From positions 1 to 64,000 of the forward strand of contig JAKSDI010000289.1 in the NCBI GenBank assembly GCA_022360175.1: a DNA stretch of 64,000 nt. Reading direction: 5' to 3'. Shown here piece by piece: positions 1-64,000 of the stretch (its first letter is position 1; each line of letters begins with the position of its first letter). Under the pieces are notes generated by a model, which was not told the DNA's origin, searched no databases, and saw only the letters and a program-made list of their open reading frames with translations. The position numbers and the translations under genes are program-made. This DNA comes from Chitinophagales bacterium. GTDB taxonomy: Bacteria > Bacteroidota > Bacteroidia > Chitinophagales > Saprospiraceae.

Positions 1-236
1 ATGCCTTAGCTATTAAAGCAGAACCTGCCTACTCAAATCATTTTGCATCTGCACTAGGTATATTCTCCATCGTACTCTTTATACAGGTGATCATCATGTT
101 GTTTGGGCCTCGATCCTGGTCTTCACCGGGAGCATTATTTTTGCAGGCTTCTGCACAGAAGGTAGTAGTATATGCGGAAATGACCTGCATGCTTTACCAA
201 TCTTACGGGGCATTGCGGTATATCAATAGGATGTAA
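1..236 (+). CDS. 3' end of a membrane protein (partial, start lies outside the window)
   Basis: Frame beginning at position 3 reads an open, hydrophobic C-terminus (...GIFSIVLFIQVIIMLFGP...YINRM) and ends at TAA 234-236. No family could be assigned. Confidence 0.3.
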   Translation, partial: ALAIKAEPAYSNHFASALGIFSIVLFIQVIIMLFGPRSWSSPGALFLQASAQKVVVYAEMTCMLYQSYGALRYINRM

Positions 237-245
237 GTGAATAAC

Positions 246-1523
246 TTATTGTAAATCTTTAATATTTTTTCTGGCTTCTTCTACTTTTTTACTATCGGGG
301 TATATCTCTATAAATTTTTGATAGGCACCTATCGTATTTTGCTCTTGTGCTTTTTGCCATGCCTTGTCTTCCGTAGATGTTGAAGGCTTACTTTTATTTG
401 GACCGTCCAGCTCAGAAGGGCTCATCGGGTTTTCCTTATTTTCTTTTGAAGGGTTCTGGTCAATGCCAGTCTGGAATGGTAAACCTACAAAAAGGGCAAC
501 TCCTACTGCCAACACGACTGTGGCAGCTATAGACATACGCCTGATGCGAGCCCCTGTATTGTGCTTTGGTTTTGGCGCTGCGGGCGGAACAGCTCGAGGA
601 GTTGGAGTATAATTTTCTATTACATCCTGAATAAAAGGACCACCACTATTCGCAACACTCTCTGCCTGAGTAATGGACGGCTCAGGTTCCACCCCAGGCT
701 CTACAGGAAGAGCAGATGTTCCAGCATCAAATGCAAGGCTAATCCCGGAAGCGGCAAATTCAGCAGGCACCTTTTCTTCTGCAGCTGCTACAATTTGAAT
801 CATCTCCTCCCAGCTTATATTGCGCAAACGCTCTATACCATCAATCAGCTCTACTACCGATAACTTTAATAACAGCTTAAAAGCTCCTTCCCGCAAAGGA
901 GTCACAAAGAATTTCCACTCGGTATATTCTCCTTCCTGTAAGAACTGTTCTTCATCTGAATAAGAACGGATGGAAAAAGCCGCTTCAGAATTAGGATCAA
1001 TCAACTCTGCCTGCATCACTTTAGATATCCTTACCTCTTTTACTTCTACTTCTTCCGTTATCTCCAGATCATTGGCAATAACAGCTCGCTCATAGGCCAA
1101 ACGAATGATGCACTCTTCCTCTCTCCCTATTGACATCTGACGGGGTATCTTATGTAAGAGCGCTCCTCTTCCTGGCTGATTGGGTGATGTACCAAAGGAT
1201 ATACCTCCTTCTTGGTTAGCTTCAAAATCCTCTATTTCCAATTCATCAACAAAGAGAAGCAAGTCATAACGCAATTTATTGTACAACAACTGCAATTGCT
1301 CATTTGACAACACTCCCATTATATTTTTCTGGTTGGCTTCATTCAAGCGCCCTTTTAATGCCAGCAAGATATTGTGCTTTTCTGCTGCTTCTGGCATATA
1401 CTCTTCTATAGCAGTGATTGCCTTTGTCATACTCTCTGTGACCAGAGTGCGCCATTCATCTTTTAAGTGTTGTAGTTTTTCTTCGCTTAACATTTGTTGA
1501 ATACGGTGTCTTTGAAAACTCAA
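246..1523 (-). CDS. Single-pass membrane protein partnered with the ROCO GTPase: cytoplasmic alpha-helical N-terminal region, Pro-rich linker, one TM helix, short periplasmic TPR-like tail (YbgF/CpoB-like AYQKFIEIYPDS..A...L motif)
   Basis: 425-aa ORF lying 29 bp downstream of the ROCO gene on the same strand. One TM segment (SIAATVVLAVGVALFVGLPF). The C-terminal tail carries a TPR-like motif. The N-terminal roughly 100 aa are helical and charged. Confidence 0.6.
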   Translation of the reverse strand: MSFQRHRIQQMLSEEKLQHLKDEWRTLVTESMTKAITAIEEYMPEAAEKHNILLALKGRLNEANQKNIMGVLSNEQLQLLYNKLRYDLLLFVDELEIEDFEANQEGGISFGTSPNQPGRGALLHKIPRQMSIGREEECIIRLAYERAVIANDLEITEEVEVKEVRISKVMQAELIDPNSEAAFSIRSYSDEEQFLQEGEYTEWKFFVTPLREGAFKLLLKLSVVELIDGIERLRNISWEEMIQIVAAAEEKVPAEFAASGISLAFDAGTSALPVEPGVEPEPSITQAESVANSGGPFIQDVIENYTPTPRAVPPAAPKPKHNTGARIRRMSIAATVVLAVGVALFVGLPFQTGIDQNPSKENKENPMSPSELDGPNKSKPSTSTEDKAWQKAQEQNTIGAYQKFIEIYPDSKKVEEARKNIKDLQ

Positions 1524-1552
1524 TATACGAAATGGTAATAATTAAACGCCAA

Positions 1553-4315
1553 TCATTTACTATTGCCTTTTTCACGTAAAAAACGTTTAAAATCTGACCA
1601 TACCTCTTTCATATCATACTCTACTTCATAAGCAGCAAAGTATAAATCCAGCTTCAGTTTTAATTTATGCTTGGGGCTATAAGTTTTGGATACCTCTAAT
1701 GCCTCCTGCATCTTTACGGCTTCAGCTTCAGAAAGTTGCTCTGAGAGATTTTCAAGTGCTGCGTCGAGTTTTTCCATCCAGTTCTGTAGCTCTTTCTCTG
1801 AAAAAGTGACCGACTCCAAATGCTCCTTTATTTCCTGATATTCTCCTCGAAACTGATCGGAGATGCGAGCTTCAAAATCAGAAATGGCCTTACGTGTTTT
1901 ATTGTGCTCTCTGGTTATTTTTTGCTTGACAGATTTATAACCATCCAACAACTCTTTGGCATATTCAGGCATGTATTCTTCCTTTTCATAAATCCCCTCC
2001 AGCAAAGCTCTTACTGATATATCTTCCAGGGAATTGTCGCATACATCTGAAGGCCTGCCCCGCTCATGAAATTTAACCAGTCGGGAATAATCAAAGAAAT
2101 AAGGCTCTGGCTCTTGTCGACATTCATCACAAATGCAGGGTATTTTTTGGGAAAATTGTACATTAGGAAACCATTTCTGATGGATGGATTCTATTTCATT
2201 CCGTACCCAACGCAAGACGAATTTCTTTTCCATAGTGCGCCCCATTATTTCTATTTCTATACTTTGCTTTGGGAAACCCTCTTCTATCACCTGCGCACGA
2301 CAATCATCCTTTTCCAATACAACGCCCTTTTCCCAAACCAAGCCAGGATGTTCTCCCTTATGGCCAGCTATGGATTCATTCAGGCGTACAATTAGGCGGG
2401 TGATGACGCCTTTCGGCAAAAAGTGATACTGATAGCGAAACTTGAGGCTCTGAGTATTATCCCAATCATAATCAGGGCGAATATTGTCTAAAAGCTGGGG
2501 AGCAATGTATTTATGTTTGCTGATCGCATAACAAATTTCAAAGTTTTCCTTCATCATCATGCTAAGCAACATAGCCCGCTCTTTCCGACTGTAGGCATTC
2601 CACAATTCGTCTACTTTCTCTTTTGTAAATACGCCTTGCGCCTCTTTGACTGTTTTATCTTCCAAAATGCAATAAACCGCATCTACTGCCCATTGTGGAT
2701 TGAGAATCACAAAATCCTGCAAAGTCGTTTCATTCTGAAAATGCAAAATACTGCCCAGTTTATGCAAATAGCTACTAAGTAATAATTGATCTTGCTCTCT
2801 CTCTATGCTGTGCTTTTTGCAAACATCAAAAAAATGCTGTTCTGGTATATGGTTGTGCTCTTTTGCCAATTCCCGCAAATCTGCCCGAATGGCTTTCCAT
2901 TTTTTAGGCAACTCATAACCTACATGGGGTAATTGACACAGCATTTCCTGCACCTTCTCTTTTAGGTGATAATACCTTTTATCCACTTTTGATAAATCTA
3001 CTTCCAGTACTTCCAGCCTGGTATTCGGATATGTCTTTTTAAAATATTTATGATCATAATTCGAAATAGATTGATGTTTATTTTCATTTAGCACCACTAG
3101 TATTGGGCTTTGTATATATCCTTCTTTCCCCAGTAAATGTACTGCCTCAAACCAATAAGGGAAATTAGTATGCTGCTTACGATCATCTGCTACCAGCACA
3201 TATAATGCACTGGGTGTAAGGAAGAACTGGTGGGTCATATACTGAATTTCCTGGCCACCAAAATCCCAGAGGTTAGCAGAGAAGTTTTTTTCTTTATCAT
3301 CCAGCATCTCAAATGTCCAGCCTTCATAAACATTAATACCTAAAGTAGAGACTTCAGCTTCTGAACTTGGATTTGGGACAGGATAAGTTTCATCTATTAA
3401 TTTTTTCATCAAGGAAGTCTTTCCTGCTCCTGGCTCCCCTACAATGATCAATTTAGCTTCCATCAGTGGCTCTGTACCCTGTTCTTCCTGCTGGCGGAAG
3501 TAGGCAAGGATAGCGTCTTTCCCTTGTACTATAATTTCATTGGGAGGATTTTGAATAGGATTTCCATGTAAATTGATAGAATTTGAACCATATGAGGTCC
3601 ATTTAACAGGTACTCCTTTTTCAAGTAACCTTTTAATAGGAAGTAAATCTTTAATCTTATTAGAGCGAATATCTAAGTGCCTTAGATCATTCAAGTGTTC
3701 CACAAAGCTTATATCACTAATTTTATTAGCGTTGAGATACAATTTTTGCAACTTATTCCCCAAGCGCATATTACTAATTTGGTTAGAATTTAAGTTGAGT
3801 ATCTCTAAAAATTTTAGACTTCCTAAAAAACATTTATCCCTAATTCGATTAAAACTGAGATCTAGATTCTTTAAATTAGTTAAATATTCCAAAAAACGAA
3901 TATTACTTATTTCGTTAGAGTTTAAATCCAAGCCTTGGAGATACACTAGATGCTTTAAAGAACTAATATCGCTGATTTTATTGTAACTAAGATCCAAATA
4001 TTGCAGTCCTCTTAAATGTTTTAAAAAATCTACATTGCTAATCTCATTGGAGCTCAAATAAAGTGTGGTTAATGGTAATTCTTCCAATCGATATAAACCT
4101 GTTTTATTACTTCCCAATTTATTTTTACCTTCTTCGTTACTTAGCCGGTACATATCCCTGTAGAAAAAAACATCCCCCAAATTCAGCCCTTCCAAATGCT
4201 CCAGTTCAAATAAAGAATCTGGCAGTTCGGTCAGTCCTAAATTTCCCAAATCCAAAAAAGGGGCTTTGCTTTTTTTGTTTTCGGCAATGAGGGCTTCAGC
4301 TTTTTTGAGGCTCAT
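1553..4315 (-). CDS. ROCO-family signalling protein: N-terminal leucine-rich repeats, Roc (Ras-of-complex) GTPase, COR domain, C-terminal coiled-coil region
   Basis: At least 8 LRR units (LxxLxLxxNxIsdI). Walker A GEPGAGKTSL and DFGGQE switch II follow a pre-Roc 'NPPxEII.QGxxAIxxYF' segment. A long COR-like region is followed by an E/K-rich C-terminus. Confidence 0.85.
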   Translation of the reverse strand: MSLKKAEALIAENKKSKAPFLDLGNLGLTELPDSLFELEHLEGLNLGDVFFYRDMYRLSNEEGKNKLGSNKTGLYRLEELPLTTLYLSSNEISNVDFLKHLRGLQYLDLSYNKISDISSLKHLVYLQGLDLNSNEISNIRFLEYLTNLKNLDLSFNRIRDKCFLGSLKFLEILNLNSNQISNMRLGNKLQKLYLNANKISDISFVEHLNDLRHLDIRSNKIKDLLPIKRLLEKGVPVKWTSYGSNSINLHGNPIQNPPNEIIVQGKDAILAYFRQQEEQGTEPLMEAKLIIVGEPGAGKTSLMKKLIDETYPVPNPSSEAEVSTLGINVYEGWTFEMLDDKEKNFSANLWDFGGQEIQYMTHQFFLTPSALYVLVADDRKQHTNFPYWFEAVHLLGKEGYIQSPILVVLNENKHQSISNYDHKYFKKTYPNTRLEVLEVDLSKVDKRYYHLKEKVQEMLCQLPHVGYELPKKWKAIRADLRELAKEHNHIPEQHFFDVCKKHSIEREQDQLLLSSYLHKLGSILHFQNETTLQDFVILNPQWAVDAVYCILEDKTVKEAQGVFTKEKVDELWNAYSRKERAMLLSMMMKENFEICYAISKHKYIAPQLLDNIRPDYDWDNTQSLKFRYQYHFLPKGVITRLIVRLNESIAGHKGEHPGLVWEKGVVLEKDDCRAQVIEEGFPKQSIEIEIMGRTMEKKFVLRWVRNEIESIHQKWFPNVQFSQKIPCICDECRQEPEPYFFDYSRLVKFHERGRPSDVCDNSLEDISVRALLEGIYEKEEYMPEYAKELLDGYKSVKQKITREHNKTRKAISDFEARISDQFRGEYQEIKEHLESVTFSEKELQNWMEKLDAALENLSEQLSEAEAVKMQEALEVSKTYSPKHKLKLKLDLYFAAYEVEYDMKEVWSDFKRFLREKGNSK

Positions 4316-4541
4316 AGTATGGGGTGTTGATGAAAAAATAAGGGGTTTGTATTATTTTTGAATTGATCAGAAATATACGTTTTTTCTCTTTTCCTGCCTA
4401 TATGTAAAGGCTAATTTGAGAGGACAATGTTTTGATAATTCTTTCCCCCTTCTTTATCCCCCGCATGCTGTCGCTGCAGCTTTATCGTAGGCGCCCAGCG
4501 GCTACCATATGCAGTGGCCGTTTTAAAGATTACAATGTCAG

Positions 4542-4637
4542 GCTTTAAAGCTGGGCGGCAGTGGGAAACCGCGGCCCAGCTAATTCATGCTGAGGTGCAG
4601 TTTGCCACTGCCCCTCAGCTTTATCCAACTTCAGTGA
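4542..4637. repeat. Copy 1 of a roughly 95-bp hairpin-rich intergenic repeat (family C)
   Basis: Direct repeat of 4903-4999 at about 85% identity. It contains two predicted hairpins: gctgggcgg...ccgcggcccagc and ctgaggtgcagt...actgcccctcag. Confidence 0.7.
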
Positions 4638-4902
4638 TTTTAGATTACTTGTAAGCAAGAGATTTGATAATTCAGAATTTATTTAACGGTACTTAGTGCT
4701 TTGTTAATACTGAAATGATGGGCAGAAACTTCGTAGAAATCAATACTCTAACCGACCCCCTGGTGTCAAACATAGGGCATCGCGGAAACATTCCGCGACG
4801 AACGGGGATTCACCAACGAATTTTTATTGCTTCCTGTTTGCTTTCCCGATATACAGTGTTGAAAAGCCTCGCCATAGTTTTAAACTATGCCTATGTTTTT
4901 GC

Positions 4903-4999
4903 CTTGTTTAAGCTGGCAGCAGTGGTAAACCACTGCCCAGCTAATTCATGCTGAGGTGCAGTTTGCCACTGCCCCTCAGCTTAACCCATCTTCAGTAAA
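4903..4999. repeat. Copy 2 of the family C repeat
   Basis: Shares the core 'cccagctaattcatgctgaggtgcagtttgccactgcccctcagct' with copy 1. Hairpin 1 differs from copy 1 but stays base-paired (gctggcagcagtgg/ccactgcccagc). Confidence 0.7.
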
Positions 5000-5088
5000 A
5001 CTGAAACTTGTCACTCTATCTCCACAATTTCTTTTACAGTATAACTTTTTGTTACCTCATCTTCTAAAATGCCTTATATTTGCAGCCT

Positions 5089-6879
5089 ATGAAGAATATT
5101 AGAAACTTTTGTGTAATCGCTCATATCGATCATGGGAAGAGTACCCTCTCGGATCGCCTATTGGAATTTACCAAAACAATAGAGGAGCGGCAGATGCAGG
5201 CCCAGGCATTAGATGATATGGACCTGGAGCGGGAAAGAGGTATTACTATTAAAAGTCACGCCATCCAGATGTACTATGATCATGAGGATGGTGAACAATA
5301 TACGTTCAACCTGATTGATACTCCTGGCCACGTGGATTTTTCTTATGAAGTATCCCGATCTATTGCGGCTTGTGAAGGAGCACTATTATTGGTAGATGCA
5401 ACTCAGGGTATACAGGCACAGACCATTTCCAATCTATACCTCGCTATTGATCACGACCTGGAAATCATTCCTATCCTGAATAAAATCGACATGGATAGTG
5501 CCATGATTGATGAAGTGTCAGAGCAAGTGATGGACCTGATTGGTTGTGATTTGGATGATATCATCCTGGCTAGTGGTAAAACAGGGCAAGGGGTTCCTGA
5601 TATCATGACTGCAATTGTAGATCGTATCCCTGCTCCAGAAGGTGATCCGGAAGCGCCATTACAAACGCTGATTTTTGACTCTATGTTTAATCCATATCGT
5701 GGAGTGGTTGCTTATTTTAGAATTATGAATGGCACGCTTCGCAAGGGGGATTCGGTTCGCTTTGTGAATACAGGCAAAGAGTATAATGCTGATGAAATAG
5801 GTGTCTTGCGCCATACGCAAGAACCACAGAAAGTATTGGCAGCCGGTAATGTAGGTTATATCATCACAGGGATTAAGGAGTCGAAAGAGATTAAAGTAGG
5901 TGATACCATTACGCATAAAGAACGTCCTTGTCAAGAAGCTATCAAAGGATTTGAAGATGTAAAGCCGATGGTCTTTGCGGGTATCTTTCCTCTGGATAAT
6001 GATGACTTTGAGGATCTGCGTGACAGTTTGGAAAAGTTGCAACTCAATGATGCTTCTTTAACTTTTGAGCCAGAGACATCCGCTGCACTTGGATTTGGAT
6101 TCCGCTGCGGATTCCTTGGTATGCTGCATTTGGAAATTGTACAGGAGCGCCTTTTCCGTGAGTTTAATCAGGATGTAATCACTACGGTACCTAACGTATC
6201 TTATATAGCTCAGAATACGAAAGGTGAGACTTTTACTGTACGTACTCCTTCAGAATTACCAGATAACAACCTTTTAAATTACGTTGAAGAGCCTTATATC
6301 CGTGCACAAATCATTACGAAACCTGACTATATAGGTACCATTATGACGCTATGCATGGAGAAAAGAGGTACCCTCACCAAACAGGTATATCTGACCACAG
6401 ACCGAGTAGAACTGACTTTCGATATGCCTCTGGCAGAGATCGTCTTTGATTTTTATGACCGCTTAAAATCACTCTCACGTGGTTATGCTTCTTTCGATTA
6501 TCAGCCATTGGATTATCGTAAATCTGACCTGGTAAAAATGGATATCAAGCTAAATGGTGAGAATGTAGATGCCCTTTCAGCCCTTGTACACCGAACCAAA
6601 GCAGAAGCTTTCGGCCGAAAGATTTGCAAAAAGCTCAAAGAGTTATTACATCGCCAGCAATTTATGATTGCGATTCAGGCCGCTGTAGGCGCTAAAGTGA
6701 TTGCCAGAGAAACCCTTTCTGCTCTCCGTAAGGATGTAACTGCAAAATGTTATGGCGGTGATATTACCCGTAAGCGTAAACTTCTTGAGAAACAGAAAGC
6801 TGGTAAGCGCAAGATGAGGCAGTTTGGTAAGGTGGAAGTACCACAAAAGGCATTTTTGGATGTATTGAAGTTGGATTAA
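5089..6879 (+). CDS. lepA: Translation elongation factor 4 (LepA/EF4)
   Basis: N-terminus [30 protein letters not shown] and NKID motifs, and a LepA-specific C-terminal domain. I placed the start at the 4th Met (MKNIRNF), which is the conserved start. Confidence 0.95.
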
Positions 6880-7033
6880 GAAGTTTTATGTAGTTATATG
6901 GCTAGTGGTTGATGTGGGCAGAAAGACATATAGTTATGTGGGCATATAGCTTAGACTAGAGAATAAGTGGCAAGAATCATCACTTAATCAGATGATATAA
7001 TAAGCAATCCATCTTTTGGATATAAAAAATGGA

Positions 7034-7068
7034 GCCATTCCTGAATGTAGTATTTAGGAATGGCTTTT
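7034..7068 (+). terminator. Rho-independent terminator candidate downstream of lepA
   Basis: 9-bp perfect stem gccattcct/aggaatggc with a 13-nt loop, followed by TTTT. Confidence 0.45.
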
Positions 7069-7687
7069 CCATTTAGGTGTCCATCCTAATAGACCTGAAA
7101 CTAAATAAATAGCATAGGCATACTAGTGCACACCAAACTTGTTGTTGCTTTTTCGTTTGCTTGAAACAAATAGATGTATACGTCTTGTTATATGAACATA
7201 ACAGACAACACAATATGCATCAAGTTAAAATATAAAACCAGCAATATGTGAGAATCCGACCTTATCCTTACTTGCCTGAGCAGAAGGTATTTCGTTCATG
7301 GAATAAGATAAGTAATAATAGCGTGGGGTTTTGCGTGTTTTGGGATACTTGCTGGATTAACTAGGGTTGCTTTCTTCCAGCTAGATGGGGTTTTGTAGGT
7401 AGTTCCCGGATTTTCCGGAAGGAGGAATAATGTAATGTAGCTATGATTAATAGTAACGGCTACGACTACGCTGTGATGCCATATTTGACATAAACACCAG
7501 CCCTCCACCAATGACGAATGCACCTGTGGCGATGTACAAAATCAACATAAGCCGATAAGTGTTTTGAATGGTGAATAAAAATGGTTTTCTCTATGTTTGT
7601 ATGATGTTCATGAGGGCAGTGCTAAAATGGGAATTTTTTTCTTTGTTACATAATATTTAAGAAAAAAAATTACATTCCTTTTGTTTT

Positions 7688-8473
7688 TTATACTTCTCCG
7701 TTTAAATATAGTAGCTCTACGGTAGGCTTTTGGCTCCCACCTGCTGGTTCTAATGTCAGGTTATAACTTTCAGCATGTTCAATAAACTCGACTTCCTGAA
7801 AATCATCCATACTATAATCGATAACTCCCATGTTGATCATCTCTCCTTCTACATCAGCCCAGAGTTGGTAAGTTTTTCCAGAGGGAGGTGTAGGAAGTTG
7901 AGTAAGGTTTAGCAGTACCTTACTAGCTACAGGATTATGGTAAGCAATTGCTGTAGCATCAGGAGCTAATTGGCTCCCTTTTAATTCAATGGGACGAGTG
8001 GCACTATGCTGAAGTAGTGCATAAATTTTTCCCTGGCTGTCAAGTTCAGATTTTTGATTTTCACAATCTGCTCTAAAAGCAGCAAAAGCAACCGCCATTT
8101 TTTCCAGTTTATGTTCCGTCTTTAGTTTTCCTTTATAAGCGATGAAAGTAAAGGCAGCGAGAACGGCTATCAGTGTCCACAGTAGAATACTACTCTTACG
8201 GCTAGGTGCTACCCTGGTAATATATTGAGCAGGCTGGGGTTTATGATTTTCCTCATCAGTAGCATGCGCTACTTTTGATTTTAATTCTTCTGGAGGAAGT
8301 GAAAGGTACTGCATAACATAATCATCCAGTTCACTCCGCATATTTTCAATTTCCTGGGCTATTTCAGGAAATGTCATAGCATACTTTTCTACTTTAGCGG
8401 TCTGCTCTTCATCGGTCAAACCTAATATATACTGCTCTATAAGCCCAGATTGCAAAAACTTTTCTTTATCCAT
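7688..8473 (-). CDS. Anti-sigma factor, RskA-like (zinc-finger-less N-terminal anti-sigma domain, one TM, C-terminal anti-sigma-K domain)
   Basis: N-terminal LIEQYILGLTDEE..A.VE.....PE...E pattern, central TM (ILLWTLIAVLAAFTFIAY), C-terminal KTYQLWADVEGE motif. Confidence 0.7.
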   Translation of the reverse strand: MDKEKFLQSGLIEQYILGLTDEEQTAKVEKYAMTFPEIAQEIENMRSELDDYVMQYLSLPPEELKSKVAHATDEENHKPQPAQYITRVAPSRKSSILLWTLIAVLAAFTFIAYKGKLKTEHKLEKMAVAFAAFRADCENQKSELDSQGKIYALLQHSATRPIELKGSQLAPDATAIAYHNPVASKVLLNLTQLPTPPSGKTYQLWADVEGEMINMGVIDYSMDDFQEVEFIEHAESYNLTLEPAGGSQKPTVELLYLNGEV

Positions 8474-8977
8474 CCTCCTGATTATATGACAATCTTATAG
8501 TTGAATGCCTAACAGACTAATATATGTTTTGTTTAATAGCAGCTATTTTTAATAGTTCTTAAGTTTTTCTTAACATTTTGTCGAGATTTTCTGGATGCTT
8601 GCCGAGGAAAATAGATTACTAGTGTAGAAACCAGCATCATTGTACCGTAACCACCCGACAAAAAGAATGAGTTTCAAAAACATGTATCAATTGCGTCTCG
8701 ATCTTTTAATTTTAAATATTCTGACAGCTTGTACATCCAATTGTAACTTCATTCTCAGATAGTTTCCAAGTAAATTAAAATGATGTTTTTTGCCAAAAGG
8801 CCAAATGAAAACATAGAAGTGATTTGAACACTTATTATGCTGGCTATGCCTTTGCAAAAGGTACTATCACTTCCTACTCTAAACCCCAATTACCAAATGG
8901 GAACGGGCATCAGAAGTAATTCAGTGGGTATATACTCACTTGTACTTCTGTTACCTCTACCCTAAAATACCTTATGA

Positions 8978-9643
8978 ATGCAAGAATTGATTCACTTCGC
9001 TGTAGAACCTTCTAACATTGTGTTTACGACTTTGCTTATTATTATTGGTTTGTACTGGGTGAGTGTTTTATTCGGAGCTATGGATTTAAGCAGTTTTGAC
9101 ATTGAACTAGACACGGAAGTGGATGTGGATGTGGATGTCGATATGGATGCTGACACAGATTTAGAAACGGGTTCCTCTGGAGGCTGGATGCTCAGTGCTC
9201 TACATTTTTTCAACTTTGGCAGAATGCCCTTCATGCTTATAATGAGCACCTTAATATTAAGCCTCTGGGCACTTGAAATTCTAAGCAATTACTATATAGG
9301 AAATGGGCGAATAGATATTATGCTAGCCCTCTTTTTTCCCATATTATTAGTGAGTTTGATCATTACCAAATTGGCCACTACCCCTCTCGTACCTCTATTT
9401 GCCAATATGGAGGGAGGAGTTGGAGCTATTGACTATATCGGGCAGGAATGTGTACTTCGTCTGCCAGCTTCTGCAACAAATATGGGACAAGCATCACTAA
9501 ATGTAAATGACAATCCTATTATCATAAATGTAAAAACTGAAAAAGATGAAACCGTAAGTAAAGGAAGCCGGGCAGTTATTACGCGGGCTGACCCGGAAAA
9601 CAAATTTTTCTATGTGAAAGCGCTAATTGAAGAATTCATTTAA
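8978..9643 (+). CDS. YqiJ/NfeD-like inner membrane protein (partner of flotillin), with an acidic (VD)n repeat
   Basis: Two hydrophobic segments plus a C-terminal OB-fold-like region. It sits immediately upstream of a flotillin gene on the same strand, the YqiJ-YqiK arrangement. The DNA repeat gtggat x3 encodes DVDVDVDVDMD. Confidence 0.6.
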   Translation: MQELIHFAVEPSNIVFTTLLIIIGLYWVSVLFGAMDLSSFDIELDTEVDVDVDVDMDADTDLETGSSGGWMLSALHFFNFGRMPFMLIMSTLILSLWALEILSNYYIGNGRIDIMLALFFPILLVSLIITKLATTPLVPLFANMEGGVGAIDYIGQECVLRLPASATNMGQASLNVNDNPIIINVKTEKDETVSKGSRAVITRADPENKFFYVKALIEEFI

Positions 9644-9845
9644 ACACCCAACAAAACACTTACATACATGCAAACCCTACTAAAGCCTCCCTCTTTTAAT
9701 CGAAATCATATTCTCGTAATGAGTAATAACTCAAAAGCGTTACCTCCACCAGAGCTGCTATCTACGTTATATAGCCGCAAATCGCTAACGCTTTTAAACC
9801 ATCACCAAACAACGCATTCTGTATAACCCCAAAACATAACCAATT

Positions 9846-11933
9846 ATGGCAACCAGTGTTCTTTATGTCGTCATAGGCGCCATTGCTATTCTATTGCTTG
9901 GACTAATCGCCTTCTTTATTTCCTTTTATAAAAAAGTGCCACAAGGCATGGCTATGGTTCGCACCGGTAGTGGTGGCACCAAGGTAGAATTTGATAAAGG
10001 GATGTTTTCAATTCCCGTCCTTCACATGGTTGAACTGATGGATCTTTCCGTAAAAACGGTAGAAATTGGCCGCATGAAAGAAGAAGGCCTCATTTGTAAG
10101 GACAATATACGGGCAGACATCAAAGTCGTTTTCTTTGTTCGGGTTAATAAAGACCCAGAGCAAATCAAAAATGTAGCACAGTCTATAGGCTGTAAGCGCG
10201 CGTCAGATCCTGCCACTTTAAGGCAGCTTTTCGAAGCCAAATTTTCAGAAGCCTTAAAAACAGTGGGAAAGCGCTTTGAATTTGTAGAATTATATGACAA
10301 TCGCGATAAGTTTAAGCAGGCCATTGTAGAAATCATTGGTACCGATTTAAATGGTTATGTACTGGATGATGCTGCAATCGATTACCTCGAACAGACTCCA
10401 AGAGAATATCTAAAAATAGATAATATCTTAGATGCTGAGGGTATCAAAAAAATTACAGAACTGACTGCTGCACAAAAGGTAAAAGCCAACTTCATTAAAC
10501 GTGAAGAAGAAAAGACCTTAAAAGAGCAAGATGTAGAAGCCCGTGAAGCTATCCTTGAATTTGAGCGCCAGCTCGCAGAAAAGGAAGAACGCCAGCGCCG
10601 GGAAGTAGCCAATATCAAAGCACGTGAATCAGCGGAAATTGCCAAGATCAGTGAGGAAGAAAGACTAAAAGCCGAAATTGTTCGTATACAAACCGAAGAA
10701 AAACTGGCCATTGCTGAAGAAAACAAGAGCCGTCAGGTTATTATCGCTCTTAAAAATAAAGAGCGAGCAGAAGCAGTGGAAAATGAGCGTGTAGAAAAAG
10801 ATCGCCTGCTCGAACAAACCGAACGGGAGCGCATCGTCACCCTTGCGGAAATTGAGAAGCAGCGTGCCATCGAAGAAGAAAAGAAGAACATTCAGGATGT
10901 AATTAAAGAGCGTATTGTAGTAGAGAAGCGAGTAGTAGAAGAGGAAGAGCGCATCAAGGATACCCGTGAAGTAGCTGCTGCTAATCGTGCCAAGCAGGTA
11001 GCAGTCATCAAGGCCGAAGAAGAAGGCGAATCTACCATTATCAGCGAAACCAAGAAAGCAGAAGCAGATAGATTGGCCGCTGAAATTCATGCTCAAAAAT
11101 TACTGATTGATGCGGAAGCTGAAAAAGATGCTGCCGCTCGCGAAGCAGAAGCTCGCAAGATTATGGCTGAGGCCAAAGCAGCTGAAGAAGCAACTATTGG
11201 TTTGTCTGAAGCACAGGTAATTGAAGCTAAAGCAAAGGCTAAAGAGCAGGAAGGTATGATTGAAGCTGCTGTCCTTGAAAAGCAGGCAATAGCGGAAGCA
11301 AAGGGTATAGAAGCAAAAGCTAGTGCCACTCACAAACAAGGTTTACTGGAAGCGGAGGTACTGGCAAGCAAAGGTGAATCTGAAGCACGTATTATTGAGC
11401 TGAAAGCACTGGCTGACGCTAAAGGTGTAGCTGAAAAAGCCAAAGCAATGCAGCAATTGGATGAAGTAGGCAGAGATCATGAGGAATACAAACTCAGACT
11501 GGAGCAGGAAAAGGAAATTGCATTAGCTAATATCGATGTCAATCGCTCTATCGCAGAAGCTCAGGCACATGTGCTGGCAGAGGCATTTAGCAAGGCTAAT
11601 ATTGACATCGTGGGTGGCGATCAGACTTTCGTCAACAATATTATGAGTGCTATTGGTAATGGCAAACGTGTCGATCAAATGATAGGCAATAGCACCCAAT
11701 TGCAAGATGTAAAATCTGCCCTGATAGGCAGCAGCATGAACGGGCAACTCAATGCTTTCGGACAATTGAAACAATTGATCACGAAGGCAGGCCTTTCGTC
11801 AGAGGACATAAAGAACCTTTCACTAACCGCGCTCTTGCTCAAGCTACAACAACATGCTAGCGATCACGAGCAAAACATGCTTTATGAATTGATGAGCACC
11901 ATGAATCTATTAGCCCCCCCTACAAAACTCTAA
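9846..11933 (+). CDS. Flotillin / SPFH (band 7) domain protein with a long E/K/A-rich coiled coil
   Basis: N-terminal TM then SPFH core (YKKVPQGMAMVRTGSGG...), followed by roughly 350 aa of EA-repeat coiled coil typical of bacterial flotillins (YqiK/FloT). Confidence 0.85.
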   Translation: MATSVLYVVIGAIAILLLGLIAFFISFYKKVPQGMAMVRTGSGGTKVEFDKGMFSIPVLHMVELMDLSVKTVEIGRMKEEGLICKDNIRADIKVVFFVRVNKDPEQIKNVAQSIGCKRASDPATLRQLFEAKFSEALKTVGKRFEFVELYDNRDKFKQAIVEIIGTDLNGYVLDDAAIDYLEQTPREYLKIDNILDAEGIKKITELTAAQKVKANFIKREEEKTLKEQDVEAREAILEFERQLAEKEERQRREVANIKARESAEIAKISEEERLKAEIVRIQTEEKLAIAEENKSRQVIIALKNKERAEAVENERVEKDRLLEQTERERIVTLAEIEKQRAIEEEKKNIQDVIKERIVVEKRVVEEEERIKDTREVAAANRAKQVAVIKAEEEGESTIISETKKAEADRLAAEIHAQKLLIDAEAEKDAAAREAEARKIMAEAKAAEEATIGLSEAQVIEAKAKAKEQEGMIEAAVLEKQAIAEAKGIEAKASATHKQGLLEAEVLASKGESEARIIELKALADAKGVAEKAKAMQQLDEVGRDHEEYKLRLEQEKEIALANIDVNRSIAEAQAHVLAEAFSKANIDIVGGDQTFVNNIMSAIGNGKRVDQMIGNSTQLQDVKSALIGSSMNGQLNAFGQLKQLITKAGLSSEDIKNLSLTALLLKLQQHASDHEQNMLYELMSTMNLLAPPTKL

Positions 11934-11970
11934 CGCGCACTCTATTTATTTGTAATGCTCACATTTGAGG

Positions 11971-12005
11971 AGGTAGCAGCTTTGGCTGCTACCTATTCTT
12001 TTGAT
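11971..12005 (+). terminator. Rho-independent terminator candidate after the flotillin gene
   Basis: gtagcagc-tttg-gctgctac (8-bp stem) followed by a T-rich tract (ctattctttt). Confidence 0.5.
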
Positions 12006-12209
12006 CACGATTGGAAAATGTTATCATATCATGCTATGATGAAAACTTCAATCCTATCTAGTATGGTAAACCCATTTGAGTGTAATCGTGCACAATGTAA
12101 TATGCGACTTCATCCGAAGTCGGCATTCTTTTTTACTTCGGCAAAAAAGGTTTGATTTCTCCGAAATCATTATTTCAATTACGCTAAGTTTTTCATAATT
12201 ACTGCAACA

Positions 12210-13610
12210 TCACGAGGTCAAGGAATTAATATAAGCCTGGCTATTCGATGCGCCATTTTTCAACTTTTCCAATAACCTCTCTTTCCATTCCACAGGATAA
12301 CTGGCATTTTCAACATCTACCTGAGTAAACTGCTGTGCTATTGCTTCAAAATTTTCATTCTTTATGAATTCATATAGTTCCATTGCTTTACCTTCAAGGC
12401 CTTTAGCTTTACATAGATGTAATGCCAATCGGCTTTCCTCTACCTGTCCAATACATTCAAATGGAGTATGTTCATCCAATCCTAGCATTTGATGAAACCA
12501 AAGCTGATTTTCTGGTACATCAAATAGGTTCGTATGATCAAAAATGGAGTTAATCAATGCTGTTGGTAAATAGGCCATGTAGTTCAGCCATACATAAGCA
12601 CATTTAGGGCACTTCTTGCACCAGGGTTTCTCAATATTGCAGGAATGCGCATGTGGCAGTATATCCAGGTGCTCTCTGAGAAGGTTAAAAATAAGTACAT
12701 CCTGCAAGGGTTGTAGCATACTGAAGTAGGAGAAATTATTGATGAGTATATCTTGTATATAGGTATTAATCAAGTGCTCTGCTTCCAGGGACTTACCCCA
12801 TTGGTGGTTTACATCTTCTCCTGTTTTATCCCATATCAGATTGCCGATATTGGCAGACCTTTCATGTCCCAAGGCTATATGTTGATAGCCTTCGTTTAAA
12901 ACAATAGGAAGGGAAGCGAAGATGGAACTAGGAGTTTCTGCTGCCAGCATGCTTTTTACATTAATATCAGTATCCAGTTCTACAATGGGGCAATCTACGA
13001 AGCTATCATATACATACTGACGATGTATCTTTTCTGGCTTCAAACCTGATAGCAGTTCATCTACAATTTGATGCTGCCGCTTTGAAGGGCCGTAAATAGA
13101 ATTAGAATACACAAAGGAGGCATAGGGGATATTTTGAGACTCTAAAAGGCGAGCAGAAAGTAAGCTATCCTTGCCTCCTCCACAGAAAGAAAGAACACGT
13201 ACTTTCGAATCCAATTGATTATCAATACTGGAAAGTTGATGGCTATCTGCAAAAGCATGTGCCAATTCTGGCCCTTTATAATCTGGCCAATCGTGCTCAT
13301 AACGCCATTGAGACCAAACCTTATACTGAATTTTATCCCATAGCGCCCAAAAAGCAGGCGTGCAGTAGTCTTGATAAGGGCCAAAATCTACTTTATCTGG
13401 TTTTAAGGAAACCAGCTTGTTAAATTCAAAGGCGGCAATGTGGAAGTATATCCTTTGAAGTTGATCCTGGCCAAAACGTTTTTCCAGTTCTAGCAGGTCA
13501 ACTGTATCATACCAAAGTGCTACCTCAAAATTGTAATCATTAAAAGTGTAAGTGATCGATAACTGATGTCTGGCGCGAGTGATGGATTGTAGGGTGATGG
13601 TGTTGTTCAT
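12210..13610 (-). CDS. QueC-like PP-loop ATPase (7-cyano-7-deazaguanine synthase family) with a roughly 140-aa N-terminal extension and a C-terminal extension
   Basis: PP-loop SFCGGGKDS aligns with QueC VFSGGQDS. The following SFVYS..YGPSKRQHQIVDEL aligns with QueC VTFDYGQRHRAEIDVAREL. The Cys cluster C-x7-C-KK-C-PK-C matches the QueC zinc motif C-x8-C-x2-C-x2-C. At 466 aa it is twice the length of QueC. Confidence 0.7.
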   Translation of the reverse strand: MNNTITLQSITRARHQLSITYTFNDYNFEVALWYDTVDLLELEKRFGQDQLQRIYFHIAAFEFNKLVSLKPDKVDFGPYQDYCTPAFWALWDKIQYKVWSQWRYEHDWPDYKGPELAHAFADSHQLSSIDNQLDSKVRVLSFCGGGKDSLLSARLLESQNIPYASFVYSNSIYGPSKRQHQIVDELLSGLKPEKIHRQYVYDSFVDCPIVELDTDINVKSMLAAETPSSIFASLPIVLNEGYQHIALGHERSANIGNLIWDKTGEDVNHQWGKSLEAEHLINTYIQDILINNFSYFSMLQPLQDVLIFNLLREHLDILPHAHSCNIEKPWCKKCPKCAYVWLNYMAYLPTALINSIFDHTNLFDVPENQLWFHQMLGLDEHTPFECIGQVEESRLALHLCKAKGLEGKAMELYEFIKNENFEAIAQQFTQVDVENASYPVEWKERLLEKLKNGASNSQAYINSLTS

Positions 13611-13629
13611 GAATTAATTTAGGGTTTAT

Positions 13630-14169
13630 CTATGCTCGAAATTGCACGGCATTACGCACTCTTGCTGCCTCTCGTATTCTTGTTTTTTCATCCTTCTTGA
13701 GGATATATTCTTGTTTTTTAATAATCATTTTCCACCAAAGCAAAGCGGGTATTAATTGACCAGAATGCTCTTCTAAACGATAAGTTAATTCAAGGTTGGG
13801 TTCTTCCCTATTGTTTATTATTCTACTTAATCGTGTGTAGTGTATATCTAGGTCTTCAGAAAGTTGCTTTTTAGTACGCTTCAAAATTCTAGCATATTCT
13901 TCCAACTGTCTACCAAAACTCATTTCAGTTATATATTCCCCTCCTTTAAGATAGTTTTCAAATTGATACCTTAATCGGAGTAAATCCGAATATATTCGCT
14001 GTTCTTCTGTCTGTTCGTTCAATAATTTAAAACGAAATGCTCTCAGTTCTTCATCAGCCTGCTCTTTTTCTTCATCTGTCAAACCCTCAGGAATGAGCAT
14101 TGAATCAGCGATTTCTTCATCTGTATATTGCTCCCTAAGTTTTCTGTATATTTCCTCATATTTCTTCAT
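13630..14169 (-). CDS. HTH (XRE-like) domain protein with an acidic N-terminal region; second gene of the three-gene operon
   Basis: Helix-turn-helix signature KKQLSEDLDIHYTRLSRIINNRE. It overlaps the upstream gene by 14 bp and ends 20 bp before the QueC-like gene. Confidence 0.55.
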   Translation of the reverse strand: MKKYEEIYRKLREQYTDEEIADSMLIPEGLTDEEKEQADEELRAFRFKLLNEQTEEQRIYSDLLRLRYQFENYLKGGEYITEMSFGRQLEEYARILKRTKKQLSEDLDIHYTRLSRIINNREEPNLELTYRLEEHSGQLIPALLWWKMIIKKQEYILKKDEKTRIREAARVRNAVQFRA

Positions 14170-14638
14170 GTCCCAGATATTTTTTGATTAGCTCCTGAGC
14201 AAATTTACCATAGATAGCCATTTGAGCACCTATTGATATAAAACCATATTTTTTACGATAATGATCTATTAGCTGGGTTTTCGCTTTTAGCGAAACGAAA
14301 CCACCATATCCCTTAAGAAAAGCTAGCTGACAAGCAAAGCCAATTAAACAACCAGGTATATAATCAAACTGCTTTTTGTTTCCTTTGTTTTCAATTGAAG
14401 ATTCTATCAAATTAATATGAATTCTTAATTCTCGAGATATATCGCTTATAGAAATTAAACCTAGAATTTCAACCTCTCCTTTGAGGCTTATCTGATATAC
14501 TTCATAATCAATTTCCAGCGACCAATCAAACAGAAATCTGTGATTATTTTTTAGCCCCCTGATTTCAAGAAACGTCAATCGTTTTATATACGCTTCTACT
14601 TTTTTGCCAGTTTTAATCTCTACCAATTCCATGCGCAT
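14156..14638 (-). CDS. Hypothetical 160-aa protein, first gene of the QueC-like operon (weak GNAT-like features)
   Basis: Clean ORF with translational overlap to the HTH gene. No secretion signal. A GxG-containing segment (KGYGGFVSL) is the only hint of a fold. Confidence 0.45.
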   Translation of the reverse strand: MRMELVEIKTGKKVEAYIKRLTFLEIRGLKNNHRFLFDWSLEIDYEVYQISLKGEVEILGLISISDISRELRIHINLIESSIENKGNKKQFDYIPGCLIGFACQLAFLKGYGGFVSLKAKTQLIDHYRKKYGFISIGAQMAIYGKFAQELIKKYLGHEEI

Positions 14639-14707
14639 TAGATTATACTAGCAATAAATATACTAAATAATATTTACTATTTAAGTAAATATTATTTATC
14701 ACTTAAG

Positions 14708-15403
14708 TTATTTTATCTCAAAAATCATATCCTCCAGTCTCTGTATTTCTTCACTTCCAGGGCATCTATACATGATCTTTCTAAATATAAAAAGATCACC
14801 TGCCGATGCATGATTAATAATCGCTCTGGTTGCTCCACTAAAACGAGCACCAGTATTAACAGATCGCTCTACTTCATCCCATTTACTGACACGGAGCACT
14901 TCAAAACCATACACTTTACAGTAGGCATCGATATCATAATTTTCAATGACTGCTTTGATACCTTGCTGGGCTTTAAATTCTCCTATTCCTATTTTTATAT
15001 TTTGGTTGGCCGTATAATTCCCTAACCTTCCTACTGCTTTGATCGGTTTTACTCTTATCCTTTTTGTTTCCAAGGTATCCTTGAGGGCAACGTCTATCTC
15101 TACTATCCCTACCGTATCTGGCCGAATGACAAAAGAGTTCTTCCACTGCTTAATAACTACAGGACGCCTTTCCTGATTAAATACCTGTATATAGGCATGT
15201 AATTGATCTAATGTAACTGGATGTTCTTGTTGGGCAACTACTTCAAAGGAATTATCCAATTTTGCTATAAAATAGCCTGATCGTACAGCAATTAAGGATT
15301 TCGCCTGCTGCTGCGCAAGCAATTTGTTAGAAAAAGTGCCCAATAATAACGCAATAGTGAGAGCGGATAAAAATCCATTCTTTACTTTTTTTACTCCAAT
15401 CAT
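14708..15403 (-). CDS. Exported hypothetical protein (signal peptide)
   Basis: N-terminal signal LSALTIALLLGTFSNKLLAQ. Shares a 4-bp overlap with the upstream alpha/beta-hydrolase gene, suggesting an operon. Confidence 0.5.
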   Translation of the reverse strand: MIGVKKVKNGFLSALTIALLLGTFSNKLLAQQQAKSLIAVRSGYFIAKLDNSFEVVAQQEHPVTLDQLHAYIQVFNQERRPVVIKQWKNSFVIRPDTVGIVEIDVALKDTLETKRIRVKPIKAVGRLGNYTANQNIKIGIGEFKAQQGIKAVIENYDIDAYCKVYGFEVLRVSKWDEVERSVNTGARFSGATRAIINHASAGDLFIFRKIMYRCPGSEEIQRLEDMIFEIK

Positions 15404-16338
15404 TCATTTAAAAATTTTTCTATAGCAGCAATTGCTTCTTTTGCATTTTCTTCTTGTACAAAATGTCCGCAATCAAACTCGATGATAGTAGATGCAGGTA
15501 TTCGTTTTTTCCATTTATCGAGATATACCGGAGTGATAAATTTATCTTTCATCCCCCACAATATCAACCAATCTTTAGTTATTAGTTGATCCAACTCTTC
15601 CCATTGCTGCTGGTACCAATCTGACGAACCAACGAGTGATTCCGCAATTCGCAATAAAGACTGCCGAGATTGTTTGTTTGGGAATGGACCAGTATAATGT
15701 CGATGTATTTCTGTGCTCAATTTCTTTTTATCTAAAAACCCTTGCTTTAGCAATACTTTAGGCGAAAAATTAAAGTTCAGGTATAAAAATTTTCCCAACC
15801 AGCTATTAATCAATCTATCTATTTTTAACGCATCCTCATCATTTTTGGTCTCCCAGAGCCAGCTATTTAATAAGACTATCTTTTTAATTCTTTCGGCATT
15901 TTCAATTCCCGCTCCTAAGCCTATAGGCCCTCCAAAATCATGTACAATTAGAGTAATATTTCTTAAATCCAGTTTTTTGATAAACGTACTTAAATTTTTT
16001 GCGTGAAGCTGAGGGGTATCTGCAAATAATGGCGGCTTTTCAGAAAGGCCAAAACCAATGTGATCTATAGCGATACAGCGGTAAGTAGAAGAAATTTTTT
16101 TGATAAAATCTCTATATAGAAATGACCAGGTGGGAGTTCCGTGAACAAACAATATGGTGTCTCCTTTTCCCTCATCTATGTAATGCATTTTCCCTGTTTC
16201 CAACTGGATAAACTGATGCTCGAAAGGATAAAGTTTACTATCCAGCCAATTATTCTGAATGCTCGTCATGATGAAAAGAATTACTTGCGTGTTAATAATT
16301 AATTGCGACGCAAAGTTCTCCTTTCTTATCCTTTCCAT
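15400..16338 (-). CDS. Alpha/beta-hydrolase fold protein (haloalkane dehalogenase-like)
   Basis: ILFVHGTPTWSFLYRDFI..IAIDHIGFGLSEKP, with a nucleophile elbow, Asp and His motifs downstream. Confidence 0.8.
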   Translation of the reverse strand: MERIRKENFASQLIINTQVILFIMTSIQNNWLDSKLYPFEHQFIQLETGKMHYIDEGKGDTILFVHGTPTWSFLYRDFIKKISSTYRCIAIDHIGFGLSEKPPLFADTPQLHAKNLSTFIKKLDLRNITLIVHDFGGPIGLGAGIENAERIKKIVLLNSWLWETKNDEDALKIDRLINSWLGKFLYLNFNFSPKVLLKQGFLDKKKLSTEIHRHYTGPFPNKQSRQSLLRIAESLVGSSDWYQQQWEELDQLITKDWLILWGMKDKFITPVYLDKWKKRIPASTIIEFDCGHFVQEENAKEAIAAIEKFLNE

Positions 16339-16358
16339 TCTTGGTATAAACCAAGATT

Positions 16359-16955
16359 TCAGATGCGCACTTTATTCATCAGTTTGCTAAAGTTGGTAGA
16401 ATCTATACGCAGGTAAGAGGCCAGGTCTTTTTGTGATACCATATTCAATAAATGCGGGCTTCTTTTTACAAATACCGTGAAGCGCGTTTCCATATCAAAA
16501 GCCATTAATTCGTGCTGCCGTTGTAAAACACCTACCAAAAACAGCTCTGTAGCTTTGCGAAATAAAGTTTCTATTTCTCTGTATTGCTGCATCAACTGCT
16601 GGTGTTTTTCATAAGATATCCGCAGGAATTTACAGTTTGTAATCGTTTCGAGGAAATATCGGGAAGGTGTTTGTGTAAAGAATGATTCTGGTATTCCACT
16701 AAAGGAAGGAGCATATGCAAAGGCAATTACATGTTGTTTTTCTTCGCCGAGGTAATAAGATTTTTGAATACCTTCTATTACATAGTAGAGATAGCGTTCG
16801 GTTTCACCAGGTGCTGTCATTATCGTTTTTCGAGGAAGGTTATATTCACTCCAGTGTGCAATATATTCATCCAGGATTTCATCCTTGATCTGGTAAAATT
16901 CCGACAAATAGGCTTTCATTGCATTTTTAGATTCAGAAGTTGGTTTGAAAAACAA
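16359..16955 (-). CDS. Crp/Fnr-family transcriptional regulator
   Basis: cNMP-binding beta-roll followed by a C-terminal HTH (DLASYLRIDSTNFSKLMNK). Confidence 0.8.
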   Translation of the reverse strand: MFFKPTSESKNAMKAYLSEFYQIKDEILDEYIAHWSEYNLPRKTIMTAPGETERYLYYVIEGIQKSYYLGEEKQHVIAFAYAPSFSGIPESFFTQTPSRYFLETITNCKFLRISYEKHQQLMQQYREIETLFRKATELFLVGVLQRQHELMAFDMETRFTVFVKRSPHLLNMVSQKDLASYLRIDSTNFSKLMNKVRI

Positions 16956-17043
16956 GATGCCATCATCCTGCTAAGATAGATACATTAGAGACAGCATCTT
17001 GTTTAGAAATAATCTCAAAATTGCTTTTGAGATACTAATCAAA

Positions 17044-17742
17044 CTACTTGTTCATCTCTTCATTATAAGCTATAATCACCTTCATGATTAAATCCGTATT
17101 TTCATTTTCTAGCTGTCCTTTGAGGAAATTAGCTACTTTTTTGTTTTCCTTTCTTTTGTAATTACCAAATTCTCCTTTTGCAAATTTTTCCGATGTTTCA
17201 GGAGCATCTTCGATCCATCGCTCAATGTTCATATTGGTCATGGTCAGCATTTTATCTTCGCTTTCCTTTCGTACAAAATATTCAGGATTGGCACGTAGAT
17301 CGGCATAGATTTCTTCAAAAGACACACCCGAAGCAACACCTGGTGGATAACCATATGCTTTATAAACAGTAATAGGGCCATCAATCATTTTTTCGATAAA
17401 GGTGTAGTTTGGCAATGATTTTAAGGTAGAGCCATAATCACCACGTCCAGCCACCATTACTTTTTGAGATTCAAAATAATTACCCTCCACTTCATAAGCT
17501 ACCAGGTCTTTTGGTTTATACTTTGTTATATACTTGCCCTTGATGCGTTTTTCATCTTTTAAAGAAGGGTCGAATACCGAAATCCCCTTTTGATTAACCC
17601 AGGGCCTATTAGGGTAAACATACATCATCACATCTTCTGTAGAACCGTCTTTTTTGTAGAGAGTGGCTTTTACTCTGTCTTGAGCTATTATGGATACGAC
17701 CATAAGCAAAAGAGCACTAATTGTCAAAACAGTTTTTTTCAT
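17044..17742 (-). CDS. Exported hypothetical protein
   Basis: Signal peptide MKKTVLTISALLLMVVSIIAQ. No recognisable domain. Confidence 0.5.
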   Translation of the reverse strand: MKKTVLTISALLLMVVSIIAQDRVKATLYKKDGSTEDVMMYVYPNRPWVNQKGISVFDPSLKDEKRIKGKYITKYKPKDLVAYEVEGNYFESQKVMVAGRGDYGSTLKSLPNYTFIEKMIDGPITVYKAYGYPPGVASGVSFEEIYADLRANPEYFVRKESEDKMLTMTNMNIERWIEDAPETSEKFAKGEFGNYKRKENKKVANFLKGQLENENTDLIMKVIIAYNEEMNK

Positions 17743-18072
17743 TTGTCTTTAACGTTATAAAAGTTAGATAATTCCAAAAGATTTCAATAGTACTCAGGTG
17801 ATTCCGCACTTCATGATATGCGAAACTGAGTACTAATTGGGAACTAGTTTACTCATCAGAAACTAGTTCTTAAACAGGAGGATATAAACAATCGTCCTAC
17901 TTAATTTTTTAACCGCATGTTCTGGAAAAAATCAGGGGTGCAGAAACAGCGCGCGGTATATCAGAGCTTGAAATTAAAATAGTTTTATTGGTCAATAAAA
18001 TTCAAGCTATTGTCTCTTCATAATGATGGTAAAGATATGACACTCCAGGTCAAAAAGCCAGAAAACAACTCT

Positions 18073-18588
18073 TTATTTATCTTTTTCTAAACCATTTAAA
18101 AAGGCATCAACTTCCAAATCACTACGAAGAAGAATAACCTCTTTTTCTTCTTTTATTGCTTCTAATTTAGCCATTATTCCTGGCCTTTTTCTCTTATTAA
18201 AATTATACACATAATGATAAAATTTAGCATCAAAGCGTTCATTACAGCCTTTTGGCATATCTGGCCGAGCTTTTCCATAATGCCTGACTATTCTTTTAGT
18301 AATTCGCCACAGGCATTTCCAGGTAGGATAGTCCAACATTATAATTGTATCGGCTTGTCTGATGCGAATGTCCATCGTCCCTCCATAATTGCCATCTATT
18401 ATCCAGGAAGCTTGAGCTGCCATCTCTTTTACTTTGGATTCCCATTCGGGTTTATCAGTCTCAACCCATTCCGGTAACCAATACTCCATATCCAGATGGA
18501 TCAAGGGTAATTGCGTTATCTGATGCAATTTTCTGGAAAAGGTAGATTTTCCAGCTCCACAACAACCAATGACCATTACTTTCTCCAT
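18073..18588 (-). CDS. P-loop nucleotide kinase-like protein (topology-modulation / adenylate-kinase-like family)
   Basis: Walker A VIGCCGAGKSTF, about 170 aa. I placed the start at the internal Met (MEKVMVIG), which removes the overlap with the upstream transporter. Confidence 0.65.
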   Translation of the reverse strand: MEKVMVIGCCGAGKSTFSRKLHQITQLPLIHLDMEYWLPEWVETDKPEWESKVKEMAAQASWIIDGNYGGTMDIRIRQADTIIMLDYPTWKCLWRITKRIVRHYGKARPDMPKGCNERFDAKFYHYVYNFNKRKRPGIMAKLEAIKEEKEVILLRSDLEVDAFLNGLEKDK

Positions 18589-18590
18589 AA

Positions 18591-19688
18591 TCATTCTATT
18601 TGCTGCTCTCTCCAATAAGCCGCCAGAGAAGAACCTGTGATATTCATAAAGGGACTAAATAAAACGGGTGCTAATCCCATCGTAGCCAATCTACCCATTT
18701 CCAAAGCGATACCAGAAGCCAAACCACTGTTTTGCATACCCACTTCAAAAGCGATGGTTTGTGCAGATTGCTTATCAAGCCCTAAAAGGCGACTTGCCCA
18801 AAAGCCCAGGGTATAACCTAAAAGATTATGTACTAATACTACCCCAATAAGCGCCAGCCCAATAGATAGCAAAGCATCTCTACCTGCTGCAGTAATAATC
18901 GCAATGACGATTGCAATACCAGACATTGAAACCATGGGCATTGCCTTATCCAACCACCGAAAACGCCCATGTGCCAAATGATTAAATAGGAGGCCTGCCA
19001 CTACCGGAATGAAGACGATTTTGGTAATACTCCACATCATCGCCAGAAAATCAATGGGTACTAACTGTCCTGCTAAACGCTCCATTAAAAAGGGAGTAAT
19101 CAATGGCGATAACAAAGTAGCTACCATCGTAAGCGTCAGAGATAATGCAAGATTAGCTTTGGCTATATAGGACATCACATTAGATGCCAGTCCACTTGGT
19201 GAGCATCCTACCAAAATGATCCCCGCAGCAATCTCCGCAGAAAAACCAGAAATGTTTGCTAAAGCAAATCCTAACAAAGGCATTATAGAAAATTGACATA
19301 CCAAACCGATAAATACTCCCCTAGGCATTTTTATCACGCCTATAAAGTCCTGCACACTCATATTCGTTCCCATCCCAAACATAATGACCATCAATATGGG
19401 AATAATCAAACGCTTTAAATCAAAGCCTCCTATACTTAAGAATATAGAAGGATAATACATCGCAGCAGCTACTGCCATAAAAACGAAGATGGTAAAAACA
19501 TAAGGCTGAGTAGTCGACTTAGTACTCAATGATAAAGCAAGCGTAAAAAAGAAAAGAACAAGTGGAATACCTGTTTGTGCACCTCTTCCTAACAGGATCA
19601 TCAACATGGTAATAGCAGCAAGAGTTATAGCAGCATAGGTGCTTAAGCGACGTAGGCGAGGCATGGATTTTGTTTTATAATCATTCAT
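18591..19688 (-). CDS. Bile acid:sodium symporter (BASS) family transporter
   Basis: About 10 TM helices with Gly-rich BASS-type crossover motifs and a 365-aa size. An ACR3-type arsenite permease is the alternative. Confidence 0.65.
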   Translation of the reverse strand: MNDYKTKSMPRLRRLSTYAAITLAAITMLMILLGRGAQTGIPLVLFFFTLALSLSTKSTTQPYVFTIFVFMAVAAAMYYPSIFLSIGGFDLKRLIIPILMVIMFGMGTNMSVQDFIGVIKMPRGVFIGLVCQFSIMPLLGFALANISGFSAEIAAGIILVGCSPSGLASNVMSYIAKANLALSLTLTMVATLLSPLITPFLMERLAGQLVPIDFLAMMWSITKIVFIPVVAGLLFNHLAHGRFRWLDKAMPMVSMSGIAIVIAIITAAGRDALLSIGLALIGVVLVHNLLGYTLGFWASRLLGLDKQSAQTIAFEVGMQNSGLASGIALEMGRLATMGLAPVLFSPFMNITGSSLAAYWREQQIE

Positions 19689-19756
19689 TAAAACACTAAA
19701 AATCAGAACATTAAATTATCTATTTTAGTACCTTAACATCTATTCCTCCCCTGGCT

Positions 19757-19838
19757 TTCAGCCGACCCCTCCGAAGGGGTACAGGTGCTGTGCTCTCTCG
19801 GGGGAGCTGCCCGCTGGGCTGAGGGGGATGTTCTATAA
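19757..19838. repeat. Family A intergenic repeat, copy 1 (inverted relative to the other copies)
   Basis: Reverse complement reads cttatagaacatccccctcagcccagcgggcagctcccccgagagagcacagcacctgtacccct, matching the copies at 23761, 30725, 34577 and 43792. Contains the hairpin acccct-tcgg-aggggt. Confidence 0.75.
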
Positions 19839-20135
19839 GGTTAAACTAATTCCTTGTTTTAAAATTACACTTCGACACACCTGCAACAAATTTAATCTTG
19901 TACTATGGATGTTATTTTTAACAGCTGGATATGGGCAATTCGGTTGTAAAAAATGGCTTGCCCAAAATTAAATTTGACTACATGTGCATCCAAAAGCAAA
20001 ACTCAAACATGTTCCAAGTTTAAAGGAAGATGTAAGATACTAATTGGTGCATTGTAAATGTGTGCTAAGTCCGCTAATACTTATAAACCTGAAGGTGCAG
20101 AACTATCGATGTGTACTATAAGTCCCGACAGGCAA

Positions 20136-21350
20136 TTATCCTACTAAACTAGAAGGCATCCTAAATTTAATAATCAATGACGACAAAATGGTAAGCCCAC
20201 CAATTAATAAGATCGCATATTCAATACCAAAAAGATCTGCAACAATACCGGAAAGGACCGCTCCAAAAGCATAACCCAAGTCTCTCCAAAGCCGAAAAGT
20301 ACCTATGCTTTCTGCTCTTTGTTGTGGACTAGTAGCTTGTGCAATAGTTGATAAAAAAGTAGGATATACCAAAGCCGTACCAAGCCCCAATATAGCGGAG
20401 AGTATCACTAATAATAAAAAGCTGCTGCTATACGGGATAAACAGGATTGCTATGCCTTGTAAGAGCATGCCCCAAAATAACATGCCTTTTTTAGAATAAT
20501 GATCAGACATCTTACCAGTAAACAATTGTCCAATACCCCAAACAGTAGGATATATAGCAGTGATAATGCCTATATTTTCACTATTAAAGCTCAGAGATAA
20601 TAATAGGATAGGTAAAAGTCCCCAGATCATTCCATCATTGAGGTTATTGATCAGGCCTGCCTGCGTTACGGAGCTTAAGGTTTTATTCTTGAAGGTTGTT
20701 TCAATGAATACGTTGTTGAGTGATTCTGTTTGATCCGTTACACTTTCTTTATTTACAAAACTACGGGTATCCTTTACCCAGAGCAGTGTCAGTAGTAAGC
20801 CCGCCAATGAGATAAAAATGCCTGTATAAAAAGGATAAGGTGTAATGCCATACCTATTGGCGACATAGCCTGTAAAAAAAGCGACCAGCCCAACCGCAAA
20901 GTAGCCCGCAAATTCATTCAGGCCCATTGCAAATCCTCTATCCTTTTCGCCTACCAGGTCAATCTTCATAACAACCGTACTGCTCCAGGTCAGGCCCTGA
21001 CTAATGCCCAGGAGTACATTCGCAAGGATCACCCAATTCCAGTGGGTAGCATATATCAGGATAAAGGGAATAGGAATGGCTAACAGCCAACCAAAAATCA
21101 GAAGGTTTCTTCGTCCAAATCGATTAGCCAGTTTGCCTGTGTAGTAGTTTGCAATGGCTTTTGTGATACCAAAGGCAGTGATAAATGAAAGGATAGCTGT
21201 TTTTGAAGCTACTCCAAATTCTATTTCTGCAAACTGAGGAAAGATAGTACGTTCCATCCCTACCATTCCCCCTACAAAAGCATTCACTACTACTAAAAGA
21301 GTGAATTGCTTCCAATTTTCCTTAAGGCCTAATTTAACATCATTTTGCAT
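20136..21350 (-). CDS. MFS transporter
   Basis: 12-TM topology with MFS signature loops (G..ANRFGRR). Confidence 0.85.
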   Translation of the reverse strand: MQNDVKLGLKENWKQFTLLVVVNAFVGGMVGMERTIFPQFAEIEFGVASKTAILSFITAFGITKAIANYYTGKLANRFGRRNLLIFGWLLAIPIPFILIYATHWNWVILANVLLGISQGLTWSSTVVMKIDLVGEKDRGFAMGLNEFAGYFAVGLVAFFTGYVANRYGITPYPFYTGIFISLAGLLLTLLWVKDTRSFVNKESVTDQTESLNNVFIETTFKNKTLSSVTQAGLINNLNDGMIWGLLPILLLSLSFNSENIGIITAIYPTVWGIGQLFTGKMSDHYSKKGMLFWGMLLQGIAILFIPYSSSFLLLVILSAILGLGTALVYPTFLSTIAQATSPQQRAESIGTFRLWRDLGYAFGAVLSGIVADLFGIEYAILLIGGLTILSSLIIKFRMPSSLVG

Positions 21351-21427
21351 ACCCTATAATACCCCTTAAGGCTACAAAAGTTTTATGCAAATTTTAGACT
21401 CTTTTATGCAAAGAGGCATTTTACCAT

Positions 21428-22141
21428 TCACTTAAAAACCACTCCTATCCTCAATCCAAGATCAATAAACCTCAGGTTGTTTAATGTAGGATCCCTAAAC
21501 CCTGGATCATCAAAAATTTCTACGGGTTGGTAAGCGATTTCAGGTTCCAGCATTAATTTAGTATTCGCACCTGAGTCAATTTCAAAACCAAAGCCAAGCG
21601 AAAGTTTATTGGTTACAGAGAGGGTTTTTTTGGCTATATTTTCATCCAATTCCAACTCATTGATACCACATTCAGACAAGATGGACGAGCCTGATTGGCT
21701 TATCTTTATTAAGTGAGTCATTCCAAATCTCATAAAAAATCGATCGGATTGGGAAGATGGATAATACTTTAGTTGTAATGGTAAACCTAGATAATGAATA
21801 TCCAGTTTATCCTCATACCAGGAATTGTATAAATCGTAACCTACTCCCTCTATAAAATCACATGCCAATCTAGGGGTATAGTCAACTATATCTAACCTAT
21901 CCAGGCTGTACAGCAGGCCTGATTCCAGATATAGCTTTTTATTGAGTTGGTAAATGATGGATGTCTGAATATTCAGACCAAATTGCGTATCATTTCTTCC
22001 CAGGTCTTTATCATCAAAAATTACCATGTTTACTTTGGGAGTAAAACTCAATCCCCAGGAGATTTTATCGTTTGACTGCGTATAGGCTTTCACCAAAAAA
22101 ATAAGCGCGAATATGCCAATGAGTAACCTTTTCAGTTTCAT
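21428..22141 (-). CDS. Outer-membrane beta-barrel protein (OmpA-like N-terminal barrel / porin family)
   Basis: Signal peptide, alternating amphipathic beta-strands, C-terminal aromatic residue (..VVFK). Confidence 0.6.
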   Translation of the reverse strand: MKLKRLLIGIFALIFLVKAYTQSNDKISWGLSFTPKVNMVIFDDKDLGRNDTQFGLNIQTSIIYQLNKKLYLESGLLYSLDRLDIVDYTPRLACDFIEGVGYDLYNSWYEDKLDIHYLGLPLQLKYYPSSQSDRFFMRFGMTHLIKISQSGSSILSECGINELELDENIAKKTLSVTNKLSLGFGFEIDSGANTKLMLEPEIAYQPVEIFDDPGFRDPTLNNLRFIDLGLRIGVVFK

Positions 22142-22222
22142 TTAGAGCGTCTTTTTATCCAGCTACAAAGTATATTATTGAACGTGAATTTCTCCTCCTC
22201 TAAAAAACTTATATGTTCTTTC

Positions 22223-22666
22223 TTATTTATCTTCTACAAATAGTTGAACATTATTAGCAACGGGCCCTTTAGGGCCTGCTCCTATTTCAAAAGTTACTTT
22301 GTCATTATCTTTTATCTCATCAATTAAGCTATCCGCATGTACAAAATAACTCTCTTTCGTTAAGGATTCTTCAATAAAACCATACCTCTTCTCTCTATTA
22401 TAAAATTTGACATATCCTTTTTTCATGAACTTGGACTCATCTCTCTCCGTTTTTTTCGGTACACTAACCTCTATGTCTTCAGCATTAATTTCTTTCCGTG
22501 CAGAAAGATCAGGAGGAGTAGCTGTTAAGTTTCCATTTTCATCCACATACATAAACTCTACTGGCTTCACACCATCTGTTTTCCGTTGTTTCTTCCTTTC
22601 TGCTTTATCCTGTTTTCTTTTACGTCTTTTCTTTTCTCTTTCTTTTTTATTATAACTATCTGCCAT
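22223..22666 (-). CDS. Cold-shock domain protein with a K/R-rich N-terminal extension
   Basis: C-terminal CSD motif GYVKFYNREKRYGFIE...FVHADSL. N-terminal region has about 25 K/R in 40 aa. Confidence 0.75.
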   Translation of the reverse strand: MADSYNKKEREKKRRKRKQDKAERKKQRKTDGVKPVEFMYVDENGNLTATPPDLSARKEINAEDIEVSVPKKTERDESKFMKKGYVKFYNREKRYGFIEESLTKESYFVHADSLIDEIKDNDKVTFEIGAGPKGPVANNVQLFVEDK

Positions 22667-22867
22667 CCCACAATTATTTACAGTTAATCAATACGCTACA
22701 ATCAAATTCAAGCAAATAGTTTGATTTTCAATCTATCCAATTAAGTTTGAATATAACTTTCAACTCCAAGATAGTCACTTTTACCCATAAAGTGAATAAA
22801 TCACTTTCATTACTCAGCATTTGCGTATAAAACACCCTTGACTTTGTACGCCTCACAAGCTATTAAG

Positions 22868-23593
22868 TCAATACTTATAATCACATCTGAGCAGTGCTGT
22901 CCCCATGCTAAACTCAAATTCTTGTATTATTTTCTCTCCTTCCCGATTTTTGGCAGGGCTCCAATTTGGCATATTGCAAATAGCTTTCAACATTATTTGA
23001 TCAATTTCGTCATATTCGGAAGTTTTAAAAATTTCTGCATCAGAAACATGTCCTTCTTCATTGATATTAAATCTCACTTTTGCCAATTCAAGCTGACGGT
23101 CCCTTCCTGCCAAAATTTCATTGATTACATTTTCTTTTAAATACACTTTTAAAGCCTGCTGTCCACCAGGGTATTTTGCTTCATATATCGGTACCATTCT
23201 CAGCGAAAAAGCAATCTTTCTTGGAGGATTGTCTTTCAACTTATTTTCGGGTATGTAATCCACTTCCACCTCAATATTACAATCTACATCCGTTGTTGTT
23301 AATATATTCATCTGAGCAGGAGTCAGTATATCATCTGTGCTCATAGCTTTTTTGCTCTCCTCTCCACATATTGAAGCAACCTTTACCTTTATATACCGTG
23401 CCACCCAATTGGATCGATACCTGGTATTGATGTCACTAAGTGTCCTGGCTTCCTTTAGAGTGTCCAGCGTTAGCAATGAATATGGCTCAGCATATGGGTT
23501 GGTCAGTGTCCCATAAATCTCATAGCCTATTTTTTGAGAAAAGACTGAAAAAGCTAGAAGAAATAATATCAAGGTAGCAAAGGAATTTTTCAT
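22868..23593 (-). CDS. Exported protein with a TonB-C-terminal-like domain
   Basis: Signal peptide. YEAKYPGGQQALKVYLKENV resembles the conserved (A/P)xYPGG start of TonB-C/energy-transducer domains. Confidence 0.5.
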   Translation of the reverse strand: MKNSFATLILFLLAFSVFSQKIGYEIYGTLTNPYAEPYSLLTLDTLKEARTLSDINTRYRSNWVARYIKVKVASICGEESKKAMSTDDILTPAQMNILTTTDVDCNIEVEVDYIPENKLKDNPPRKIAFSLRMVPIYEAKYPGGQQALKVYLKENVINEILAGRDRQLELAKVRFNINEEGHVSDAEIFKTSEYDEIDQIMLKAICNMPNWSPAKNREGEKIIQEFEFSMGTALLRCDYKY

Positions 23594-23760
23594 AAAAGTG
23601 TTTTACTTAAAGGTAAGTTTGAACACCTACTTATCAACTCTGCTATTGTAAATTATGGTAAAACGAGTGTAAAAGCATGATCTCATCCACCTAAGCATCC
23701 TGGATATGATAGTGGGTTTATTTTTATAAAGTAAAAATAGTGACTTGGAACTGATTCAAA

Positions 23761-23826
23761 CTTATAGAAAGTTCCCCTCAGCCTTGCAGGCAATTCCCCA
23801 GAGGAGCCTATCCCTCTCAGACAGAT
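23761..23826. repeat. Family A repeat, copy 2 (most diverged)
   Basis: cttatagaaagttcccctcagccttgcaggcaattccccagaggagcc.... Confidence 0.6.
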
Positions 23827-23959
23827 CGTGTTGATTGGAGGGATAAATCAGCTAAAAGCCGAGGGAGGAATAGATATTAAGGTGCTAAAAAGACAGTTTG
23901 AATCTCTTCCTGGATTAATTTCCAAATCACTATCTTTTATACTTTTCTTTAGGTGCTTT

Positions 23960-24706
23960 TTAATTTCTTCCAGCTATAACACCACCATCTATATCCCAAA
24001 TTGCTCCCGTAACCCAAGATGCTTTTTCTGAAAGCAAGTATAAAATACTATTTGCTATATCATCAGGTGTTCCATTTCTTCCTATTGGATGAAATCCGTT
24101 AAAGCCTTCTAATGCTTTTTCAGCTTCTTCTTTTCCTCCAAAAACCCCATGATAAACAGGTGTGTTTACTACTGCCGGCGATACTGCATTTACTCGAATG
24201 TTATCATCCGCCAATTCCATGGCCAGATGTTGCGTTAAAGAATGTAAGCCCGCTTTTTGCATAGAATAAGCAGAAGAAGGTGTAGCTTTTACCGCCTGTT
24301 TTGCCCACATTGAGCCGACATTTACAATTGACCCTCCGCTTGAAGATTTCATTTTTTTTGCGGCACTTTGTGTAATAAAAAAGAAGCCCCTATTCAAATC
24401 CAGGTATGAATTATAATCTTCTAGCGTGTGCTCAATAAATGGTTTCGGAGCAAATATTCCAGATGCATTTACCAGATAGTCCAGCTTATCTAAGGAGCTG
24501 ATTTTTGAGATCAATGCCTCCACTTCATCGGTATTAGAAATATTCACTTTATGCTTAATGAGACTAGGGGCATCTGCTACCTTTTCCACGTTTCTACCTA
24601 CAATATGTACTGTTGCGCCACCTTCTAATAAGGCATTTGCCGTCGCATGCCCAATTCCGCTGGTACCTCCGATGACTAAGGCTACTTTTTTTTCGAACTC
24701 TTTCAT
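23960..24706 (-). CDS. SDR-family NAD(P)-dependent oxidoreductase
   Basis: [16 protein letters not shown] (TGxxxGxG) and a YxxxK active site. Confidence 0.9.
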
Positions 24707-24766
24707 TATATATTTATTAAGTTTAAAAAATAGACAGACCAGTCTGTCTTTATATGTTTAAATTTT

Positions 24767-25330
24767 TTATCCTATGATTTGTGAGCACAAAATCTTTGCT
24801 TCTTTAATGGGCCAATCTTCCTGGTGCAAATGACTTTCACTTACAGCACTCTCGTATAGCAGATAGATTCGCCTGGTAAGAGCATTGATTTCTTTTTCCT
24901 CAATGCCTGTCAGGTTACTAGCAACCAGGCCTGTGATCAACTGAATGAAGAGGTTCTTCTGGGTTTGGATTTCATTTCGGATTCTTTCATTATCCTTTGG
25001 GATTTCTGAAACTGTTTTGATACACCAACAGCCGTTAAAATCTTTATCTCTGAAGAATTGTTGGAGAAAATCAAAAATGGCCAATATCTGAGTTTTACCT
25101 TTTGGTTTGGATATCGCATATGCTTTAATATCATTCAAAAAAGTGGTGTTTTTGAATTGAAGGTAAGCAAGACAAATATCTTCTTTTGATTTAAAATGAT
25201 TATACAAAGTCGCTTTCGCTATCCCTGCTTCTGAAATAATTTCATTTATTCCTGTAGAATTATACCCATTCTTATAAAACAAGAAAGATGCCGTTTCAAC
25301 GATTCTATTTTTTACTTCAGAATGTTTCAT
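24767..25330 (-). CDS. TetR/AcrR-family transcriptional regulator
   Basis: N-terminal HTH TGINEIISEAGIAKATLYNHFKSKEDI. Confidence 0.85.
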   Translation of the reverse strand: MKHSEVKNRIVETASFLFYKNGYNSTGINEIISEAGIAKATLYNHFKSKEDICLAYLQFKNTTFLNDIKAYAISKPKGKTQILAIFDFLQQFFRDKDFNGCWCIKTVSEIPKDNERIRNEIQTQKNLFIQLITGLVASNLTGIEEKEINALTRRIYLLYESAVSESHLHQEDWPIKEAKILCSQIIG

Positions 25331-25452
25331 GAGACAAATATAGAATAAAATATCAAAAAAGACAGACCTGTCTACCTTTTTTCAATTAAAGATAAACGTA
25401 ATATATGAGGAGAACAACAGCATTTATTGATTTAATGGCTTTCTCCGTGGTA

Positions 25453-26460
25453 CTACAGTTGATTAATCACGCTAACTGCTAACTGCATTATTTCTACTGT
25501 TGATCTTGCATTATCCCAGTGTCCAGTAGTAATAACGATGAGATCTTTTTCAGGCACAATAAATAAGTGCTGGCCTCCGCTACCTCCTGCGAAATAGAAA
25601 AAAGGACTATCGTCTTTAGAAGTCATCCATAGATAACCATAATTCATCAGAGCAGTTGCCTCCTGAGCTTTCCCGGTCATTTTTTTGATCCATTCTTTAG
25701 CAATAATTTGTTGGCCATTATATGATCCATCATTCAGAAGCATTTGCCCAATTTTGAGTAAATCTTCCGGTTTTAAGTACAACTCAGAATTTCCGTAGTA
25801 CTCTCCTGCTCTATCCTGCCCCCAGGCAACATTCGTAATTTGTAAAGGCTCAAAGAGGTTTTCATTGGCAAAACTTAGCGTAGACTGTCCTGTGGCTCTT
25901 GACAAAACTCCAGACAAGAGATGTGCAACTGCTGAGTTATAGGAAAATTTGGTACCTGGTAGCGTATCCATTGGGAATTCATCTAATAAGAAACAATGAG
26001 GGCTTTCATGAAACCACCAGTCATCTTTAATCAAAGCCCGATTATTCCACGCAATACCTGCTTGCATCAATAACAATTGTTCGATTGTAATATTCTTTTT
26101 ATCCGCCAGAGATTTTTCACTCAATTCACATTCATCAAAAAAGTTTATCACTGGTTGTTGAAGGTTTTTAATATACCCCTGATCCATCGCTATTCCCACC
26201 AATAAACCAAGCATGCTTTTAGTAATGGATTTAAGATTGTTTAAACTGTCTGCACTAAAACCATTAAAATATTCAGTGTATAGATTATTGTTCTTTTCAT
26301 AGACTATGAGGCTATGGATGTCATTTGTCATAGTCGGGTTAGCCAAAAAGGCTTCTTTGACCAGGTTTTCTATCTTACCAGTGCGTTCATTCATTGCTTT
26401 CTGAGACAAAGCACAATTAGTACAGAATAGTAGGATGAAGAAATAAAAGAATTGATTCAT
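25453..26460 (-). CDS. Serine hydrolase of the beta-lactamase (class C-like / PBP) family
   Basis: Signal peptide. SITK (SxxK) and YNS (YxN) motifs. Confidence 0.8.
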   Translation of the reverse strand: MNQFFYFFILLFCTNCALSQKAMNERTGKIENLVKEAFLANPTMTNDIHSLIVYEKNNNLYTEYFNGFSADSLNNLKSITKSMLGLLVGIAMDQGYIKNLQQPVINFFDECELSEKSLADKKNITIEQLLLMQAGIAWNNRALIKDDWWFHESPHCFLLDEFPMDTLPGTKFSYNSAVAHLLSGVLSRATGQSTLSFANENLFEPLQITNVAWGQDRAGEYYGNSELYLKPEDLLKIGQMLLNDGSYNGQQIIAKEWIKKMTGKAQEATALMNYGYLWMTSKDDSPFFYFAGGSGGQHLFIVPEKDLIVITTGHWDNARSTVEIMQLAVSVINQL

Positions 26461-26505
26461 CTCTTTGCAGATTTGTTTATGGTTAGTAAGTACTTCTTTG
26501 GCTTA

Positions 26506-26955
26506 TCATTCTTCAAAATTCCAGAAAACATCCATAATTAACCATTCCCCCTCTAGTTTCGCCAAGTGGATATATTCTTTCCATTTCAGGCCTGGGTATC
26601 CCGTACTTAGAATTACTGATGCAAAATTTCTATCCATGAAAATGCTATCCACTTTGTTCGACTGTAGATTAAGAGGAAGTGCCTGTTTATTATTCATAAG
26701 AGCTTTCAAGGCCGGTTTAGGATACTCTTCACTTAGTGTTCCATCCTGATTTACTCCTCTCTTTGCCAGACGGTCGTGGAGATGCTTTTCCATATTGTTA
26801 TAATCATTCAGAAAGAAGTTTTCAATATACCCTAGGACAGCCGTTTTAATTTCTTGTTTTTCCTGTTCACTATTTTGTGCACAAGCCAAAAAAGGTAGCA
26901 CAGTAAGTGCAAGTAGAATTCTTATCTTTATCATATGTTTCTTATTTAGGCTCAA
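26506..26955 (-). CDS. Exported NTF2-like (putative lumazine-binding / SnoaL-like) protein
   Basis: Signal peptide. About 125-aa mature domain with an NTF2-like hydrophobic pattern. Confidence 0.45.
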   Translation of the reverse strand: MSLNKKHMIKIRILLALTVLPFLACAQNSEQEKQEIKTAVLGYIENFFLNDYNNMEKHLHDRLAKRGVNQDGTLSEEYPKPALKALMNNKQALPLNLQSNKVDSIFMDRNFASVILSTGYPGLKWKEYIHLAKLEGEWLIMDVFWNFEE

Positions 26956-27014
26956 ATAAAGTCAATGCCATAAGAAAGCATTTGCCAGATATTGCGAAAA
27001 CACTCTTTTGGGAT

Positions 27015-27902
27015 ATGAATTTTAAGGAAAATATATGCTTACTGAACCCTAGTGGTGGAAATCAGTTCCCAGAGCGATTTGAAAATGAGATTTATTATGT
27101 AGAAGGACTTTTAGGGAAATTTACTCCATTAAATTACATCTCGAACTTTTCTTTAAAATATGTTTTCCAAGGGGAGGAACACTATATCGTAAATAACGCC
27201 AAGAAGAAAATCAGTGACGGGCAGTACTTAGTGGTTAATAACCAATCTGAAGTGTGCAGAATATCCTCTCGTGGTACTTCTTTTTCCATCTTCCTTGGGG
27301 CAGATTTACTTGGCGAATGTTACAGATCACTGACGATGAACAATGAAAAGCTACTGGAATATCCATTCACAGAAAGGCAAAACGAAGTAGAATTGTTTGA
27401 TGACGTGATACAGGGAAAGCTAGATTTTTTACTCCATCTGAAATCCAGAGTTATTTCCGATCCAAATCTTATCATCCCTATTGATTATTATTTTGAACTT
27501 GGACATTCTTTATTATCAAATCAAAATAAAATTTTCAGGCAAATCAACCGATTAGATCGAGGAAAATTTTCTACTAGAAAAGAAGTTTTCAAAAGAATCA
27601 ACATCGCACGAAATTATCTGGAAGACACCATTTTCGATGAGTTTGACCTGAATAAGCTTTCACGGGTATCCTCATTGTCAAAATTTCAGCTAATTAGGGA
27701 TTTCAAATGTGCTTTTGGGACAACACCTCACCGCTACTTCATTTTAAAAAAATTGTCTTTGGCTTTTAAAATGATAAGATCAAATCAATCTTCTACTTTG
27801 AATGAAATCGCTTACAAACTAAACTATTCAAGCCTATCCTCGTTTAGCAGGCAATTCAAACAAGTTTATGGAGTAAGTCCTATCACTATAAGAAATAAAT
27901 AA
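27015..27902 (+). CDS. AraC-family transcriptional regulator
   Basis: C-terminal double HTH (LSRVSSLSKFQLIRDFKCAFGTTPHRYF...). The ORF is open from 26907, but that start overlaps the convergent gene, so I called the start at the internal Met. Confidence 0.75.
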   Translation: MNFKENICLLNPSGGNQFPERFENEIYYVEGLLGKFTPLNYISNFSLKYVFQGEEHYIVNNAKKKISDGQYLVVNNQSEVCRISSRGTSFSIFLGADLLGECYRSLTMNNEKLLEYPFTERQNEVELFDDVIQGKLDFLLHLKSRVISDPNLIIPIDYYFELGHSLLSNQNKIFRQINRLDRGKFSTRKEVFKRINIARNYLEDTIFDEFDLNKLSRVSSLSKFQLIRDFKCAFGTTPHRYFILKKLSLAFKMIRSNQSSTLNEIAYKLNYSSLSSFSRQFKQVYGVSPITIRNK

Positions 27903-27943
27903 GGCAATTTCTTTCTCATAATATGTAACAGCCACAACCTCTA

Positions 27944-28846
27944 TTATTCCATTTTCATATAATCCTCCACATTCTCAATTACCTTCTTCGATAATCGATC
28001 AATCGCCTCTGACGTCCATCCTCCCACTTTTTGGCTTACAATAATTTGCTTGTACTTCTGAAACTCTTCTTGATGTTCTCCTACCCCATCGCCATCAAAT
28101 ATGGCATAATTATAATCTTCGCTTATCCAGTTTAAAAAGCTATCCTTTTCAAAGGTTAATCCCAATGATGTATTAATTAATATTTTCCCATTTCCGAAGG
28201 CTCTGAAGTGTTCGTCATCCAATAAATTAGTGTTTTTGGGTAAATGGGTAGAAATAATTTCACAATTGGAAAGTAGTTCTTTTAGTGGCATATAATTAAC
28301 TCCGTCATCCTCAACATTCGGTTTCCGACTTCTATTATAATAACTTACCTCCATCTGAAATGCCTTTGCTCTGTCTGCCAGCATTTGGCCTGTAGTGCCC
28401 ATTCCAATAATTCCAAGTTTTCTGTTTGTTAGTTCAACCGGTTCATCCTTCCATTGATTTTCACCTAACCCTTTTATCAGCCTGATTAATTCTGAAATTA
28501 TAAATTCGATGAGCCCTTCATCTCCATAATCACGAACTCCTCTTACTTCAATACCATTGTTTCTTGCATATTTTATATCCACGTTAGCGGAAGATGCATC
28601 ATACAAGCTGCAACACATTCCCACATATTTCAAATTTGGGCACTCCTTCATTACCTTTTCAGAAATCCGGGTATTCCATGAGACTAATACACAGTCCGCT
28701 TTTCCAATTCTCCTTACCAATACTGAATCTGATCCCGGATAGTCTTCATACACATCGACTGCTTCTATTGAGTATTTCTGTAGGTCCGAAATAGCCCAAT
28801 CTCTCAATCCTGTTTTATCTACTAACACGATTTTATTGAACTTCAT
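27944..28846 (-). CDS. D-isomer-specific 2-hydroxyacid dehydrogenase family protein
   Basis: NAD-binding GIIGMGTTGQMLADRAKAF, and a size and overall pattern typical of D-2-hydroxyacid dehydrogenases. Confidence 0.8.
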   Translation of the reverse strand: MKFNKIVLVDKTGLRDWAISDLQKYSIEAVDVYEDYPGSDSVLVRRIGKADCVLVSWNTRISEKVMKECPNLKYVGMCCSLYDASSANVDIKYARNNGIEVRGVRDYGDEGLIEFIISELIRLIKGLGENQWKDEPVELTNRKLGIIGMGTTGQMLADRAKAFQMEVSYYNRSRKPNVEDDGVNYMPLKELLSNCEIISTHLPKNTNLLDDEHFRAFGNGKILINTSLGLTFEKDSFLNWISEDYNYAIFDGDGVGEHQEEFQKYKQIIVSQKVGGWTSEAIDRLSKKVIENVEDYMKME

Positions 28847-28934
28847 TCTTTCAGTTTTTTGTCGTAATAGCCAATGCTGTGCAGAGAAAAGTTTGCACCT
28901 TCGCTTAAAATATTAAAAAGTTGCTCTCAAACTC

Positions 28935-29324
28935 CTAAAACTCAAAATCAGGAATCGGCGCAGATACATCTACTAAAGCACCATTAGGATCTTTTATTAG
29001 TAGTCTTCTTTGTCCATAAAAAGTATCGGTGGGCTCGCTTAGGATATTGAAATTTTCAGCCTTGGCAATTTCGTATATGGCATCTACATTTTCTACTACA
29101 AAAGTTAGATAAAATCCGTTGGGGTTGGTTTGAAATTCGGTAGGGACGATTTCGTTATTTTTATCAATTATTCCCAATTCCAGTTGCTTGTCTTTAGAGA
29201 TTAGGTGTACAAACCAATCGCTATCATAATTGACATCAAAATCAAATAACTTTACGTAAAAAGCTCTACTTTCCGGGAGATTAGTAGAGCAGATATTGGT
29301 CATTAGCCTGTTTATCTTTGCCAT
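28935..29324 (-). CDS. VOC-family protein (glyoxalase / bleomycin-resistance fold)
   Basis: 129 aa with paired beta-alpha-beta-beta-beta modules (FYVKLFDF ... IKDPNGALVDV). Confidence 0.7.
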   Translation of the reverse strand: MAKINRLMTNICSTNLPESRAFYVKLFDFDVNYDSDWFVHLISKDKQLELGIIDKNNEIVPTEFQTNPNGFYLTFVVENVDAIYEIAKAENFNILSEPTDTFYGQRRLLIKDPNGALVDVSAPIPDFEF

Positions 29325-29333
29325 CTTAGGGTT

Positions 29334-29876
29334 TTATTTTTGTTTCCAGTCTGATTGATTGATTCGAAATACATTAACGGGATTGCCGTGATAATCATCA
29401 ATTCTCTTTTCGAGAGACATCCCATTTCTGATCGCTACTTTTTCCGAACCAATATTATCTACATGTATAATAGAAATTAGTTGATCCCTCCAATCATTTT
29501 CAAAGGCATAATTTTTACATTTTTGAGCAGCCTCAGAAGCATAACCTTTATTGCGGTATTGTGGTAGTATTGAATAGCCAATTTCCATACGTTCTACGCC
29601 TTCTACAGTCTGGATTAAAAGCCCACATTGCCCCACCATTAGATTGGATGCTTTGTCAATCAGTACATTCATCCCTCCAAGGCCATTTTCATAGCGGTTA
29701 AATACTTTATCAAACCAGGTTTGGCAAAGTTCATGTTTGGACAAATTAGGATCAAAGCCTAAAAAGGTAGCGGTAGCTTTGCTATCAAATAAATCCAGCC
29801 AGGCATCAAAATCGTCCTTTTCTACTGGCCTGAAATGGAGCCGTTCGGTGCTAATGTTGTGGAGTAAATATTTCAT
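29334..29876 (-). CDS. GNAT N-acetyltransferase (RimJ/RimL-like)
   Basis: TERLHFRPVEKDDF N-terminus and motif A (QCGL...GYASEAA). I placed the start at the internal Met (MKYLLHN). Confidence 0.8.
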   Translation of the reverse strand: MKYLLHNISTERLHFRPVEKDDFDAWLDLFDSKATATFLGFDPNLSKHELCQTWFDKVFNRYENGLGGMNVLIDKASNLMVGQCGLLIQTVEGVERMEIGYSILPQYRNKGYASEAAQKCKNYAFENDWRDQLISIIHVDNIGSEKVAIRNGMSLEKRIDDYHGNPVNVFRINQSDWKQK

Positions 29877-29973
29877 TGTATGGTGGTGTTCTATTAGAAA
29901 GCAGGTAATTTTCTGGCAATATAAAGCCTCCAATCATAATAGTCTTTATACTCCTGATATTTTCTTATTTCAT

Positions 29974-30630
29974 TTACTCCTTCTTCATGGTGATAGTCGT
30001 AAATTCTCTGTCTACCAGATCGCCTGCTTTACTTTTTACAACTTCTGTTTGAGTCTCTGCTCCAATAATTTTAAACGGAGTAGCATCAACAAGCTTAGCT
30101 ATTTTGTCATTATCATAAAGCTCAAAGTGAAATTGACTAAAAGGTAATTGCTTCATAAATTCCATCTGAGCGAAAGTAATGCTCATCATCCCGTTTGGGC
30201 TTGTTACTCTATATAATTCAGATAAAAGAAGTTCCGGTTTTGACCAAAAATAGATGGTATTAACCGTAAATATCCTGTCGAAATAATTGTCAGGAAAAGG
30301 AATATTTAATCCATCGTATAAGTAAAACGAGGCTTGTTGGGTATCGGTATATGCTTTATTGATTCGTTGAGACTCTTGGTTCATCAATTCTGACATTTCT
30401 AATCCACAATAGGTCAGATTAGCCCCCTGATTTAATAAGTGCTCCAGGTGAGTGCAGTTAGCATGCCCAAGTTCCAATAGGCGGTTATTATCAAGGATAT
30501 TCAGGCATTTTATAGAATGATATATCATTCTGATGTTTGTTTCGTTCATCGTTTTTGCTACCTCAATACCCTTCATTCCTTGTGGCTGCCTCAATTGAGA
30601 GGCTAAGTCTTCCATGTTTTCATTATCCAT
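29974..30630 (-). CDS. Class I SAM-dependent methyltransferase
   Basis: Motif I LELGHANC, post-I acidic residue, and a Rossmann-like pattern. Confidence 0.75.
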   Translation of the reverse strand: MDNENMEDLASQLRQPQGMKGIEVAKTMNETNIRMIYHSIKCLNILDNNRLLELGHANCTHLEHLLNQGANLTYCGLEMSELMNQESQRINKAYTDTQQASFYLYDGLNIPFPDNYFDRIFTVNTIYFWSKPELLLSELYRVTSPNGMMSITFAQMEFMKQLPFSQFHFELYDNDKIAKLVDATPFKIIGAETQTEVVKSKAGDLVDREFTTITMKKE

Positions 30631-30724
30631 TGAAAATATTTTTTTAGGCTCCAGCTGTTCTTTTCAATAACAAACATATTATTTTTGATTTGTTCACTTA
30701 GTTAAGATCATCAATTGATTAAAA

Positions 30725-30803
30725 CGCATAGAAGGTCCCCCTCAGCCCTGCGGGCAGCTCCTCCCAAGGGAGCACAGCACTTATACCCCTCCCAGACAGG
30801 TCT
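30725..30803. repeat. Family A repeat, copy 3
   Basis: catagaaggtccccctcagccctgcgggcagctcctcccaagggagcacagcacttatacccctcccagacaggtctt. Confidence 0.8.
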
Positions 30804-30814
30804 TAGCAAAATAT

Positions 30815-31531
30815 CTAAATAAGATACAAAAAGAGCATTCCTACACTCATTACTATCATCAGGCCATCTTCGATGATCGTAACAGTACTCATGGGCAAAT
30901 TAAAAACTGCACCAAGACAAGCACATTGAATTTTCTGTTTATTTAGTACCACTTGCAATACTCCTATAATGCTTACCGTCATTACCAGTACAGTGCTTAT
31001 ATTAGTAATTACAGGATTGAAATTTACCAGAAATGCTATGCCCAATGTCAATTCGATAAAAGCATAAACATAGGGCCAGACAGGCATTTTCCTGGCTATC
31101 ACATCATACATTACATAACTTTCAGCAAAAGCTTTCAGGTCGAGCATTTTAAAGAAAGAAAACACCAAAAAGAAGCCCGCCATGAAGTGCCTCATCCACT
31201 CCATAAAGTCAAAATGATGCTTGCTGAATTGAATAAGTAATGTTAAAGAAAGGATGTATGAAAAAATAAGTAAGATAGGCTTGTAGGTAGTAAACCAGGA
31301 TTTGGTTTGCTCTACTATTTCACTATGGTGAATTATGGAGATTTTATACTTATCATCTAAAGCCTTTTGTAATTCGGCTAATGGAACATGTTTATCCATT
31401 GTAATCGTTGCTGAGTGATCCGCTTTTGAAACCTCAACATTTATTATATCACCCAATGATAGTAGACTGGATTTTACTTTTGCTTCGCAACTTGTACAGG
31501 TCATTCCTGTTACCTGATATTTATGTACCAT
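30815..31531 (-). CDS. Heavy-metal-associated (HMA) domain fused to a MauE/DoxX-like polytopic membrane domain
   Basis: N-terminal GMTCTSCEAKV metal-binding motif followed by 4-5 TM helices. Confidence 0.7.
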   Translation of the reverse strand: MVHKYQVTGMTCTSCEAKVKSSLLSLGDIINVEVSKADHSATITMDKHVPLAELQKALDDKYKISIIHHSEIVEQTKSWFTTYKPILLIFSYILSLTLLIQFSKHHFDFMEWMRHFMAGFFLVFSFFKMLDLKAFAESYVMYDVIARKMPVWPYVYAFIELTLGIAFLVNFNPVITNISTVLVMTVSIIGVLQVVLNKQKIQCACLGAVFNLPMSTVTIIEDGLMIVMSVGMLFLYLI

Positions 31532-31712
31532 TTTAATGTAATTTGATGATACAAAGATCAGAGTAAGAGGATGTGTTATCGTTACACTATTTTGGGAAAA
31601 AGTTGTAAGATTTTAAGCTTCCATTTTTCATTACAATCCCTCCATTAATACAAAAGCGGAAAGCCTTCACTTTCCGCCTGTTGCCGTTATCTCAATTATA
31701 ACGCCTGCCAAA

Positions 31713-32636
31713 CTACTTGATAAATCTGTGGATTGCCTCATTGGCATTATCCTGAAATTGTTTATTTGTCAGGTCTTTAAAAATGGTACTTTGATCTATC
31801 AGTGCACCTGTCAATACTTTTTCTTTGCTGGCATAAAAACCACCACTCTGCAATGCTACATCACTAATACTATCTACAAATCGTTGTGCTCCTTTTTCCA
31901 GGCTATGAGACATTCCCAACAAAGGCATAACAATTGGCATTCCGATATATTTGAAAAATATTCGTTGCAGAAAAGGCATATCATTAAAGCCTTCTGTACC
32001 TCTTGTTCCCCCAGGGCTCACGCTTATGAATTTAATTTCAGGAGTTTTTCTCGCCATTGAAGCCATCCACATCGTTCCTCCATATTTAACAGCTCCATAA
32101 ACCTGCATAGGATCAAAATTGTCTCCATACGCAGTCCCGTCAAATACAGAAGCGAACTCATCAACAGATGAAGTTTTTAAATTGGGGCGCTTCATTCCCA
32201 TCTTATCTATGCCTCTTGCTGCTTCCGAACTGGCATATAAAGCAACCTTTTTCAACTTTCCTTCTTTTAATAACTCATCTAGCAGCACTACATGCCCCAA
32301 AAGATTGGTAGCAGTAATGGTTGTAACTCCATCTTCTGTTATCTCTTCAGGAGTTTTTCCACCCATGCCACCTGCATTCATAATTAAGGCGTCAATTGGT
32401 TCATTTAATTCTTTGACCGCATTTCTTACTGAATCCGGTTTTGAAACATCCATGATCAAAATTTCAAAAATGGACCTCCCTGATGCTTCCTCCAATTCCT
32501 TTTTTGCCGCTGCCGCTTTAGCTGGGTTTCGACAAGCCAGGTAAATTTTTTTCGTTTCTTTTTTCAACGCCAACTGCCTGGCCGTATCCTTACCAATACC
32601 CGCATTAGCTCCCGTTATCATTATTATCTGATTCAT
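31713..32636 (-). CDS. SDR-family oxidoreductase
   Basis: IMITGANAGIGKDTARQL (TGxxxGxG). Confidence 0.85.
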   Translation of the reverse strand: MNQIIMITGANAGIGKDTARQLALKKETKKIYLACRNPAKAAAAKKELEEASGRSIFEILIMDVSKPDSVRNAVKELNEPIDALIMNAGGMGGKTPEEITEDGVTTITATNLLGHVVLLDELLKEGKLKKVALYASSEAARGIDKMGMKRPNLKTSSVDEFASVFDGTAYGDNFDPMQVYGAVKYGGTMWMASMARKTPEIKFISVSPGGTRGTEGFNDMPFLQRIFFKYIGMPIVMPLLGMSHSLEKGAQRFVDSISDVALQSGGFYASKEKVLTGALIDQSTIFKDLTNKQFQDNANEAIHRFIK

Positions 32637-32672
32637 GGCTTAATTTTTTAATGGTGATTGTTAGAGTATCTC

Positions 32673-33071
32673 TTATCTGACTTTTTCGTGCTTAAGCGCA
32701 AATAAAATAGCTCCCACGATTCCAAGGATAAACTCCAGGCCCGTGGCTTTTACCATTCCATCAACAGGCATACCATCCAACAATATGCTAATAAGCCGGC
32801 CTGTTCCGAGTGAAAGGAATAATAGGAAGGAAACCAGAGAAGAGGTATAGCTTAGTTTTTTGACGAATGCGCCCAGTAGCACTAAAATGGCCATGCTTAA
32901 AATCAATGCAGCCGAAGCTCTGATATCGTTCAACACACTGATATTCCCTGCAACATCAACCCCTGAGGCAGCTTTAACATCTACCGGCATAAACAAGGTA
33001 GCACCTCCTATAAAAGTGAGTAGTAAACCTGAAATAATGAGAAATGCCTTTAATACTTTCGAGTTTTCCAT
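32673..33071 (-). CDS. Small 4-TM membrane protein (DUF4345-like)
   Basis: 132 aa with four hydrophobic helices. Confidence 0.45.
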   Translation of the reverse strand: MENSKVLKAFLIISGLLLTFIGGATLFMPVDVKAASGVDVAGNISVLNDIRASAALILSMAILVLLGAFVKKLSYTSSLVSFLLFLSLGTGRLISILLDGMPVDGMVKATGLEFILGIVGAILFALKHEKVR

Positions 33072-33156
33072 GATATTCTTTTATAAAATTGTTTAATGCA
33101 AATATCAGGGAAGAGAAGAGGCGAAACCTCTCACTTTAGCTCAAAGGCGACTCATT

Positions 33157-33993
33157 TTAGTTCAGGCGATAGGCAGAAGGGGATTTTTCATAAATATTGG
33201 TAAAATTCCTATTGAAAGTGGCCAGCGAATCAAAGCCAACATCATAGGCGATATCGGAAATACGCAGATCGCTTGTTTTTAATAAAGTAGCAGCTTTTTC
33301 TACTTTCTTTCTGACGATATACTTCTTAGGGCTTTCATTAAACACAGATTTAAACTTCCTCTTAAAAGAAGAAATACTGAGGTGGCATAGTGCCGCTAAT
33401 TCATCCAATGATAAGTTGGTATATAAATTATGCTGAATGGTTGACTTAAAAGCTACTTCGTTAGGTTTGAATAATGCGGCTAAAAAATCCAGTTGGGAAG
33501 GTGCTTCCTGCAGTTTGCTTATCAACAAAATAAATTCTTTCAATTTTGTTTTCACCATACTGTCATCAGCAAGGCCGGGATTGTCTAATAGGATGTTGAT
33601 GCTATCCCGATAATTTTCCAATAGGCGATTTACCTGTACTTCCTTCAGATTAAAATCAAGTGAATAATTGGAAGAAGCCAGATCAAATTCAAACAGTTCC
33701 TTTACAAGGGAGGGATAGATAAAAACTCCGACGGATTCTATGCCTTCATCGCATTTACTTTTGTCTTTGCCAGGCTCAAAAAAGTAGTTCAAACATTTAG
33801 CTAATAAAGCGGTACTCTTGTTCAAGCGGATATAATCTTCCTGTCCCCGCCCCATTACTTCTCCTTTATTGACAAACATAAAACAAGCCTCATCTTCAGC
33901 ATAGTGCTTCAGTGTCCTGTCAAAATAAGGCATCGTCAGTTTTATAAAAACGACCTGGTTCTTGTATTTTATGACTTGCTCTCGAAATTCCAT
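33157..33993 (-). CDS. AraC-family transcriptional regulator
   Basis: C-terminal AraC double-HTH (LAALCHLSISSFKRKFKSVFNESPKKY...). Confidence 0.85.
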   Translation of the reverse strand: MEFREQVIKYKNQVVFIKLTMPYFDRTLKHYAEDEACFMFVNKGEVMGRGQEDYIRLNKSTALLAKCLNYFFEPGKDKSKCDEGIESVGVFIYPSLVKELFEFDLASSNYSLDFNLKEVQVNRLLENYRDSINILLDNPGLADDSMVKTKLKEFILLISKLQEAPSQLDFLAALFKPNEVAFKSTIQHNLYTNLSLDELAALCHLSISSFKRKFKSVFNESPKKYIVRKKVEKAATLLKTSDLRISDIAYDVGFDSLATFNRNFTNIYEKSPSAYRLN

Positions 33994-34059
33994 TGCTTAA
34001 TTGTTGTCAACTCAACACACATAGTCGAAGTTAACTACTATAAATTTTTTCCATTCACT

Positions 34060-34539
34060 CTATGCCAATTTTTCTTTAAATCTTTCGATTTGTCTTCTAT
34101 GCCTTAAGATATGCACGATTGCATGTTCAAATAATTGTTCAACATCGTATTCTTGTCCCCAGCGAACTTTTACTTTTTTGTTCGAGTCATACTCACAAAG
34201 CACTAAATTGGGATAGTCCACAAATAAAACTTCATTAAACTTAAACATTTCCTTTAAGGCAGAAGTATAGGCTTCGATTTCCTTGAAAAAGACTTTCTCT
34301 TTGTATTGAACCTCCTCTCCTAGCCATTTTCTAATTTCCACAACATAGGTATAGCCGCTTTGAACTACATGGGTCAATATTGTTTGTATTGATTTGCAAT
34401 CTTCATCCTTCGTTTCGGGATCAACAATGGCTATGAGTTGATCTGGAGAGAGGTTATTGATCACATTTATAAGTTCATTTAATGATTTCTCGTATTCATC
34501 CAATAAAGCTCCAATGGCTCCATTATTTCGATATTTCAT
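34060..34539 (-). CDS. DinB/YfiT-like four-helix-bundle protein
   Basis: 159 aa with His-containing helices (HVVQSGY...HAIVHILRHR) typical of the DinB_2 metal-binding bundle. Confidence 0.55.
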   Translation of the reverse strand: MKYRNNGAIGALLDEYEKSLNELINVINNLSPDQLIAIVDPETKDEDCKSIQTILTHVVQSGYTYVVEIRKWLGEEVQYKEKVFFKEIEAYTSALKEMFKFNEVLFVDYPNLVLCEYDSNKKVKVRWGQEYDVEQLFEHAIVHILRHRRQIERFKEKLA

Positions 34540-34576
34540 TCTTTTTTCATTTTGTTATGCCTGAAATCAGTTTAAA

Positions 34577-34640
34577 CTTATAGAATATCCTCCTCAGCCC
34601 TGCGGTCAGCTCCCCCAGAGGGAGCACAGCACTTTAACAA
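34577..34640. repeat. Family A repeat, copy 4
   Basis: cttatagaatatcctcctcagccctgcggtcagctcccccagagggagcacagcactttaaca. Confidence 0.8.
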
Positions 34641-34700
34641 GAAAAACTCAAGCCTCTTCCTAATCTACAAATAACGTATTAAGCTATGATAATGTCTTTT

Positions 34701-35501
34701 TTATTCAATAATTTTCATTTGCTTCAAGATAGCTTTTGTAATTTTTTTTCGGCATTTACCAAAATCAGGTGTTGATATGCTCCTGTCCTTAATCAATCGG
34801 GTAGCAAAAAAATACAGACCCTCTTCTCGTTCGACATAACCTACCCACCATCCAGTATCTTTTCCGCCATCTCTTGTCCAGCCCGTTTTTGCCCTTATGG
34901 TATAGGTATCCGTTTGTTCTTCTATCATTATCGCTTTTAAAGTACTGAAATGCTCTTTGGAAAAAGGTAATGTCTCTTCATAAACACCTATCAATATTTC
35001 TATTTGATTGAGCGGTGAAATGGCAAAGTTTCCAAAGTTCCAGAAATCATCATCATCGATCGATAGGTCTACATTCCCGTAATTGCATTTGGTTAGAAAT
35101 TCTTTATAAGTATCCTTTCCTATTTTTTTGGCCAGCTCGATATAAGCCCATCCTGCTGAAAGTTCAAATGCTTCCTTCATACTCATGTCGCGATAAGTAT
35201 CAGGCCGATAACCATACTTAGTAGTATCAATGGAACCAGGCCATTTGATGATTTCATTCTCACTCGTGATAACTTCAGATTCAAGTGCTATTAGGGAATT
35301 AATAATTTTAAAGGTAGAAGCTGGTAATGTTGGATATTGGCTATCCCTCATGTCGCTTGATATCCATTGCCGGGTGGCGTAATCATAGATTGTAATGCTC
35401 CCTTCAATTCCACAATCCTTAAATGGCTGTGTAATATCTTGCTGGGCATCAACTTTAAAAAGAATAGGTATTGATAGCAGGACGAGTACTAGTTTTCTCA
35501 T
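34701..35501 (-). CDS. Class D (OXA-like) beta-lactamase
   Basis: Signal peptide. Four of the five class D signature boxes are present: PASTFKIINSLIALE (STFK), YGN, KTGW and WWVGYVE. The SxV box reads SAG. Confidence 0.8.
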   Translation of the reverse strand: MRKLVLVLLSIPILFKVDAQQDITQPFKDCGIEGSITIYDYATRQWISSDMRDSQYPTLPASTFKIINSLIALESEVITSENEIIKWPGSIDTTKYGYRPDTYRDMSMKEAFELSAGWAYIELAKKIGKDTYKEFLTKCNYGNVDLSIDDDDFWNFGNFAISPLNQIEILIGVYEETLPFSKEHFSTLKAIMIEEQTDTYTIRAKTGWTRDGGKDTGWWVGYVEREEGLYFFATRLIKDRSISTPDFGKCRKKITKAILKQMKIIE

Positions 35502-35575
35502 TTTGTTTTCCTTTCAAATAATGCACATTATACGTCCCATAGGGGAAGTATTAGAGCATATTTGGGATTTATTAT

Positions 35576-36217
35576 TTATTCTTTCCAAATCCAGAAAGGA
35601 TTAATCAGAATTATATTTTCACTTAATTTTCTTTCTATTAAACCCAGGATACCAAATGGATTGGCAGTACGATAGGAAGCAAACATTCCTAAATCAAAAT
35701 TTCCTTTATTTGCTATGGATATATAATTAGTCTTCCCTTTATTAAAGGAAAATATCGCAGTTGGAGTTTCCATTATCTCCTCCTGAATTTCTCTTTCTTG
35801 TTGGACTAAACTATTTTCATCTGGATTTAGTAAACCAAACTCACTATTCCAAATTGTAAAACACCCTTCGCCTTTATAGAGAAATAAGCCATTCTTATTT
35901 CCCTCATCATTATTCTGAACATCTTCCCTTGATACTTCCTCAATTATTTTTCCTTTATCCCGGTAATCAAGAACAATCTTTTCAGTTGAAGCTATTCCCT
36001 TTTCTGCTTTTATTGATATGACGTTAAAAATGCTTGCTCCTACTCCTCCGCCTTCATTTGTAGACAATGAAATTTCATTTGATTGTAAACCCAAATCCTT
36101 ATAATATTTATCAATTTTTTCGGCTGCTGAGTATAAATCAACCCGATGAATAACTTTTTTACTTAGGATTTCGATTATTTTATTTGATTCCATTGTTTCA
36201 TTTTTTCTCTTTAGCAT
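35576..36217 (-). CDS. Hypothetical protein
   Basis: 213-aa ORF with a 7-bp overlap with the upstream AlkD-like gene. No recognisable motifs. Confidence 0.4.
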   Translation of the reverse strand: MLKRKNETMESNKIIEILSKKVIHRVDLYSAAEKIDKYYKDLGLQSNEISLSTNEGGGVGASIFNVISIKAEKGIASTEKIVLDYRDKGKIIEEVSREDVQNNDEGNKNGLFLYKGEGCFTIWNSEFGLLNPDENSLVQQEREIQEEIMETPTAIFSFNKGKTNYISIANKGNFDLGMFASYRTANPFGILGLIERKLSENIILINPFWIWKE

Positions 36218-36918
36218 CTAGCCGTTTTTCTCTTCTTACCAAGCCTTTGCTTATCTATCACCTTTTGAATATAGTCTTTAGCAAAGGGAACTTTGCATGC
36301 AGTGCCATTCATATCCACTTCTACTACTCCTATTTTCTCGGCTGTTGCAGTTGCTTTTTTTGTTAAACCTTTGATGTAGGTTCCAATAGATATTACAAAG
36401 CCATTCATGGTGTATTTCACCCTGTTCTTTGCTGTATGTATTTCTTTTTCCACTCTGTCAAGTAGTTTTTCATACATTGCAATATCCAGCTGCTCATCCT
36501 GATTTACGGATGAATAATAGGCCAGTGTTGACCATCCAGCAGCAGCTATCCCCTCTTCTTCAGAATCGATCCAACTCAGGCCCAGCTCAAAGCCAAATGT
36601 CGTTTCAGCGGCTACCCAGGGTACGGCATATTCACTCAAATAAGACCAGTATGCTTTCTCTACCCAATCAATCAATTGTTCTTTTGAAATCTGTTTTTCA
36701 TCTGCCATCAATCCGGCTAAATACATGGCGTCTGAGTTTCCTGTATTGTACAACTCCAAAGACAGCTCATGATTCTTTTTAGTCTGCTTAAGTATCTTTT
36801 TAAGATCAGCTACTTTTACGCCAAAGAGGGGTTCTTTGGCGCCATGTTTCATCAAGGTATTTTTAGTCCTCTCATCTCCATACGCTTCTAACTGGCCAAG
36901 AATGTCATTAACTGTCAT
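36211..36918 (-). CDS. DNA alkylation repair protein (AlkC/AlkD-like HEAT-repeat glycosylase family)
   Basis: All-alpha HEAT-like repeats. Size and pattern (NTLMKHG..EPLFGVK..., YWSYLSEYAVPW) match the AlkD family. Confidence 0.7.
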   Translation of the reverse strand: MTVNDILGQLEAYGDERTKNTLMKHGAKEPLFGVKVADLKKILKQTKKNHELSLELYNTGNSDAMYLAGLMADEKQISKEQLIDWVEKAYWSYLSEYAVPWVAAETTFGFELGLSWIDSEEEGIAAAGWSTLAYYSSVNQDEQLDIAMYEKLLDRVEKEIHTAKNRVKYTMNGFVISIGTYIKGLTKKATATAEKIGVVEVDMNGTACKVPFAKDYIQKVIDKQRLGKKRKTARC

Positions 36919-37263
36919 AATGATGATTGTTTAGTAATAAGCAATTGTGAAGGAAACCGGCCTTTCAAATTACAAAAAATCTTGCTTATGCTGCTATTTA
37001 CGTGCTTTCACAAGCATATATCTCCAATTGCATAAATTTAGAAATTGCTCGGTCAAATCAGCAGGCATGCTTGTGAGAGAAGTTCGTGAAATTAGTGAAC
37101 CATACTCAATCCTTATGGGACTTAAAGGATTCGGTCCACGAATTACTCGAATTGCACTAATTAGGGTGATATATATAATGAGTCTATAGGCATTTGGGAT
37201 ACGCACCTTCTGCAAGGAAGAAGTTTCAAATCTGATAACGCAATAAAATAGCGCTTCTTTTTT

Positions 37264-37971
37264 CTATTCACCTGGAGGTTCATTAAAGTGATTCCCCTCA
37301 CCAAGCCATTCTCTATTTAGCCCTGTTCTTTTGTTAAATTCTATTTGTTCTTCTTCGGTCGCATAATCAATTACCCATTGCTGGCCACCATCGTCATAAT
37401 AGGTATACCTTCCTTTTATATTTAGTTCAGCGGGTATGTATGAAAACCTTTGAACAAAGTGATCTGCTATGTATCCTGCCTTTTCTAACTTCCATTTCTT
37501 CTGCACACCATTTACTTTAAAGTTTATCCATTCCCAATTGTCAGAATCTGTTTCAATGGAGATATCAGTGTATTCAATATCACCATTGGTTATAGCTCCC
37601 ATTCTTTCCATAAACCATTTGTATTGGCTAGTAGGGTCGAAAAACTCTAAATCAAACCATATACAATGATTGCTATAGTTGTAGTTTTTGATTGCAGGAT
37701 CTCTCCATCCATAAACATAATAGAGTATTGAATACGGATTTTGTTCGATGTATTCTTCAGACTCGAATTCTCCTCCAGTCATTTCATATACCTGCCTTAG
37801 TATCGTTTCCTTTGTCACTTCGGAATCGAACGCATAAGCAAGAGCTTGGAATGTCGCAATTTGTTCGTCATAACTAACGGGATTACTTTCTTGTTTGGCT
37901 TCTTCCATCTGCTGTTTGCCGAGTTCTTCGCCTGATCTTTTTTTCCTTGAAAAGAAGCTAAAAAGTTTCAT
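37264..37971 (-). CDS. Hypothetical protein
   Basis: 235 aa, acidic, Trp/Tyr-rich. No assignable family. Confidence 0.4.
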   Translation of the reverse strand: MKLFSFFSRKKRSGEELGKQQMEEAKQESNPVSYDEQIATFQALAYAFDSEVTKETILRQVYEMTGGEFESEEYIEQNPYSILYYVYGWRDPAIKNYNYSNHCIWFDLEFFDPTSQYKWFMERMGAITNGDIEYTDISIETDSDNWEWINFKVNGVQKKWKLEKAGYIADHFVQRFSYIPAELNIKGRYTYYDDGGQQWVIDYATEEEQIEFNKRTGLNREWLGEGNHFNEPPGE

Positions 37972-38389
37972 AGTAATTATTTATAACATATAAAATACCT
38001 TGTTCTACTTCGAATTCATATATGGACACATTCATTCTCCACCTCATTCAATAAATCGATCATAATCACTAATCTTTTTTCCCAATCGCTTTGCTAAATA
38101 TTTACATTTAATTGCCAAATCTGCATTCATTTCATTTTCTTCACTTACGGCTTTTAAGATTTCGAATGTAACAGTCCCTATATGATTCAGACATTCAATT
38201 TGCTCGCCTTCTTTTTGACCGCCATACTTTTGCCCATCATGTAATCTTGAGGCTAAATGCCATACTTTTTGTAAATCGTCTATTGATCACATTCCTATTT
38301 ACTTTTTTTAAATTTCTGGTGCTTTTTGTTTGTGAATTACAATGATTCCAATACAGAGATTATAAAGATCACCAGTACAAGACTCTATA

Positions 38390-39178
38390 CTACTGCCTTA
38401 ACATAAAAGCCTCCCACTCCCTCAATATTACGGCCTCTGTTGTGTTTAAATGATCGAGCAAGTCATCAATTGTGTTATATTTTAAAAGTGCCGTGAGTGC
38501 CTCTCTGCCATACTTTGCATCAAGATACATTACAAGCGTTCCAGAGAGCCCGTATTTTAACTTGCCAGACCAAAAATTGTCTAAGCCTTGCGGTATATTT
38601 TTCTCTAAAATGGCTTTTTTCACCGGGGCTATTCTCGCAGAGTCACATTGCCCGGATGCATGAACAGCCAGGCCTTCAACAAACCAGTCAACACCCTTCA
38701 CATCACTGAAATCAGGGCTTTTATTTTGTTGCCCATGATAAACATGAACCAATTCGTGTGTTATTAAGTGCTGTGTCTTGATGGAATCAGAATAAGCGTA
38801 TTCGCATGCGAGGTTATCCCACTTTTTAGGTGAGATAATATCCAGTTTATGAGCTACTCCACTTGCTACCATCCAACATTGAGATTTGAATTCAGGCATA
38901 TTCCAATCTTTCTGCCAGCTACTGTCTAATGATGAGCGAGATGGATGTATAAGTATGCTAAATCTATTTTTGAATGAATCCTGGAAAAAATCCTCAACAG
39001 CCGTTTTCCCATTTTCGAAATATACATTGTATTCATCAACATCGTCCCTGTCTGAAATGGTATAAAACAAGGAATAGGCTTTTTCTTCCTGGATGCTCCA
39101 CTGTCCTTTTAAATCAGAGCAGTGAAATATATTCAATACAAAAAGGGCCGCAAATAAGGCTTTGATATTTGTTTTCAT
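38390..39178 (-). CDS. Exported putative zinc metallopeptidase (HExxH)
   Basis: Signal peptide. A HELVHVYH motif with a downstream Glu. Confidence 0.5.
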   Translation of the reverse strand: MKTNIKALFAALFVLNIFHCSDLKGQWSIQEEKAYSLFYTISDRDDVDEYNVYFENGKTAVEDFFQDSFKNRFSILIHPSRSSLDSSWQKDWNMPEFKSQCWMVASGVAHKLDIISPKKWDNLACEYAYSDSIKTQHLITHELVHVYHGQQNKSPDFSDVKGVDWFVEGLAVHASGQCDSARIAPVKKAILEKNIPQGLDNFWSGKLKYGLSGTLVMYLDAKYGREALTALLKYNTIDDLLDHLNTTEAVILREWEAFMLRQ

Positions 39179-39207
39179 CCCCTATTATACTGCACTCTAG
39201 TCAGGGG

Positions 39208-39804
39208 TTATTTTTTTTTAGACCAAAAGAGTAATGGTTTAGATGACTCTGTTTCTTCTCCCACTTCTTTCCAGGAAATGGTGCAAATGATATCATCTGT
39301 TTTTTTGTAATCCAGCTTCAGCCAAAAAGCATCTGATGAGGTGTAACCCTGGGGTCTTTTTGGGTGATTGTTTGCTCTAATAACGGTTGCTAATGTATAG
39401 GTTTCAAATTGATTGGTACTACTCACCCAACTTTCGGCTATTGTAAATAGTGCCTTCCCTATTCCCTGTCGCCTATAGGCTTTAAAGATCAATGCTTCAC
39501 TGAAATAATAGACCTTATCAATTGAATCCCCCTTTTGAATCCAGGCTTGGTAAATAGTTTGCTCCTCTAGTTTCAATGGCAGGCCTGTTAATGCTCCAAT
39601 CACACTGTTTTCATCAAAGGCGATTGCGATTAAACTATCTTCTGTACCAATAAATTTCTTTAGGTAGTGCTTTTCATAATCTTTATCACCATCATATAAA
39701 TAAGGAAACTCCCTAAAGATTTTTATCCGGAGGTTGGCTACTTCATCAATGTATTGCTCGGCTTTTTTTCCCAGGAATAATTTAATGCTTATTTTTTGCT
39801 GCAT
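39208..39804 (-). CDS. GNAT N-acetyltransferase
   Basis: Motif A AYRRQGIGKALF. Confidence 0.75.
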   Translation of the reverse strand: MQQKISIKLFLGKKAEQYIDEVANLRIKIFREFPYLYDGDKDYEKHYLKKFIGTEDSLIAIAFDENSVIGALTGLPLKLEEQTIYQAWIQKGDSIDKVYYFSEALIFKAYRRQGIGKALFTIAESWVSSTNQFETYTLATVIRANNHPKRPQGYTSSDAFWLKLDYKKTDDIICTISWKEVGEETESSKPLLFWSKKK

Positions 39805-39927
39805 GTCAATTGTATCTTTTTCTAAAGGACGCTTATAGCAGACAGCGTGGAAGTAGGAAAGTATCGTATTTGGGTCAAATCATAGTGGAATCCGGTAAAT
39901 CCGAACAGGTGGCTTCATTATTCCATT

Positions 39928-40407
39928 TTACAATGCCTTGTACATAATATAGCTATCTACAAATCCTAATTGGCCATGCCGAAAACCATTGGGGGTTGTC
40001 CCTATTATTTCAAAACCAAATTTTTCCCAAAGGGATACAGCAGCTTTATTCGTACTTATCACAATATTGAATTGTATCCCGATAAAGCCTAGTTCTTTTG
40101 CCAATTGCAAAGAATGCTCACAGAGGCGCCGACCATATCCCCTACCCTGTGCTTTTGGGTGCACCATATAACTGGCGTTAGCAATATGACTTCCTAAACC
40201 TAACTGATTAGGTTTTAGGATATAAGTAGCTAGTATCTCTCCATCTTGTTCCAATACAAGGGTATGCATATAGGGTGCAAACCAATGTTTTTCTAAATCT
40301 TTTTTGGGCGTATCGGGAAGGAACACATAAGTATCTTCCGTTTGGATGACAGCATGAAAAATTTCCCATACACCATCATAATCTTCTTTAGTTGCTCTAC
40401 GTATCAT
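39928..40407 (-). CDS. GNAT N-acetyltransferase
   Basis: Motif A AQGRGYGRRLCEHSLQLA. Confidence 0.85.
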   Translation of the reverse strand: MIRRATKEDYDGVWEIFHAVIQTEDTYVFLPDTPKKDLEKHWFAPYMHTLVLEQDGEILATYILKPNQLGLGSHIANASYMVHPKAQGRGYGRRLCEHSLQLAKELGFIGIQFNIVISTNKAAVSLWEKFGFEIIGTTPNGFRHGQLGFVDSYIMYKAL

Positions 40408-40424
40408 CTATCTTTCCTTTTCAA

Positions 40425-41813
40425 TCACTTCTTGCTTGCTTCCATTATATTTCCATTCTGGAAAATTAACATCTTATCCACATTATTTGCTTTATCTTTT
40501 ACAAATTCAAATTGCACATCTACTTTTTTGACAAAGAACTTACTCTGTGATTCCGCACAAAGCTCTATCGCACTTTGGCCTGTCAACTGAGCAAATAGTA
40601 TAGCATCTTTTATAAATACATTAAAAAGGATGTCATCTTTGATCACGTAGGTTCCTTCATATTGTTTTAGAATACCCTCTGATATGGATACCTCTTTTCT
40701 CGCAACAACAAAATCTAATGCCTGATCGTATAAAATTGCATGGATTGCCTGAATGGCAGGAGTTGTAGCATCAAAATTTTGCAAAACAATAATCGTCTTA
40801 TCGCTATCGAGATGGCGTTCAAAATGGGTTTCAAAACCGTTAGAATTCCCTGCATGGTATGCGATAGTTCCCATATCTTCTTTGTTGATTAACCACCAGC
40901 CAAAACCATAATTAATAGTACTCTTATCATTGAGTACTGTTGATTGGTAGATTAGTTCTAAGTCCGATTTTGAAATAAAGCTTAGATCGCATAAAGCCCT
41001 GTCCCATTTTAATAAATCTGAGGCCGTTGTATGAATATTACCTGATCCATAAATTCCATTACTCCAAACCACTTCAGGTTGATTAGATAAACGTTCGGGG
41101 CGTTCGCGCTTTTTAAGGCTATCCGAATAAATATACCCAATGGCTATATTACTTTTTGGTTCTTCACTTTCGAATCGATGATAATCAAAAGTGTTTTCCA
41201 TCTGTAAGGGAGCAAATATATTGGTGGTTAAAAACTCATTGTACGCCTGATTGGAAACACGCTCAATAATCACAGCTAAAAGTTCAAAACCGATGCCTCC
41301 ATAGAGAAATTTCTCTCCTGGATCGAAATTGCTTTGGGGCCTATATTTTTCATATAAAGCTATTATATCCTTATTAGTTGCTATTTTGCTTTCATCCCAT
41401 CTTTCCTCAAAAAGCTCATCATAGTCGGGGATTCCGTGGGTATGATTTAGCAGGTGTCTGACGCTTACATTTTCATAGAATTTCAACTCAGGGATATATT
41501 TTGATAGCGGATCATCCAAATGCAATTTTCCCTCTTGCTTCAAGACAATTATCCCCATAGCAGTAAACTGCTTGGTAATTGAATTCAATTTAAAAATGTG
41601 ATCGTTTGTTAACTCCTCCTCTTTTTCAACATTTGACAATCCATAACTCTTTTCAAAAATGGGGATTCCCTTTTCTGCAATCAGGATAACTCCATTAAAT
41701 CGATCATTCTGATGGAGCAAGCTAAAGATACTGTCTAGTCGTTCTGATTTAGTCTGCGCTTGCATGGATATAGCCAGGAGGAGAAATACGCCCGTAAAAA
41801 CTATTCTGTTCAT
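40425..41813 (-). CDS. Serine hydrolase (beta-lactamase family) with an extra C-terminal domain
   Basis: Signal peptide. SITKQFTAMGI (SxxK). 462 aa, with a roughly 100-aa C-terminal beta-rich extension. Confidence 0.8.
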   Translation of the reverse strand: MNRIVFTGVFLLLAISMQAQTKSERLDSIFSLLHQNDRFNGVILIAEKGIPIFEKSYGLSNVEKEEELTNDHIFKLNSITKQFTAMGIIVLKQEGKLHLDDPLSKYIPELKFYENVSVRHLLNHTHGIPDYDELFEERWDESKIATNKDIIALYEKYRPQSNFDPGEKFLYGGIGFELLAVIIERVSNQAYNEFLTTNIFAPLQMENTFDYHRFESEEPKSNIAIGYIYSDSLKKRERPERLSNQPEVVWSNGIYGSGNIHTTASDLLKWDRALCDLSFISKSDLELIYQSTVLNDKSTINYGFGWWLINKEDMGTIAYHAGNSNGFETHFERHLDSDKTIIVLQNFDATTPAIQAIHAILYDQALDFVVARKEVSISEGILKQYEGTYVIKDDILFNVFIKDAILFAQLTGQSAIELCAESQSKFFVKKVDVQFEFVKDKANNVDKMLIFQNGNIMEASKK

Positions 41814-41984
41814 AAAGATGCTTCTGTCGTTAAATACTTTTATAATGACGCCTTTATCATTGATTTGTTACAGTTGCACTTGTTACGATTGCCCCTTCCT
41901 ATAAAAAGAACTTTAAGAACATAACCAGGACTATAGAATCTATCCTATCCCCGTTTAGTCATTACACCTGATATTTTTCCCTAA

Positions 41985-42683
41985 TTAGAGTTTTCCCAGT
42001 ACCTCTAAAGCTTTCTGAGCTGTTTGAATTGCCGAATTGGGGTTTTGTCCTGTGATCAATCTTCCATCAACAACGGTATGTCCTGAAAGCGGTAAAAATG
42101 CCTTGCTATATACCATACCTCGCTCCTTCAAAACCTTTTGAAGATTGTATGGAACAAATTTTCCAACTCCTGCCAGGGATTCATCAAAGTATGGAAAACC
42201 AGTACCCTTTTTTCCTTTTATGAGCAATTCTCCGTTACTAAGCCTTACATTTTGTAGAGCTGCTACTCCATGACATACAGCTGAGACAATCTTGCCTGCT
42301 TCATATATATTGCGAGTAAGGACATTTAGTGCTTCATCATTGGCAAAGTCCCACATCGCTCCATGCCCTCCTGCAAAGTAAAGAACATCGTATTCTTGCC
42401 AATTTATTTCCATTATCGACTTCGTATTTTTCAGCAATGCCATAAATTCAGCATCTTCATATCGGCGTTTTGTAGCACCGTCTAAAACCCATCTGCCTAA
42501 ACTACGCTTATCGACTGGTACCTTTCCTCCTTTGGGGCTGATAATATCCATTGGGATGCCTGCCTTTTCAAATTCATCATAAAAGTGCGTGAGTTCTGAT
42601 AGCCAGAGTCCCGTTGGTTCAGCTTTTGGATGTTCGAAATCAGAATGATTGGTTGCTACGATTAATGCTTTTTTATTCTTCAT
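41985..42683 (-). CDS. DJ-1/PfpI-family (type 1 glutamine-amidotransferase-like) protein
   Basis: Nucleophile elbow SAVCHGVAAL. Confidence 0.8.
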   Translation of the reverse strand: MKNKKALIVATNHSDFEHPKAEPTGLWLSELTHFYDEFEKAGIPMDIISPKGGKVPVDKRSLGRWVLDGATKRRYEDAEFMALLKNTKSIMEINWQEYDVLYFAGGHGAMWDFANDEALNVLTRNIYEAGKIVSAVCHGVAALQNVRLSNGELLIKGKKGTGFPYFDESLAGVGKFVPYNLQKVLKERGMVYSKAFLPLSGHTVVDGRLITGQNPNSAIQTAQKALEVLGKL

Positions 42684-42803
42684 CTTCTTTGTTTTCTTGA
42701 TACGACAAAGATGATGCTTAACTCAGGCATCAATTAACACGAATACCGGAAGCTTAAACACGAATCGCGGAAATAGAAAAAAAGCCAATGGATTCTATAG
42801 GAA

Positions 42804-43712
42804 TTAATCCAATTGTCTGTATTCCTGAGGGGTTTTCCCTGTTTTTTGTTTGAATACCCTACCAAAGTAATGCGGATAATTAAACCCTAAAGAATAAGCT
42901 ATGCCGCTTATAGAATCCGTAGAGCTCAATAAAAGATGTTTGGCTTTGTCTATCAGAAAATCATTGATATGATCTTTAGCGGAGCGTCCGGTTTCTTTGG
43001 CTAGTATATCACTTAAGTAACTAGGAGATAGATGGCATTTATCTGCCAGGTATTGGATGCTTGGCTGGCCTGACATTAGCAGATCATTGTTTTGATAATA
43101 ATCTTGCAGCAATTTTTCAACTTTGGCAATTATATCAGAAGCTTGTGCAGAACGCGTATTCATCTGACGTTCATAAAATCTAAGGCTATAGTTGAGTATC
43201 AGTTCAATGTTAGACACTAGTACTTGCTGGCTGTGATTATCTGTACGTTGATTAATTTCACGATCAATCAGCTTGACGAGATTGGTTAAAATTTCTTCTT
43301 CCTGTTCTGATAAATATAAGGCTTCATATACTTCATAAGTAAAGAAGTTGTACTGGTCAATGGTGCCTCCCAGCGAAGTATTTCTAATAAGATCAGGATG
43401 AAAATAGAGCATCCACCCTTGAGATTGATTTAACGCTTGTGCTTTGGTTACTTTAAAGACCTGTTCTGGAGCAGTAAAAATTAAAACCCCTTCATCAAAA
43501 TCATAATGGTTCCTGCCATAATCAATACCACAACCAGCATCTTTCAATGCAATACAATACATGTCTGAAGAAAATCTCATGCCGACGAATTCTTCACCAT
43601 ACGCTAGTTTTGCTGTATCTATAACCGCAATTAAAGGATGGGCAGGTTTACCTAATCCCATACCTTTAAGCAATTCTGCGATTGATCTTGACCGAAGGAT
43701 ATTGCTGTTCAT
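42804..43712 (-). CDS. AraC-family transcriptional regulator
   Basis: C-terminal AraC HTH pair. Confidence 0.85.
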   Translation of the reverse strand: MNSNILRSRSIAELLKGMGLGKPAHPLIAVIDTAKLAYGEEFVGMRFSSDMYCIALKDAGCGIDYGRNHYDFDEGVLIFTAPEQVFKVTKAQALNQSQGWMLYFHPDLIRNTSLGGTIDQYNFFTYEVYEALYLSEQEEEILTNLVKLIDREINQRTDNHSQQVLVSNIELILNYSLRFYERQMNTRSAQASDIIAKVEKLLQDYYQNNDLLMSGQPSIQYLADKCHLSPSYLSDILAKETGRSAKDHINDFLIDKAKHLLLSSTDSISGIAYSLGFNYPHYFGRVFKQKTGKTPQEYRQLD

Positions 43713-43791
43713 TCCATTATTTTAAACCTTCAGCAAGATAAGTTTTAATTTTTTCTTTTGTTTTCTGAACAAGAACTGGAAGTGATTTAAG

Positions 43792-43865
43792 CTTATAGAA
43801 TGTCCCCCAGCCCTGCGGACAGCTCTCCCGAGGGGAGCACAGCATCTGTACCCCTTCCAAGACTT
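43792..43865. repeat. Family A repeat, copy 5
   Basis: cttatagaatgtcccccagccctgcggacagctctcccgaggggagcacagcatctgtaccccttccaagactt. Confidence 0.8.
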
Positions 43866-43882
43866 AAATGTTCCAAATTTGA

Positions 43883-44863
43883 TTAATACCGATTGCCTGC
43901 CACCCCTTGATTGATTAGCGCCTCCAGGCGGTTTAAGTGCTCCGCTTGTAAACTTATATTTTGCGATGCCCAGTTTTCTTCCAGGCGCTCAATTCTTCGC
44001 GTCCCTGGTATAGTGGCAATAGACGTACCACGCGACATCAACCATGCCAGTGCGACCTGAGCTGCTGTCGCTTCCATCTCTTTCGCCATTTCAGCTACCG
44101 CATCGGCCAATTGGATATTCTTTGCAATTGCGGCTTCGGTAAAGCGCGGATTTTCTAATCTCCAATCTCCAGGCTGCAGGTCACTTCGTGAACGGATTGC
44201 TCCAGACAAGAATCCTCTGCCAAGAGGGCTATAAGCTACAAAGCCAATGTCCAATCGTTGAATTGTTGGTAGTATCTCTTCCTCGACATCTCTCGACCAC
44301 AAGGAATATTCGGTTTGAAGTGCGCTAATGGGATGAATTTCATGAGCCCGGGCAATCGTTTCCGAATCGGCTTCAGACAAGCCGATATAACGTACTTTTC
44401 CTTCTTTTACGAGCTCTGCCATAGCTCCAACTGTTTCCTCAATTGGTGTATTAGGGTCCAGCCGGTGTTGATAGTAAAGATCAATGTAATCTGTATTTAG
44501 TCGCTTCAGGGAAGCCTCGCAACAAGCCTTTACATAATCCGCACTCCCTTTAATGCCTTGCCAGCTTCCGTCTTCACCACGAGACACACCAAATTTGGTA
44601 GCCAGTATAATTTGATCACGACGCCCTTTCAATGCTTTTGATAATAAAATTTCGTTTGTAAAAGGCCCATACATATCTGCTGTGTCCCAAAAGGTGCATC
44701 CTATATCTACTGCCCGATCAAGTACACTCAGGTTTTGAGTTTCTGAAGAAGCGCCATAAAAATCGGACATTCCCATGCAGCCCAAACCAATTGCAGGTAC
44801 ACGAAGCCCCTGTGATCCTAAATTGATCAACTTCATTTGTTTAAATTTTTCTGCGGTTAACAA
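43883..44863 (-). CDS. Aldo/keto reductase
   Basis: IGLGCMGMSDFYG, the DTADMYG catalytic tetrad region and the LDLYYQHR motif. Confidence 0.9.
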   Translation of the reverse strand: MLTAEKFKQMKLINLGSQGLRVPAIGLGCMGMSDFYGASSETQNLSVLDRAVDIGCTFWDTADMYGPFTNEILLSKALKGRRDQIILATKFGVSRGEDGSWQGIKGSADYVKACCEASLKRLNTDYIDLYYQHRLDPNTPIEETVGAMAELVKEGKVRYIGLSEADSETIARAHEIHPISALQTEYSLWSRDVEEEILPTIQRLDIGFVAYSPLGRGFLSGAIRSRSDLQPGDWRLENPRFTEAAIAKNIQLADAVAEMAKEMEATAAQVALAWLMSRGTSIATIPGTRRIERLEENWASQNISLQAEHLNRLEALINQGVAGNRY

Positions 44864-44925
44864 TTGGCAACAAAGATCAAGGATAGCTCCTAAAGATAAA
44901 TGACCATTCTGAAAGGATAAACAAC

Positions 44926-45873
44926 CTATTTCAAAGAATGCAGGCCTTTTCTATAGGCATTGGGAGTCGTATGCTGATGTTTCTTAAAAAAGCGATTGAA
45001 GTGAGTCGGTTCGCTAAAACCTAACTTGTAGGCAATTTCTTTAGAACTTAATGCTGTGTTTTGCAGTAAAGATTTGGCAGTGGTAAGTGTCCGGTTCGTT
45101 AGCCAGTCGATAATTGTTTTCCCCGTTTTTGATCTGATCACGGAGTTTAAATAATTAGGATGCAGGTGGAGCTTGTCAGCAAAATCTTTTACTTGTGGGC
45201 GCCGGTTTGCACCGTTCTCAGAAACCATTTTGCTAAACTCCTTTTCAAGAAGCTGTTTAAAAGATTTAACGATTTGAGAATCTCTGTCACCTTCTATTCG
45301 CGGGTTGTAAGAAGACCAGAATAATTCCTTGATTTTCAGTAAAAGAACAACAAACAAGCTTCCCAGGATTCTATTCTTATAGACCGAATCCTTTTTTAAT
45401 TCATCCCACAATTGTCTATACAGTACTTCAAAATCTGCATACTCTTCATCGGTCAGCTTTTTAGGAGGAACTATCTCTGCCAACAGGAACGGAAATTCAT
45501 CAAAAATATCATGATGCACATTTTCTCTCAAAAAAGAATCGGTAAAAGTAATCATGTAGGCATCTTCCATTTCATTGACTTCGTAAGACTTTATATGCCC
45601 GGGATTGGTAAAGTAGATAGTCTGCGATTCATATGGAAAGCGATGAGCATCAATGGTGTAAAAACCGGATCCTTTTTTAACAAAAACAAAGGAGAAATAT
45701 TCCGCTCTAAAAGTTGGGGATTTAAAGGGCAGCTCCGTAACCAAATCAGGCTTGAAGTGTACCGTAAAGTCTATTTCCTGCTCTATAGGCAGGTTCAAAA
45801 ACTTATATAAATCAGATATCTTATGATGGACTATTAATTCCACGGTATTATTAATTGGCCTGGTGATACTCAC
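44926..45873 (-). CDS. AraC-family transcriptional regulator
   Basis: C-terminal AraC HTH (LSSKEIAYKLGFSEPTHFNRFFKK). Confidence 0.85.
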   Translation of the reverse strand: MSITRPINNTVELIVHHKISDLYKFLNLPIEQEIDFTVHFKPDLVTELPFKSPTFRAEYFSFVFVKKGSGFYTIDAHRFPYESQTIYFTNPGHIKSYEVNEMEDAYMITFTDSFLRENVHHDIFDEFPFLLAEIVPPKKLTDEEYADFEVLYRQLWDELKKDSVYKNRILGSLFVVLLLKIKELFWSSYNPRIEGDRDSQIVKSFKQLLEKEFSKMVSENGANRRPQVKDFADKLHLHPNYLNSVIRSKTGKTIIDWLTNRTLTTAKSLLQNTALSSKEIAYKLGFSEPTHFNRFFKKHQHTTPNAYRKGLHSLK

Positions 45874-45905
45874 GAAATTAATGATGTTCTAATTGATTAT
45901 AAAAT

Positions 45906-46799
45906 TTATTTAGAATATCCCATATTATTTTGTGTACGATATTCATTAGCCGTCAGAGTGGTATGTTTTTTAAAAAACTTCATGAAATAAGACTTATTCG
46001 TAAAACCTAAGTCGAAAGCTATTTCGGCAATTGAATTATTGGTAAATAACAACATCCTCTTTGCTTCTAATAAAGCCCGATCGTGTATAAGGTTTGTAAC
46101 TGTTTTATTCAAACCCTTCTTACAAAGGCTATTAAGATGCTTTGAAGAAATGAACATCATACCGGCATAATCATCCAGCATTTTATAGGTTTTAAAATGG
46201 GTATCGATCAAAGCCTCCAGTTTCCGAAGCTGATACGCTAAATGCTTAGGAGTTTGACTAGCTAATGGATGATGATACAAGCGGGAAGCTCTTATTAGAA
46301 AGACTTCCAGCAAAGCCCGAAGCATATTTTCTCTTCCCTTTTCTGATGATTTATATTCTTCATAAAGATCATCTGCTGCATCTCGTATTTCAACAGCTTC
46401 ATCTGATAAATAAATAACCGGTATATTAGATAAGGAGTGGAAAAAGGGATAATCCAATAGTTTCTGTACACTGTTATTAAGTAGGTAAAAATCAGAGTTG
46501 AACGTTATTACATAACCATCTGTATCCTTATCGACTTCTAAAGAGTGAACCTGACCGGGCGAGACAAAAAAAATGGTGTTTGGCTTTATCTCATAGGTTT
46601 CAAAATCAATCGTATGCTGCCCCAGCCCATTCGTAATAAAAAGAATATGGTAGTAGTCGTGCCTGTGAGCAGCTACTTTAAACTCCTGCTCTTCACCCGG
46701 GAGCTTGAGCCTTTCAATTTTAAATTTAGCTAATGCTTTCCCATTTAGTGAATCTCCAAAACTTCGAACAGGTAATATGTTGACTTCTTTTTTTCTCAT
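45906..46799 (-). CDS. AraC-family transcriptional regulator (cupin-like N-terminal domain)
   Basis: C-terminal AraC HTH (SIAEIAFDLGFTNKSYFMKFFKK). Confidence 0.85.
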   Translation of the reverse strand: MRKKEVNILPVRSFGDSLNGKALAKFKIERLKLPGEEQEFKVAAHRHDYYHILFITNGLGQHTIDFETYEIKPNTIFFVSPGQVHSLEVDKDTDGYVITFNSDFYLLNNSVQKLLDYPFFHSLSNIPVIYLSDEAVEIRDAADDLYEEYKSSEKGRENMLRALLEVFLIRASRLYHHPLASQTPKHLAYQLRKLEALIDTHFKTYKMLDDYAGMMFISSKHLNSLCKKGLNKTVTNLIHDRALLEAKRMLLFTNNSIAEIAFDLGFTNKSYFMKFFKKHTTLTANEYRTQNNMGYSK

Positions 46800-46826
46800 A
46801 AATAACGAAACACTCTAGACGATTCA

Positions 46827-47450
46827 TTAGACAAAAGGAGTTTTCTTCCTGCCAATAAAACGAATAACAGAACTTTCTCCCACATGCCCGTACCCTTCAT
46901 CCAAATAGGTTTTTTCTTTTTTCAATTCAATGATTTCATAATGCTTAAAATCGCGTTCAATTTCTTCGATAGCGTACATCATCTTCACATCCGGTGGCCC
47001 GCCAACTGCTGGATTTACTTTGCTAATCTCCCGATGTTCCTTACTGAATGCTTCCATAATGATATGACCTCCGACCTTCAAATAGCTATCTAGCCTTTTG
47101 TGCATTTCTGTCTTAATATCAGGCGGGAAATGTACAAATGTAAGACCGATCGCATCAAAGCTTTCGGGCTCATACTGCTCTTCAAAGAATGCTTTCACCT
47201 GATAATCTATCTTCACATTTTTTGAATGAGCCAGCTTTTCTGCCTTCTCTTTCCCTTTGGCACTAAAATCAAAAGCCGCTACATCCCATCCCAATTGAGC
47301 TGCATAAACTGCATTACGCCCTTCCCCCTCTGCTGGAAATAATATCCTACCCACTTCAAATAAAGGCAGTTTTTCCTGTATATAAACATTAGGTGCTTCT
47401 CCATAGGCAAATTCCTGCTTGCCATATCTGTCATTCCAAAATTCCTTCAT
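46827..47450 (-). CDS. SAM-dependent methyltransferase (TehB/TPMT-like small MTase)
   Basis: ILFPAEGEGRNAVYAAQLGWDVAAFDFS motif I/II pattern. Confidence 0.7.
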   Translation of the reverse strand: MKEFWNDRYGKQEFAYGEAPNVYIQEKLPLFEVGRILFPAEGEGRNAVYAAQLGWDVAAFDFSAKGKEKAEKLAHSKNVKIDYQVKAFFEEQYEPESFDAIGLTFVHFPPDIKTEMHKRLDSYLKVGGHIIMEAFSKEHREISKVNPAVGGPPDVKMMYAIEEIERDFKHYEIIELKKEKTYLDEGYGHVGESSVIRFIGRKKTPFV

Positions 47451-47584
47451 CCTTTTTTTAGAAACAAAATTATATAGGAAATGATCTTTAGGAGGTATAC
47501 AAAAGGTGCTTTGAGGTGTATTATTTGCTTTTTGTTTATTGAACTACTGTCTTGTGTTTTTCCCGTGTTTGATCCAATCAATTT

Positions 47585-48682
47585 TTAATAAGCAATTTCG
47601 ATTGCTGTATTTGGAATCGGCAATATAAACATTGTAGAGTCTTTCAAATTTAATGATTCAAGTTGTTGTTTTACATTCTTAATAAACCTCTTGACGTTTG
47701 TATTTGGTACAGTGGCAGGTTTTCTTGTATTCTTTCTGTATTGCCTAAAAAAATTTTCCCAATGATTTCCTATAATGAACTTTGGTTTAAGTCTTTGTAT
47801 AACTTTTTCTGGGTAATTATCAACTTGATTAAAATTAGCTACACAAAGGAATAGTACATCAATTTTTTTTTCTGTTAAAATACTATCGTTGGGGATTCCT
47901 ATATCATCATCACATGCAGCTCCTGCGTGAGAAAAAATTCTGAGTTTTATTTTTTCATTATCACCCAATATGTCAATAATGAAATTGTAGTTTTCACCTT
48001 CTGGAAATCGACCAACTTTTGTAGGAAAAAAAGATAAATCTTTTGTTAGTTTTTTTGAAGAGAGCAATTTTATCCCACAAAAATGAGGGGCATGTTCTGT
48101 AGGTATAGGTAGTATCCTTATTTGATTATTTCTTGTGTATATCCATTGATATGCTTTAGGTTGGATATTTTCTGAATTCAATTCATTGACGGGCCTTATT
48201 AAGGTAATGTCTTTATCTATTTCACTATTTTTTAAAATATGATTTGTAGTTGGGCCTCCAATTATTTCGGTACTATCAATATTACAATTACGTAAATAAA
48301 TGGAAGGAACATCCGCTAAATGATCGTAATGAGAATGAGCAATCAATATTGCTTTAATAAGTCCACTAACATCTTTTGAAGAACCAAAGTTTTTCTCAAA
48401 AAAATCATCAATTAAAATTGTATCTGTTTTTAATTTTTTAAATAAAATTAAAGGCAATGGATTTATATTGGAAAAGTAAGGATCAATAAGTATTGCTGAA
48501 GAATCTTGTTGTATTAAAAAACCTCCAGATCCTGTATATGTAATTATTGAAGAGCCCGCTCCATAATGTGCTAAAGGGATTGATACGGGTTTATCTGCAA
48601 TGTGTGGTTTTATTTTACTTGCTTTTCTTGTTCCTGAACAGGAAGTACAAATAATTACTATTAACAGCATCAGTTTTCTCAT
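47585..48682 (-). CDS. MBL-fold metallo-hydrolase, lipoprotein
   Basis: Lipobox (LIVIICTSC). HxHxDH region (LIAHSHYDHLADV). Confidence 0.75.
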   Translation of the reverse strand: MRKLMLLIVIICTSCSGTRKASKIKPHIADKPVSIPLAHYGAGSSIITYTGSGGFLIQQDSSAILIDPYFSNINPLPLILFKKLKTDTILIDDFFEKNFGSSKDVSGLIKAILIAHSHYDHLADVPSIYLRNCNIDSTEIIGGPTTNHILKNSEIDKDITLIRPVNELNSENIQPKAYQWIYTRNNQIRILPIPTEHAPHFCGIKLLSSKKLTKDLSFFPTKVGRFPEGENYNFIIDILGDNEKIKLRIFSHAGAACDDDIGIPNDSILTEKKIDVLFLCVANFNQVDNYPEKVIQRLKPKFIIGNHWENFFRQYRKNTRKPATVPNTNVKRFIKNVKQQLESLNLKDSTMFILPIPNTAIEIAY

Positions 48683-48712
48683 GAAGTGCTTATTATTAAA
48701 AAATAATCACTT

Positions 48713-48813
48713 TTCAATATAGTCCAATCTCAACAAGATTGCAAGGTTGTGCCTTTTAATGCAATGCCGTACCTTTTCGGCAACTGAAGATCGCCGCAAC
48801 AGTTGCTACACAA
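48713..48813 (-). promoter_or_regulatory. Family B shared upstream element, copy 1: candidate promoter with the palindromic operator CAATCT-N5-AGATTG, plus a conserved hairpin
   Basis: Begins 31 bp upstream of the MBL ATG at 48682. In the coding direction it reads cTTGC-aatcttgttgagattg-gacTATATTGaaaag. Shares a 90-bp core with the copies at 54563, 55781 and 62875. Confidence 0.6.
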
Positions 48814-48970
48814 GTGCTAAGACAAATTAAATCACATATTATCTTGAGTCAATTTTCATCCTATGTGGCGTTAGAAATCCTCGTCGAAGCACCACTTCGC
48901 CTACGTTTTCTGCCTTGCCTAGAATGAAAACCCTTCTCAATATAATGGTAACACAATTTTGTCTTAGCAC
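48814..48970. mobile_element. MITE-like 157-bp insertion with perfect 13-bp terminal inverted repeats, interrupting family B copy 1
   Basis: gtgctaagacaaa at 48814-48826 and tttgtcttagcac at 48958-48970. The other three family B copies run straight from core to tail with no such insert. Confidence 0.55.
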
Positions 48971-49079
48971 TTAAAGAATAGAATGTAGATTGCCTTTTGG
49001 AAAAGGTTTGATAACTAAGAAGAGTCTTATTTTTAATTACTTAACCTAACACACTTTTTGTAACACCCTCAATTTATCC

Positions 49080-49451
49080 TTAATCATCTTCGGTTCTATG
49101 ATTCCAAACCTGAATTGCTTTTAATGTTTCTTCATCAGCATTTATATTTCTTAGTTCCTCAAGCTTAACGGAAAAAATTATCTCTTTGTACCCTATCTTT
49201 ACATAATAACTCCCTCCTTTGAAATTTGACTCCGATGACTCATTGTTGATCACTTTCACTTTTGTCCATAAATGCTTTCCATTTTTGAATTTCACCTGGT
49301 ATTCGGCTTCAAATGGATAGTGAATATTATCTTCCATAAATATTGCCCATCCTAAGTTAACTTCTTCTTCGTCATAGCAGTCAACTATGATTTTATCCTC
49401 TATAATTTCCTGAATTTCGCTCTTAGTCAATTTCATAATTAATTTTTTCAT
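49080..49451 (-). CDS. Small acidic hypothetical protein (immunity-protein-like size and composition)
   Basis: 123-aa ORF. No known motif. Confidence 0.4.
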   Translation of the reverse strand: MKKLIMKLTKSEIQEIIEDKIIVDCYDEEEVNLGWAIFMEDNIHYPFEAEYQVKFKNGKHLWTKVKVINNESSESNFKGGSYYVKIGYKEIIFSVKLEELRNINADEETLKAIQVWNHRTEDD

Positions 49452-49601
49452 TTAATATTCACCGAGTTTAAATCTCGCTTGTTCTGCAATTTCTTCATCA
49501 CTCGATAATTTCAATTCTTCTAAAGCCCAACCTCCTTTATTAAACTCCCTTTTCTACTAATACAATCGCTTCTTCCCTACTCATTAGCATCTTTCTCTGG
49601 A

Positions 49602-50441
49602 TTAAAACACATATTTATATTTCTTCACTGCGTCTAATTGGCCGTTTAAAAACTGCTGCACATAATCGATCAATCCATTTTCATGATAATAGTATTTTTT
49701 CATTAATACATCTCCACTTTTCAGTTCTAAAATCCCTCCTTCCCCGATTGTTGTAGCTTGCCTATAGTGTTTAGTAATTACTTTACTCTTTGTTTTTGTT
49801 TTTCCTACATACTCTATTTTATAAATATTCCTTTCTCTTTTATTTTTCTTCGCCTGATATGTTGAGATGTGCCTTCCATATTTATCATAATATAGTTTTG
49901 TCCATGATTTCTTTTTGTTCTTCCTTTTTACCAACTGATCATTGGAATTGTATTCAAATTTAATTTTTTCACTCTTCTGTTTTTTATAAAAAACGATCCT
50001 TTTTATTAATAAATCTTTCTCATTGTAAGTATTTCTCACTTCAATTATTTTCTCCTCATCCTTATAGTGAACTTCTGCAATTCTATTCCCTTCTTCATAA
50101 TTAAATTTAGCTACCCCAACTAGCTTATTATCTGTCCCGCTATAGGTATTCATTTCAACTAAAATGGTATCGTGTAGGTAAACCCTCTCGTACCTGGCCT
50201 TCAATTTCAAGGAGTCATATATCAATGTATTGACAACATATCCCTTTGAATTGAATTCTGCTTTAACATTCATTATTGAATCAGGTAAAACCTTATCGTC
50301 AACAATTTCAAAGTTGTAAAACTCAATAGCCTTAACCTTATTTTTTCTTAGTAGCTCTATTTGATAATTTTTTTGTCCAAAGACCAAATTAGACCCTATA
50401 AATATTATTAGTACAGTCAGTTTTAGTTGTTTGTTTTTCAT
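49602..50441 (-). CDS. Exported Lys-rich hypothetical protein
   Basis: Signal peptide. Repetitive beta-rich K/Y/E composition with no catalytic motif. Confidence 0.45.
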   Translation of the reverse strand: MKNKQLKLTVLIIFIGSNLVFGQKNYQIELLRKNKVKAIEFYNFEIVDDKVLPDSIMNVKAEFNSKGYVVNTLIYDSLKLKARYERVYLHDTILVEMNTYSGTDNKLVGVAKFNYEEGNRIAEVHYKDEEKIIEVRNTYNEKDLLIKRIVFYKKQKSEKIKFEYNSNDQLVKRKNKKKSWTKLYYDKYGRHISTYQAKKNKRERNIYKIEYVGKTKTKSKVITKHYRQATTIGEGGILELKSGDVLMKKYYYHENGLIDYVQQFLNGQLDAVKKYKYVF

Positions 50442-50505
50442 AGCCTAAATTTGTAAAATCAATGTTATATATTTATGTCCTACAACCACTTGCAGCCTGA
50501 TTTAT

Positions 50506-52170
50506 TCAATCCTCCCATGAATTTATCAGATTTTCATCTTTGTCATATTGTTCTGTTAATTTCGCCATCGAATGGCCACATTGATTCATCAGGTCTCTTT
50601 TTTCCGTTGGATAATACTTTTTCTTGTATCCCCCACCCTTTTCATATTCAGTCCAGACACCAATTTTGTATCCGTTCCAATATTTTCCCTCGGCAGATTT
50701 CTCTTTCGTTCTATAATTGTATTGAACAAAATGCCCGTTTAGGAATCCATTATCAACATAGCTACTTTTCCCATTTTTATCGACTGTGAATTCTCTCGAA
50801 TTAACATATCTTGATTCTTTTCTTATCGAACCATCCTCATTGAAGAAAATACTCATTCCATTCAATCTCCCATTTTCATAATTTTCAATGCTTCTTATCG
50901 TGTTGTCTTCATTAAAAATGATTTTCTGTCCATGCATCAGATTGTTTAAGTAAGATGTAAATTCTATCCCGCCTGAGCTGTAAATATGTGTTTTTGAAAT
51001 TCTTTCACCATTTGAGTCATAGGCTTCTTCACTATTTAATTTACCATCATAGAAGTATTTCCAGATGCCAATTCTTTTTCCGTCAATATACCGTCCGCTC
51101 ACTTTGATACGGCCCTCCTCATCATAAATTAGAAATTGCTGTTCTTCCTCAGGTATTTCCGGGTAAGTTTTGGTGTCTACTAATACACCTTTCTTATCAA
51201 AAAATTTCCATTCACCGATCCTCGCCCCTCTAAAATAGTTGCCCTCTGCCAAAGGTGAATACTTACTCGAATCTCTGGCGAGTTTATTAAAGTAATATCC
51301 ATGCTGGTATCCAATCCCATCGTATTTCTTACTATTGTAATCTAACACCTCCCAAGAATACTCCTTCAATTTAATCCCTGATGAATCGAAATATGTTAAA
51401 GTCACTATTCTTTCTCTATCATTCTTGTATTCATATTTTTTTTGATATCGATCATATTCAATTATTTCAGGCAGGTTAAATTGGTATACCCTTTTTTCAA
51501 TGATAATATTCTGCTCATTGTCTTCATAATAAATATTGTATTTCCCATGAAGCATGCCATTTTTATAGGATATTTCACTTCTCTTAATTTCTTTTTCAAA
51601 TTCATCCTGCCTGCTGTAATGAATCCAATTACCATCAGGTATGCCCGATTTAAAATTCCCTCTTGCTATTAATTTGCTACCTCCTTTAATTTCTTTACTG
51701 CCTGAATATTTACTATTCCTGATAGCTTCATATTCTTCTAAAACCTCAATGTAAATTTTGCCTAGAGGGTTTATAGACCTCTCGCACTTACTACTATTGC
51801 CTTTATTGATTTTGGTAGACAAAAAGTCACAAACAGTTGCTCCATAATGTAAACTATCTTTAGTGGTACTAAAAATCAACCATTCAGATTTCGGATATAG
51901 TTTTTGCCCTCCAGCTGTTGTACCTCCGCCTGTATGTATATATATTGTATCGTTTGGCCTTCCTATGTATCTCTTTTTTACAACTGCAATACTTTCGTAA
52001 CTAATACCTCTTATGTATGTCTGCAATATTTCGCATGTGAAGATATGATGATTCTTTGGGTCATGATTGAGCAATTCCGTAATTGAAAAATATTCACCAT
52101 GACAAGACCCAAACAAATTTATTGAGTTTGTCAAAGCAATTATTATCAATATGTATTCACTGATCTTCAT
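50506..52170 (-). CDS. MORN-repeat (YwqK-like repeat) lipoprotein
   Basis: Lipobox LFGSC. At least 8 degenerate repeats of the GxWxxYxxNGxLxxEGxYxNGxKxGxW type. Confidence 0.65.
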   Translation of the reverse strand: MKISEYILIIIALTNSINLFGSCHGEYFSITELLNHDPKNHHIFTCEILQTYIRGISYESIAVVKKRYIGRPNDTIYIHTGGGTTAGGQKLYPKSEWLIFSTTKDSLHYGATVCDFLSTKINKGNSSKCERSINPLGKIYIEVLEEYEAIRNSKYSGSKEIKGGSKLIARGNFKSGIPDGNWIHYSRQDEFEKEIKRSEISYKNGMLHGKYNIYYEDNEQNIIIEKRVYQFNLPEIIEYDRYQKKYEYKNDRERIVTLTYFDSSGIKLKEYSWEVLDYNSKKYDGIGYQHGYYFNKLARDSSKYSPLAEGNYFRGARIGEWKFFDKKGVLVDTKTYPEIPEEEQQFLIYDEEGRIKVSGRYIDGKRIGIWKYFYDGKLNSEEAYDSNGERISKTHIYSSGGIEFTSYLNNLMHGQKIIFNEDNTIRSIENYENGRLNGMSIFFNEDGSIRKESRYVNSREFTVDKNGKSSYVDNGFLNGHFVQYNYRTKEKSAEGKYWNGYKIGVWTEYEKGGGYKKKYYPTEKRDLMNQCGHSMAKLTEQYDKDENLINSWED

Positions 52171-52280
52171 ATACTTTTTTATGCTTGTTCATTCTTTTCC
52201 CTGATTGATTATACCCCTAAATGTTTGGATTGTAACTTTGGTTTGTACAGTTGATCTAAGCAGCTATAATCGCATACATA

Positions 52281-53378
52281 TTATTCTATAAGTTTATGTT
52301 TTTTCAACCATTCTTCCATCGTTTCATAATAATTATCACAAGCTTGCCATTTTAAAGCTGATAAATCTTCATGCCATCCACAGGTGACACACTTTTGCAA
52401 ATTATGATTGCAGTTTTCAAATACCTTTACCGTTAATTCGGACATAGGATTCCTATCAATCGTTTCTTCGTACAACTTTTTTGTTTTACGCCAATCAACC
52501 TGCGAATCATTTGCTCCAAACAATGCTAAAACTGGACAATTTATATTTAGTAATATTTTGTCAAAATCATCCAGGTAAACCCACAGGCCGCTTTGGGTAT
52601 CAAAATACCCTTTGCTTGTATACAGTCTCCGATTTTCTAGATATTTTTTTCTATCCTTTCGGTTAGGCTTGGAATGATTGGTGTATCCAAACAATTTCCG
52701 ACTAGTACTATCCTGCCTTAATGGTTGAATTGCATTTAGATATTTCTTGTAATTACCATGCAAGCTAAAAATTTTGTGCCCCAGCATCCAGGCCTCATAC
52801 AACTGATCCGCTTCTTCCTCCTTTTTTCCTGCAATTATTAAATTCGACTTCAGAAGGTAACCAAAGTTTTCCTTGTCATCTGTTCCACTGACGGAAATCC
52901 AAAAGTCAATTGGATATTGTTCATTGATTAATGGAACAATCCAACCTGCTCGGCTTATTCCCCAAAACCCGATCTTCTCATATCCGGAAATTTTCAACCT
53001 TTTGATTTCCTGGATTGCTGCTATTGCCTCATTGGCTGAGTTTTCCACAGGCTGTTGAGCATTAAATTCACCATCGCTATTACCACATCCCATTTTATCC
53101 CAAAAACATACGGTTAGCCCAGATGCAACTAATTTATCTCTTAGGGTAAAATACCAGTTGCCTTCAATAAAATCAGTCCTGCCATATCCAGGCATGATTA
53201 TTATAATTGCTTTAGATTCTTGATTTTTTGGTTTTTCAATCAATCCCCTTAATGTCTTATCCTCAAACTGAAATTCGAACGGTTCCGATGATGTTTGACT
53301 GAACACTTTTGGAGCTATCAATAGCAAAGTGACCATTAGAATTGTGGTAAAGGCTATTAATTTTCTCATCCTTAACAT
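52281..53378 (-). CDS. Exported alpha/beta-hydrolase
   Basis: Signal peptide. GFWGISRAGW nucleophile elbow. Lies 20 bp downstream of the MBL gene, suggesting an operon. Confidence 0.7.
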   Translation of the reverse strand: MLRMRKLIAFTTILMVTLLLIAPKVFSQTSSEPFEFQFEDKTLRGLIEKPKNQESKAIIIIMPGYGRTDFIEGNWYFTLRDKLVASGLTVCFWDKMGCGNSDGEFNAQQPVENSANEAIAAIQEIKRLKISGYEKIGFWGISRAGWIVPLINEQYPIDFWISVSGTDDKENFGYLLKSNLIIAGKKEEEADQLYEAWMLGHKIFSLHGNYKKYLNAIQPLRQDSTSRKLFGYTNHSKPNRKDRKKYLENRRLYTSKGYFDTQSGLWVYLDDFDKILLNINCPVLALFGANDSQVDWRKTKKLYEETIDRNPMSELTVKVFENCNHNLQKCVTCGWHEDLSALKWQACDNYYETMEEWLKKHKLIE

Positions 53379-53398
53379 ATAGTTCTTTTGTTTGCTAT

Positions 53399-54550
53399 TT
53401 ATTGTCTTTTAGCGATTTTATTTTCTGTTCCATCAAAATAAATTAATTCTTTATTCCCTTGTTTAAAAGTAATATGCCGATGAGGGGCGTGTCCTCTTAT
53501 ATGAAATTTTGTTTCCGAAAGTGGAATTAACTCGAACATAAATCCTCCGCTAAGTACAAATAGTTTCTTTCCAAGCAATACAATCTTATCCATTGTGTTG
53601 TCCGCATAAAGATAAGATCCTTCATAGGTTTTGATTTTATCCATTGGTACCGGAATGCCCACCACTAAATCTGAAGATATTGACCTTCCAATCGTCTGTT
53701 TTAACTGATTAATAGCAAAGTTTTTATTGTCATTAAATGCTTTGCCCAATTCTTTAATTTGATTATCATCAGCTATCTCATCAATGCTTTTGATTTGATT
53801 ATGTAGTTCTTTTATTCTGTTAATCCAGTTGTTTGAATTTTCTCTATAGTTTTTAAGTTCTTCGCGATTTGAGGATAGATCCCCATGACCAGCTATAAAA
53901 AGGGTATTATCATTTCCAAGGCTTAAAGCTTTATTAAGTATTTCAATATGAGCACTACCTCCCCCACCAAAATAAAAATGGGGTAAAGCATTGGTCATAT
54001 AAACATCCCCCATAAAAACCACATTATTTTTGGAGAAATAGATAATTACATCATCAATAGAATGGGACGGAACATGGAAAAATTCTATTGTTTCATTCCC
54101 CATTTTGATAGTGTATCTATCTTTAAAAGTAACATTTGTCTTCTCACTCGTAAATTTGGAATTTTCTTGCGAAACTATTATTGCTCCAATATCTGCAAAA
54201 AAAGAATTTGCCCCGCTATGGTCACTGTGGCTATGAGTATTGATTACGTATTTGATAGGCTTTTCAGAAAGTTCTTTTATTTTTTCCAATAAAGCTTGAT
54301 GGTTATTTACCCCTGCCATTGGGTCAACAAGTACAATTTCTTCATCACCAATAAAAACGCCAATATTTGTACGATAATTTTTTGATCTCAGAATATAGAA
54401 GTTATCGTTAATCTTTTGTTCAATAAAATTAGAAGTTTGTTTTGGTTCCGTTTTATCGGTACTTAATATGTTGATGTTTTTCTTTGTTTTTGCATCTGAG
54501 CAAGAACTGACAAAAAGCAAAGCCAAGGTTAATAATGTTATAAATTTCAT
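53399..54550 (-). CDS. MBL-fold metallo-hydrolase, lipoprotein
   Basis: HxHxDH motif (NTHSHSDHSG). Lipobox LLFVSSCS. The supplied ORF begins at a TTG 21 bp upstream, so I called the start at the ATG (MKFITLL). Confidence 0.75.
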   Translation of the reverse strand: MKFITLLTLALLFVSSCSDAKTKKNINILSTDKTEPKQTSNFIEQKINDNFYILRSKNYRTNIGVFIGDEEIVLVDPMAGVNNHQALLEKIKELSEKPIKYVINTHSHSDHSGANSFFADIGAIIVSQENSKFTSEKTNVTFKDRYTIKMGNETIEFFHVPSHSIDDVIIYFSKNNVVFMGDVYMTNALPHFYFGGGGSAHIEILNKALSLGNDNTLFIAGHGDLSSNREELKNYRENSNNWINRIKELHNQIKSIDEIADDNQIKELGKAFNDNKNFAINQLKQTIGRSISSDLVVGIPVPMDKIKTYEGSYLYADNTMDKIVLLGKKLFVLSGGFMFELIPLSETKFHIRGHAPHRHITFKQGNKELIYFDGTENKIAKRQ

Positions 54551-54562
54551 GAACTTAAGATT

Positions 54563-54735
54563 TTCAAACAATATACTCCCGTCACAATAAGATTACCAAA
54601 CTGTACATTTTGCAACAATGCCATACCTTCTCGGCGACTGAAGATCGCCGCGACAGTTGCTGCGTTAAAAATAAAACGTAAATTCTGTTTTATGAAAGAG
54701 TTTGATGCCTAAGAAGAGGTTGCTTAAATATATAG
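54563..54735 (-). promoter_or_regulatory. Family B upstream element, copy 2 (degenerate palindrome; hairpin and tail motif intact)
   Basis: Begins 13 bp upstream of the MBL ATG. In the coding direction it reads TTTG-gtaatcttattgtgacgggag-TATATTGtttg. Contains cggcga-ctgaaga-tcgccg. Confidence 0.6.
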
Positions 54736-54784
54736 TATCGCAGTCAGATTAGATGGCTTGTAGAGAGGCTACGACGAACAGTTT

Positions 54785-55747
54785 TCAATTTTTTTGAACC
54801 CAGTCAACCAACCTTTTATTGAAAAGTGTACTTTGCTCATATTGAGGGGTATGCCCACTTCTTTCAAATAAGGAAATTGTTAGGTGGGTTGACTCTTTAC
54901 ATTCCAGGTTCCAAAGGGTGGGAGGAGCGATGTAATCACTTTTCCCGGCAGCTACAAAAACAGGAATATCCAATTTTTCTTCCGGCGAACATAGATCGTA
55001 CGTTGGGATTACCTGGCCAAACAGGTGGTATAAAAAATCTAAATTATAGTTTACTCTCTTAAAAAATTGCGTGGCGTCTAAATGCTCATCGTGCCATCTT
55101 TTAGGACCAGAGGCTACCAAGCTTTTAATAAAAGCTTCACGAGGATTTAAAGTATCACTTTTTTCTTTTTCTAATTGCTTTTGCTTTTCATTATATAGTA
55201 ACTTCCTTTTTTCGGGCGCATTTTCCCAATATACTTTTACAGAGTCTGCATATGTGGTCGTCCCCCAGGTTCTAGGCGTTGCCATCATCACAACATGAGA
55301 AACGTATTCTGGATATTTTTTAGCATACTTGTGAGCTACTGCTCCTAACACAGAGTGCCCTCCAATTATAAACTTTTCAAGCCCTAAAACAGCTCTCAAA
55401 GTATCTATGTCTTTAAATAGATTATCAATATCATATTTTGAAAGATCAATTGGATTGTACTCCGTTGCATTAAACCTCATCTCTATAGAATACAACCGGA
55501 AATGATCCGGAAAGTCTTTTGAAAAGTATTCAGGATCTGACCCAATTAATAGAAAAGGAATCCCCTTTCCTTTAATGGAATAATTCAAGGTAGAACCATC
55601 AATAATAACACTTCCCGATTTGTCACTATCATCTGATAGTAGTTCTTTATGATCACTGTTGTTATTCTCGCAGGCTAAAATTGTGATCAGACAAATAGCA
55701 ACAATTTGACAAGTGATTTTCATATGATTGCTTATGCTACATAACAT
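54785..55747 (-). CDS. Alpha/beta-hydrolase, lipoprotein
   Basis: GGHSVLGAV nucleophile elbow. Lipobox-like N-terminus. Confidence 0.75.
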   Translation of the reverse strand: MLCSISNHMKITCQIVAICLITILACENNNSDHKELLSDDSDKSGSVIIDGSTLNYSIKGKGIPFLLIGSDPEYFSKDFPDHFRLYSIEMRFNATEYNPIDLSKYDIDNLFKDIDTLRAVLGLEKFIIGGHSVLGAVAHKYAKKYPEYVSHVVMMATPRTWGTTTYADSVKVYWENAPEKRKLLYNEKQKQLEKEKSDTLNPREAFIKSLVASGPKRWHDEHLDATQFFKRVNYNLDFLYHLFGQVIPTYDLCSPEEKLDIPVFVAAGKSDYIAPPTLWNLECKESTHLTISLFERSGHTPQYEQSTLFNKRLVDWVQKN

Positions 55748-55780
55748 TTGTATATCTTAATTATGTATACAATTATTACC

Positions 55781-55930
55781 CTTCAATATACTCCAATCTC
55801 AACAAGATTGCAAAACTGTTCATTTTACTACAATGCCATGCCTTCTCGGCGACTGAAGGCCGCCGCGACAGTGCTACCTTAGAAATACCTTTTGAGAAAA
55901 GACTTAATAATTAATGCTCTAGCAGAAAGA
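55781..55930 (-). promoter_or_regulatory. Family B upstream element, copy 3 (perfect palindrome)
   Basis: Begins 34 bp upstream of the ATG at 55747. In the coding direction it reads TTTTG-caatcttgttgagattggag-TATATTGaag, with the 6-bp arms CAATCT/AGATTG lying between -33 TTTG and -7 TAtaTTG. Confidence 0.65.
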
Positions 55931-56072
55931 GCACGACAAGCTTTTGCTGAGCATGGGTGTTTAATGCATTATTATAGCTCATTCTTTTTTTATTCATTAC
56001 CATGAAAAGTTTAGGACGGGATCCTTCTGGACCCCATCGCTTAGAGATACTAGGTTAGTGCCTCTAAGGTTC

Positions 56073-57170
56073 CTAAAATTCGTTTTGTAGGATGACTTCC
56101 ATAATTTGATTACGCTGCTCTCCTTTATCTTGCTCATTGCTCAATAGAATTATCAAGCCATTAGATTCTGGAACAAGTATCAAAAAACTGGTAAATCCAT
56201 CAATATCTCCGCCATGATGGTACACTAGCTGTTCTTCGATCTTAAGTGTGAACCAGCCAGCACCTGGGGTATTGACGCCTTCCTGGTCGTAAGCTGCGGC
56301 AAATACTACTTGCTTTTCTTCTTCTGTAAAGTAATTTCCAAGTAGCGCGTCTCCCCATTTTTCAAGATCTTCTATCGTACTTTCTAATTCTCCTGCACTA
56401 TAAGCAATTTGCATCTGGTAAGGGGCAACTTCCATCCCTTGATCGTATCCTTTTGCTCGCTCAGTACCAATGATTTCGTCTGGCCCCTTAGCCGTTTTTT
56501 TAAGGCCTAAAGGCTGGTATACTTTCTCCTGCAGGTATTCCTGATAAGACATATCAGTCAATTCTTCAATTAGTATTCCAAGGAGCAAGTAGTTAGAGTT
56601 TGAATAGGAGAAAAACTCTCCGGGAGTAAATGCCAAGCCGTCTTCTTCAACCGCTTCTACGATAATTTCAAAGATTTCTTCTGTCTCAATGTAGTAGTTG
56701 TTTTCCTCGACATATGCATCTACCGCACCCACATAATCAGGAATACCTGAATGATGGGTCATAAGATGTCTAATCGTAATTTGATCACCATATGGAAATT
56801 CCTCATCAAAATCACTAAGCGGTTGATCAAAACTTTCAATTAATCCATCTCTCTTTAGGTTGACCACTGCGGCAGCCGTAAATGATTTAGTCACCGATCC
56901 TATTCTGTAAATGAGTGAAGGCTTATTTTCTATCTTATTAGCTTTATCAGCCATTCCAAATCCCTTTCTTAGTATGTCTGTGCTGCCATTCCGTATTAGT
57001 ACACTTCCTGTAAAGCCAATATCTTCCAGGTAATCTTCTGCCGAAACGTAGTCGGAAACGGGATCTGGTAAGGTCATGCTGTCATCATCCGTGCATGCAC
57101 TCATAACTGCCACCAATAATATCATAATTGATAATCTGAATTTTTCCATAAGAGTTGTCATTATTTTCAA
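56073..57170 (-). CDS. Serine hydrolase (beta-lactamase family), lipoprotein
   Basis: SVTKSFTAAAV (SxxK). Lipobox VMSACTDD. Confidence 0.8.
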   Translation of the reverse strand: MKIMTTLMEKFRLSIMILLVAVMSACTDDDSMTLPDPVSDYVSAEDYLEDIGFTGSVLIRNGSTDILRKGFGMADKANKIENKPSLIYRIGSVTKSFTAAAVVNLKRDGLIESFDQPLSDFDEEFPYGDQITIRHLMTHHSGIPDYVGAVDAYVEENNYYIETEEIFEIIVEAVEEDGLAFTPGEFFSYSNSNYLLLGILIEELTDMSYQEYLQEKVYQPLGLKKTAKGPDEIIGTERAKGYDQGMEVAPYQMQIAYSAGELESTIEDLEKWGDALLGNYFTEEEKQVVFAAAYDQEGVNTPGAGWFTLKIEEQLVYHHGGDIDGFTSFLILVPESNGLIILLSNEQDKGEQRNQIMEVILQNEF

Positions 57171-57441
57171 GTTTTATAAATGAAATGATGACTCAAAATT
57201 CAGACTATTCAATGCTCCAATCATCCTGAATTATAATATGGAACGCAAGAATGTGATTCGGAACCTTTTCATAGTTTTATATTCTTTTAATGAGCTATTC
57301 ACCGTTTAGTACGGAGATAATCTTATGCTGACATTTGTAAAAGTTGTTATGAATAGATGATATAGCACCGTAGTCAAACCAAACGGCTTGTGGAAAGATT
57401 ACAACGATTGGCAAGACTACGACGAAGAGAACTTCAATTCA

Positions 57442-58578
57442 TTATTGGCCTATCACGTCCATTGCGATCACCATTCCAATTAATCCGCTTGTATTGTGGT
57501 CACCATCAACTTCAATAAGACGTATTGAATTACTCCTATTTTTCTCTTCCATTTGCAAATAGAATCTATTGAGAATATCGAAAGGAACATCTTCATCTAA
57601 ACGGCTGTGAATAAATGTCATAGAGATGCCTGACTTAAAAGATTTCACACTATGTTTTTTCAAATTCCTGGCTACTCTCCTGAAAAGCTTACTTTTTGGG
57701 CTCCTAAATTCCGATTGCAGAAACGCTTCAATTCGAGTTGGAATTTTTTCATTTAGCTCCTGAAGTCCGTCTCCGTTTATAAACTCACTTATAATTTGGT
57801 CATGGGGAGGTAGAAAAAAAGTGGATAAGCTTTTCTTCCAATAGTAATGATTATGAACTCCTAAAAGGTAGGGTATATAGCCTGCATGTAAAAATGTATC
57901 CTGCTGGATCACATACTGTAAATTTTCCACCAGATCAGTAGGCCCTCCTATCGATATTACATGTTGGATAGATACATTAAAATAATGGGCTTGCTTATGC
58001 TTTTCAGCAAAGGCCAGAGCGAGATGTCCGCCTTGGGAGAAGCCAATGATGTTTAACTCCCTTCTGCACTTAATACCTTGCTTTTTCAAAAAATCTAAGC
58101 CACTTTTTATGAAATCCTCCAAATGAATGAGCGAATTTTCCTTATCAAAATACGCTGGCATTTCTCCCATACTGCTTCCATAACCCAGGTAATCAGGTAA
58201 AAAAGTGATATACCCATTCAAGGAAGGGAGCGCTTCAATGTGTAAAGGAGCATTCCATGTAGAACTCACGTTTTGGTCAAACTGGGTTCCATGGCAAAAA
58301 ACGGTGATGCCAGGCTTTTCCTGATTGGTGGGTATTAATATACTGCCACTTAAAATCACTTTCCTGCCATTCATATAACTTTCATGGGTGATTCTATAAG
58401 CTCGAACTCCATTCCTGATATACTTAGCAAAGGGTTTATAAGCATCGTTTGATTGAATGATTGGCAGTATTTGTTCTCGAGAGAATTCGTAAAGATTCTG
58501 ATGGGTAGATGCTTCAGAAGTTTGTCCAAACGAAAACTGGACAATGAACATAAGACATAACAATACGGATAACTTCAT
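57442..58578 (-). CDS. Exported alpha/beta-hydrolase (lipase/esterase-like)
   Basis: GFSQGGHLAL (GxSxG). The signal peptide starts at the internal Met (MKLSVLLCLMFIVQFSFGQ). The ORF is open to 58638. Confidence 0.7.
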   Translation of the reverse strand: MKLSVLLCLMFIVQFSFGQTSEASTHQNLYEFSREQILPIIQSNDAYKPFAKYIRNGVRAYRITHESYMNGRKVILSGSILIPTNQEKPGITVFCHGTQFDQNVSSTWNAPLHIEALPSLNGYITFLPDYLGYGSSMGEMPAYFDKENSLIHLEDFIKSGLDFLKKQGIKCRRELNIIGFSQGGHLALAFAEKHKQAHYFNVSIQHVISIGGPTDLVENLQYVIQQDTFLHAGYIPYLLGVHNHYYWKKSLSTFFLPPHDQIISEFINGDGLQELNEKIPTRIEAFLQSEFRSPKSKLFRRVARNLKKHSVKSFKSGISMTFIHSRLDEDVPFDILNRFYLQMEEKNRSNSIRLIEVDGDHNTSGLIGMVIAMDVIGQ

Positions 58579-58647
58579 GGATAGTTCTTTTTGTTTTTGA
58601 ATAGAGGCAAACAAAAACATAAGAAGCCATGAAATCAACTCAATTAA

Positions 58648-59640
58648 TTATTTGAGACTCTTTTTGAGGTATTCCGATGGTGAAAAATTCGTGTGCTTCT
58701 TGAAAGCTCTCTGGAAAGTGGCCTTCGAACCGAAACCGCACTCCAGCCCTAGGGAGGAAATGGTTTTGGTTTCTAACTCGGATGTGCTCATTTTCAGGAG
58801 GCATTCTTTAATCCTGTAGCTATTGACCAGATCATTAAATTTTACACCTAATTTCTTGTTTAAGATAAAAGACAATTCATGAGTGCTGATTCCAAGCCTG
58901 GATGCCAGGTCCTCTCTTTTTAACTGGGGGTCCAAATACAGTTTCTCATTCTCAAGCAAGCTAATGAGTGATTTTTCCAAATCTTTATTTGCTCGATAAG
59001 CATAAGTAGAATTTCCAAACACTCTCGGTGATTGCAGGAAACTGAGCGTCAGATAATACACCAATACTCCCGCAATCCCATAAGCGCCTTTCCAAAGGAA
59101 ATTTCCAAGCTGATTGTTGTACAAATCAAAAAACCGGGCACCAAGTGCAGCCAACCAGCCAGCCAAAAAGATATAGGCAATGTACAAAAGTCTTTTCTCC
59201 GCTTTGCCTGAAGCACTATCTCGATAGAGGAAATAGATCAATAATACATTGTAGAAAATATTATAGGCAGCCATGAAAAACGACATAAAAAGTGCCCATC
59301 CCTGGGAAACTATAAATCCCGTTATTTCAATTCCCACAAGTAGCATCTTCAAAAAAACAAATGGAACTAAATGATAACCTATTGAGCCTTTCCATGAATC
59401 TCGCTTCAGTGATCGATAAAAGGCAAACAAAAGGGGCCCAAGAGCAAATAGATTTCCATGGTTAAGCAGGTGGATAATACTGTTCATCCATTCTAAATGA
59501 CTGATGCTATCAATGGCAATGATAAAACAGATGAGCGCTAAAATGCGATACCGAAAAGAGCCTTTAGTGTATAGAAATGTTGCAAGTAGAATTCCTTGTA
59601 GGCCAACTACTATGAAGATGACATACCCTACAGTTTGCAT
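58648..59640 (-). CDS. AraC-type HTH regulator fused to an N-terminal polytopic (about 6-7 TM) membrane domain
   Basis: Hydrophobic N-terminal 200 aa. C-terminal AraC HTH (LASRLGISTHELSFILNKK...SEY). Confidence 0.8.
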   Translation of the reverse strand: MQTVGYVIFIVVGLQGILLATFLYTKGSFRYRILALICFIIAIDSISHLEWMNSIIHLLNHGNLFALGPLLFAFYRSLKRDSWKGSIGYHLVPFVFLKMLLVGIEITGFIVSQGWALFMSFFMAAYNIFYNVLLIYFLYRDSASGKAEKRLLYIAYIFLAGWLAALGARFFDLYNNQLGNFLWKGAYGIAGVLVYYLTLSFLQSPRVFGNSTYAYRANKDLEKSLISLLENEKLYLDPQLKREDLASRLGISTHELSFILNKKLGVKFNDLVNSYRIKECLLKMSTSELETKTISSLGLECGFGSKATFQRAFKKHTNFSPSEYLKKSLK

Positions 59641-59765
59641 TTATTGACTGATTATTTTTTGCCTCAACATATCATTGTAGCTAAGCTCAAGCCTTGCCAG
59701 CTACCCACCAGCATGGCCTTTGAGCTTTTTATTGGTGGCAGTTTCATTTTTTACTACCTATTTTT

Positions 59766-60260
59766 CTAATCACGATAGCTATTTTGTCCTTTAGGTGTTA
59801 ATCCATTTGGTATTATAAGCAATATAGTGTCTATCAACCACCCAATTCCAAACAAACCAAAAGTAAAGATATAAAGTACCCCCATTCCTGTATAACCAAG
59901 ATAAAATCTATGGATACCTAAAAAACCAAAGAAAATACAAAGAATTAATGCAACTAGCTGCACCTTGCCACCTCTTCGTTTTTTAGATTTTTTGGCTATC
60001 TTATCCTGAGCTCTCTTCTGCTCTTTATTAAATTTTCTTTTCGCTATTTTCAGGAGAACTCTTTCTTTGAAATTTAACTTCCGGCCTAATTTTTCCTCCA
60101 AATTTACTCTGGAAAAATTATTCTCAACCTGGTTGTAGGTCAATTCTGTTTTTTGATCATTGTTTTTCACCCTTACAACGGCTTCACTTTTTGTAGGCAT
60201 TAAGCCTATGATCATTACAGATAAAAGAATTGGTAAGATTTGTCTAAATTTTTGACTCAT
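59766..60260 (-). CDS. TM2-domain membrane protein with a basic N-terminal region
   Basis: C-terminal TM2 signature [31 protein letters not shown]. Confidence 0.65.
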
Positions 60261-60772
60261 AATTTTTTATGATTTAATTACCATTGCTTTGTCTCAATAT
60301 TCTTTATTGAATGAATTCATTTGATTTATCCATTATCATATGTTTATAACCGATTATTAGAACTTACTCTTCTCCCACTGACAACTATGCTTGAATTTAA
60401 TCTTTAGTCCAACAAAATTACAAAGCAAGACCATTCATCATAATACTAATATTTTTATTGCTAGCTGAAGATTACTGCAATAATTTTTATGCTTAAAGTT
60501 AGAACCTATACTACTACCTTAGATGGAACAACGGAGGTGAAAGTATTTTAGAGTTTTCAGTTATTAAACACAACCTTATAAAATTCCTTCTACTCATTGT
60601 AAGTTCTGATAAGCATGTAGCATCGTAGCCGGATCAGACAATTCGTAGAGAAGCCATAATGAACGAAGATTATCACGAAGAGAAGTTATTTGCGCCTGAG
60701 TCCAACCTGAGAATACATCTTTCCTTTTTTATCGAAATATAAATCTAACTTGTGTTACGTGATAATAGAAGT

Positions 60773-61978
60773 TTATTCAGGAAGTTGCTCCCATTTTTTT
60801 ATAGCATCTAAAAAATTTTTGTCTCCGGCTTCATAAACTATTTTATTCTCTTTAGTGATGCTATATGCAATAGGTTGGTTTTTAATTTTTCCTGCTTTCC
60901 AAAATTCAAAACATTTTTTCAATAACTCAATATCTCTATCTTTCGTTAAATCCATATCTAATTTATAAAGATTTTTGATTAGTTTTTTCGCTTCTCTATT
61001 CATCCCCTCATCAATATGAATTAGAGGCGAAAGCCTGATAAATCTACTTGTGATATTGTCTCCTAAATTTTTTTTCAGGAAAATCAGAGTTACATAATTA
61101 GCCCAATCAGGTGGTTGATATAAAATAGTTTTTGCCTGATTAAATACCGTTTTCACAAAGAAGCTTATTTGAGCTCCAAGTTTCCAAAATTTTAGTTTTT
61201 TCCTCTTTTCTGAATCTGCCATTTCTTTTAATAAACGATACTTTTCCTTTTCTTCCGTCGACATGACATTATTAGATGTCCCCAAAGAAACGATTGTAAT
61301 ATCTTTAAAATCTACTCCCAGTTTAAAAGCCTCAATTAATCCTGCTAATACGGGGTTATTAAATCCCCCTAATGCCCCATCCCATAATTCATAATGAAAG
61401 TCCCTATTTAGTGGCTTAAATTTCGCTGGGAAATCAAAATATTGAATCGGTGCATTAGAAGATCCATGAATGGCTTGTGTCAGCTTCACAGAATCAAAAA
61501 AATCCTTTTCTTCACCATATGATTTGAAAAATTTTGCCCTATTATTTAAAGCATCATATGTACTAACCACTAGTTTCAAAGAACTTTTCCCTATAAAATC
61601 AGGAAGTTCAGTCATTTTTCGATTATGAACTTCTGGAAAAAATTTTTTAAAAGCTTCTAATTTTTTTGCAGAGCTATATTTGGGTCCAAAAGGGAGGAGC
61701 AATCTAATGTAATCAACTGGAAAATATCTATTTAAGAATTTATTTTTACTAAATATTTGTTCTTTTAATTCTCTATTTGCAAATAATTGAATTGCTTTTT
61801 CTAGCTTCCAATTTTCAGCTAAGGCTGCTAAAACAATACTGCCTCCAGAATTTGCAATGACTAGATCAAATTTCTTTAAGATTTCATGCCCACTTAAATT
61901 ACCATATTTTTCTTTTAATGTTAGAAGTTGTAAAATGGACCAGCTTCCACCTCCATCTAATGATAATATATGATACAT
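60773..61978 (-). CDS. Patatin-like phospholipase
   Basis: LSLDGGGSWS (GGGx box), ANSGGS (GxSxG-like) and WDGALGG (catalytic Asp, DGA/G). Confidence 0.7.
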   Translation of the reverse strand: MYHILSLDGGGSWSILQLLTLKEKYGNLSGHEILKKFDLVIANSGGSIVLAALAENWKLEKAIQLFANRELKEQIFSKNKFLNRYFPVDYIRLLLPFGPKYSSAKKLEAFKKFFPEVHNRKMTELPDFIGKSSLKLVVSTYDALNNRAKFFKSYGEEKDFFDSVKLTQAIHGSSNAPIQYFDFPAKFKPLNRDFHYELWDGALGGFNNPVLAGLIEAFKLGVDFKDITIVSLGTSNNVMSTEEKEKYRLLKEMADSEKRKKLKFWKLGAQISFFVKTVFNQAKTILYQPPDWANYVTLIFLKKNLGDNITSRFIRLSPLIHIDEGMNREAKKLIKNLYKLDMDLTKDRDIELLKKCFEFWKAGKIKNQPIAYSITKENKIVYEAGDKNFLDAIKKWEQLPE

Positions 61979-62203
61979 AGTACTGGGTTTTAGATTTTAA
62001 AAACTTTTAAACTTTCCCATAGAAATTATCGATAATACTAACATGCAACTAAACTTAGTCGCCTTAGGGCTGCTAATGTTTCAAGGGTAGGAATCGTATT
62101 TCATTTCCTCAACATTTTTTCTAGTTAAAATAACATTATCAATGTAATTACTTTTTTTAAGAAAAATCAAAATCCCACTTAATATTCTTTGCCAACAGTT
62201 TAA

Positions 62204-62222
62204 GCAAAAAGCCCCCTTTTGC
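62204..62222 (-). terminator. Hairpin terminator candidate after the 152-aa membrane-protein gene
   Basis: gcaaaa-agccccc-ttttgc starting 18 bp downstream of the stop, in an AT-rich context. Confidence 0.35.
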
Positions 62223-62239
62223 TTGTTGTTATCTGCTGA

Positions 62240-62698
62240 TTAAATTTCTATCAAATTAACTAGAACTAGAATGTAAAGTATTAAGCCGAATATAGCTACC
62301 AAAATATGAGGCATTGCGACATGCGGCCATGTCAAAATTTTAAGATATTTTTTTAATTTATTTTCTTTCCAACTACTTAACCAACTTTTATTCGTTTGTA
62401 GCGGTATCAAAGAATCTATTTCGCCTCTAAAATACCTTTCAATATCAACCACTCTGGAATAGTAAGCCTGTTGAAAAGTTTTCCATTGAATCTCTATTAG
62501 CCAAAAAACAACCGAACTGAGACTTGCTACTAATAAAATAATAGAAGCGTCAACTGCAAAAGCAGCTCCTAGGGCACCAAGACTAAAACTTATGCTCCAG
62601 GCTTTTATTGTTAGTGCTCTTTTATCAAAATCTTCAATAATCGTTTGTATATGAAGATATTCTGCCTTCAGAAGTTGAATCAACTCATTCTTCTTCAT
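62240..62698 (-). CDS. Small 3-TM membrane protein (2-TM hairpin, helical segment, C-terminal TM)
   Basis: 152 aa with TM hairpin residues about 31-73 and a C-terminal TM about 130-150. AT-rich codon usage like the adjacent patatin gene. Confidence 0.5.
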   Translation of the reverse strand: MKKNELIQLLKAEYLHIQTIIEDFDKRALTIKAWSISFSLGALGAAFAVDASIILLVASLSSVVFWLIEIQWKTFQQAYYSRVVDIERYFRGEIDSLIPLQTNKSWLSSWKENKLKKYLKILTWPHVAMPHILVAIFGLILYILVLVNLIEI

Positions 62699-62874
62699 AA
62701 TTTTTTTATACTTAACATTTGTATATCCATGCTGTGTATATATCTATTATGCTTCAATACATTGAAATTTAATTTTCAACAGCTTGTGGTAATACTTTTA
62801 TTGATTGAGTTTATCTTATCTATCTACTATTAATTAATTACAAGTACTTATATTAAAATAATCAAACTGACTCA

Positions 62875-63015
62875 CTACAATATACTCCAATTTCAACAAG
62901 ATTGCAAGACAATGCCTTACACTACAATGCCAAGCCTTCCATCGGCGACTACTAAATTTAAAGTTAGAACGAATATTGCCTTCTGAGAAAAAGCTTGATA
63001 ATTAATAGAGTAAAA
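62875..63015 (-). promoter_or_regulatory. Family B upstream element, copy 4 (one palindrome mismatch, internal deletion of the hairpin)
   Basis: tatactccaatttcaacaagattgcaag ... caatgccaagccttccatcggcgact|actaaa ... ccttctgagaaaaagcttgataattaa. Lies 180 bp upstream of the ORF at 62698. Confidence 0.55.
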
Positions 63016-63049
63016 ATGAAGAGTGTCGCATAAGTATATAGCCCCGTAA

Positions 63050-63322
63050 TTAGCATTCTTCTCTATTCCTTATCATATTGTTAGAAAACACTATATCTAC
63101 CTCTTTTAAAATTCTCACGGCTCTTCTTCTAGATCTCCTTGGAGTCCATTGTATTCTCTCTAATCTCATTAAACTAAGTACTTTGAGCACTTCTTCATCG
63201 CACTCTTTTAATAATCCTTTGATAAATTTCTCCGTGCTAGTATGACCACCTTTTTCTATGATAAAGGATACCTTAACAGTTCCTGTAATCTTATCTTGTT
63301 GAGCTTTTAAGGAAGAGGTCAA
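63050..63322 (-). pseudogene. Isolated TonB-C-terminal-domain fragment (probable gene remnant)
   Basis: 90 aa matching only the C-terminal domain pattern of TonB-family proteins (TGTVKVSFIIEKGG...DEEVLKVLSLM..WTP). It has no TM or Pro-rich region and no upstream continuation in frame. Confidence 0.4.
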
Positions 63323-63437
63323 GTTAATATAATTGTATTAGTAAACTTGTGAGCAGATATCATCATACTAACAATTTTTAAACCTGTTCCAACTCTTGGA
63401 ATACTTATACTGCTTCATTTTCATATCTCTTTCAGGC

Positions 63438-64000
63438 TTATATTCTATCAAATTTTTCTTTATGCTCTGTAGTTTCAAAACCGATGATCTGCTGTTTAGC
63501 ATTTCTTTTGAATGTAATTAGGTGTGAAGCATGAGAGGTAAGAAACTGGTCTTTGCCGATGTAGAAAACAGGGTGTTGTTTATTGTTTATTTTTATGAGT
63601 AACTCTTTGTTTTCTGAATCCATCTCTAACTCAAAGGTTCTGCCTGAATCTGAAGTGTAGCTGCCTTCGTATTCTGCCAAAATGGATACATCGTTCATAT
63701 GCAAATATGGACTATCTCCACTATAGGCTACGCCTTTATTTGGCGTCCACTCATACTCCATATAGAAGGCTGTTTCCGCAGCTTTTTCCAGGCCTTCCAA
63801 TTTAGCTACCAAATGAAGTGCTCCGTCAATGCCAGCAGAAACGCCTGCCGTTGTAATCACCTTTCCATTGTCTACATATCTCGCTCCGCGTAGAACTTCA
63901 ATTTTAGGGTAATTCTGTTCCAATACATCCAGAGTATATCTAAAGGTCGTCGCCTGTTTTCCATCTAATATTCCAGTTTCAGCTAATATCAAAGCCCCGC
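63438..64000 (-). CDS. DJ-1/PfpI-family protein with a C-terminal extension (partial; N-terminus lies beyond the window end)
   Basis: ITTAGVSAGIDGALHLVAKLEG is the conserved C-terminal helix of the DJ-1/PfpI fold. The ORF is open to the window edge. Confidence 0.55.
   Translation of the reverse strand, partial: GALILAETGILDGKQATTFRYTLDVLEQNYPKIEVLRGARYVDNGKVITTAGVSAGIDGALHLVAKLEGLEKAAETAFYMEYEWTPNKGVAYSGDSPYLHMNDVSILAEYEGSYTSDSGRTFELEMDSENKELLIKINNKQHPVFYIGKDQFLTSHASHLITFKRNAKQQIIGFETTEHKEKFDRI

Follow-up and report, generated by a model that had tools for sequence, protein, structure and literature searches.

The window, a stretch of 64,000 nucleotides from a Chitinophagales bacterium (JAKSDI010000289.1), carries an LRR-Roc-COR (ROCO) gene and, downstream on the same strand, a gene for a membrane protein, hereafter the partner. 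The features discussed below are as follows, in coordinates of the window.

246..1493, minus strand: partner gene, 415 aa from the ATG at 1493 (homologue starts, NCBI model)
252..374, minus strand: periplasmic TPR-like helical hairpin of the partner, residues 374-414
474..536, minus strand: single transmembrane (TM) helix, about residues 320-340, N-in (AF2 helix 320-336; hydropathy)
540..773, minus strand: Pro-rich disordered cytoplasmic linker, residues 241-318, ~80 aa (pLDDT below 50)
774..1196, minus strand: Ig-like/MG-like beta-sandwich, residues 100-240, ~135 aa, all-beta
1218..1493, minus strand: EAD11 adaptor, residues 1-92, predicted cytoplasmic four-helix bundle (Pfam PF19964)
1494..1552, minus strand: spacer of 59 bp from the ROCO stop to the partner ATG (sequence comparison)
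1553..4315, minus strand: ROCO gene, 920 aa (ORF call; Pfam; CtRoco homology)
1556..1987, minus strand: ROCO tail, residues 777-920, helical/coiled-coil and then a KxKLKL motif (tail-family comparison)
1994..2908, minus strand: COR-A (residues 470-609) and COR-B (residues 622-774) (Pfam E 8e-43 and 2e-31)
3083..3454, minus strand: Roc G-domain, residues 288-411 (Pfam Roc E 5e-21)
3620..4072, minus strand: seven regular 22-residue LRRs, residues 82-232 (regular expression; Pfam LRR_4, LRR_8)
4263..4315, minus strand: first 53 nt of the ROCO coding sequence, left as a deletion scar in the near relative L080 (blastn, alignment)
5080..6879, plus strand: lepA, synteny anchor (ORF call, comparison of relatives)

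The ROCO reading frame of 920 codons is intact in the 64-kb window, and Pfam places its domains in the order LRR, Roc, COR-A, COR-B and C-terminal tail. Since Roc, COR-A and COR-B lie in one polypeptide, all scoring far above the Pfam cut-offs, the protein belongs to the ROCO family. Residues 81-781 matched CtRoco, the Chlorobium tepidum homologue of the Parkinson's-disease GTPase LRRK2, in a phmmer search (PDB 6hlu, E 9e-92), and the alignment with the CtRoco structure 8r4b spans residues 81-874 and reaches into the tail. These data confirm the initial annotation, which had recognised a 920-aa protein with a Roc domain (GEPGAGKTS, DFGGQE) and a COR region. It had also counted at least eight LRRs; the regular expression found seven regular repeats preceded by an irregular N-terminal repeat or cap, close to the earlier figure. 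Its view that the architecture is rare in bacteria did not hold, as 4,977 of 8,000 scored candidates reached E<=1e-20 and the LRR-Roc-COR class is catalogued among predicted counter-invader NTPases (Kaur et al. 2021, eLife 10:e70394, PMC8195603).

The nucleotide-binding motifs were compared in a census of the 120 best ROCO relatives plus CtRoco. G1 (GEPGAGKTS), the switch-I Thr (in STLGINV) and G3 (DFGGQE) were invariant. The initial annotation had named a lack of the G4/G5 elements needed for nucleotide binding as evidence against its proposal of a pair: a G5-like DLSK was found, while the canonical G4 NKxD is absent and NENK aligns with the NKID of CtRoco. Only the Asn of G4 was invariant, and the Asp occurred in 25 of the 120 aligned sequences, a set that includes CtRoco. 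The non-canonical G4 leaves the base specificity of the ROCO uncertain; the protein nevertheless stays in the family, since the same deviation is seen in most relatives sampled. Compared with CtRoco (PDB 6HLU, 8R4B, 3DPU), the window ROCO has the same order of LRR, Roc, COR-A and COR-B, with G1 and G3 motifs of identical type; it differs at G4, has fewer LRRs and ends in a tail of a different family.

This tail belongs to a recurrent, unannotated tail family and matched no Pfam family. Its AF2 model is helical at low confidence (pLDDT 56), and it ends ~8-10 residues short of the conserved ...K[EQ]LF terminus of the family. The EAD11 profile built from the partner family found no EAD11 in the ROCO reading frame (hmmsearch --max), and hhalign gave a probability of 0.4% for a relation between EAD11 and the tail family. 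ROCOs sharing this tail are solo genes among housekeeping genes, without such a partner as neighbour. Across the 120 best relatives the C-terminal modules vary and include EAD11, TM segments and TIR, among others.

The initial annotation had correctly placed a same-strand gene downstream of the ROCO, although its spacer of 29 bp and product of 425 aa required revision. An alternative TTG start at 1523 gives the 425-aa frame (246..1523, minus strand), but the NCBI model (locus tag MI974_31385, a hypothetical protein in the annotation) and every homologue begin at the ATG at 1493, so we take the partner to be 415 aa long and the spacer to be 59 bp. The N-terminal domain, previously described as not assignable to a known family from sequence alone, is EAD11: PF19964 matched with E 2e-14 and 53.6 bits against a gathering cut-off of 26, AF2 models it as a four-helix bundle (pLDDT above 90), and it can be aligned with the EAD11 domains found in ROCO and CHAT proteins. 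Thus the supposed helical cytoplasmic region of about 330 aa is instead an EAD11 of ~90 aa, a beta-sandwich of ~135 aa and a linker of ~80 aa. The other two parts of the earlier description were upheld. The one TM helix is supported by AF2, hydropathy and a K/R bias on its N-terminal side (415-aa numbering), and the short periplasmic TPR-like tail is a helical hairpin. Most invariant alignment columns of the partner fall in the beta-sandwich. A comparison of the window with L080 gave a dN/dS of 0.18 for the partner overall; of the four regions tested, the beta-sandwich had the lowest value (0.08), against 0.12 for EAD11 and 0.44 for the linker. Purifying selection thus acts on the partner between these two genomes.

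Clustered at 50% identity, the partner family amounts to at least 4,056 clusters. Paralogues replace the TPR-like hairpin with TonB_C, FGS, Fib_succ_major or PG_binding domains; among 64 sampled members the ectodomains were FGS (25), Fib_succ_major (14), TonB_C (8), YfiO (5) and PG_binding (3). Four close homologues terminate in TonB_C, which Pfam did not detect in the window partner itself. With extracytoplasmic domains of FGS, lectin-like or TonB_C type, this large family makes a better lead than the pair.

No terminator-like site was detected in the 59-bp spacer, so the two genes may be co-transcribed. The 3′ ~45 nt of the spacer are kept upstream of the partner in relatives without the ROCO, which suggests that the partner has its own expression signals. 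Partner orthologues share a conserved gene neighbourhood with lepA, an ECF sigma/anti-sigma pair, clpB and similar genes. In 13 of the genome loci, and on the close relatives' contigs L080-L082 and L090-L092, lepA and the partner are direct neighbours in divergent orientation.

No ROCO-like sequence (E<0.07) lay within 10 kb of partner relatives in any of 79 species-level loci; flanking sequence of 3 kb or more was available on the upstream side in 60 of them and on the downstream side in 72. These pattern-based scans cover mainly partner orthologues and nearer paralogues. The same result was obtained for 12 metagenome loci and for the six contigs of close relatives named above. The initial annotation had proposed a dedicated pair and had named the finding of the partner unlinked to ROCO genes in most genomes as evidence against it; unlinked is what the partner was, in all the genome and metagenome loci scanned.

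The two closest relatives, L080 and L090, lack an intact ROCO. L080 shares 85-91% nucleotide identity with the window, of which positions ~1565-4262 are missing; it retains the region upstream of the ROCO, the ATG and 17 codons, and then the apparent last codons (blastn, alignment). The N-terminal peptide so retained is conserved among other ROCOs, and we therefore conclude that the gene was deleted in L080. The partner gene stands intact beside the scar. L090 is 89-95% identical to the window and has no ROCO whatever; its partner sequence falls into two ORFs, in an assembly of low coverage. The initial annotation had asked whether the pair is absent from close relatives: the ROCO is, while partner sequence is retained in both. 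These two losses make the distribution of the ROCO patchy, and relatives of the ROCO occur on 12 plasmids; no member of the partner family was found on a plasmid.

EAD11 links the partner to a wider set of proteins. In the material examined, CHAT proteases and TIR were found fused to this domain, as were ROCO GTPases. Among the 120 best ROCO relatives there are ten with an EAD11, at the C-terminus except in one case with an N-terminal copy (P0138). Locus L083 encodes in a row a large LRR protein, which is probably a second ROCO, an EAD11-CHAT protein, a hydrolase and a ROCO-EAD11 protein, and in L074 an EAD11-CHAT gene lies 43 bp upstream of a partner-family gene. In the tables of Kaur et al. 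2021 (PMC8195603), two Saprospiraceae ROCO-EAD11 genes are flanked by genes labelled 'FGS', and these neighbours could be ROCO-linked members of the partner family. Within the 64-kb window there is neither a second ROCO nor another EAD11. The partner is probably part of a ROCO-linked EAD11 docking network.

We know of no experimentally shown function for any bacterial ROCO or any EAD. Our literature search found no experimental report of phage or invader protection for the AP-GTPase class, and no PADLOC-DB v2 model matched either protein significantly (the best E values, 7e-4 to 0.03, are P-loop/coiled-coil noise). According to Kaur et al. 2021 (PMC8195603), the class is abundant in Saprospiraceae such as Haliscomenobacter, and its LRR, AP-GTPase and COR proteins carry at least 24 variable C-terminal domains, EADs and EAD11 included. 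The window ROCO shares the architecture and the variable C-terminus of these proteins, and its patchy distribution suggests that it is accessory as they are; it differs in that its tail holds no recognised effector or EAD domain, and the anti-invader role of the class is itself a prediction.

The reading we favour, with a probability of about 0.6, is that the locus holds two separable modules that are neighbours in one lineage, a stand-alone accessory ROCO and an EAD11 membrane protein that docks its clients in trans. The two genes are neighbours only in this genome and the ROCO has no adaptor, so a dedicated pair is probably not what we see. The 'EAD principle' denotes homotypic coupling of components (Kaur et al. 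2020 and 2021); as the window ROCO has no EAD11, such coupling is unavailable to it and it is probably not the partner's cognate. Because EAD11 also occurs on ROCO relatives and CHAT proteases, the partner is most likely a membrane docking or sensing component. The earlier suggestion that an NTPase of this kind might be joined by an adaptor protein therefore stands as regards the adaptor domain and falls as regards the dedicated pairing.

With two separable modules, the ROCO would be an NLR-like counter-invader sensor of the predicted AP-GTPase class. CtRoco has been shown to undergo a GTP-driven dimer-monomer cycle (Galicia et al. 2024, PMC11052575). By homology, the LRRs probably keep the window ROCO as an inactive dimer, and GTP bound to Roc-COR would drive the change from dimer to monomer and free the C-terminal tail as the output. 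The partner would be a vertically inherited single-pass (N-in) protein with a constant EAD11 and beta-sandwich and a variable extracytoplasmic domain. Through homotypic EAD11 contacts it would recruit EAD11-tagged proteins, presumably the products of genes elsewhere in the genome.

The chance landing of a ROCO beside one of the genome's few EAD11 genes is somewhat improbable, and the clade of this ROCO is an EAD11 user; both points count against the favoured reading. So do the shared strand and the short spacer free of terminator-like sites, which would allow a single transcript, and the two Saprospiraceae ROCO-EAD11 genes with 'FGS' neighbours.

An alternative that we consider unlikely, though it keeps some weight, makes the partner a Saprospiraceae envelope housekeeping protein, a TonB- or BamD-like tether or regulator whose EAD11 would only self-associate and whose adjacency to the ROCO would be due to chance. 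The vertical, lepA-linked inheritance of the orthologues, the low dN/dS, the lack of plasmid copies among the family members found, the lack of PADLOC defence-model matches, and ectodomains that include TonB_C, PG_binding_1 and YfiO-like TPR all agree with it. The partner resembles TonB-type and anti-sigma-type single-pass inner-membrane proteins in its one TM helix, Pro-rich low-complexity linker and small periplasmic C-terminal domain, but both its large conserved N-terminal part (EAD11 plus beta-sandwich) and its Pro-rich linker are cytoplasmic. Against a pure envelope role, EAD11 is found on ROCO, CHAT and TIR proteins, the effector-adaptor context behind the domain's name; FGS, the commonest ectodomain of the family, is treated as an invader-binding domain in conflict systems by Kaur et al.; and a family member in L074 has the EAD11-CHAT gene immediately upstream.

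We regard as improbable the proposal that ROCO and partner form a dedicated signalling or conflict module that couples GTPase state and envelope, in either direction. The arrangement on one strand with a short, terminator-free spacer would suit it, the partner's adaptor is one that relatives of the window ROCO use, adjacent EAD11-coupled genes are known at L083 and L074, and the ROCO already stood at this site in an ancestor shared by at least two of the genomes sampled. As in EAD-coupled systems such as L083, the partner has a terminal EAD11 and sits beside an EAD11-using kind of NTPase. The likeness ends there: the NTPase in the window has no matching EAD copy, the adjacency is not conserved, and the partner carries no enzymatic effector domain but an Ig-like domain, one TM helix and a small domain in the periplasm. 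The dedicated module is further opposed by the absence of a ROCO beside partner relatives in all of about 90 loci, by L080 and L090, which lost the ROCO yet still encode the partner (intact in one, split in the other), by ROCOs of the same tail family that lack such a neighbour, and by the conservation of the ~45 nt upstream of the partner ATG irrespective of the ROCO.

The most improbable account, in which the window ROCO is a decaying, non-functional passenger headed for loss as in its near relatives, could draw on the NENK at G4, the shortened tail and the loss in L080 and L090, but the 920-codon frame is unbroken, G1, G3 and the switch-I Thr are preserved, and COR-A and COR-B score strongly. 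The non-canonical G4 is not a private lesion of this gene, since it is common to most of the 120 sampled relatives.

The ROCO gene and the gene downstream of it are best explained as two separable modules, a reading to which we assign a probability of about 0.6. ORF calling confirmed the two co-oriented frames described initially (1553..4315, 920 aa, and 246..1523, both on the minus strand). The NCBI model begins at the ATG at position 1493, as do all homologues; the downstream protein (the partner) is therefore 415 aa long, and 59 bp rather than the 29 bp first reported separate the two genes. The features considered here are the following:

1553..4315, minus strand: ROCO gene, with LRR_4/LRR_8 matches (Pfam)
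3083-3454, minus strand: Roc domain of ROCO, residues 288-411 (Pfam)
Within ROCO, residues 470-609: COR-A domain (Pfam)
Within ROCO, residues 622-774: COR-B domain (Pfam)
1556-1987, minus strand: C-terminal tail of ROCO, residues 777-920
246..1493, minus strand: partner gene, NCBI locus tag MI974_31385
5080..6879, plus strand: lepA, used as synteny anchor

The ROCO protein matched the Chlorobium tepidum homologue CtRoco (6hlu) at E 9e-92, and the 8r4b chain aligned to its residues 81 to 874. Where at least eight LRRs had been claimed, a regular expression retrieved seven regular repeats of 22 residues and an irregular N-terminal one. The architecture had also been called rare in bacteria, which does not hold: among 8,000 candidates that were scored, 4,977 gave a match at E≤1e-20. 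The GC content of the gene (37.5%, against 37% for the window) gives no hint of a recent foreign origin. Among the PLSDB plasmids, relatives of ROCO were found on 12 and the partner family on none.

The region of about 330 aa of the partner, described as cytoplasmic and helical, resolved into three pieces: an EAD11 domain, an Ig-like beta-sandwich and a disordered Pro-rich linker. The effector-associated adaptor domain EAD11 (PF19964) scored 53.6 bits, the cut-off being 26, and a four-helix bundle was predicted for it with confidence. As annotated, there is one TM helix, with K/R on its N-terminal side; it is followed by a low-complexity stretch and, in the C-terminal part, by a confidently predicted TPR-like hairpin. 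Between the window and the related locus L080, the dN/dS of the partner was 0.18 overall, 0.12 for EAD11 and 0.08 for the beta-sandwich, and that of lepA was 0.011 (dS ~0.5). Judged from these ratios, the partner is under purifying selection. About 45 nt directly 5′ of its ATG are conserved with or without ROCO, which hints that the partner has its own expression signals, independent of ROCO. A sigma-70 promoter scan, with a scanner not modelled on Bacteroidota promoters, returned fewer sites than shuffled controls. A role of the partner restricted to housekeeping appears rather unlikely.

We then considered whether ROCO and the partner form a dedicated pair. The two genes are close and co-oriented, and it is not very likely that a ROCO gene lies beside one for EAD11 by chance. 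However, the linkage was not kept elsewhere. A scan with one genome per species gave 79 loci encoding relatives of the partner, all from Saprospiraceae, Lewinellaceae, Haliscomenobacter or related Bacteroidota. When each ROCO domain was searched against these loci by tblastn, no match had an E-value below 0.07; the partner itself, taken as positive control, matched in all 79, and flanks of at least 3 kb were available upstream in 60 and downstream in 72. Clustering of the ORFs of the 79 loci revealed no conserved neighbour of the partner. The direct divergent neighbour was lepA in 13 of the 79, often with the same anti-sigma gene as in the window lying beyond it. On the contigs of the closest partner homologues (L081/L082 and L091/L092), lepA adjoins the partner and ROCO is absent. 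Nor did ROCO occur in 12 further loci from metagenomes, which were retrieved with an alignment narrower than the one of 64 sequences and represent more divergent members of the partner family. Furthermore, the window ROCO carries no EAD11, unlike 10 of its 120 best relatives. The pair is thus not a conserved system, and we regard a dedicated function of the two proteins together as improbable.

The history of the site is consistent with separable modules. The initial annotation had asked whether the pair is absent from close relatives: ROCO has indeed been lost, but the partner is kept. The L080 sequence, with a nucleotide identity of 85-91% to the window, aligns to window positions 1-1532 and then from 4263 on. 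The region upstream of ROCO is kept there, as are the ATG plus 17 codons (MSLQKAEALIAENQKNK), after which come what appear to be the last ROCO codons, out of frame. The N-terminal peptide of ROCO is a conserved one, the relatives P0051, P0099 and P0164 beginning alike. These sequences are most simply explained if ~2.7 kb was deleted internally between two short stretches that resemble each other, AAAAAGCAAAGC and AAAAAGGCAATAG; of the two junctions, the 5′ one is the more certain. In the closest relative, L090 (89-95% identity), there was no trace of ROCO and a different sequence occupied its position. Taken together, the scar and this absence place ROCO in the ancestor of a small clade, in which it was lost at least once and probably twice; in more distant relatives, ROCO was never seen at the site. 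Three close genomes with ROCO intact, reduced to a deletion scar or absent, and with the neighbouring gene persisting, constitute a natural experiment, which documents the fast turnover of ROCO GTPases and shows that the partner does not depend on ROCO.

The motifs of the G domain were compared with those of the 120 best relatives and CtRoco. The G1 motif (GxxxxGK[ST]), the switch-I Thr and G3 (WDFGGQ) were invariant. The G4/G5 elements had been named as decisive for nucleotide binding: at the G4 site (around residues 413-416), NENK of the window ROCO aligned with NKID of CtRoco and departs from the canonical NKxD, while the Asn was kept in all 120 relatives and in CtRoco. This Asn is the sole invariant residue of G4; of the 120 aligned sequences, 25 have the Asp that specifies guanine. 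The G4 Asp is usually absent in this group, which may have a nucleotide specificity other than that of CtRoco or LRRK2. The deviation from NKxD is common to most sampled relatives and is therefore no private lesion. A decaying ROCO gene is highly improbable.

The tail of ROCO belongs to a recurrent family that no Pfam model covers, helical and then bearing a KxKLKL motif, with ...K[EQ]LF as its usual end. It is common to the window ROCO and eight relatives (P0062, P0065, P0072, P0086, P0114, P0131, P0166 and P0168); the window tail stops ~8-10 residues ahead of the conserved terminus. The AF2 model obtained from seven sequences had a pLDDT of 56, with long helices only and the KxKLKL segment disordered. 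That the tail is a divergent EAD11 was rejected. BLASTP gave only short chance matches, Pfam gave no match in the tail at E≤10, hmmsearch --max with the EAD11 profile of the partner family found none in ROCO, and profile-profile comparison of EAD11 with the tail family by hhalign resulted in a probability of 0.4%. Two ROCO genes with the same tail could be placed; both are solo among housekeeping genes, without an EAD11 or beta-sandwich neighbour. A TM-like segment was seen in ~17 of 79 parsed ROCO tails, indicating that many relatives of the window ROCO are themselves membrane-anchored. C-terminal TM helices also end its nearest Roc-COR relatives, P0051 (a single one) and P0138 (several).

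As a module of its own, ROCO would be a stand-alone, accessory AP-GTPase from the class with a predicted counter-invader role. Galicia and colleagues are said to have described, in 2024, a dimer-to-monomer transition of CtRoco driven by GTP. By analogy, such a transition would release the LRRs of the window ROCO, with the uncharacterised tail as putative output.

EAD11 is a genuine ROCO-associated adaptor, as indicated by fusions, by gene order and by published lists. It lies at the extreme C-terminus in nine of the ten relatives that carry it, and in the tenth (P0138) two N-terminal copies replace the LRRs. Four co-oriented genes follow one another in L083:1-8762 (Bacteroidota MAG JBEAVK010000278). 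The first encodes an LRR protein of 1,413 aa that is probably another ROCO; the next three encode an EAD11-CHAT protein, an alpha/beta-hydrolase of PGAP1-like type and the ROCO-EAD11 protein P0164. The locus is clearly of the EAD11-coupled ROCO/caspase-like kind and is a textbook case of the EAD principle, the predicted homotypic coupling of proteins with the same EAD. The partner-family gene of L074 has an EAD11-CHAT gene 43 bp upstream of it. The context of ROCO-EAD11 genes was examined in five cases, and in four of them the gene is solo. Passages of Kaur et al. (2021, PMC8195603) give at least 24 alternative C-terminal domains for LRR+AP-GTPase+COR proteins, EADs included, list LRR+AP-GTPase+COR+EAD11 (also +TIR and +caspase) in Haliscomenobacter and other Saprospiraceae, and place 'FGS' genes at the flanks of two Saprospiraceae genes of this kind, NUO01599.1 and WP_013763674.1 (ROCO+EAD11+TIR and ROCO+EAD11+caspase). 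The partner would be a conserved member of a receptor-like family, and its EAD11 would most plausibly dock EAD11-tagged ROCO or CHAT proteins encoded elsewhere.

This family is very large. An exhaustive HMMER search with the full partner alignment retrieved 4,056 cluster representatives at E≤1e-3, 492 of them at E≤1e-30, so that the family comprises at least 4,056 clusters at 50% identity. An EAD11-only alignment run against the index of 5.8 billion proteins gave three matches, the domain being too short for the word index and for database-wide E-values. The top 150 matches all have the N-terminal module of EAD11 and beta-sandwich, with variable lengths. A single TM segment was found in 105 of the 142 newly retrieved representatives among them (median start at residue 292), and K/R was richer on its N-terminal side in 87 of 107 representatives with a TM. 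In a Pfam census of 64 longer members, 62 had EAD11; the other domains were FGE-sulfatase (FGS; 25), Fib_succ_major (14), TonB_C (8), Lcl_C (7), YfiO (5), PG_binding_1 (3) and TIR (1). The topology and the census indicate that a constant cytoplasmic part is combined with a variable binding domain that is extracytoplasmic. No description of the family was found in the literature texts and tables searched.

Tentatively, these proteins may constitute an undescribed 'death-receptor-like' TM family. One TM would join an ectodomain (FGS, Fib_succ_major, lectin-like Lcl_C, TonB_C, PG-binding or TPR) to a constant cytoplasmic part made of the Ig-like domain and the Death-like EAD11 adaptor. The proteins would sense an envelope or extracellular cue, for example phage adsorption or wall damage, and would then recruit caspase-like proteases of the EAD11-CHAT type and ROCO GTPases tagged with EAD11. 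If true, this would be outside-in signalling into the bacterial NLR/ROCO-type immune machinery. The gene pair as posed matters little, being a one-lineage arrangement of components of known kinds: EAD adaptors and bacterial LRR-Roc-COR proteins have both been catalogued before. The interest lies in the large EAD11-Ig-TM-ectodomain family as a possible membrane input to ROCO/CHAT machinery. Bacterial ROCO proteins have long been used as structural models of LRRK2; if EAD11 domains hetero-associate, these proteins would gain an upstream input that can be tested, and an address at the membrane.

Some observations concern the surroundings of the two genes. No Rfam family was found at positions 1-5300, no tRNA at 1-9000 and no integration-site signature. 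The lepA-ROCO intergenic region contains an 82-nt direct repeat (4554-4635 and 4915-4996; 91% identical, 361-nt spacing) without Rfam match, each copy folding into a pair of strong hairpins (MFE -34 to -40 kcal/mol, z ~ -4). L080 and L090 apparently have one copy, so a local tandem duplication of the element seems to have occurred in the window. In L090:9470-9670 (ENA ERZ25074695 ctg340548), a MITE-like insertion of ~190 bp with 12-bp terminal inverted repeats (AGAGTTTATGTA and TACATAAACTCT) lies in the conserved segment 5′ of the partner start. The L090 partner gene is broken into two ORFs (133 and 296 aa), which may reflect a real frameshift or an error of the 8x long-read assembly. At 7688-8473 (minus strand), the window encodes an RskA_C-type anti-sigma factor, whose gene keeps its synteny with lepA and the partner gene across relatives; L081 has a gene for an ECF sigma factor directly upstream of the anti-sigma gene.

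Follow-up and report, generated by a model that had tools for sequence, protein, structure and literature searches.

Stretches of homologous upstream DNA that precede non-homologous genes have been described as putative mobile promoters (PMPs). They are recognised as segments of at least 50 nt that share at least 80% identity and have non-homologous flanking coding sequences (Matus-Garcia, Nijveen & van Passel 2012, PMC3488235), and their definition uses a 150-nt window from the start codon (PMC3488235). PMPs represent an operational bioinformatic class, the mechanism of which is not defined (PMC3488235). In Flavobacterium psychrophilum, the motif TAnnTTGY at −12 to −5 (SM5) is a mapped and mutagenised promoter class; its sigma factor is not identified in the main text of the paper, and flavobacterial 5' UTRs have a median length of 24 nt and a mean of 65 nt (PMC9723704). 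The sigma-A promoters of Bacteroidota carry TTG at −33 and TAnnTTTG at −7. Outward promoters borne by insertion sequences (IS) activate resistance genes in Bacteroides, for example in the case of IS elements upstream of cfiA.

The repeated element described here is of a kind that is already known in general, that of the PMPs. Like these, it is homologous upstream DNA before non-homologous genes in one genome, with no attached transposase, and it falls within their operational class (PMC3488235). It differs from them in its modular (0/A/B/C) build, in the replacement of an allele between strains, in a copy that carries the leader of another gene, and in the position of one copy (c4), whose distance to its start codon exceeds the 150-nt window of PMPs. 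We consider, with moderate confidence, that the element is a lineage-restricted modular 'portable promoter' of the mobile-promoter type, spread by recombination before unrelated accessory genes in a hypervariable same-strand array. The lineage that hosts the element is an Aquimarina-like flavobacterium, and the surrounding region is a hypervariable accessory one.

The window, which is the whole 64-kb stretch of DNA analysed, contains four minus-strand copies of the element (c1–c4), matched by an nhmmer profile with E values from 1e-33 to 7e-54 (Table 1). The repeat families D1 and D2 of a repeat search coincide with these copies, and the 28-nt core GCAATCTTGTTGAGATTGGAGTATATTG has three matches at up to 3 mismatches versus none in 100 shuffles. 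The repeat is real, with four copies as originally predicted; the element reaches further 5' than had been predicted, to a length of ~240 nt at c3. A possible further window copy, c6, is weak. An extra copy, c5, is found in the sister strain L001, and c2o and c3o are the counterparts of c2 and c3; the material comprises 5–6 loci from three strains. The division of c1 into a main part and a tail, seen previously, is caused by a 160-nt hairpin or MITE-like insert, which folds with −60.9 kcal/mol (z = −7.1). This insert is outside the repeat family, and the orthologous c1 site of strain L028 is without it.

Table 1. Coordinates of the element copies and associated features in the window
Feature	Position	Strand	Landmarks	Evidence
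c1, 3' part (end of module A + module B)	48700-48811	minus	GC hairpin GCGGCGA-N7-TTGCCG, then TTG; palindrome 48725-48741; TATATTG 48715-48721	nhmmer E 1e-33 (match to 48823); pattern match, 1 mismatch
MITE-like long-hairpin insertion, 160 nt	48812-48972	none	terminal inverted repeats AAGTGCTAAGACAAA	terminal inverted repeat matches, fold
c1, 5' part (module A)	48973-49054 (nhmmer tail from 48969)	minus	AT-rich hairpin CCTTTTC-CAAAAGG	nhmmer E 8.6e-13, model positions 1-84
c2 (modules A+B)	54558-54745	minus	degenerate palindrome; TATATTG 54569-54575; 5' extension overlaps final codons of upstream alpha/beta-hydrolase gene	nhmmer E 7e-54, sequence, alignment
Module C, native 5' leader of alpha/beta-hydrolase gene	55724-55761	minus	GATATACAAATGTTATGTA...	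alignment with L026/L002/L025
c3, full discrete unit (5' extension + modules A and B + ~22 nt)	55762-56000	minus	core 55771-55940; GC hairpin 55847-55865; palindrome 55794-55810; TATATTG 55784-55790	nhmmer, alignment
c6, possible decayed, AT-drifted fifth window copy	60389-60532	minus	130 nt 5' of TM2-domain gene, inside window-specific segment	nhmmer E = 1.2 (weak); repeat D6, 74% over 31 nt
Second partial copy	62699-62775	minus	directly 5' of 3-TM gene; 3' end of module B (GTATTGAAG), linker, piece of module C	repeat D5, 73% over 60 nt; 15-nt exact match; alignment
c4 (module A with 21-nt internal deletion + module B)	62866-63030	minus	deletion removes 5' arm of GC hairpin; palindrome 62888-62904, 1 mismatch; TATATTG 62878-62884	nhmmer E 9e-39

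The element is modular. Its 5' part (module A) is rich in hairpins and prone to indels, and its 3' part (module B) is free of indels and ends in TATATTG. Module A, which contains an AT hairpin and a GC-rich hairpin, is 63–79% identical across the four copies in which it is present, with many indels; c5 has a fragment of it only. Module B spans ~62 nt, GGCATGGCATTG-N21-AATCTTGTTGAGATTGGAGTATATTG, and is 71–89% identical with zero indels. TATATTG is invariant in all seven sequenced copies, and conservation is highest just before it (0.87–0.89) and falls to 0.45–0.58 right after it. Orthologues of the alpha/beta-hydrolase gene that are without the element have leaders homologous to module C.

All copies c1–c4 sit 5' of minus-strand genes, as had been predicted, and together with c5 the element precedes a gene of the same orientation at five of five independent loci. 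These genes are non-homologous and the proteins downstream of the copies are not paralogues of one another; their Pfam identities agree with the labels given to them earlier. c1 precedes an MBL-fold lipoprotein gene (47585-48682), with 32 nt between the copy and the ATG. c2 precedes another MBL-fold lipoprotein gene, 18 nt from its ATG (54550), and this gene is followed by an S15/alpha-beta-hydrolase gene. c4 is found 179 nt upstream of the gene of a 3-TM protein (62240-62698), which a patatin gene follows; the start codon distance is 180–210 nt for c4 and c5, which speaks against a promoter role. Lipoprotein or signal-peptide N-termini are present in three of the four downstream units, and the description of all four as exported-hydrolase units applies to these three but not to the 3-TM/patatin unit. 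The gene headed by c5 does not encode an exported hydrolase either.

The copies might be a selectively neutral repeat, left over from segmental duplication or from a decaying non-autonomous mobile element, with no promoter or regulatory role. Similar to MITEs and REP-like repeats, the element is short, non-coding, hairpin-containing, intergenic and restricted to one lineage. Its copies are mosaic or incomplete: a MITE interrupts c1, part of module A is missing from c4 and c5, c6 has decayed, and the L028 copy has no module B. Furthermore, the L001 allele of c3 has 7 unique substitutions in module B, and the repeat search found other intergenic repeat families in the genome. However, the orientation towards the downstream gene is consistent at every locus, the same copies combine an indel-free module B with an indel-rich module A, and conservation rises towards the gene-proximal end and drops sharply after TATATTG. 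In contrast to MITEs and REP-like repeats, the element has neither terminal inverted repeats nor target-site duplications. At the alpha/beta-hydrolase gene it occupies the place where the native promoter region of the orthologues lies, and this gene therefore needs a promoter from the element or read-through. We regard a neutral repeat as an unlikely explanation.

Module B reads TTG-N20-TAnnTTG, with the TTG 20 nt upstream of TATATTG at four of the five independent loci (c1, c3, c4 and c5), and a sigma-70-style scan calls the same promoter site in all four window copies. The match to the −33 and −7 elements that had been claimed holds for the invariance of TATATTG. This box, however, is one T short of the canonical TAnnTTTG of sigma-A, and a '−33' TTTG occurs in only two of four copies (c3 and, shifted by one base, c2), c1 and c4 having TTG; the TTG shifted in c2 is lost in its L001 orthologue (TTTAG). 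The element resembles both SM5 and sigma-A promoters in its invariant TAnnTTG with TTG ~20 nt upstream, its position immediately 5' of genes and its plausible predicted leader lengths. It differs from SM5 in the base after the box, which is an A in c1, c3 and c5 and a pyrimidine only in c2 and c4, and the start sites are mapped in F. psychrophilum and predicted here.

We infer promoter activity from motif and geometry only. Module B most likely supplies the promoter, in which TAnnTTG, 20 nt downstream of TTG, would be a −7 box of the flavobacterial SM5 type that is shorter by one base. Transcription would start ~6 nt past the G of TATATTG, at ~48709, 54563, 55778 and 62872 on the minus strand, resulting in predicted leaders of ~27 nt (c1), 13 nt (c2), 55 nt (c3) and 174 nt (c4). 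The leaders predicted for c1–c3, 13–55 nt, fit the reported flavobacterial 5' UTR lengths. The idea of a shared promoter at the 3' end of the element is thus upheld in part by the invariant box, the upstream TTG, the lack of indels, the drop in conservation after the box and the fit to SM5. Some of the high similarity in module B could be due to recent copying or gene conversion and not to selection. As with IS-borne promoters, a repeated DNA segment with a putative promoter lies directly upstream of hydrolase/MBL-fold genes, but the element is without a transposase gene and has neither IS terminal inverted repeats nor a target-site duplication, and its copies are non-coding and 150–240 nt long.

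According to the original prediction, the promoter is controlled by an operator that defines a small regulon of secreted hydrolases. In such a model, a palindrome located between TTG and TATATTG would be bound by a regulator of the AraC type, for which the membrane-anchored AraC (58648-59640) is a candidate, or by a dimeric repressor. Perfect copies of the palindrome, CAATCT-N5-AGATTG, are found in c1, c3 and c5, three of the downstream units are lipoprotein or signal-peptide hydrolases, and several AraC-family genes are nearby. In c3 there are three perfect inverted repeats of 6 bp, a number that most shuffles do not reach (at least two in 6.4%). The shared element was said to contain a perfect palindrome, but the palindrome has one uncompensated mismatch each in c4 and c3o and is lost in c2 (TAATCT...TGACGG) and c2o. 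A 6-bp inverted repeat with a 3–10 nt loop is held by 23% of shuffles of the element, and a single one is therefore unremarkable in itself. The arms are conserved no better than the adjacent bases, and stand-alone palindrome sites are absent from the rest of the window and from the fetched loci, including the regions upstream of AraC genes. Strain L028 retains the membrane-anchored AraC beside its own hydrolase partner, yet the 21 kb fetched from this strain contain no copy of module B. In addition, the genes headed by c4 and c5 do not encode exported hydrolases. The evidence does not support an operator, a regulon or a role of the AraC protein, and co-regulation through the palindrome is improbable.

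The alpha/beta-hydrolase orthologues of other Aquimarina species (74–85% amino-acid identity) have the native leader only, and their upstream regions are unrelated to the element. The element was therefore added recently and in this lineage only, and does not represent a conserved regulatory site. A single pattern scan of the GTDB representative genomes and another of the JGI metagenomes gave no real matches to it. In L028, the first MBL gene is intact (95% amino-acid identity) and is accompanied by module A only; module B is therefore dispensable there. The 239-nt block of c3 is ~85% identical to the L001 allele, while the flanks are 99.6–100% and the immediate flanks 100% identical, and part of the native leader of the alpha/beta-hydrolase gene has been copied to a position before the 3-TM gene.

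The replacement of c3 as a sharply bounded block would be compatible with a recombination site that bounds the cassettes of an integron-like or other site-specific exchange system. As in integron attC/cassette arrays, small accessory genes form a long same-strand array, the content of which varies among the three strains, and the repeat lies between some of them. The homology between L028 and the window breaks off precisely where c2 has its 5' edge, and L028 still carries, without the two copies, a remnant of the sequence found ahead of c2 and c3. However, no integrase, recombinase or transposase is found among the 40 window ORFs (Pfam), no attC-type core sites (RYYYAAC / GTTRRRY) are seen by eye, and no imperfect palindrome spans the element, which precedes only some genes. 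The majority of strain-specific junctions are found elsewhere, inside genes or away from the copies (for example 50770, inside a 554-aa gene, and 49532, 63417 and 60278). The duplication before the 3-TM gene runs past the end of the unit into the leader of another gene, which argues for imprecise recombination. A site-specific system is very unlikely; the copies of the portable promoter would instead have spread, and been homogenised or exchanged, through ordinary recombination in the form of segmental copying and gene conversion and not through precise transposition.

The GC-rich hairpin of module A could be the core of a structured RNA, either a cis-regulatory 5' UTR or 3' UTR element or a small RNA on the gene strand. 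This hairpin (CGGCGA-N7-TCGCCG) has ~68% GC, compared with ~33% GC in the surrounding region. c1, c2, c3 and their orthologues retain it, and the two substitutions in its arms leave G-U pairs in the minus-strand stem, but two such changes are statistically meaningless. The 5' arm has been deleted from c4 and c5, the hairpin is not followed by a U-tract, Rfam gives no match even at E up to 1, RNAalifold yields −8.5 kcal/mol with no compensatory pair, and the folding z-scores are −1.4 to +0.6 on both strands. A structured RNA is very improbable. Nothing in the analysis identifies the element as such an RNA, nor as a MITE or an integron site.

In a portable promoter, module A would be a looser accessory part that could insulate the gene upstream, act as a weak terminator for it or provide an upstream binding region. 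If the element belongs to this type, its role may be the one proposed for PMPs, namely the fast transcriptional rewiring of accessory genes (PMC3488235).

The repetition of a non-coding element upstream of several genes in the window, which had been predicted by eye, is real. An nhmmer profile was built from the four minus-strand copies (c1-c4) and searched against the window, and this search, like the repeat search, found all four of them again. The repeat search of the window returned two families, one of 65 nt with four members and one of 107 nt with three members; identity within the D2 repeat family is 80-85% over 65 nt. A 28-nt core occurs three times at no more than 3 mismatches, compared with no occurrence in 100 shuffles. 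An additional weak profile match, which is overlapped by a short repeat, may be a decayed fifth copy in the window.

Repeated elements of the window, with positions on the forward strand and profile scores
Feature	Position	Strand	nhmmer E
c1, first piece	48703-48823	minus	1e-33
c1, second piece	48969-49054	minus	9e-13
c2	54558-54745	minus	7e-54
c3	55771-55940	minus	7e-47
c4	62866-63030	minus	9e-39
Possible decayed copy	60389-60532		1.2
MITE-like insert in c1	48812-48972		
REP-like repeat family	23755-23818, 30719-30782, 34571-34634, 43784-43847		
REP-like repeat family, inverted arms	19723-19862, 23848-23890		
82-nt direct repeats	4554-4635, 4915-4996		

Each of c1-c4 lies 5' of a minus-strand gene, as proposed, and the gene labels agree with Pfam: an MBL-fold protein; an MBL-fold protein with an S15/alpha-beta hydrolase; an alpha/beta hydrolase; and a 3-TM protein with a patatin. 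The description of these units as exported hydrolases holds for three of them, which start with lipoprotein or signal-peptide N-termini, but not for the 3-TM/patatin unit, which has no such start. All known copies, found in the 64-kb window and about 36 kb of sister-strain DNA, are 5' of genes and have one orientation. An all-against-all BLASTP comparison of 14 neighbouring proteins gave no match between different proteins at E < 0.01. As the proteins up- and downstream of the copies are mutually non-homologous, the repeat is not a by-product of gene duplication, and paralogy of the downstream genes is ruled out as its source.

Two sister strains carry related DNA: L001, known from a Logan assembly contig that matches window positions 49532-60278 at 97.8% identity, and L028, whose sequence belongs to a 2.7-Mb ENA contig and matches the window at 94-96% identity. 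L001 has orthologues of c2 and c3 (c2o and c3o), and an additional copy, c5, precedes another gene there. Judged by its sequence, the element fits the operational definition of a putative mobile promoter (PMP), namely upstream regions that are homologous over 50 nt or more, at no less than 80% identity, while their genes and flanks are non-homologous (PMC3488235). The identity is 83.5% over 91 nt for c1 and c3, 86.5% over 89 nt for c2 and c3, 93% over 60 nt for c3 and c5, and 89% over 55 nt for c4 and c5, and the coding sequences that flank the copies are non-homologous. PMPs are an already known and loosely defined kind, of which the element is an additional member; it reveals no new type of system.

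The alignment of seven copies has a modular build. Module A, the hairpin-rich 5' part, contains two hairpins, one AT-rich (CCTTTTC-CAAAAGG) and one GC-rich (CGGCGA-N7-TCGCCG), the latter without a U-tract. The four copies carrying this module are 63-79% identical in it, with numerous indels; c4 has a deletion of the middle of the module, and c5 lacks most of it. A structured RNA, which such hairpins might form, is not supported. There is no Rfam match, either at the gathering threshold in the whole window or at E of 1 or less around each copy, RNAalifold gives 18 pairs with 0 compensatory changes, and the folding z-scores of both strands lie between -1.4 and +0.6. The GC-rich hairpin has two G-U-compatible substitutions, which are too few to count.

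Module B, the 3' part, is composed of GGCATGGCATTG, 21 nt and AATCTTGTTGAGATTGGAGTATATTG, and is 71-89% identical in five independent copies with zero indels. Conservation is at its maximum (0.87-0.89) directly 5' of the TATATTG box and drops to 0.45-0.58 directly 3' of the box. On the 5' side of module A is a looser extension (AATGAATAAAA ... CTATATA), which can reach into the final codons of the preceding gene. Module C, the native leader of the alpha/beta-hydrolase gene, is found 3' of c3 and aligns with the leaders of element-free orthologues. A duplicate of a piece of module C, together with the final bases of module B, is positioned directly 5' of the 3-TM gene (62699-62775). Thus, an upstream region that spans the unit boundary has been copied to an unrelated gene, which argues for imprecise recombination and not for precise transposition.

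Judged by its layout of TTG, 20 nt and TAnnTTG, module B is most likely a promoter. The predicted -7 motif, TATATTG, is invariant in all seven copies, although it is one T short of the Bacteroidota consensus TAnnTTTG. The base that follows it is T, a pyrimidine, in c2 and c4, but c1, c3 and c5 have A. The predicted -33 TTTG is present in c3 and, offset by one base (TTTGG), in c2, but c1 and c4 carry TTG. The TTG with a 20-nt spacer to the box is found in c1, c3, c4 and c5 and is absent in c2o (TTTAG). Genome-wide mapping of start sites in Flavobacterium psychrophilum has defined a promoter class, SM5, with TAnnTTGY at positions -12 to -5. Its box is a sigma-A box in which the TA and TTG are one base closer, and one promoter of this type has been confirmed by mutagenesis (PMC9723704). 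A sigma-70-style scan picks the same site in all four window copies, at a match level (9 of 12) that shuffles reach at least as often.

With the G of the box placed at -6, minus-strand transcription would start at about 48709, 54563, 55778 and 62872. The predicted leaders would then be about 27, 13 and 55 nt long for c1-c3 and about 174 nt for c4, and those of c1-c3 agree with the median of 24 nt and the mean of 65 nt of flavobacterial leaders (PMC9723704). The element itself ends 32 nt (c1), 18 nt (c2), 36-60 nt (c3), 179 nt (c4) and 210 nt (c5) from the ATG; the distances of c1-c3 agree with the PMP definition, and c4 and c5 are farther away. Several features are consistent with a promoter but do not prove it: the spacing is fixed, the box is invariant, the 3' boundary is sharp and the orientation is uniform, and at the alpha/beta-hydrolase gene the element occupies the place of the native promoter region. 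The element could also be a neutral repeat. Two further promoter types were rejected. The sigma-54 reading (GGCAC-N4-TTGCA, recognized by eye in c1 and c4) has a spacing one base short of the consensus and a GG that is not conserved in c2, c3 and c5, and the motif of the ECF-type reading (TGAAC...) is unconserved between the copies.

The original prediction went further and placed an operator palindrome, CAATCT-N5-AGATTG, in the shared promoter of a secreted-hydrolase regulon, with a membrane-anchored AraC protein (58648-59640) as the candidate regulator. The palindrome is perfect in c1 and c3, and also in c5, but it has one uncompensated mismatch in c4, as in c3o, and is lost in c2, where, as in c2o, about 2/6 arm positions pair. 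One perfect 6-bp inverted repeat with a 3-10-nt loop is found in 23% of element shuffles. Stand-alone palindrome sites in the window do not exceed chance (5 found vs 5.5 expected, at no more than 2 mismatches), and the other fetched loci contain none, c5 excepted. The loss of the dyad in c2, the uncompensated changes in c4 and c3o and the lack of stand-alone sites weaken the claim, and the state of L028 and the mixed nature of the downstream genes weaken it further. While a promoter is plausible, operator control, the regulon and the AraC candidate are unsupported.

In the comparison of c3 with its L001 allele, identity is 99.5-99.7% in the coding flanks and 100% in the nearest 100 nt on either side. 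The sharply bounded block between them (55762-56000) is about 85% identical and contains an 11-nt indel. Each of the two alleles has states that depart from the family majority, and all seven differences in module B are unique to the L001 allele. Such a pattern would be impossible by ordinary divergence. The likeliest explanation is that the c3 unit was replaced whole by conversion from a family member outside the available data. Diversity-generating (adenine-specific) mutation was rejected as the origin of the differences, as the substitutions are of all types. A quite improbable reading is that the unit of about 240 nt (5' extension, A and B) is a discrete, self-contained regulatory cassette, which a dedicated mechanism, and not chance recombination, would exchange whole between loci and strains. 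In its favour are the sharp bounds of the c3 replacement, whose flanks are otherwise identical, and the 3' edge of the unit, which coincides with the start of the native leader. The unit would then be a new kind of mobile promoter element, arming newly acquired accessory genes in Flavobacteriia.

Identity to L001 is mosaic at 57442-58638, 57171-57441 and their neighbours: the TM2 gene is 100% identical, the gene of the 398-aa hydrolase is about 94.5% identical, as is the intergenic region that follows this gene, and the next genes are about 99.5% identical. This mosaic suggests frequent recombination patches. Upstream of c3, the gene of a class-C-type beta-lactamase fold is followed by a terminator-like hairpin (56015-56045) and a T-run. 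Both arms of this hairpin differ between the window and L028 (6725-6765), and the stem is kept (GGGGTCC/GGATCCC vs CGGAATCC/GGATTCTG).

The c1 orthologue of L028 has neither the insert that interrupts c1 in the window nor any module B; ...GTCGCCGAAAAGCCAT joins AATAAGCACTTCATG directly. The first MBL gene of L028 is intact and 95% identical. Module B can therefore be lacking while module A is present, and is not needed for the retention of that gene. L028 also lacks c3 with its hydrolase gene, c2 with the MBL and S15 genes and most of a 554-aa gene, and c4 with the 3-TM and patatin genes. In their place it has genes for a guanylate cyclase and a Macro-domain protein, and it retains the membrane-anchored AraC beside its hydrolase partner. 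The homology between L028 and the window ends exactly at the 5' edge of c2. This edge and the edges of the c3 unit are the only junctions that coincide with the element; those at 49532, 50770, 60278 and 63417 are within genes or away from the copies. Of the 554-aa gene, L028 has just the final 88 or so codons (8147-8475, corresponding to window 50442-50770), beside the guanylate-cyclase gene, and this remnant points to replacement by illegitimate recombination within the gene.

The element has no inverted repeats at its ends (TTAGTTATCAA... and ...GGAGTATATTG), and no copy has a target-site duplication, which excludes the element being a MITE. The 160-nt insertion that interrupts c1 has terminal inverted repeats of 15-19 nt (AAGTGCTAAGACAAA) and folds as one long hairpin (-60.9 kcal/mol, z = -7.1). 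It is MITE-like and outside the element family, is present in a single copy in the window and is missing at the orthologous L028 site. An integron attC or cassette-boundary site is rejected as well: the 40 window ORFs scanned with Pfam (about 18 small ORFs were left out) contain no integrase, recombinase or transposase domain, no RYYYAAC/GTTRRRY pair was seen by eye, and the junctions are mostly away from the element.

Among named organisms, Aquimarina species have the closest homologues of the alpha/beta hydrolase (69-81% identity). The taxonomic labels disagree: the 3-TM protein has an identical counterpart on a 67-kb contig of an NCBI MAG labelled Chitinophagales bacterium, whereas a neighbouring gene has its best named homologues in Aquimarina (Flavobacteriaceae). 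A scan of one genome per GTDB species with a stricter pattern gave no match, and a degenerate pattern covering all copies gave only four chance-level matches, in unrelated phyla. The degenerate pattern had 17 matches in JGI metagenomes, none of which fits the profile beyond the pattern itself, and BLASTN against plasmid and phage collections returned no match. In five other genomes or assemblies, the orthologues of the alpha/beta-hydrolase gene, at 74-85% amino-acid identity, are preceded by unrelated sequence. As far as the searched collections reach, the element is a recent, lineage-restricted addition.

Nearly all genes over about 52 kb (12000-64000) are on the minus strand, and many encode AraC-family regulators, hydrolases and dehydrogenases. 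This region, whose content differs among the three close strains, is a hypervariable accessory array; the scanned ORFs include no recombinase. The window-specific segment 60279-63417 stands in place of a DUF1905 gene of L001 and L028, and contains a TonB_C-like 90-aa fragment, c4, the 3-TM protein, the patatin and the possible decayed copy. The 3-TM protein has a weak match to the PADLOC candidate system PDC-M50A (E 6e-5) and homologues in distant phyla at 45-58% identity, and the patatin matches defence phospholipase effectors (E 1e-27). The segment may be a defence cassette. REP-like GC-rich intergenic repeats (…CCCCTCAGCCCTGCGGGCAGCTCC…) occur in both orientations across the same-strand gene array. 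The long intergenic region upstream of a lepA-like gene (5080-6879) contains the two 82-nt direct repeats, which share 91% identity and are spaced 361 nt apart. Near the start of the window, a 920-aa LRR-Roc-COR protein (1553-4315) adjoins a 425-aa protein with an effector-associated domain, EAD11 (246-1523). Roc-COR proteins are unusual in bacteria.

One upstream module stands before unrelated, strain-variable accessory genes, which encode MBL-fold proteins, alpha/beta hydrolases and a 3-TM/patatin pair resembling a defence cassette. The three strains preserve unusually informative intermediates: the replacement of an allele, the loss of module B and the copying of a native leader. If module B is an active promoter, the element would represent a clear natural case of promoter propagation in a marine flavobacterium. 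It would then also be a compact candidate for a portable promoter in genetic tools for Flavobacteriaceae, and the TAnnTTG(Y) promoter class, which is poorly understood, would gain a test case.
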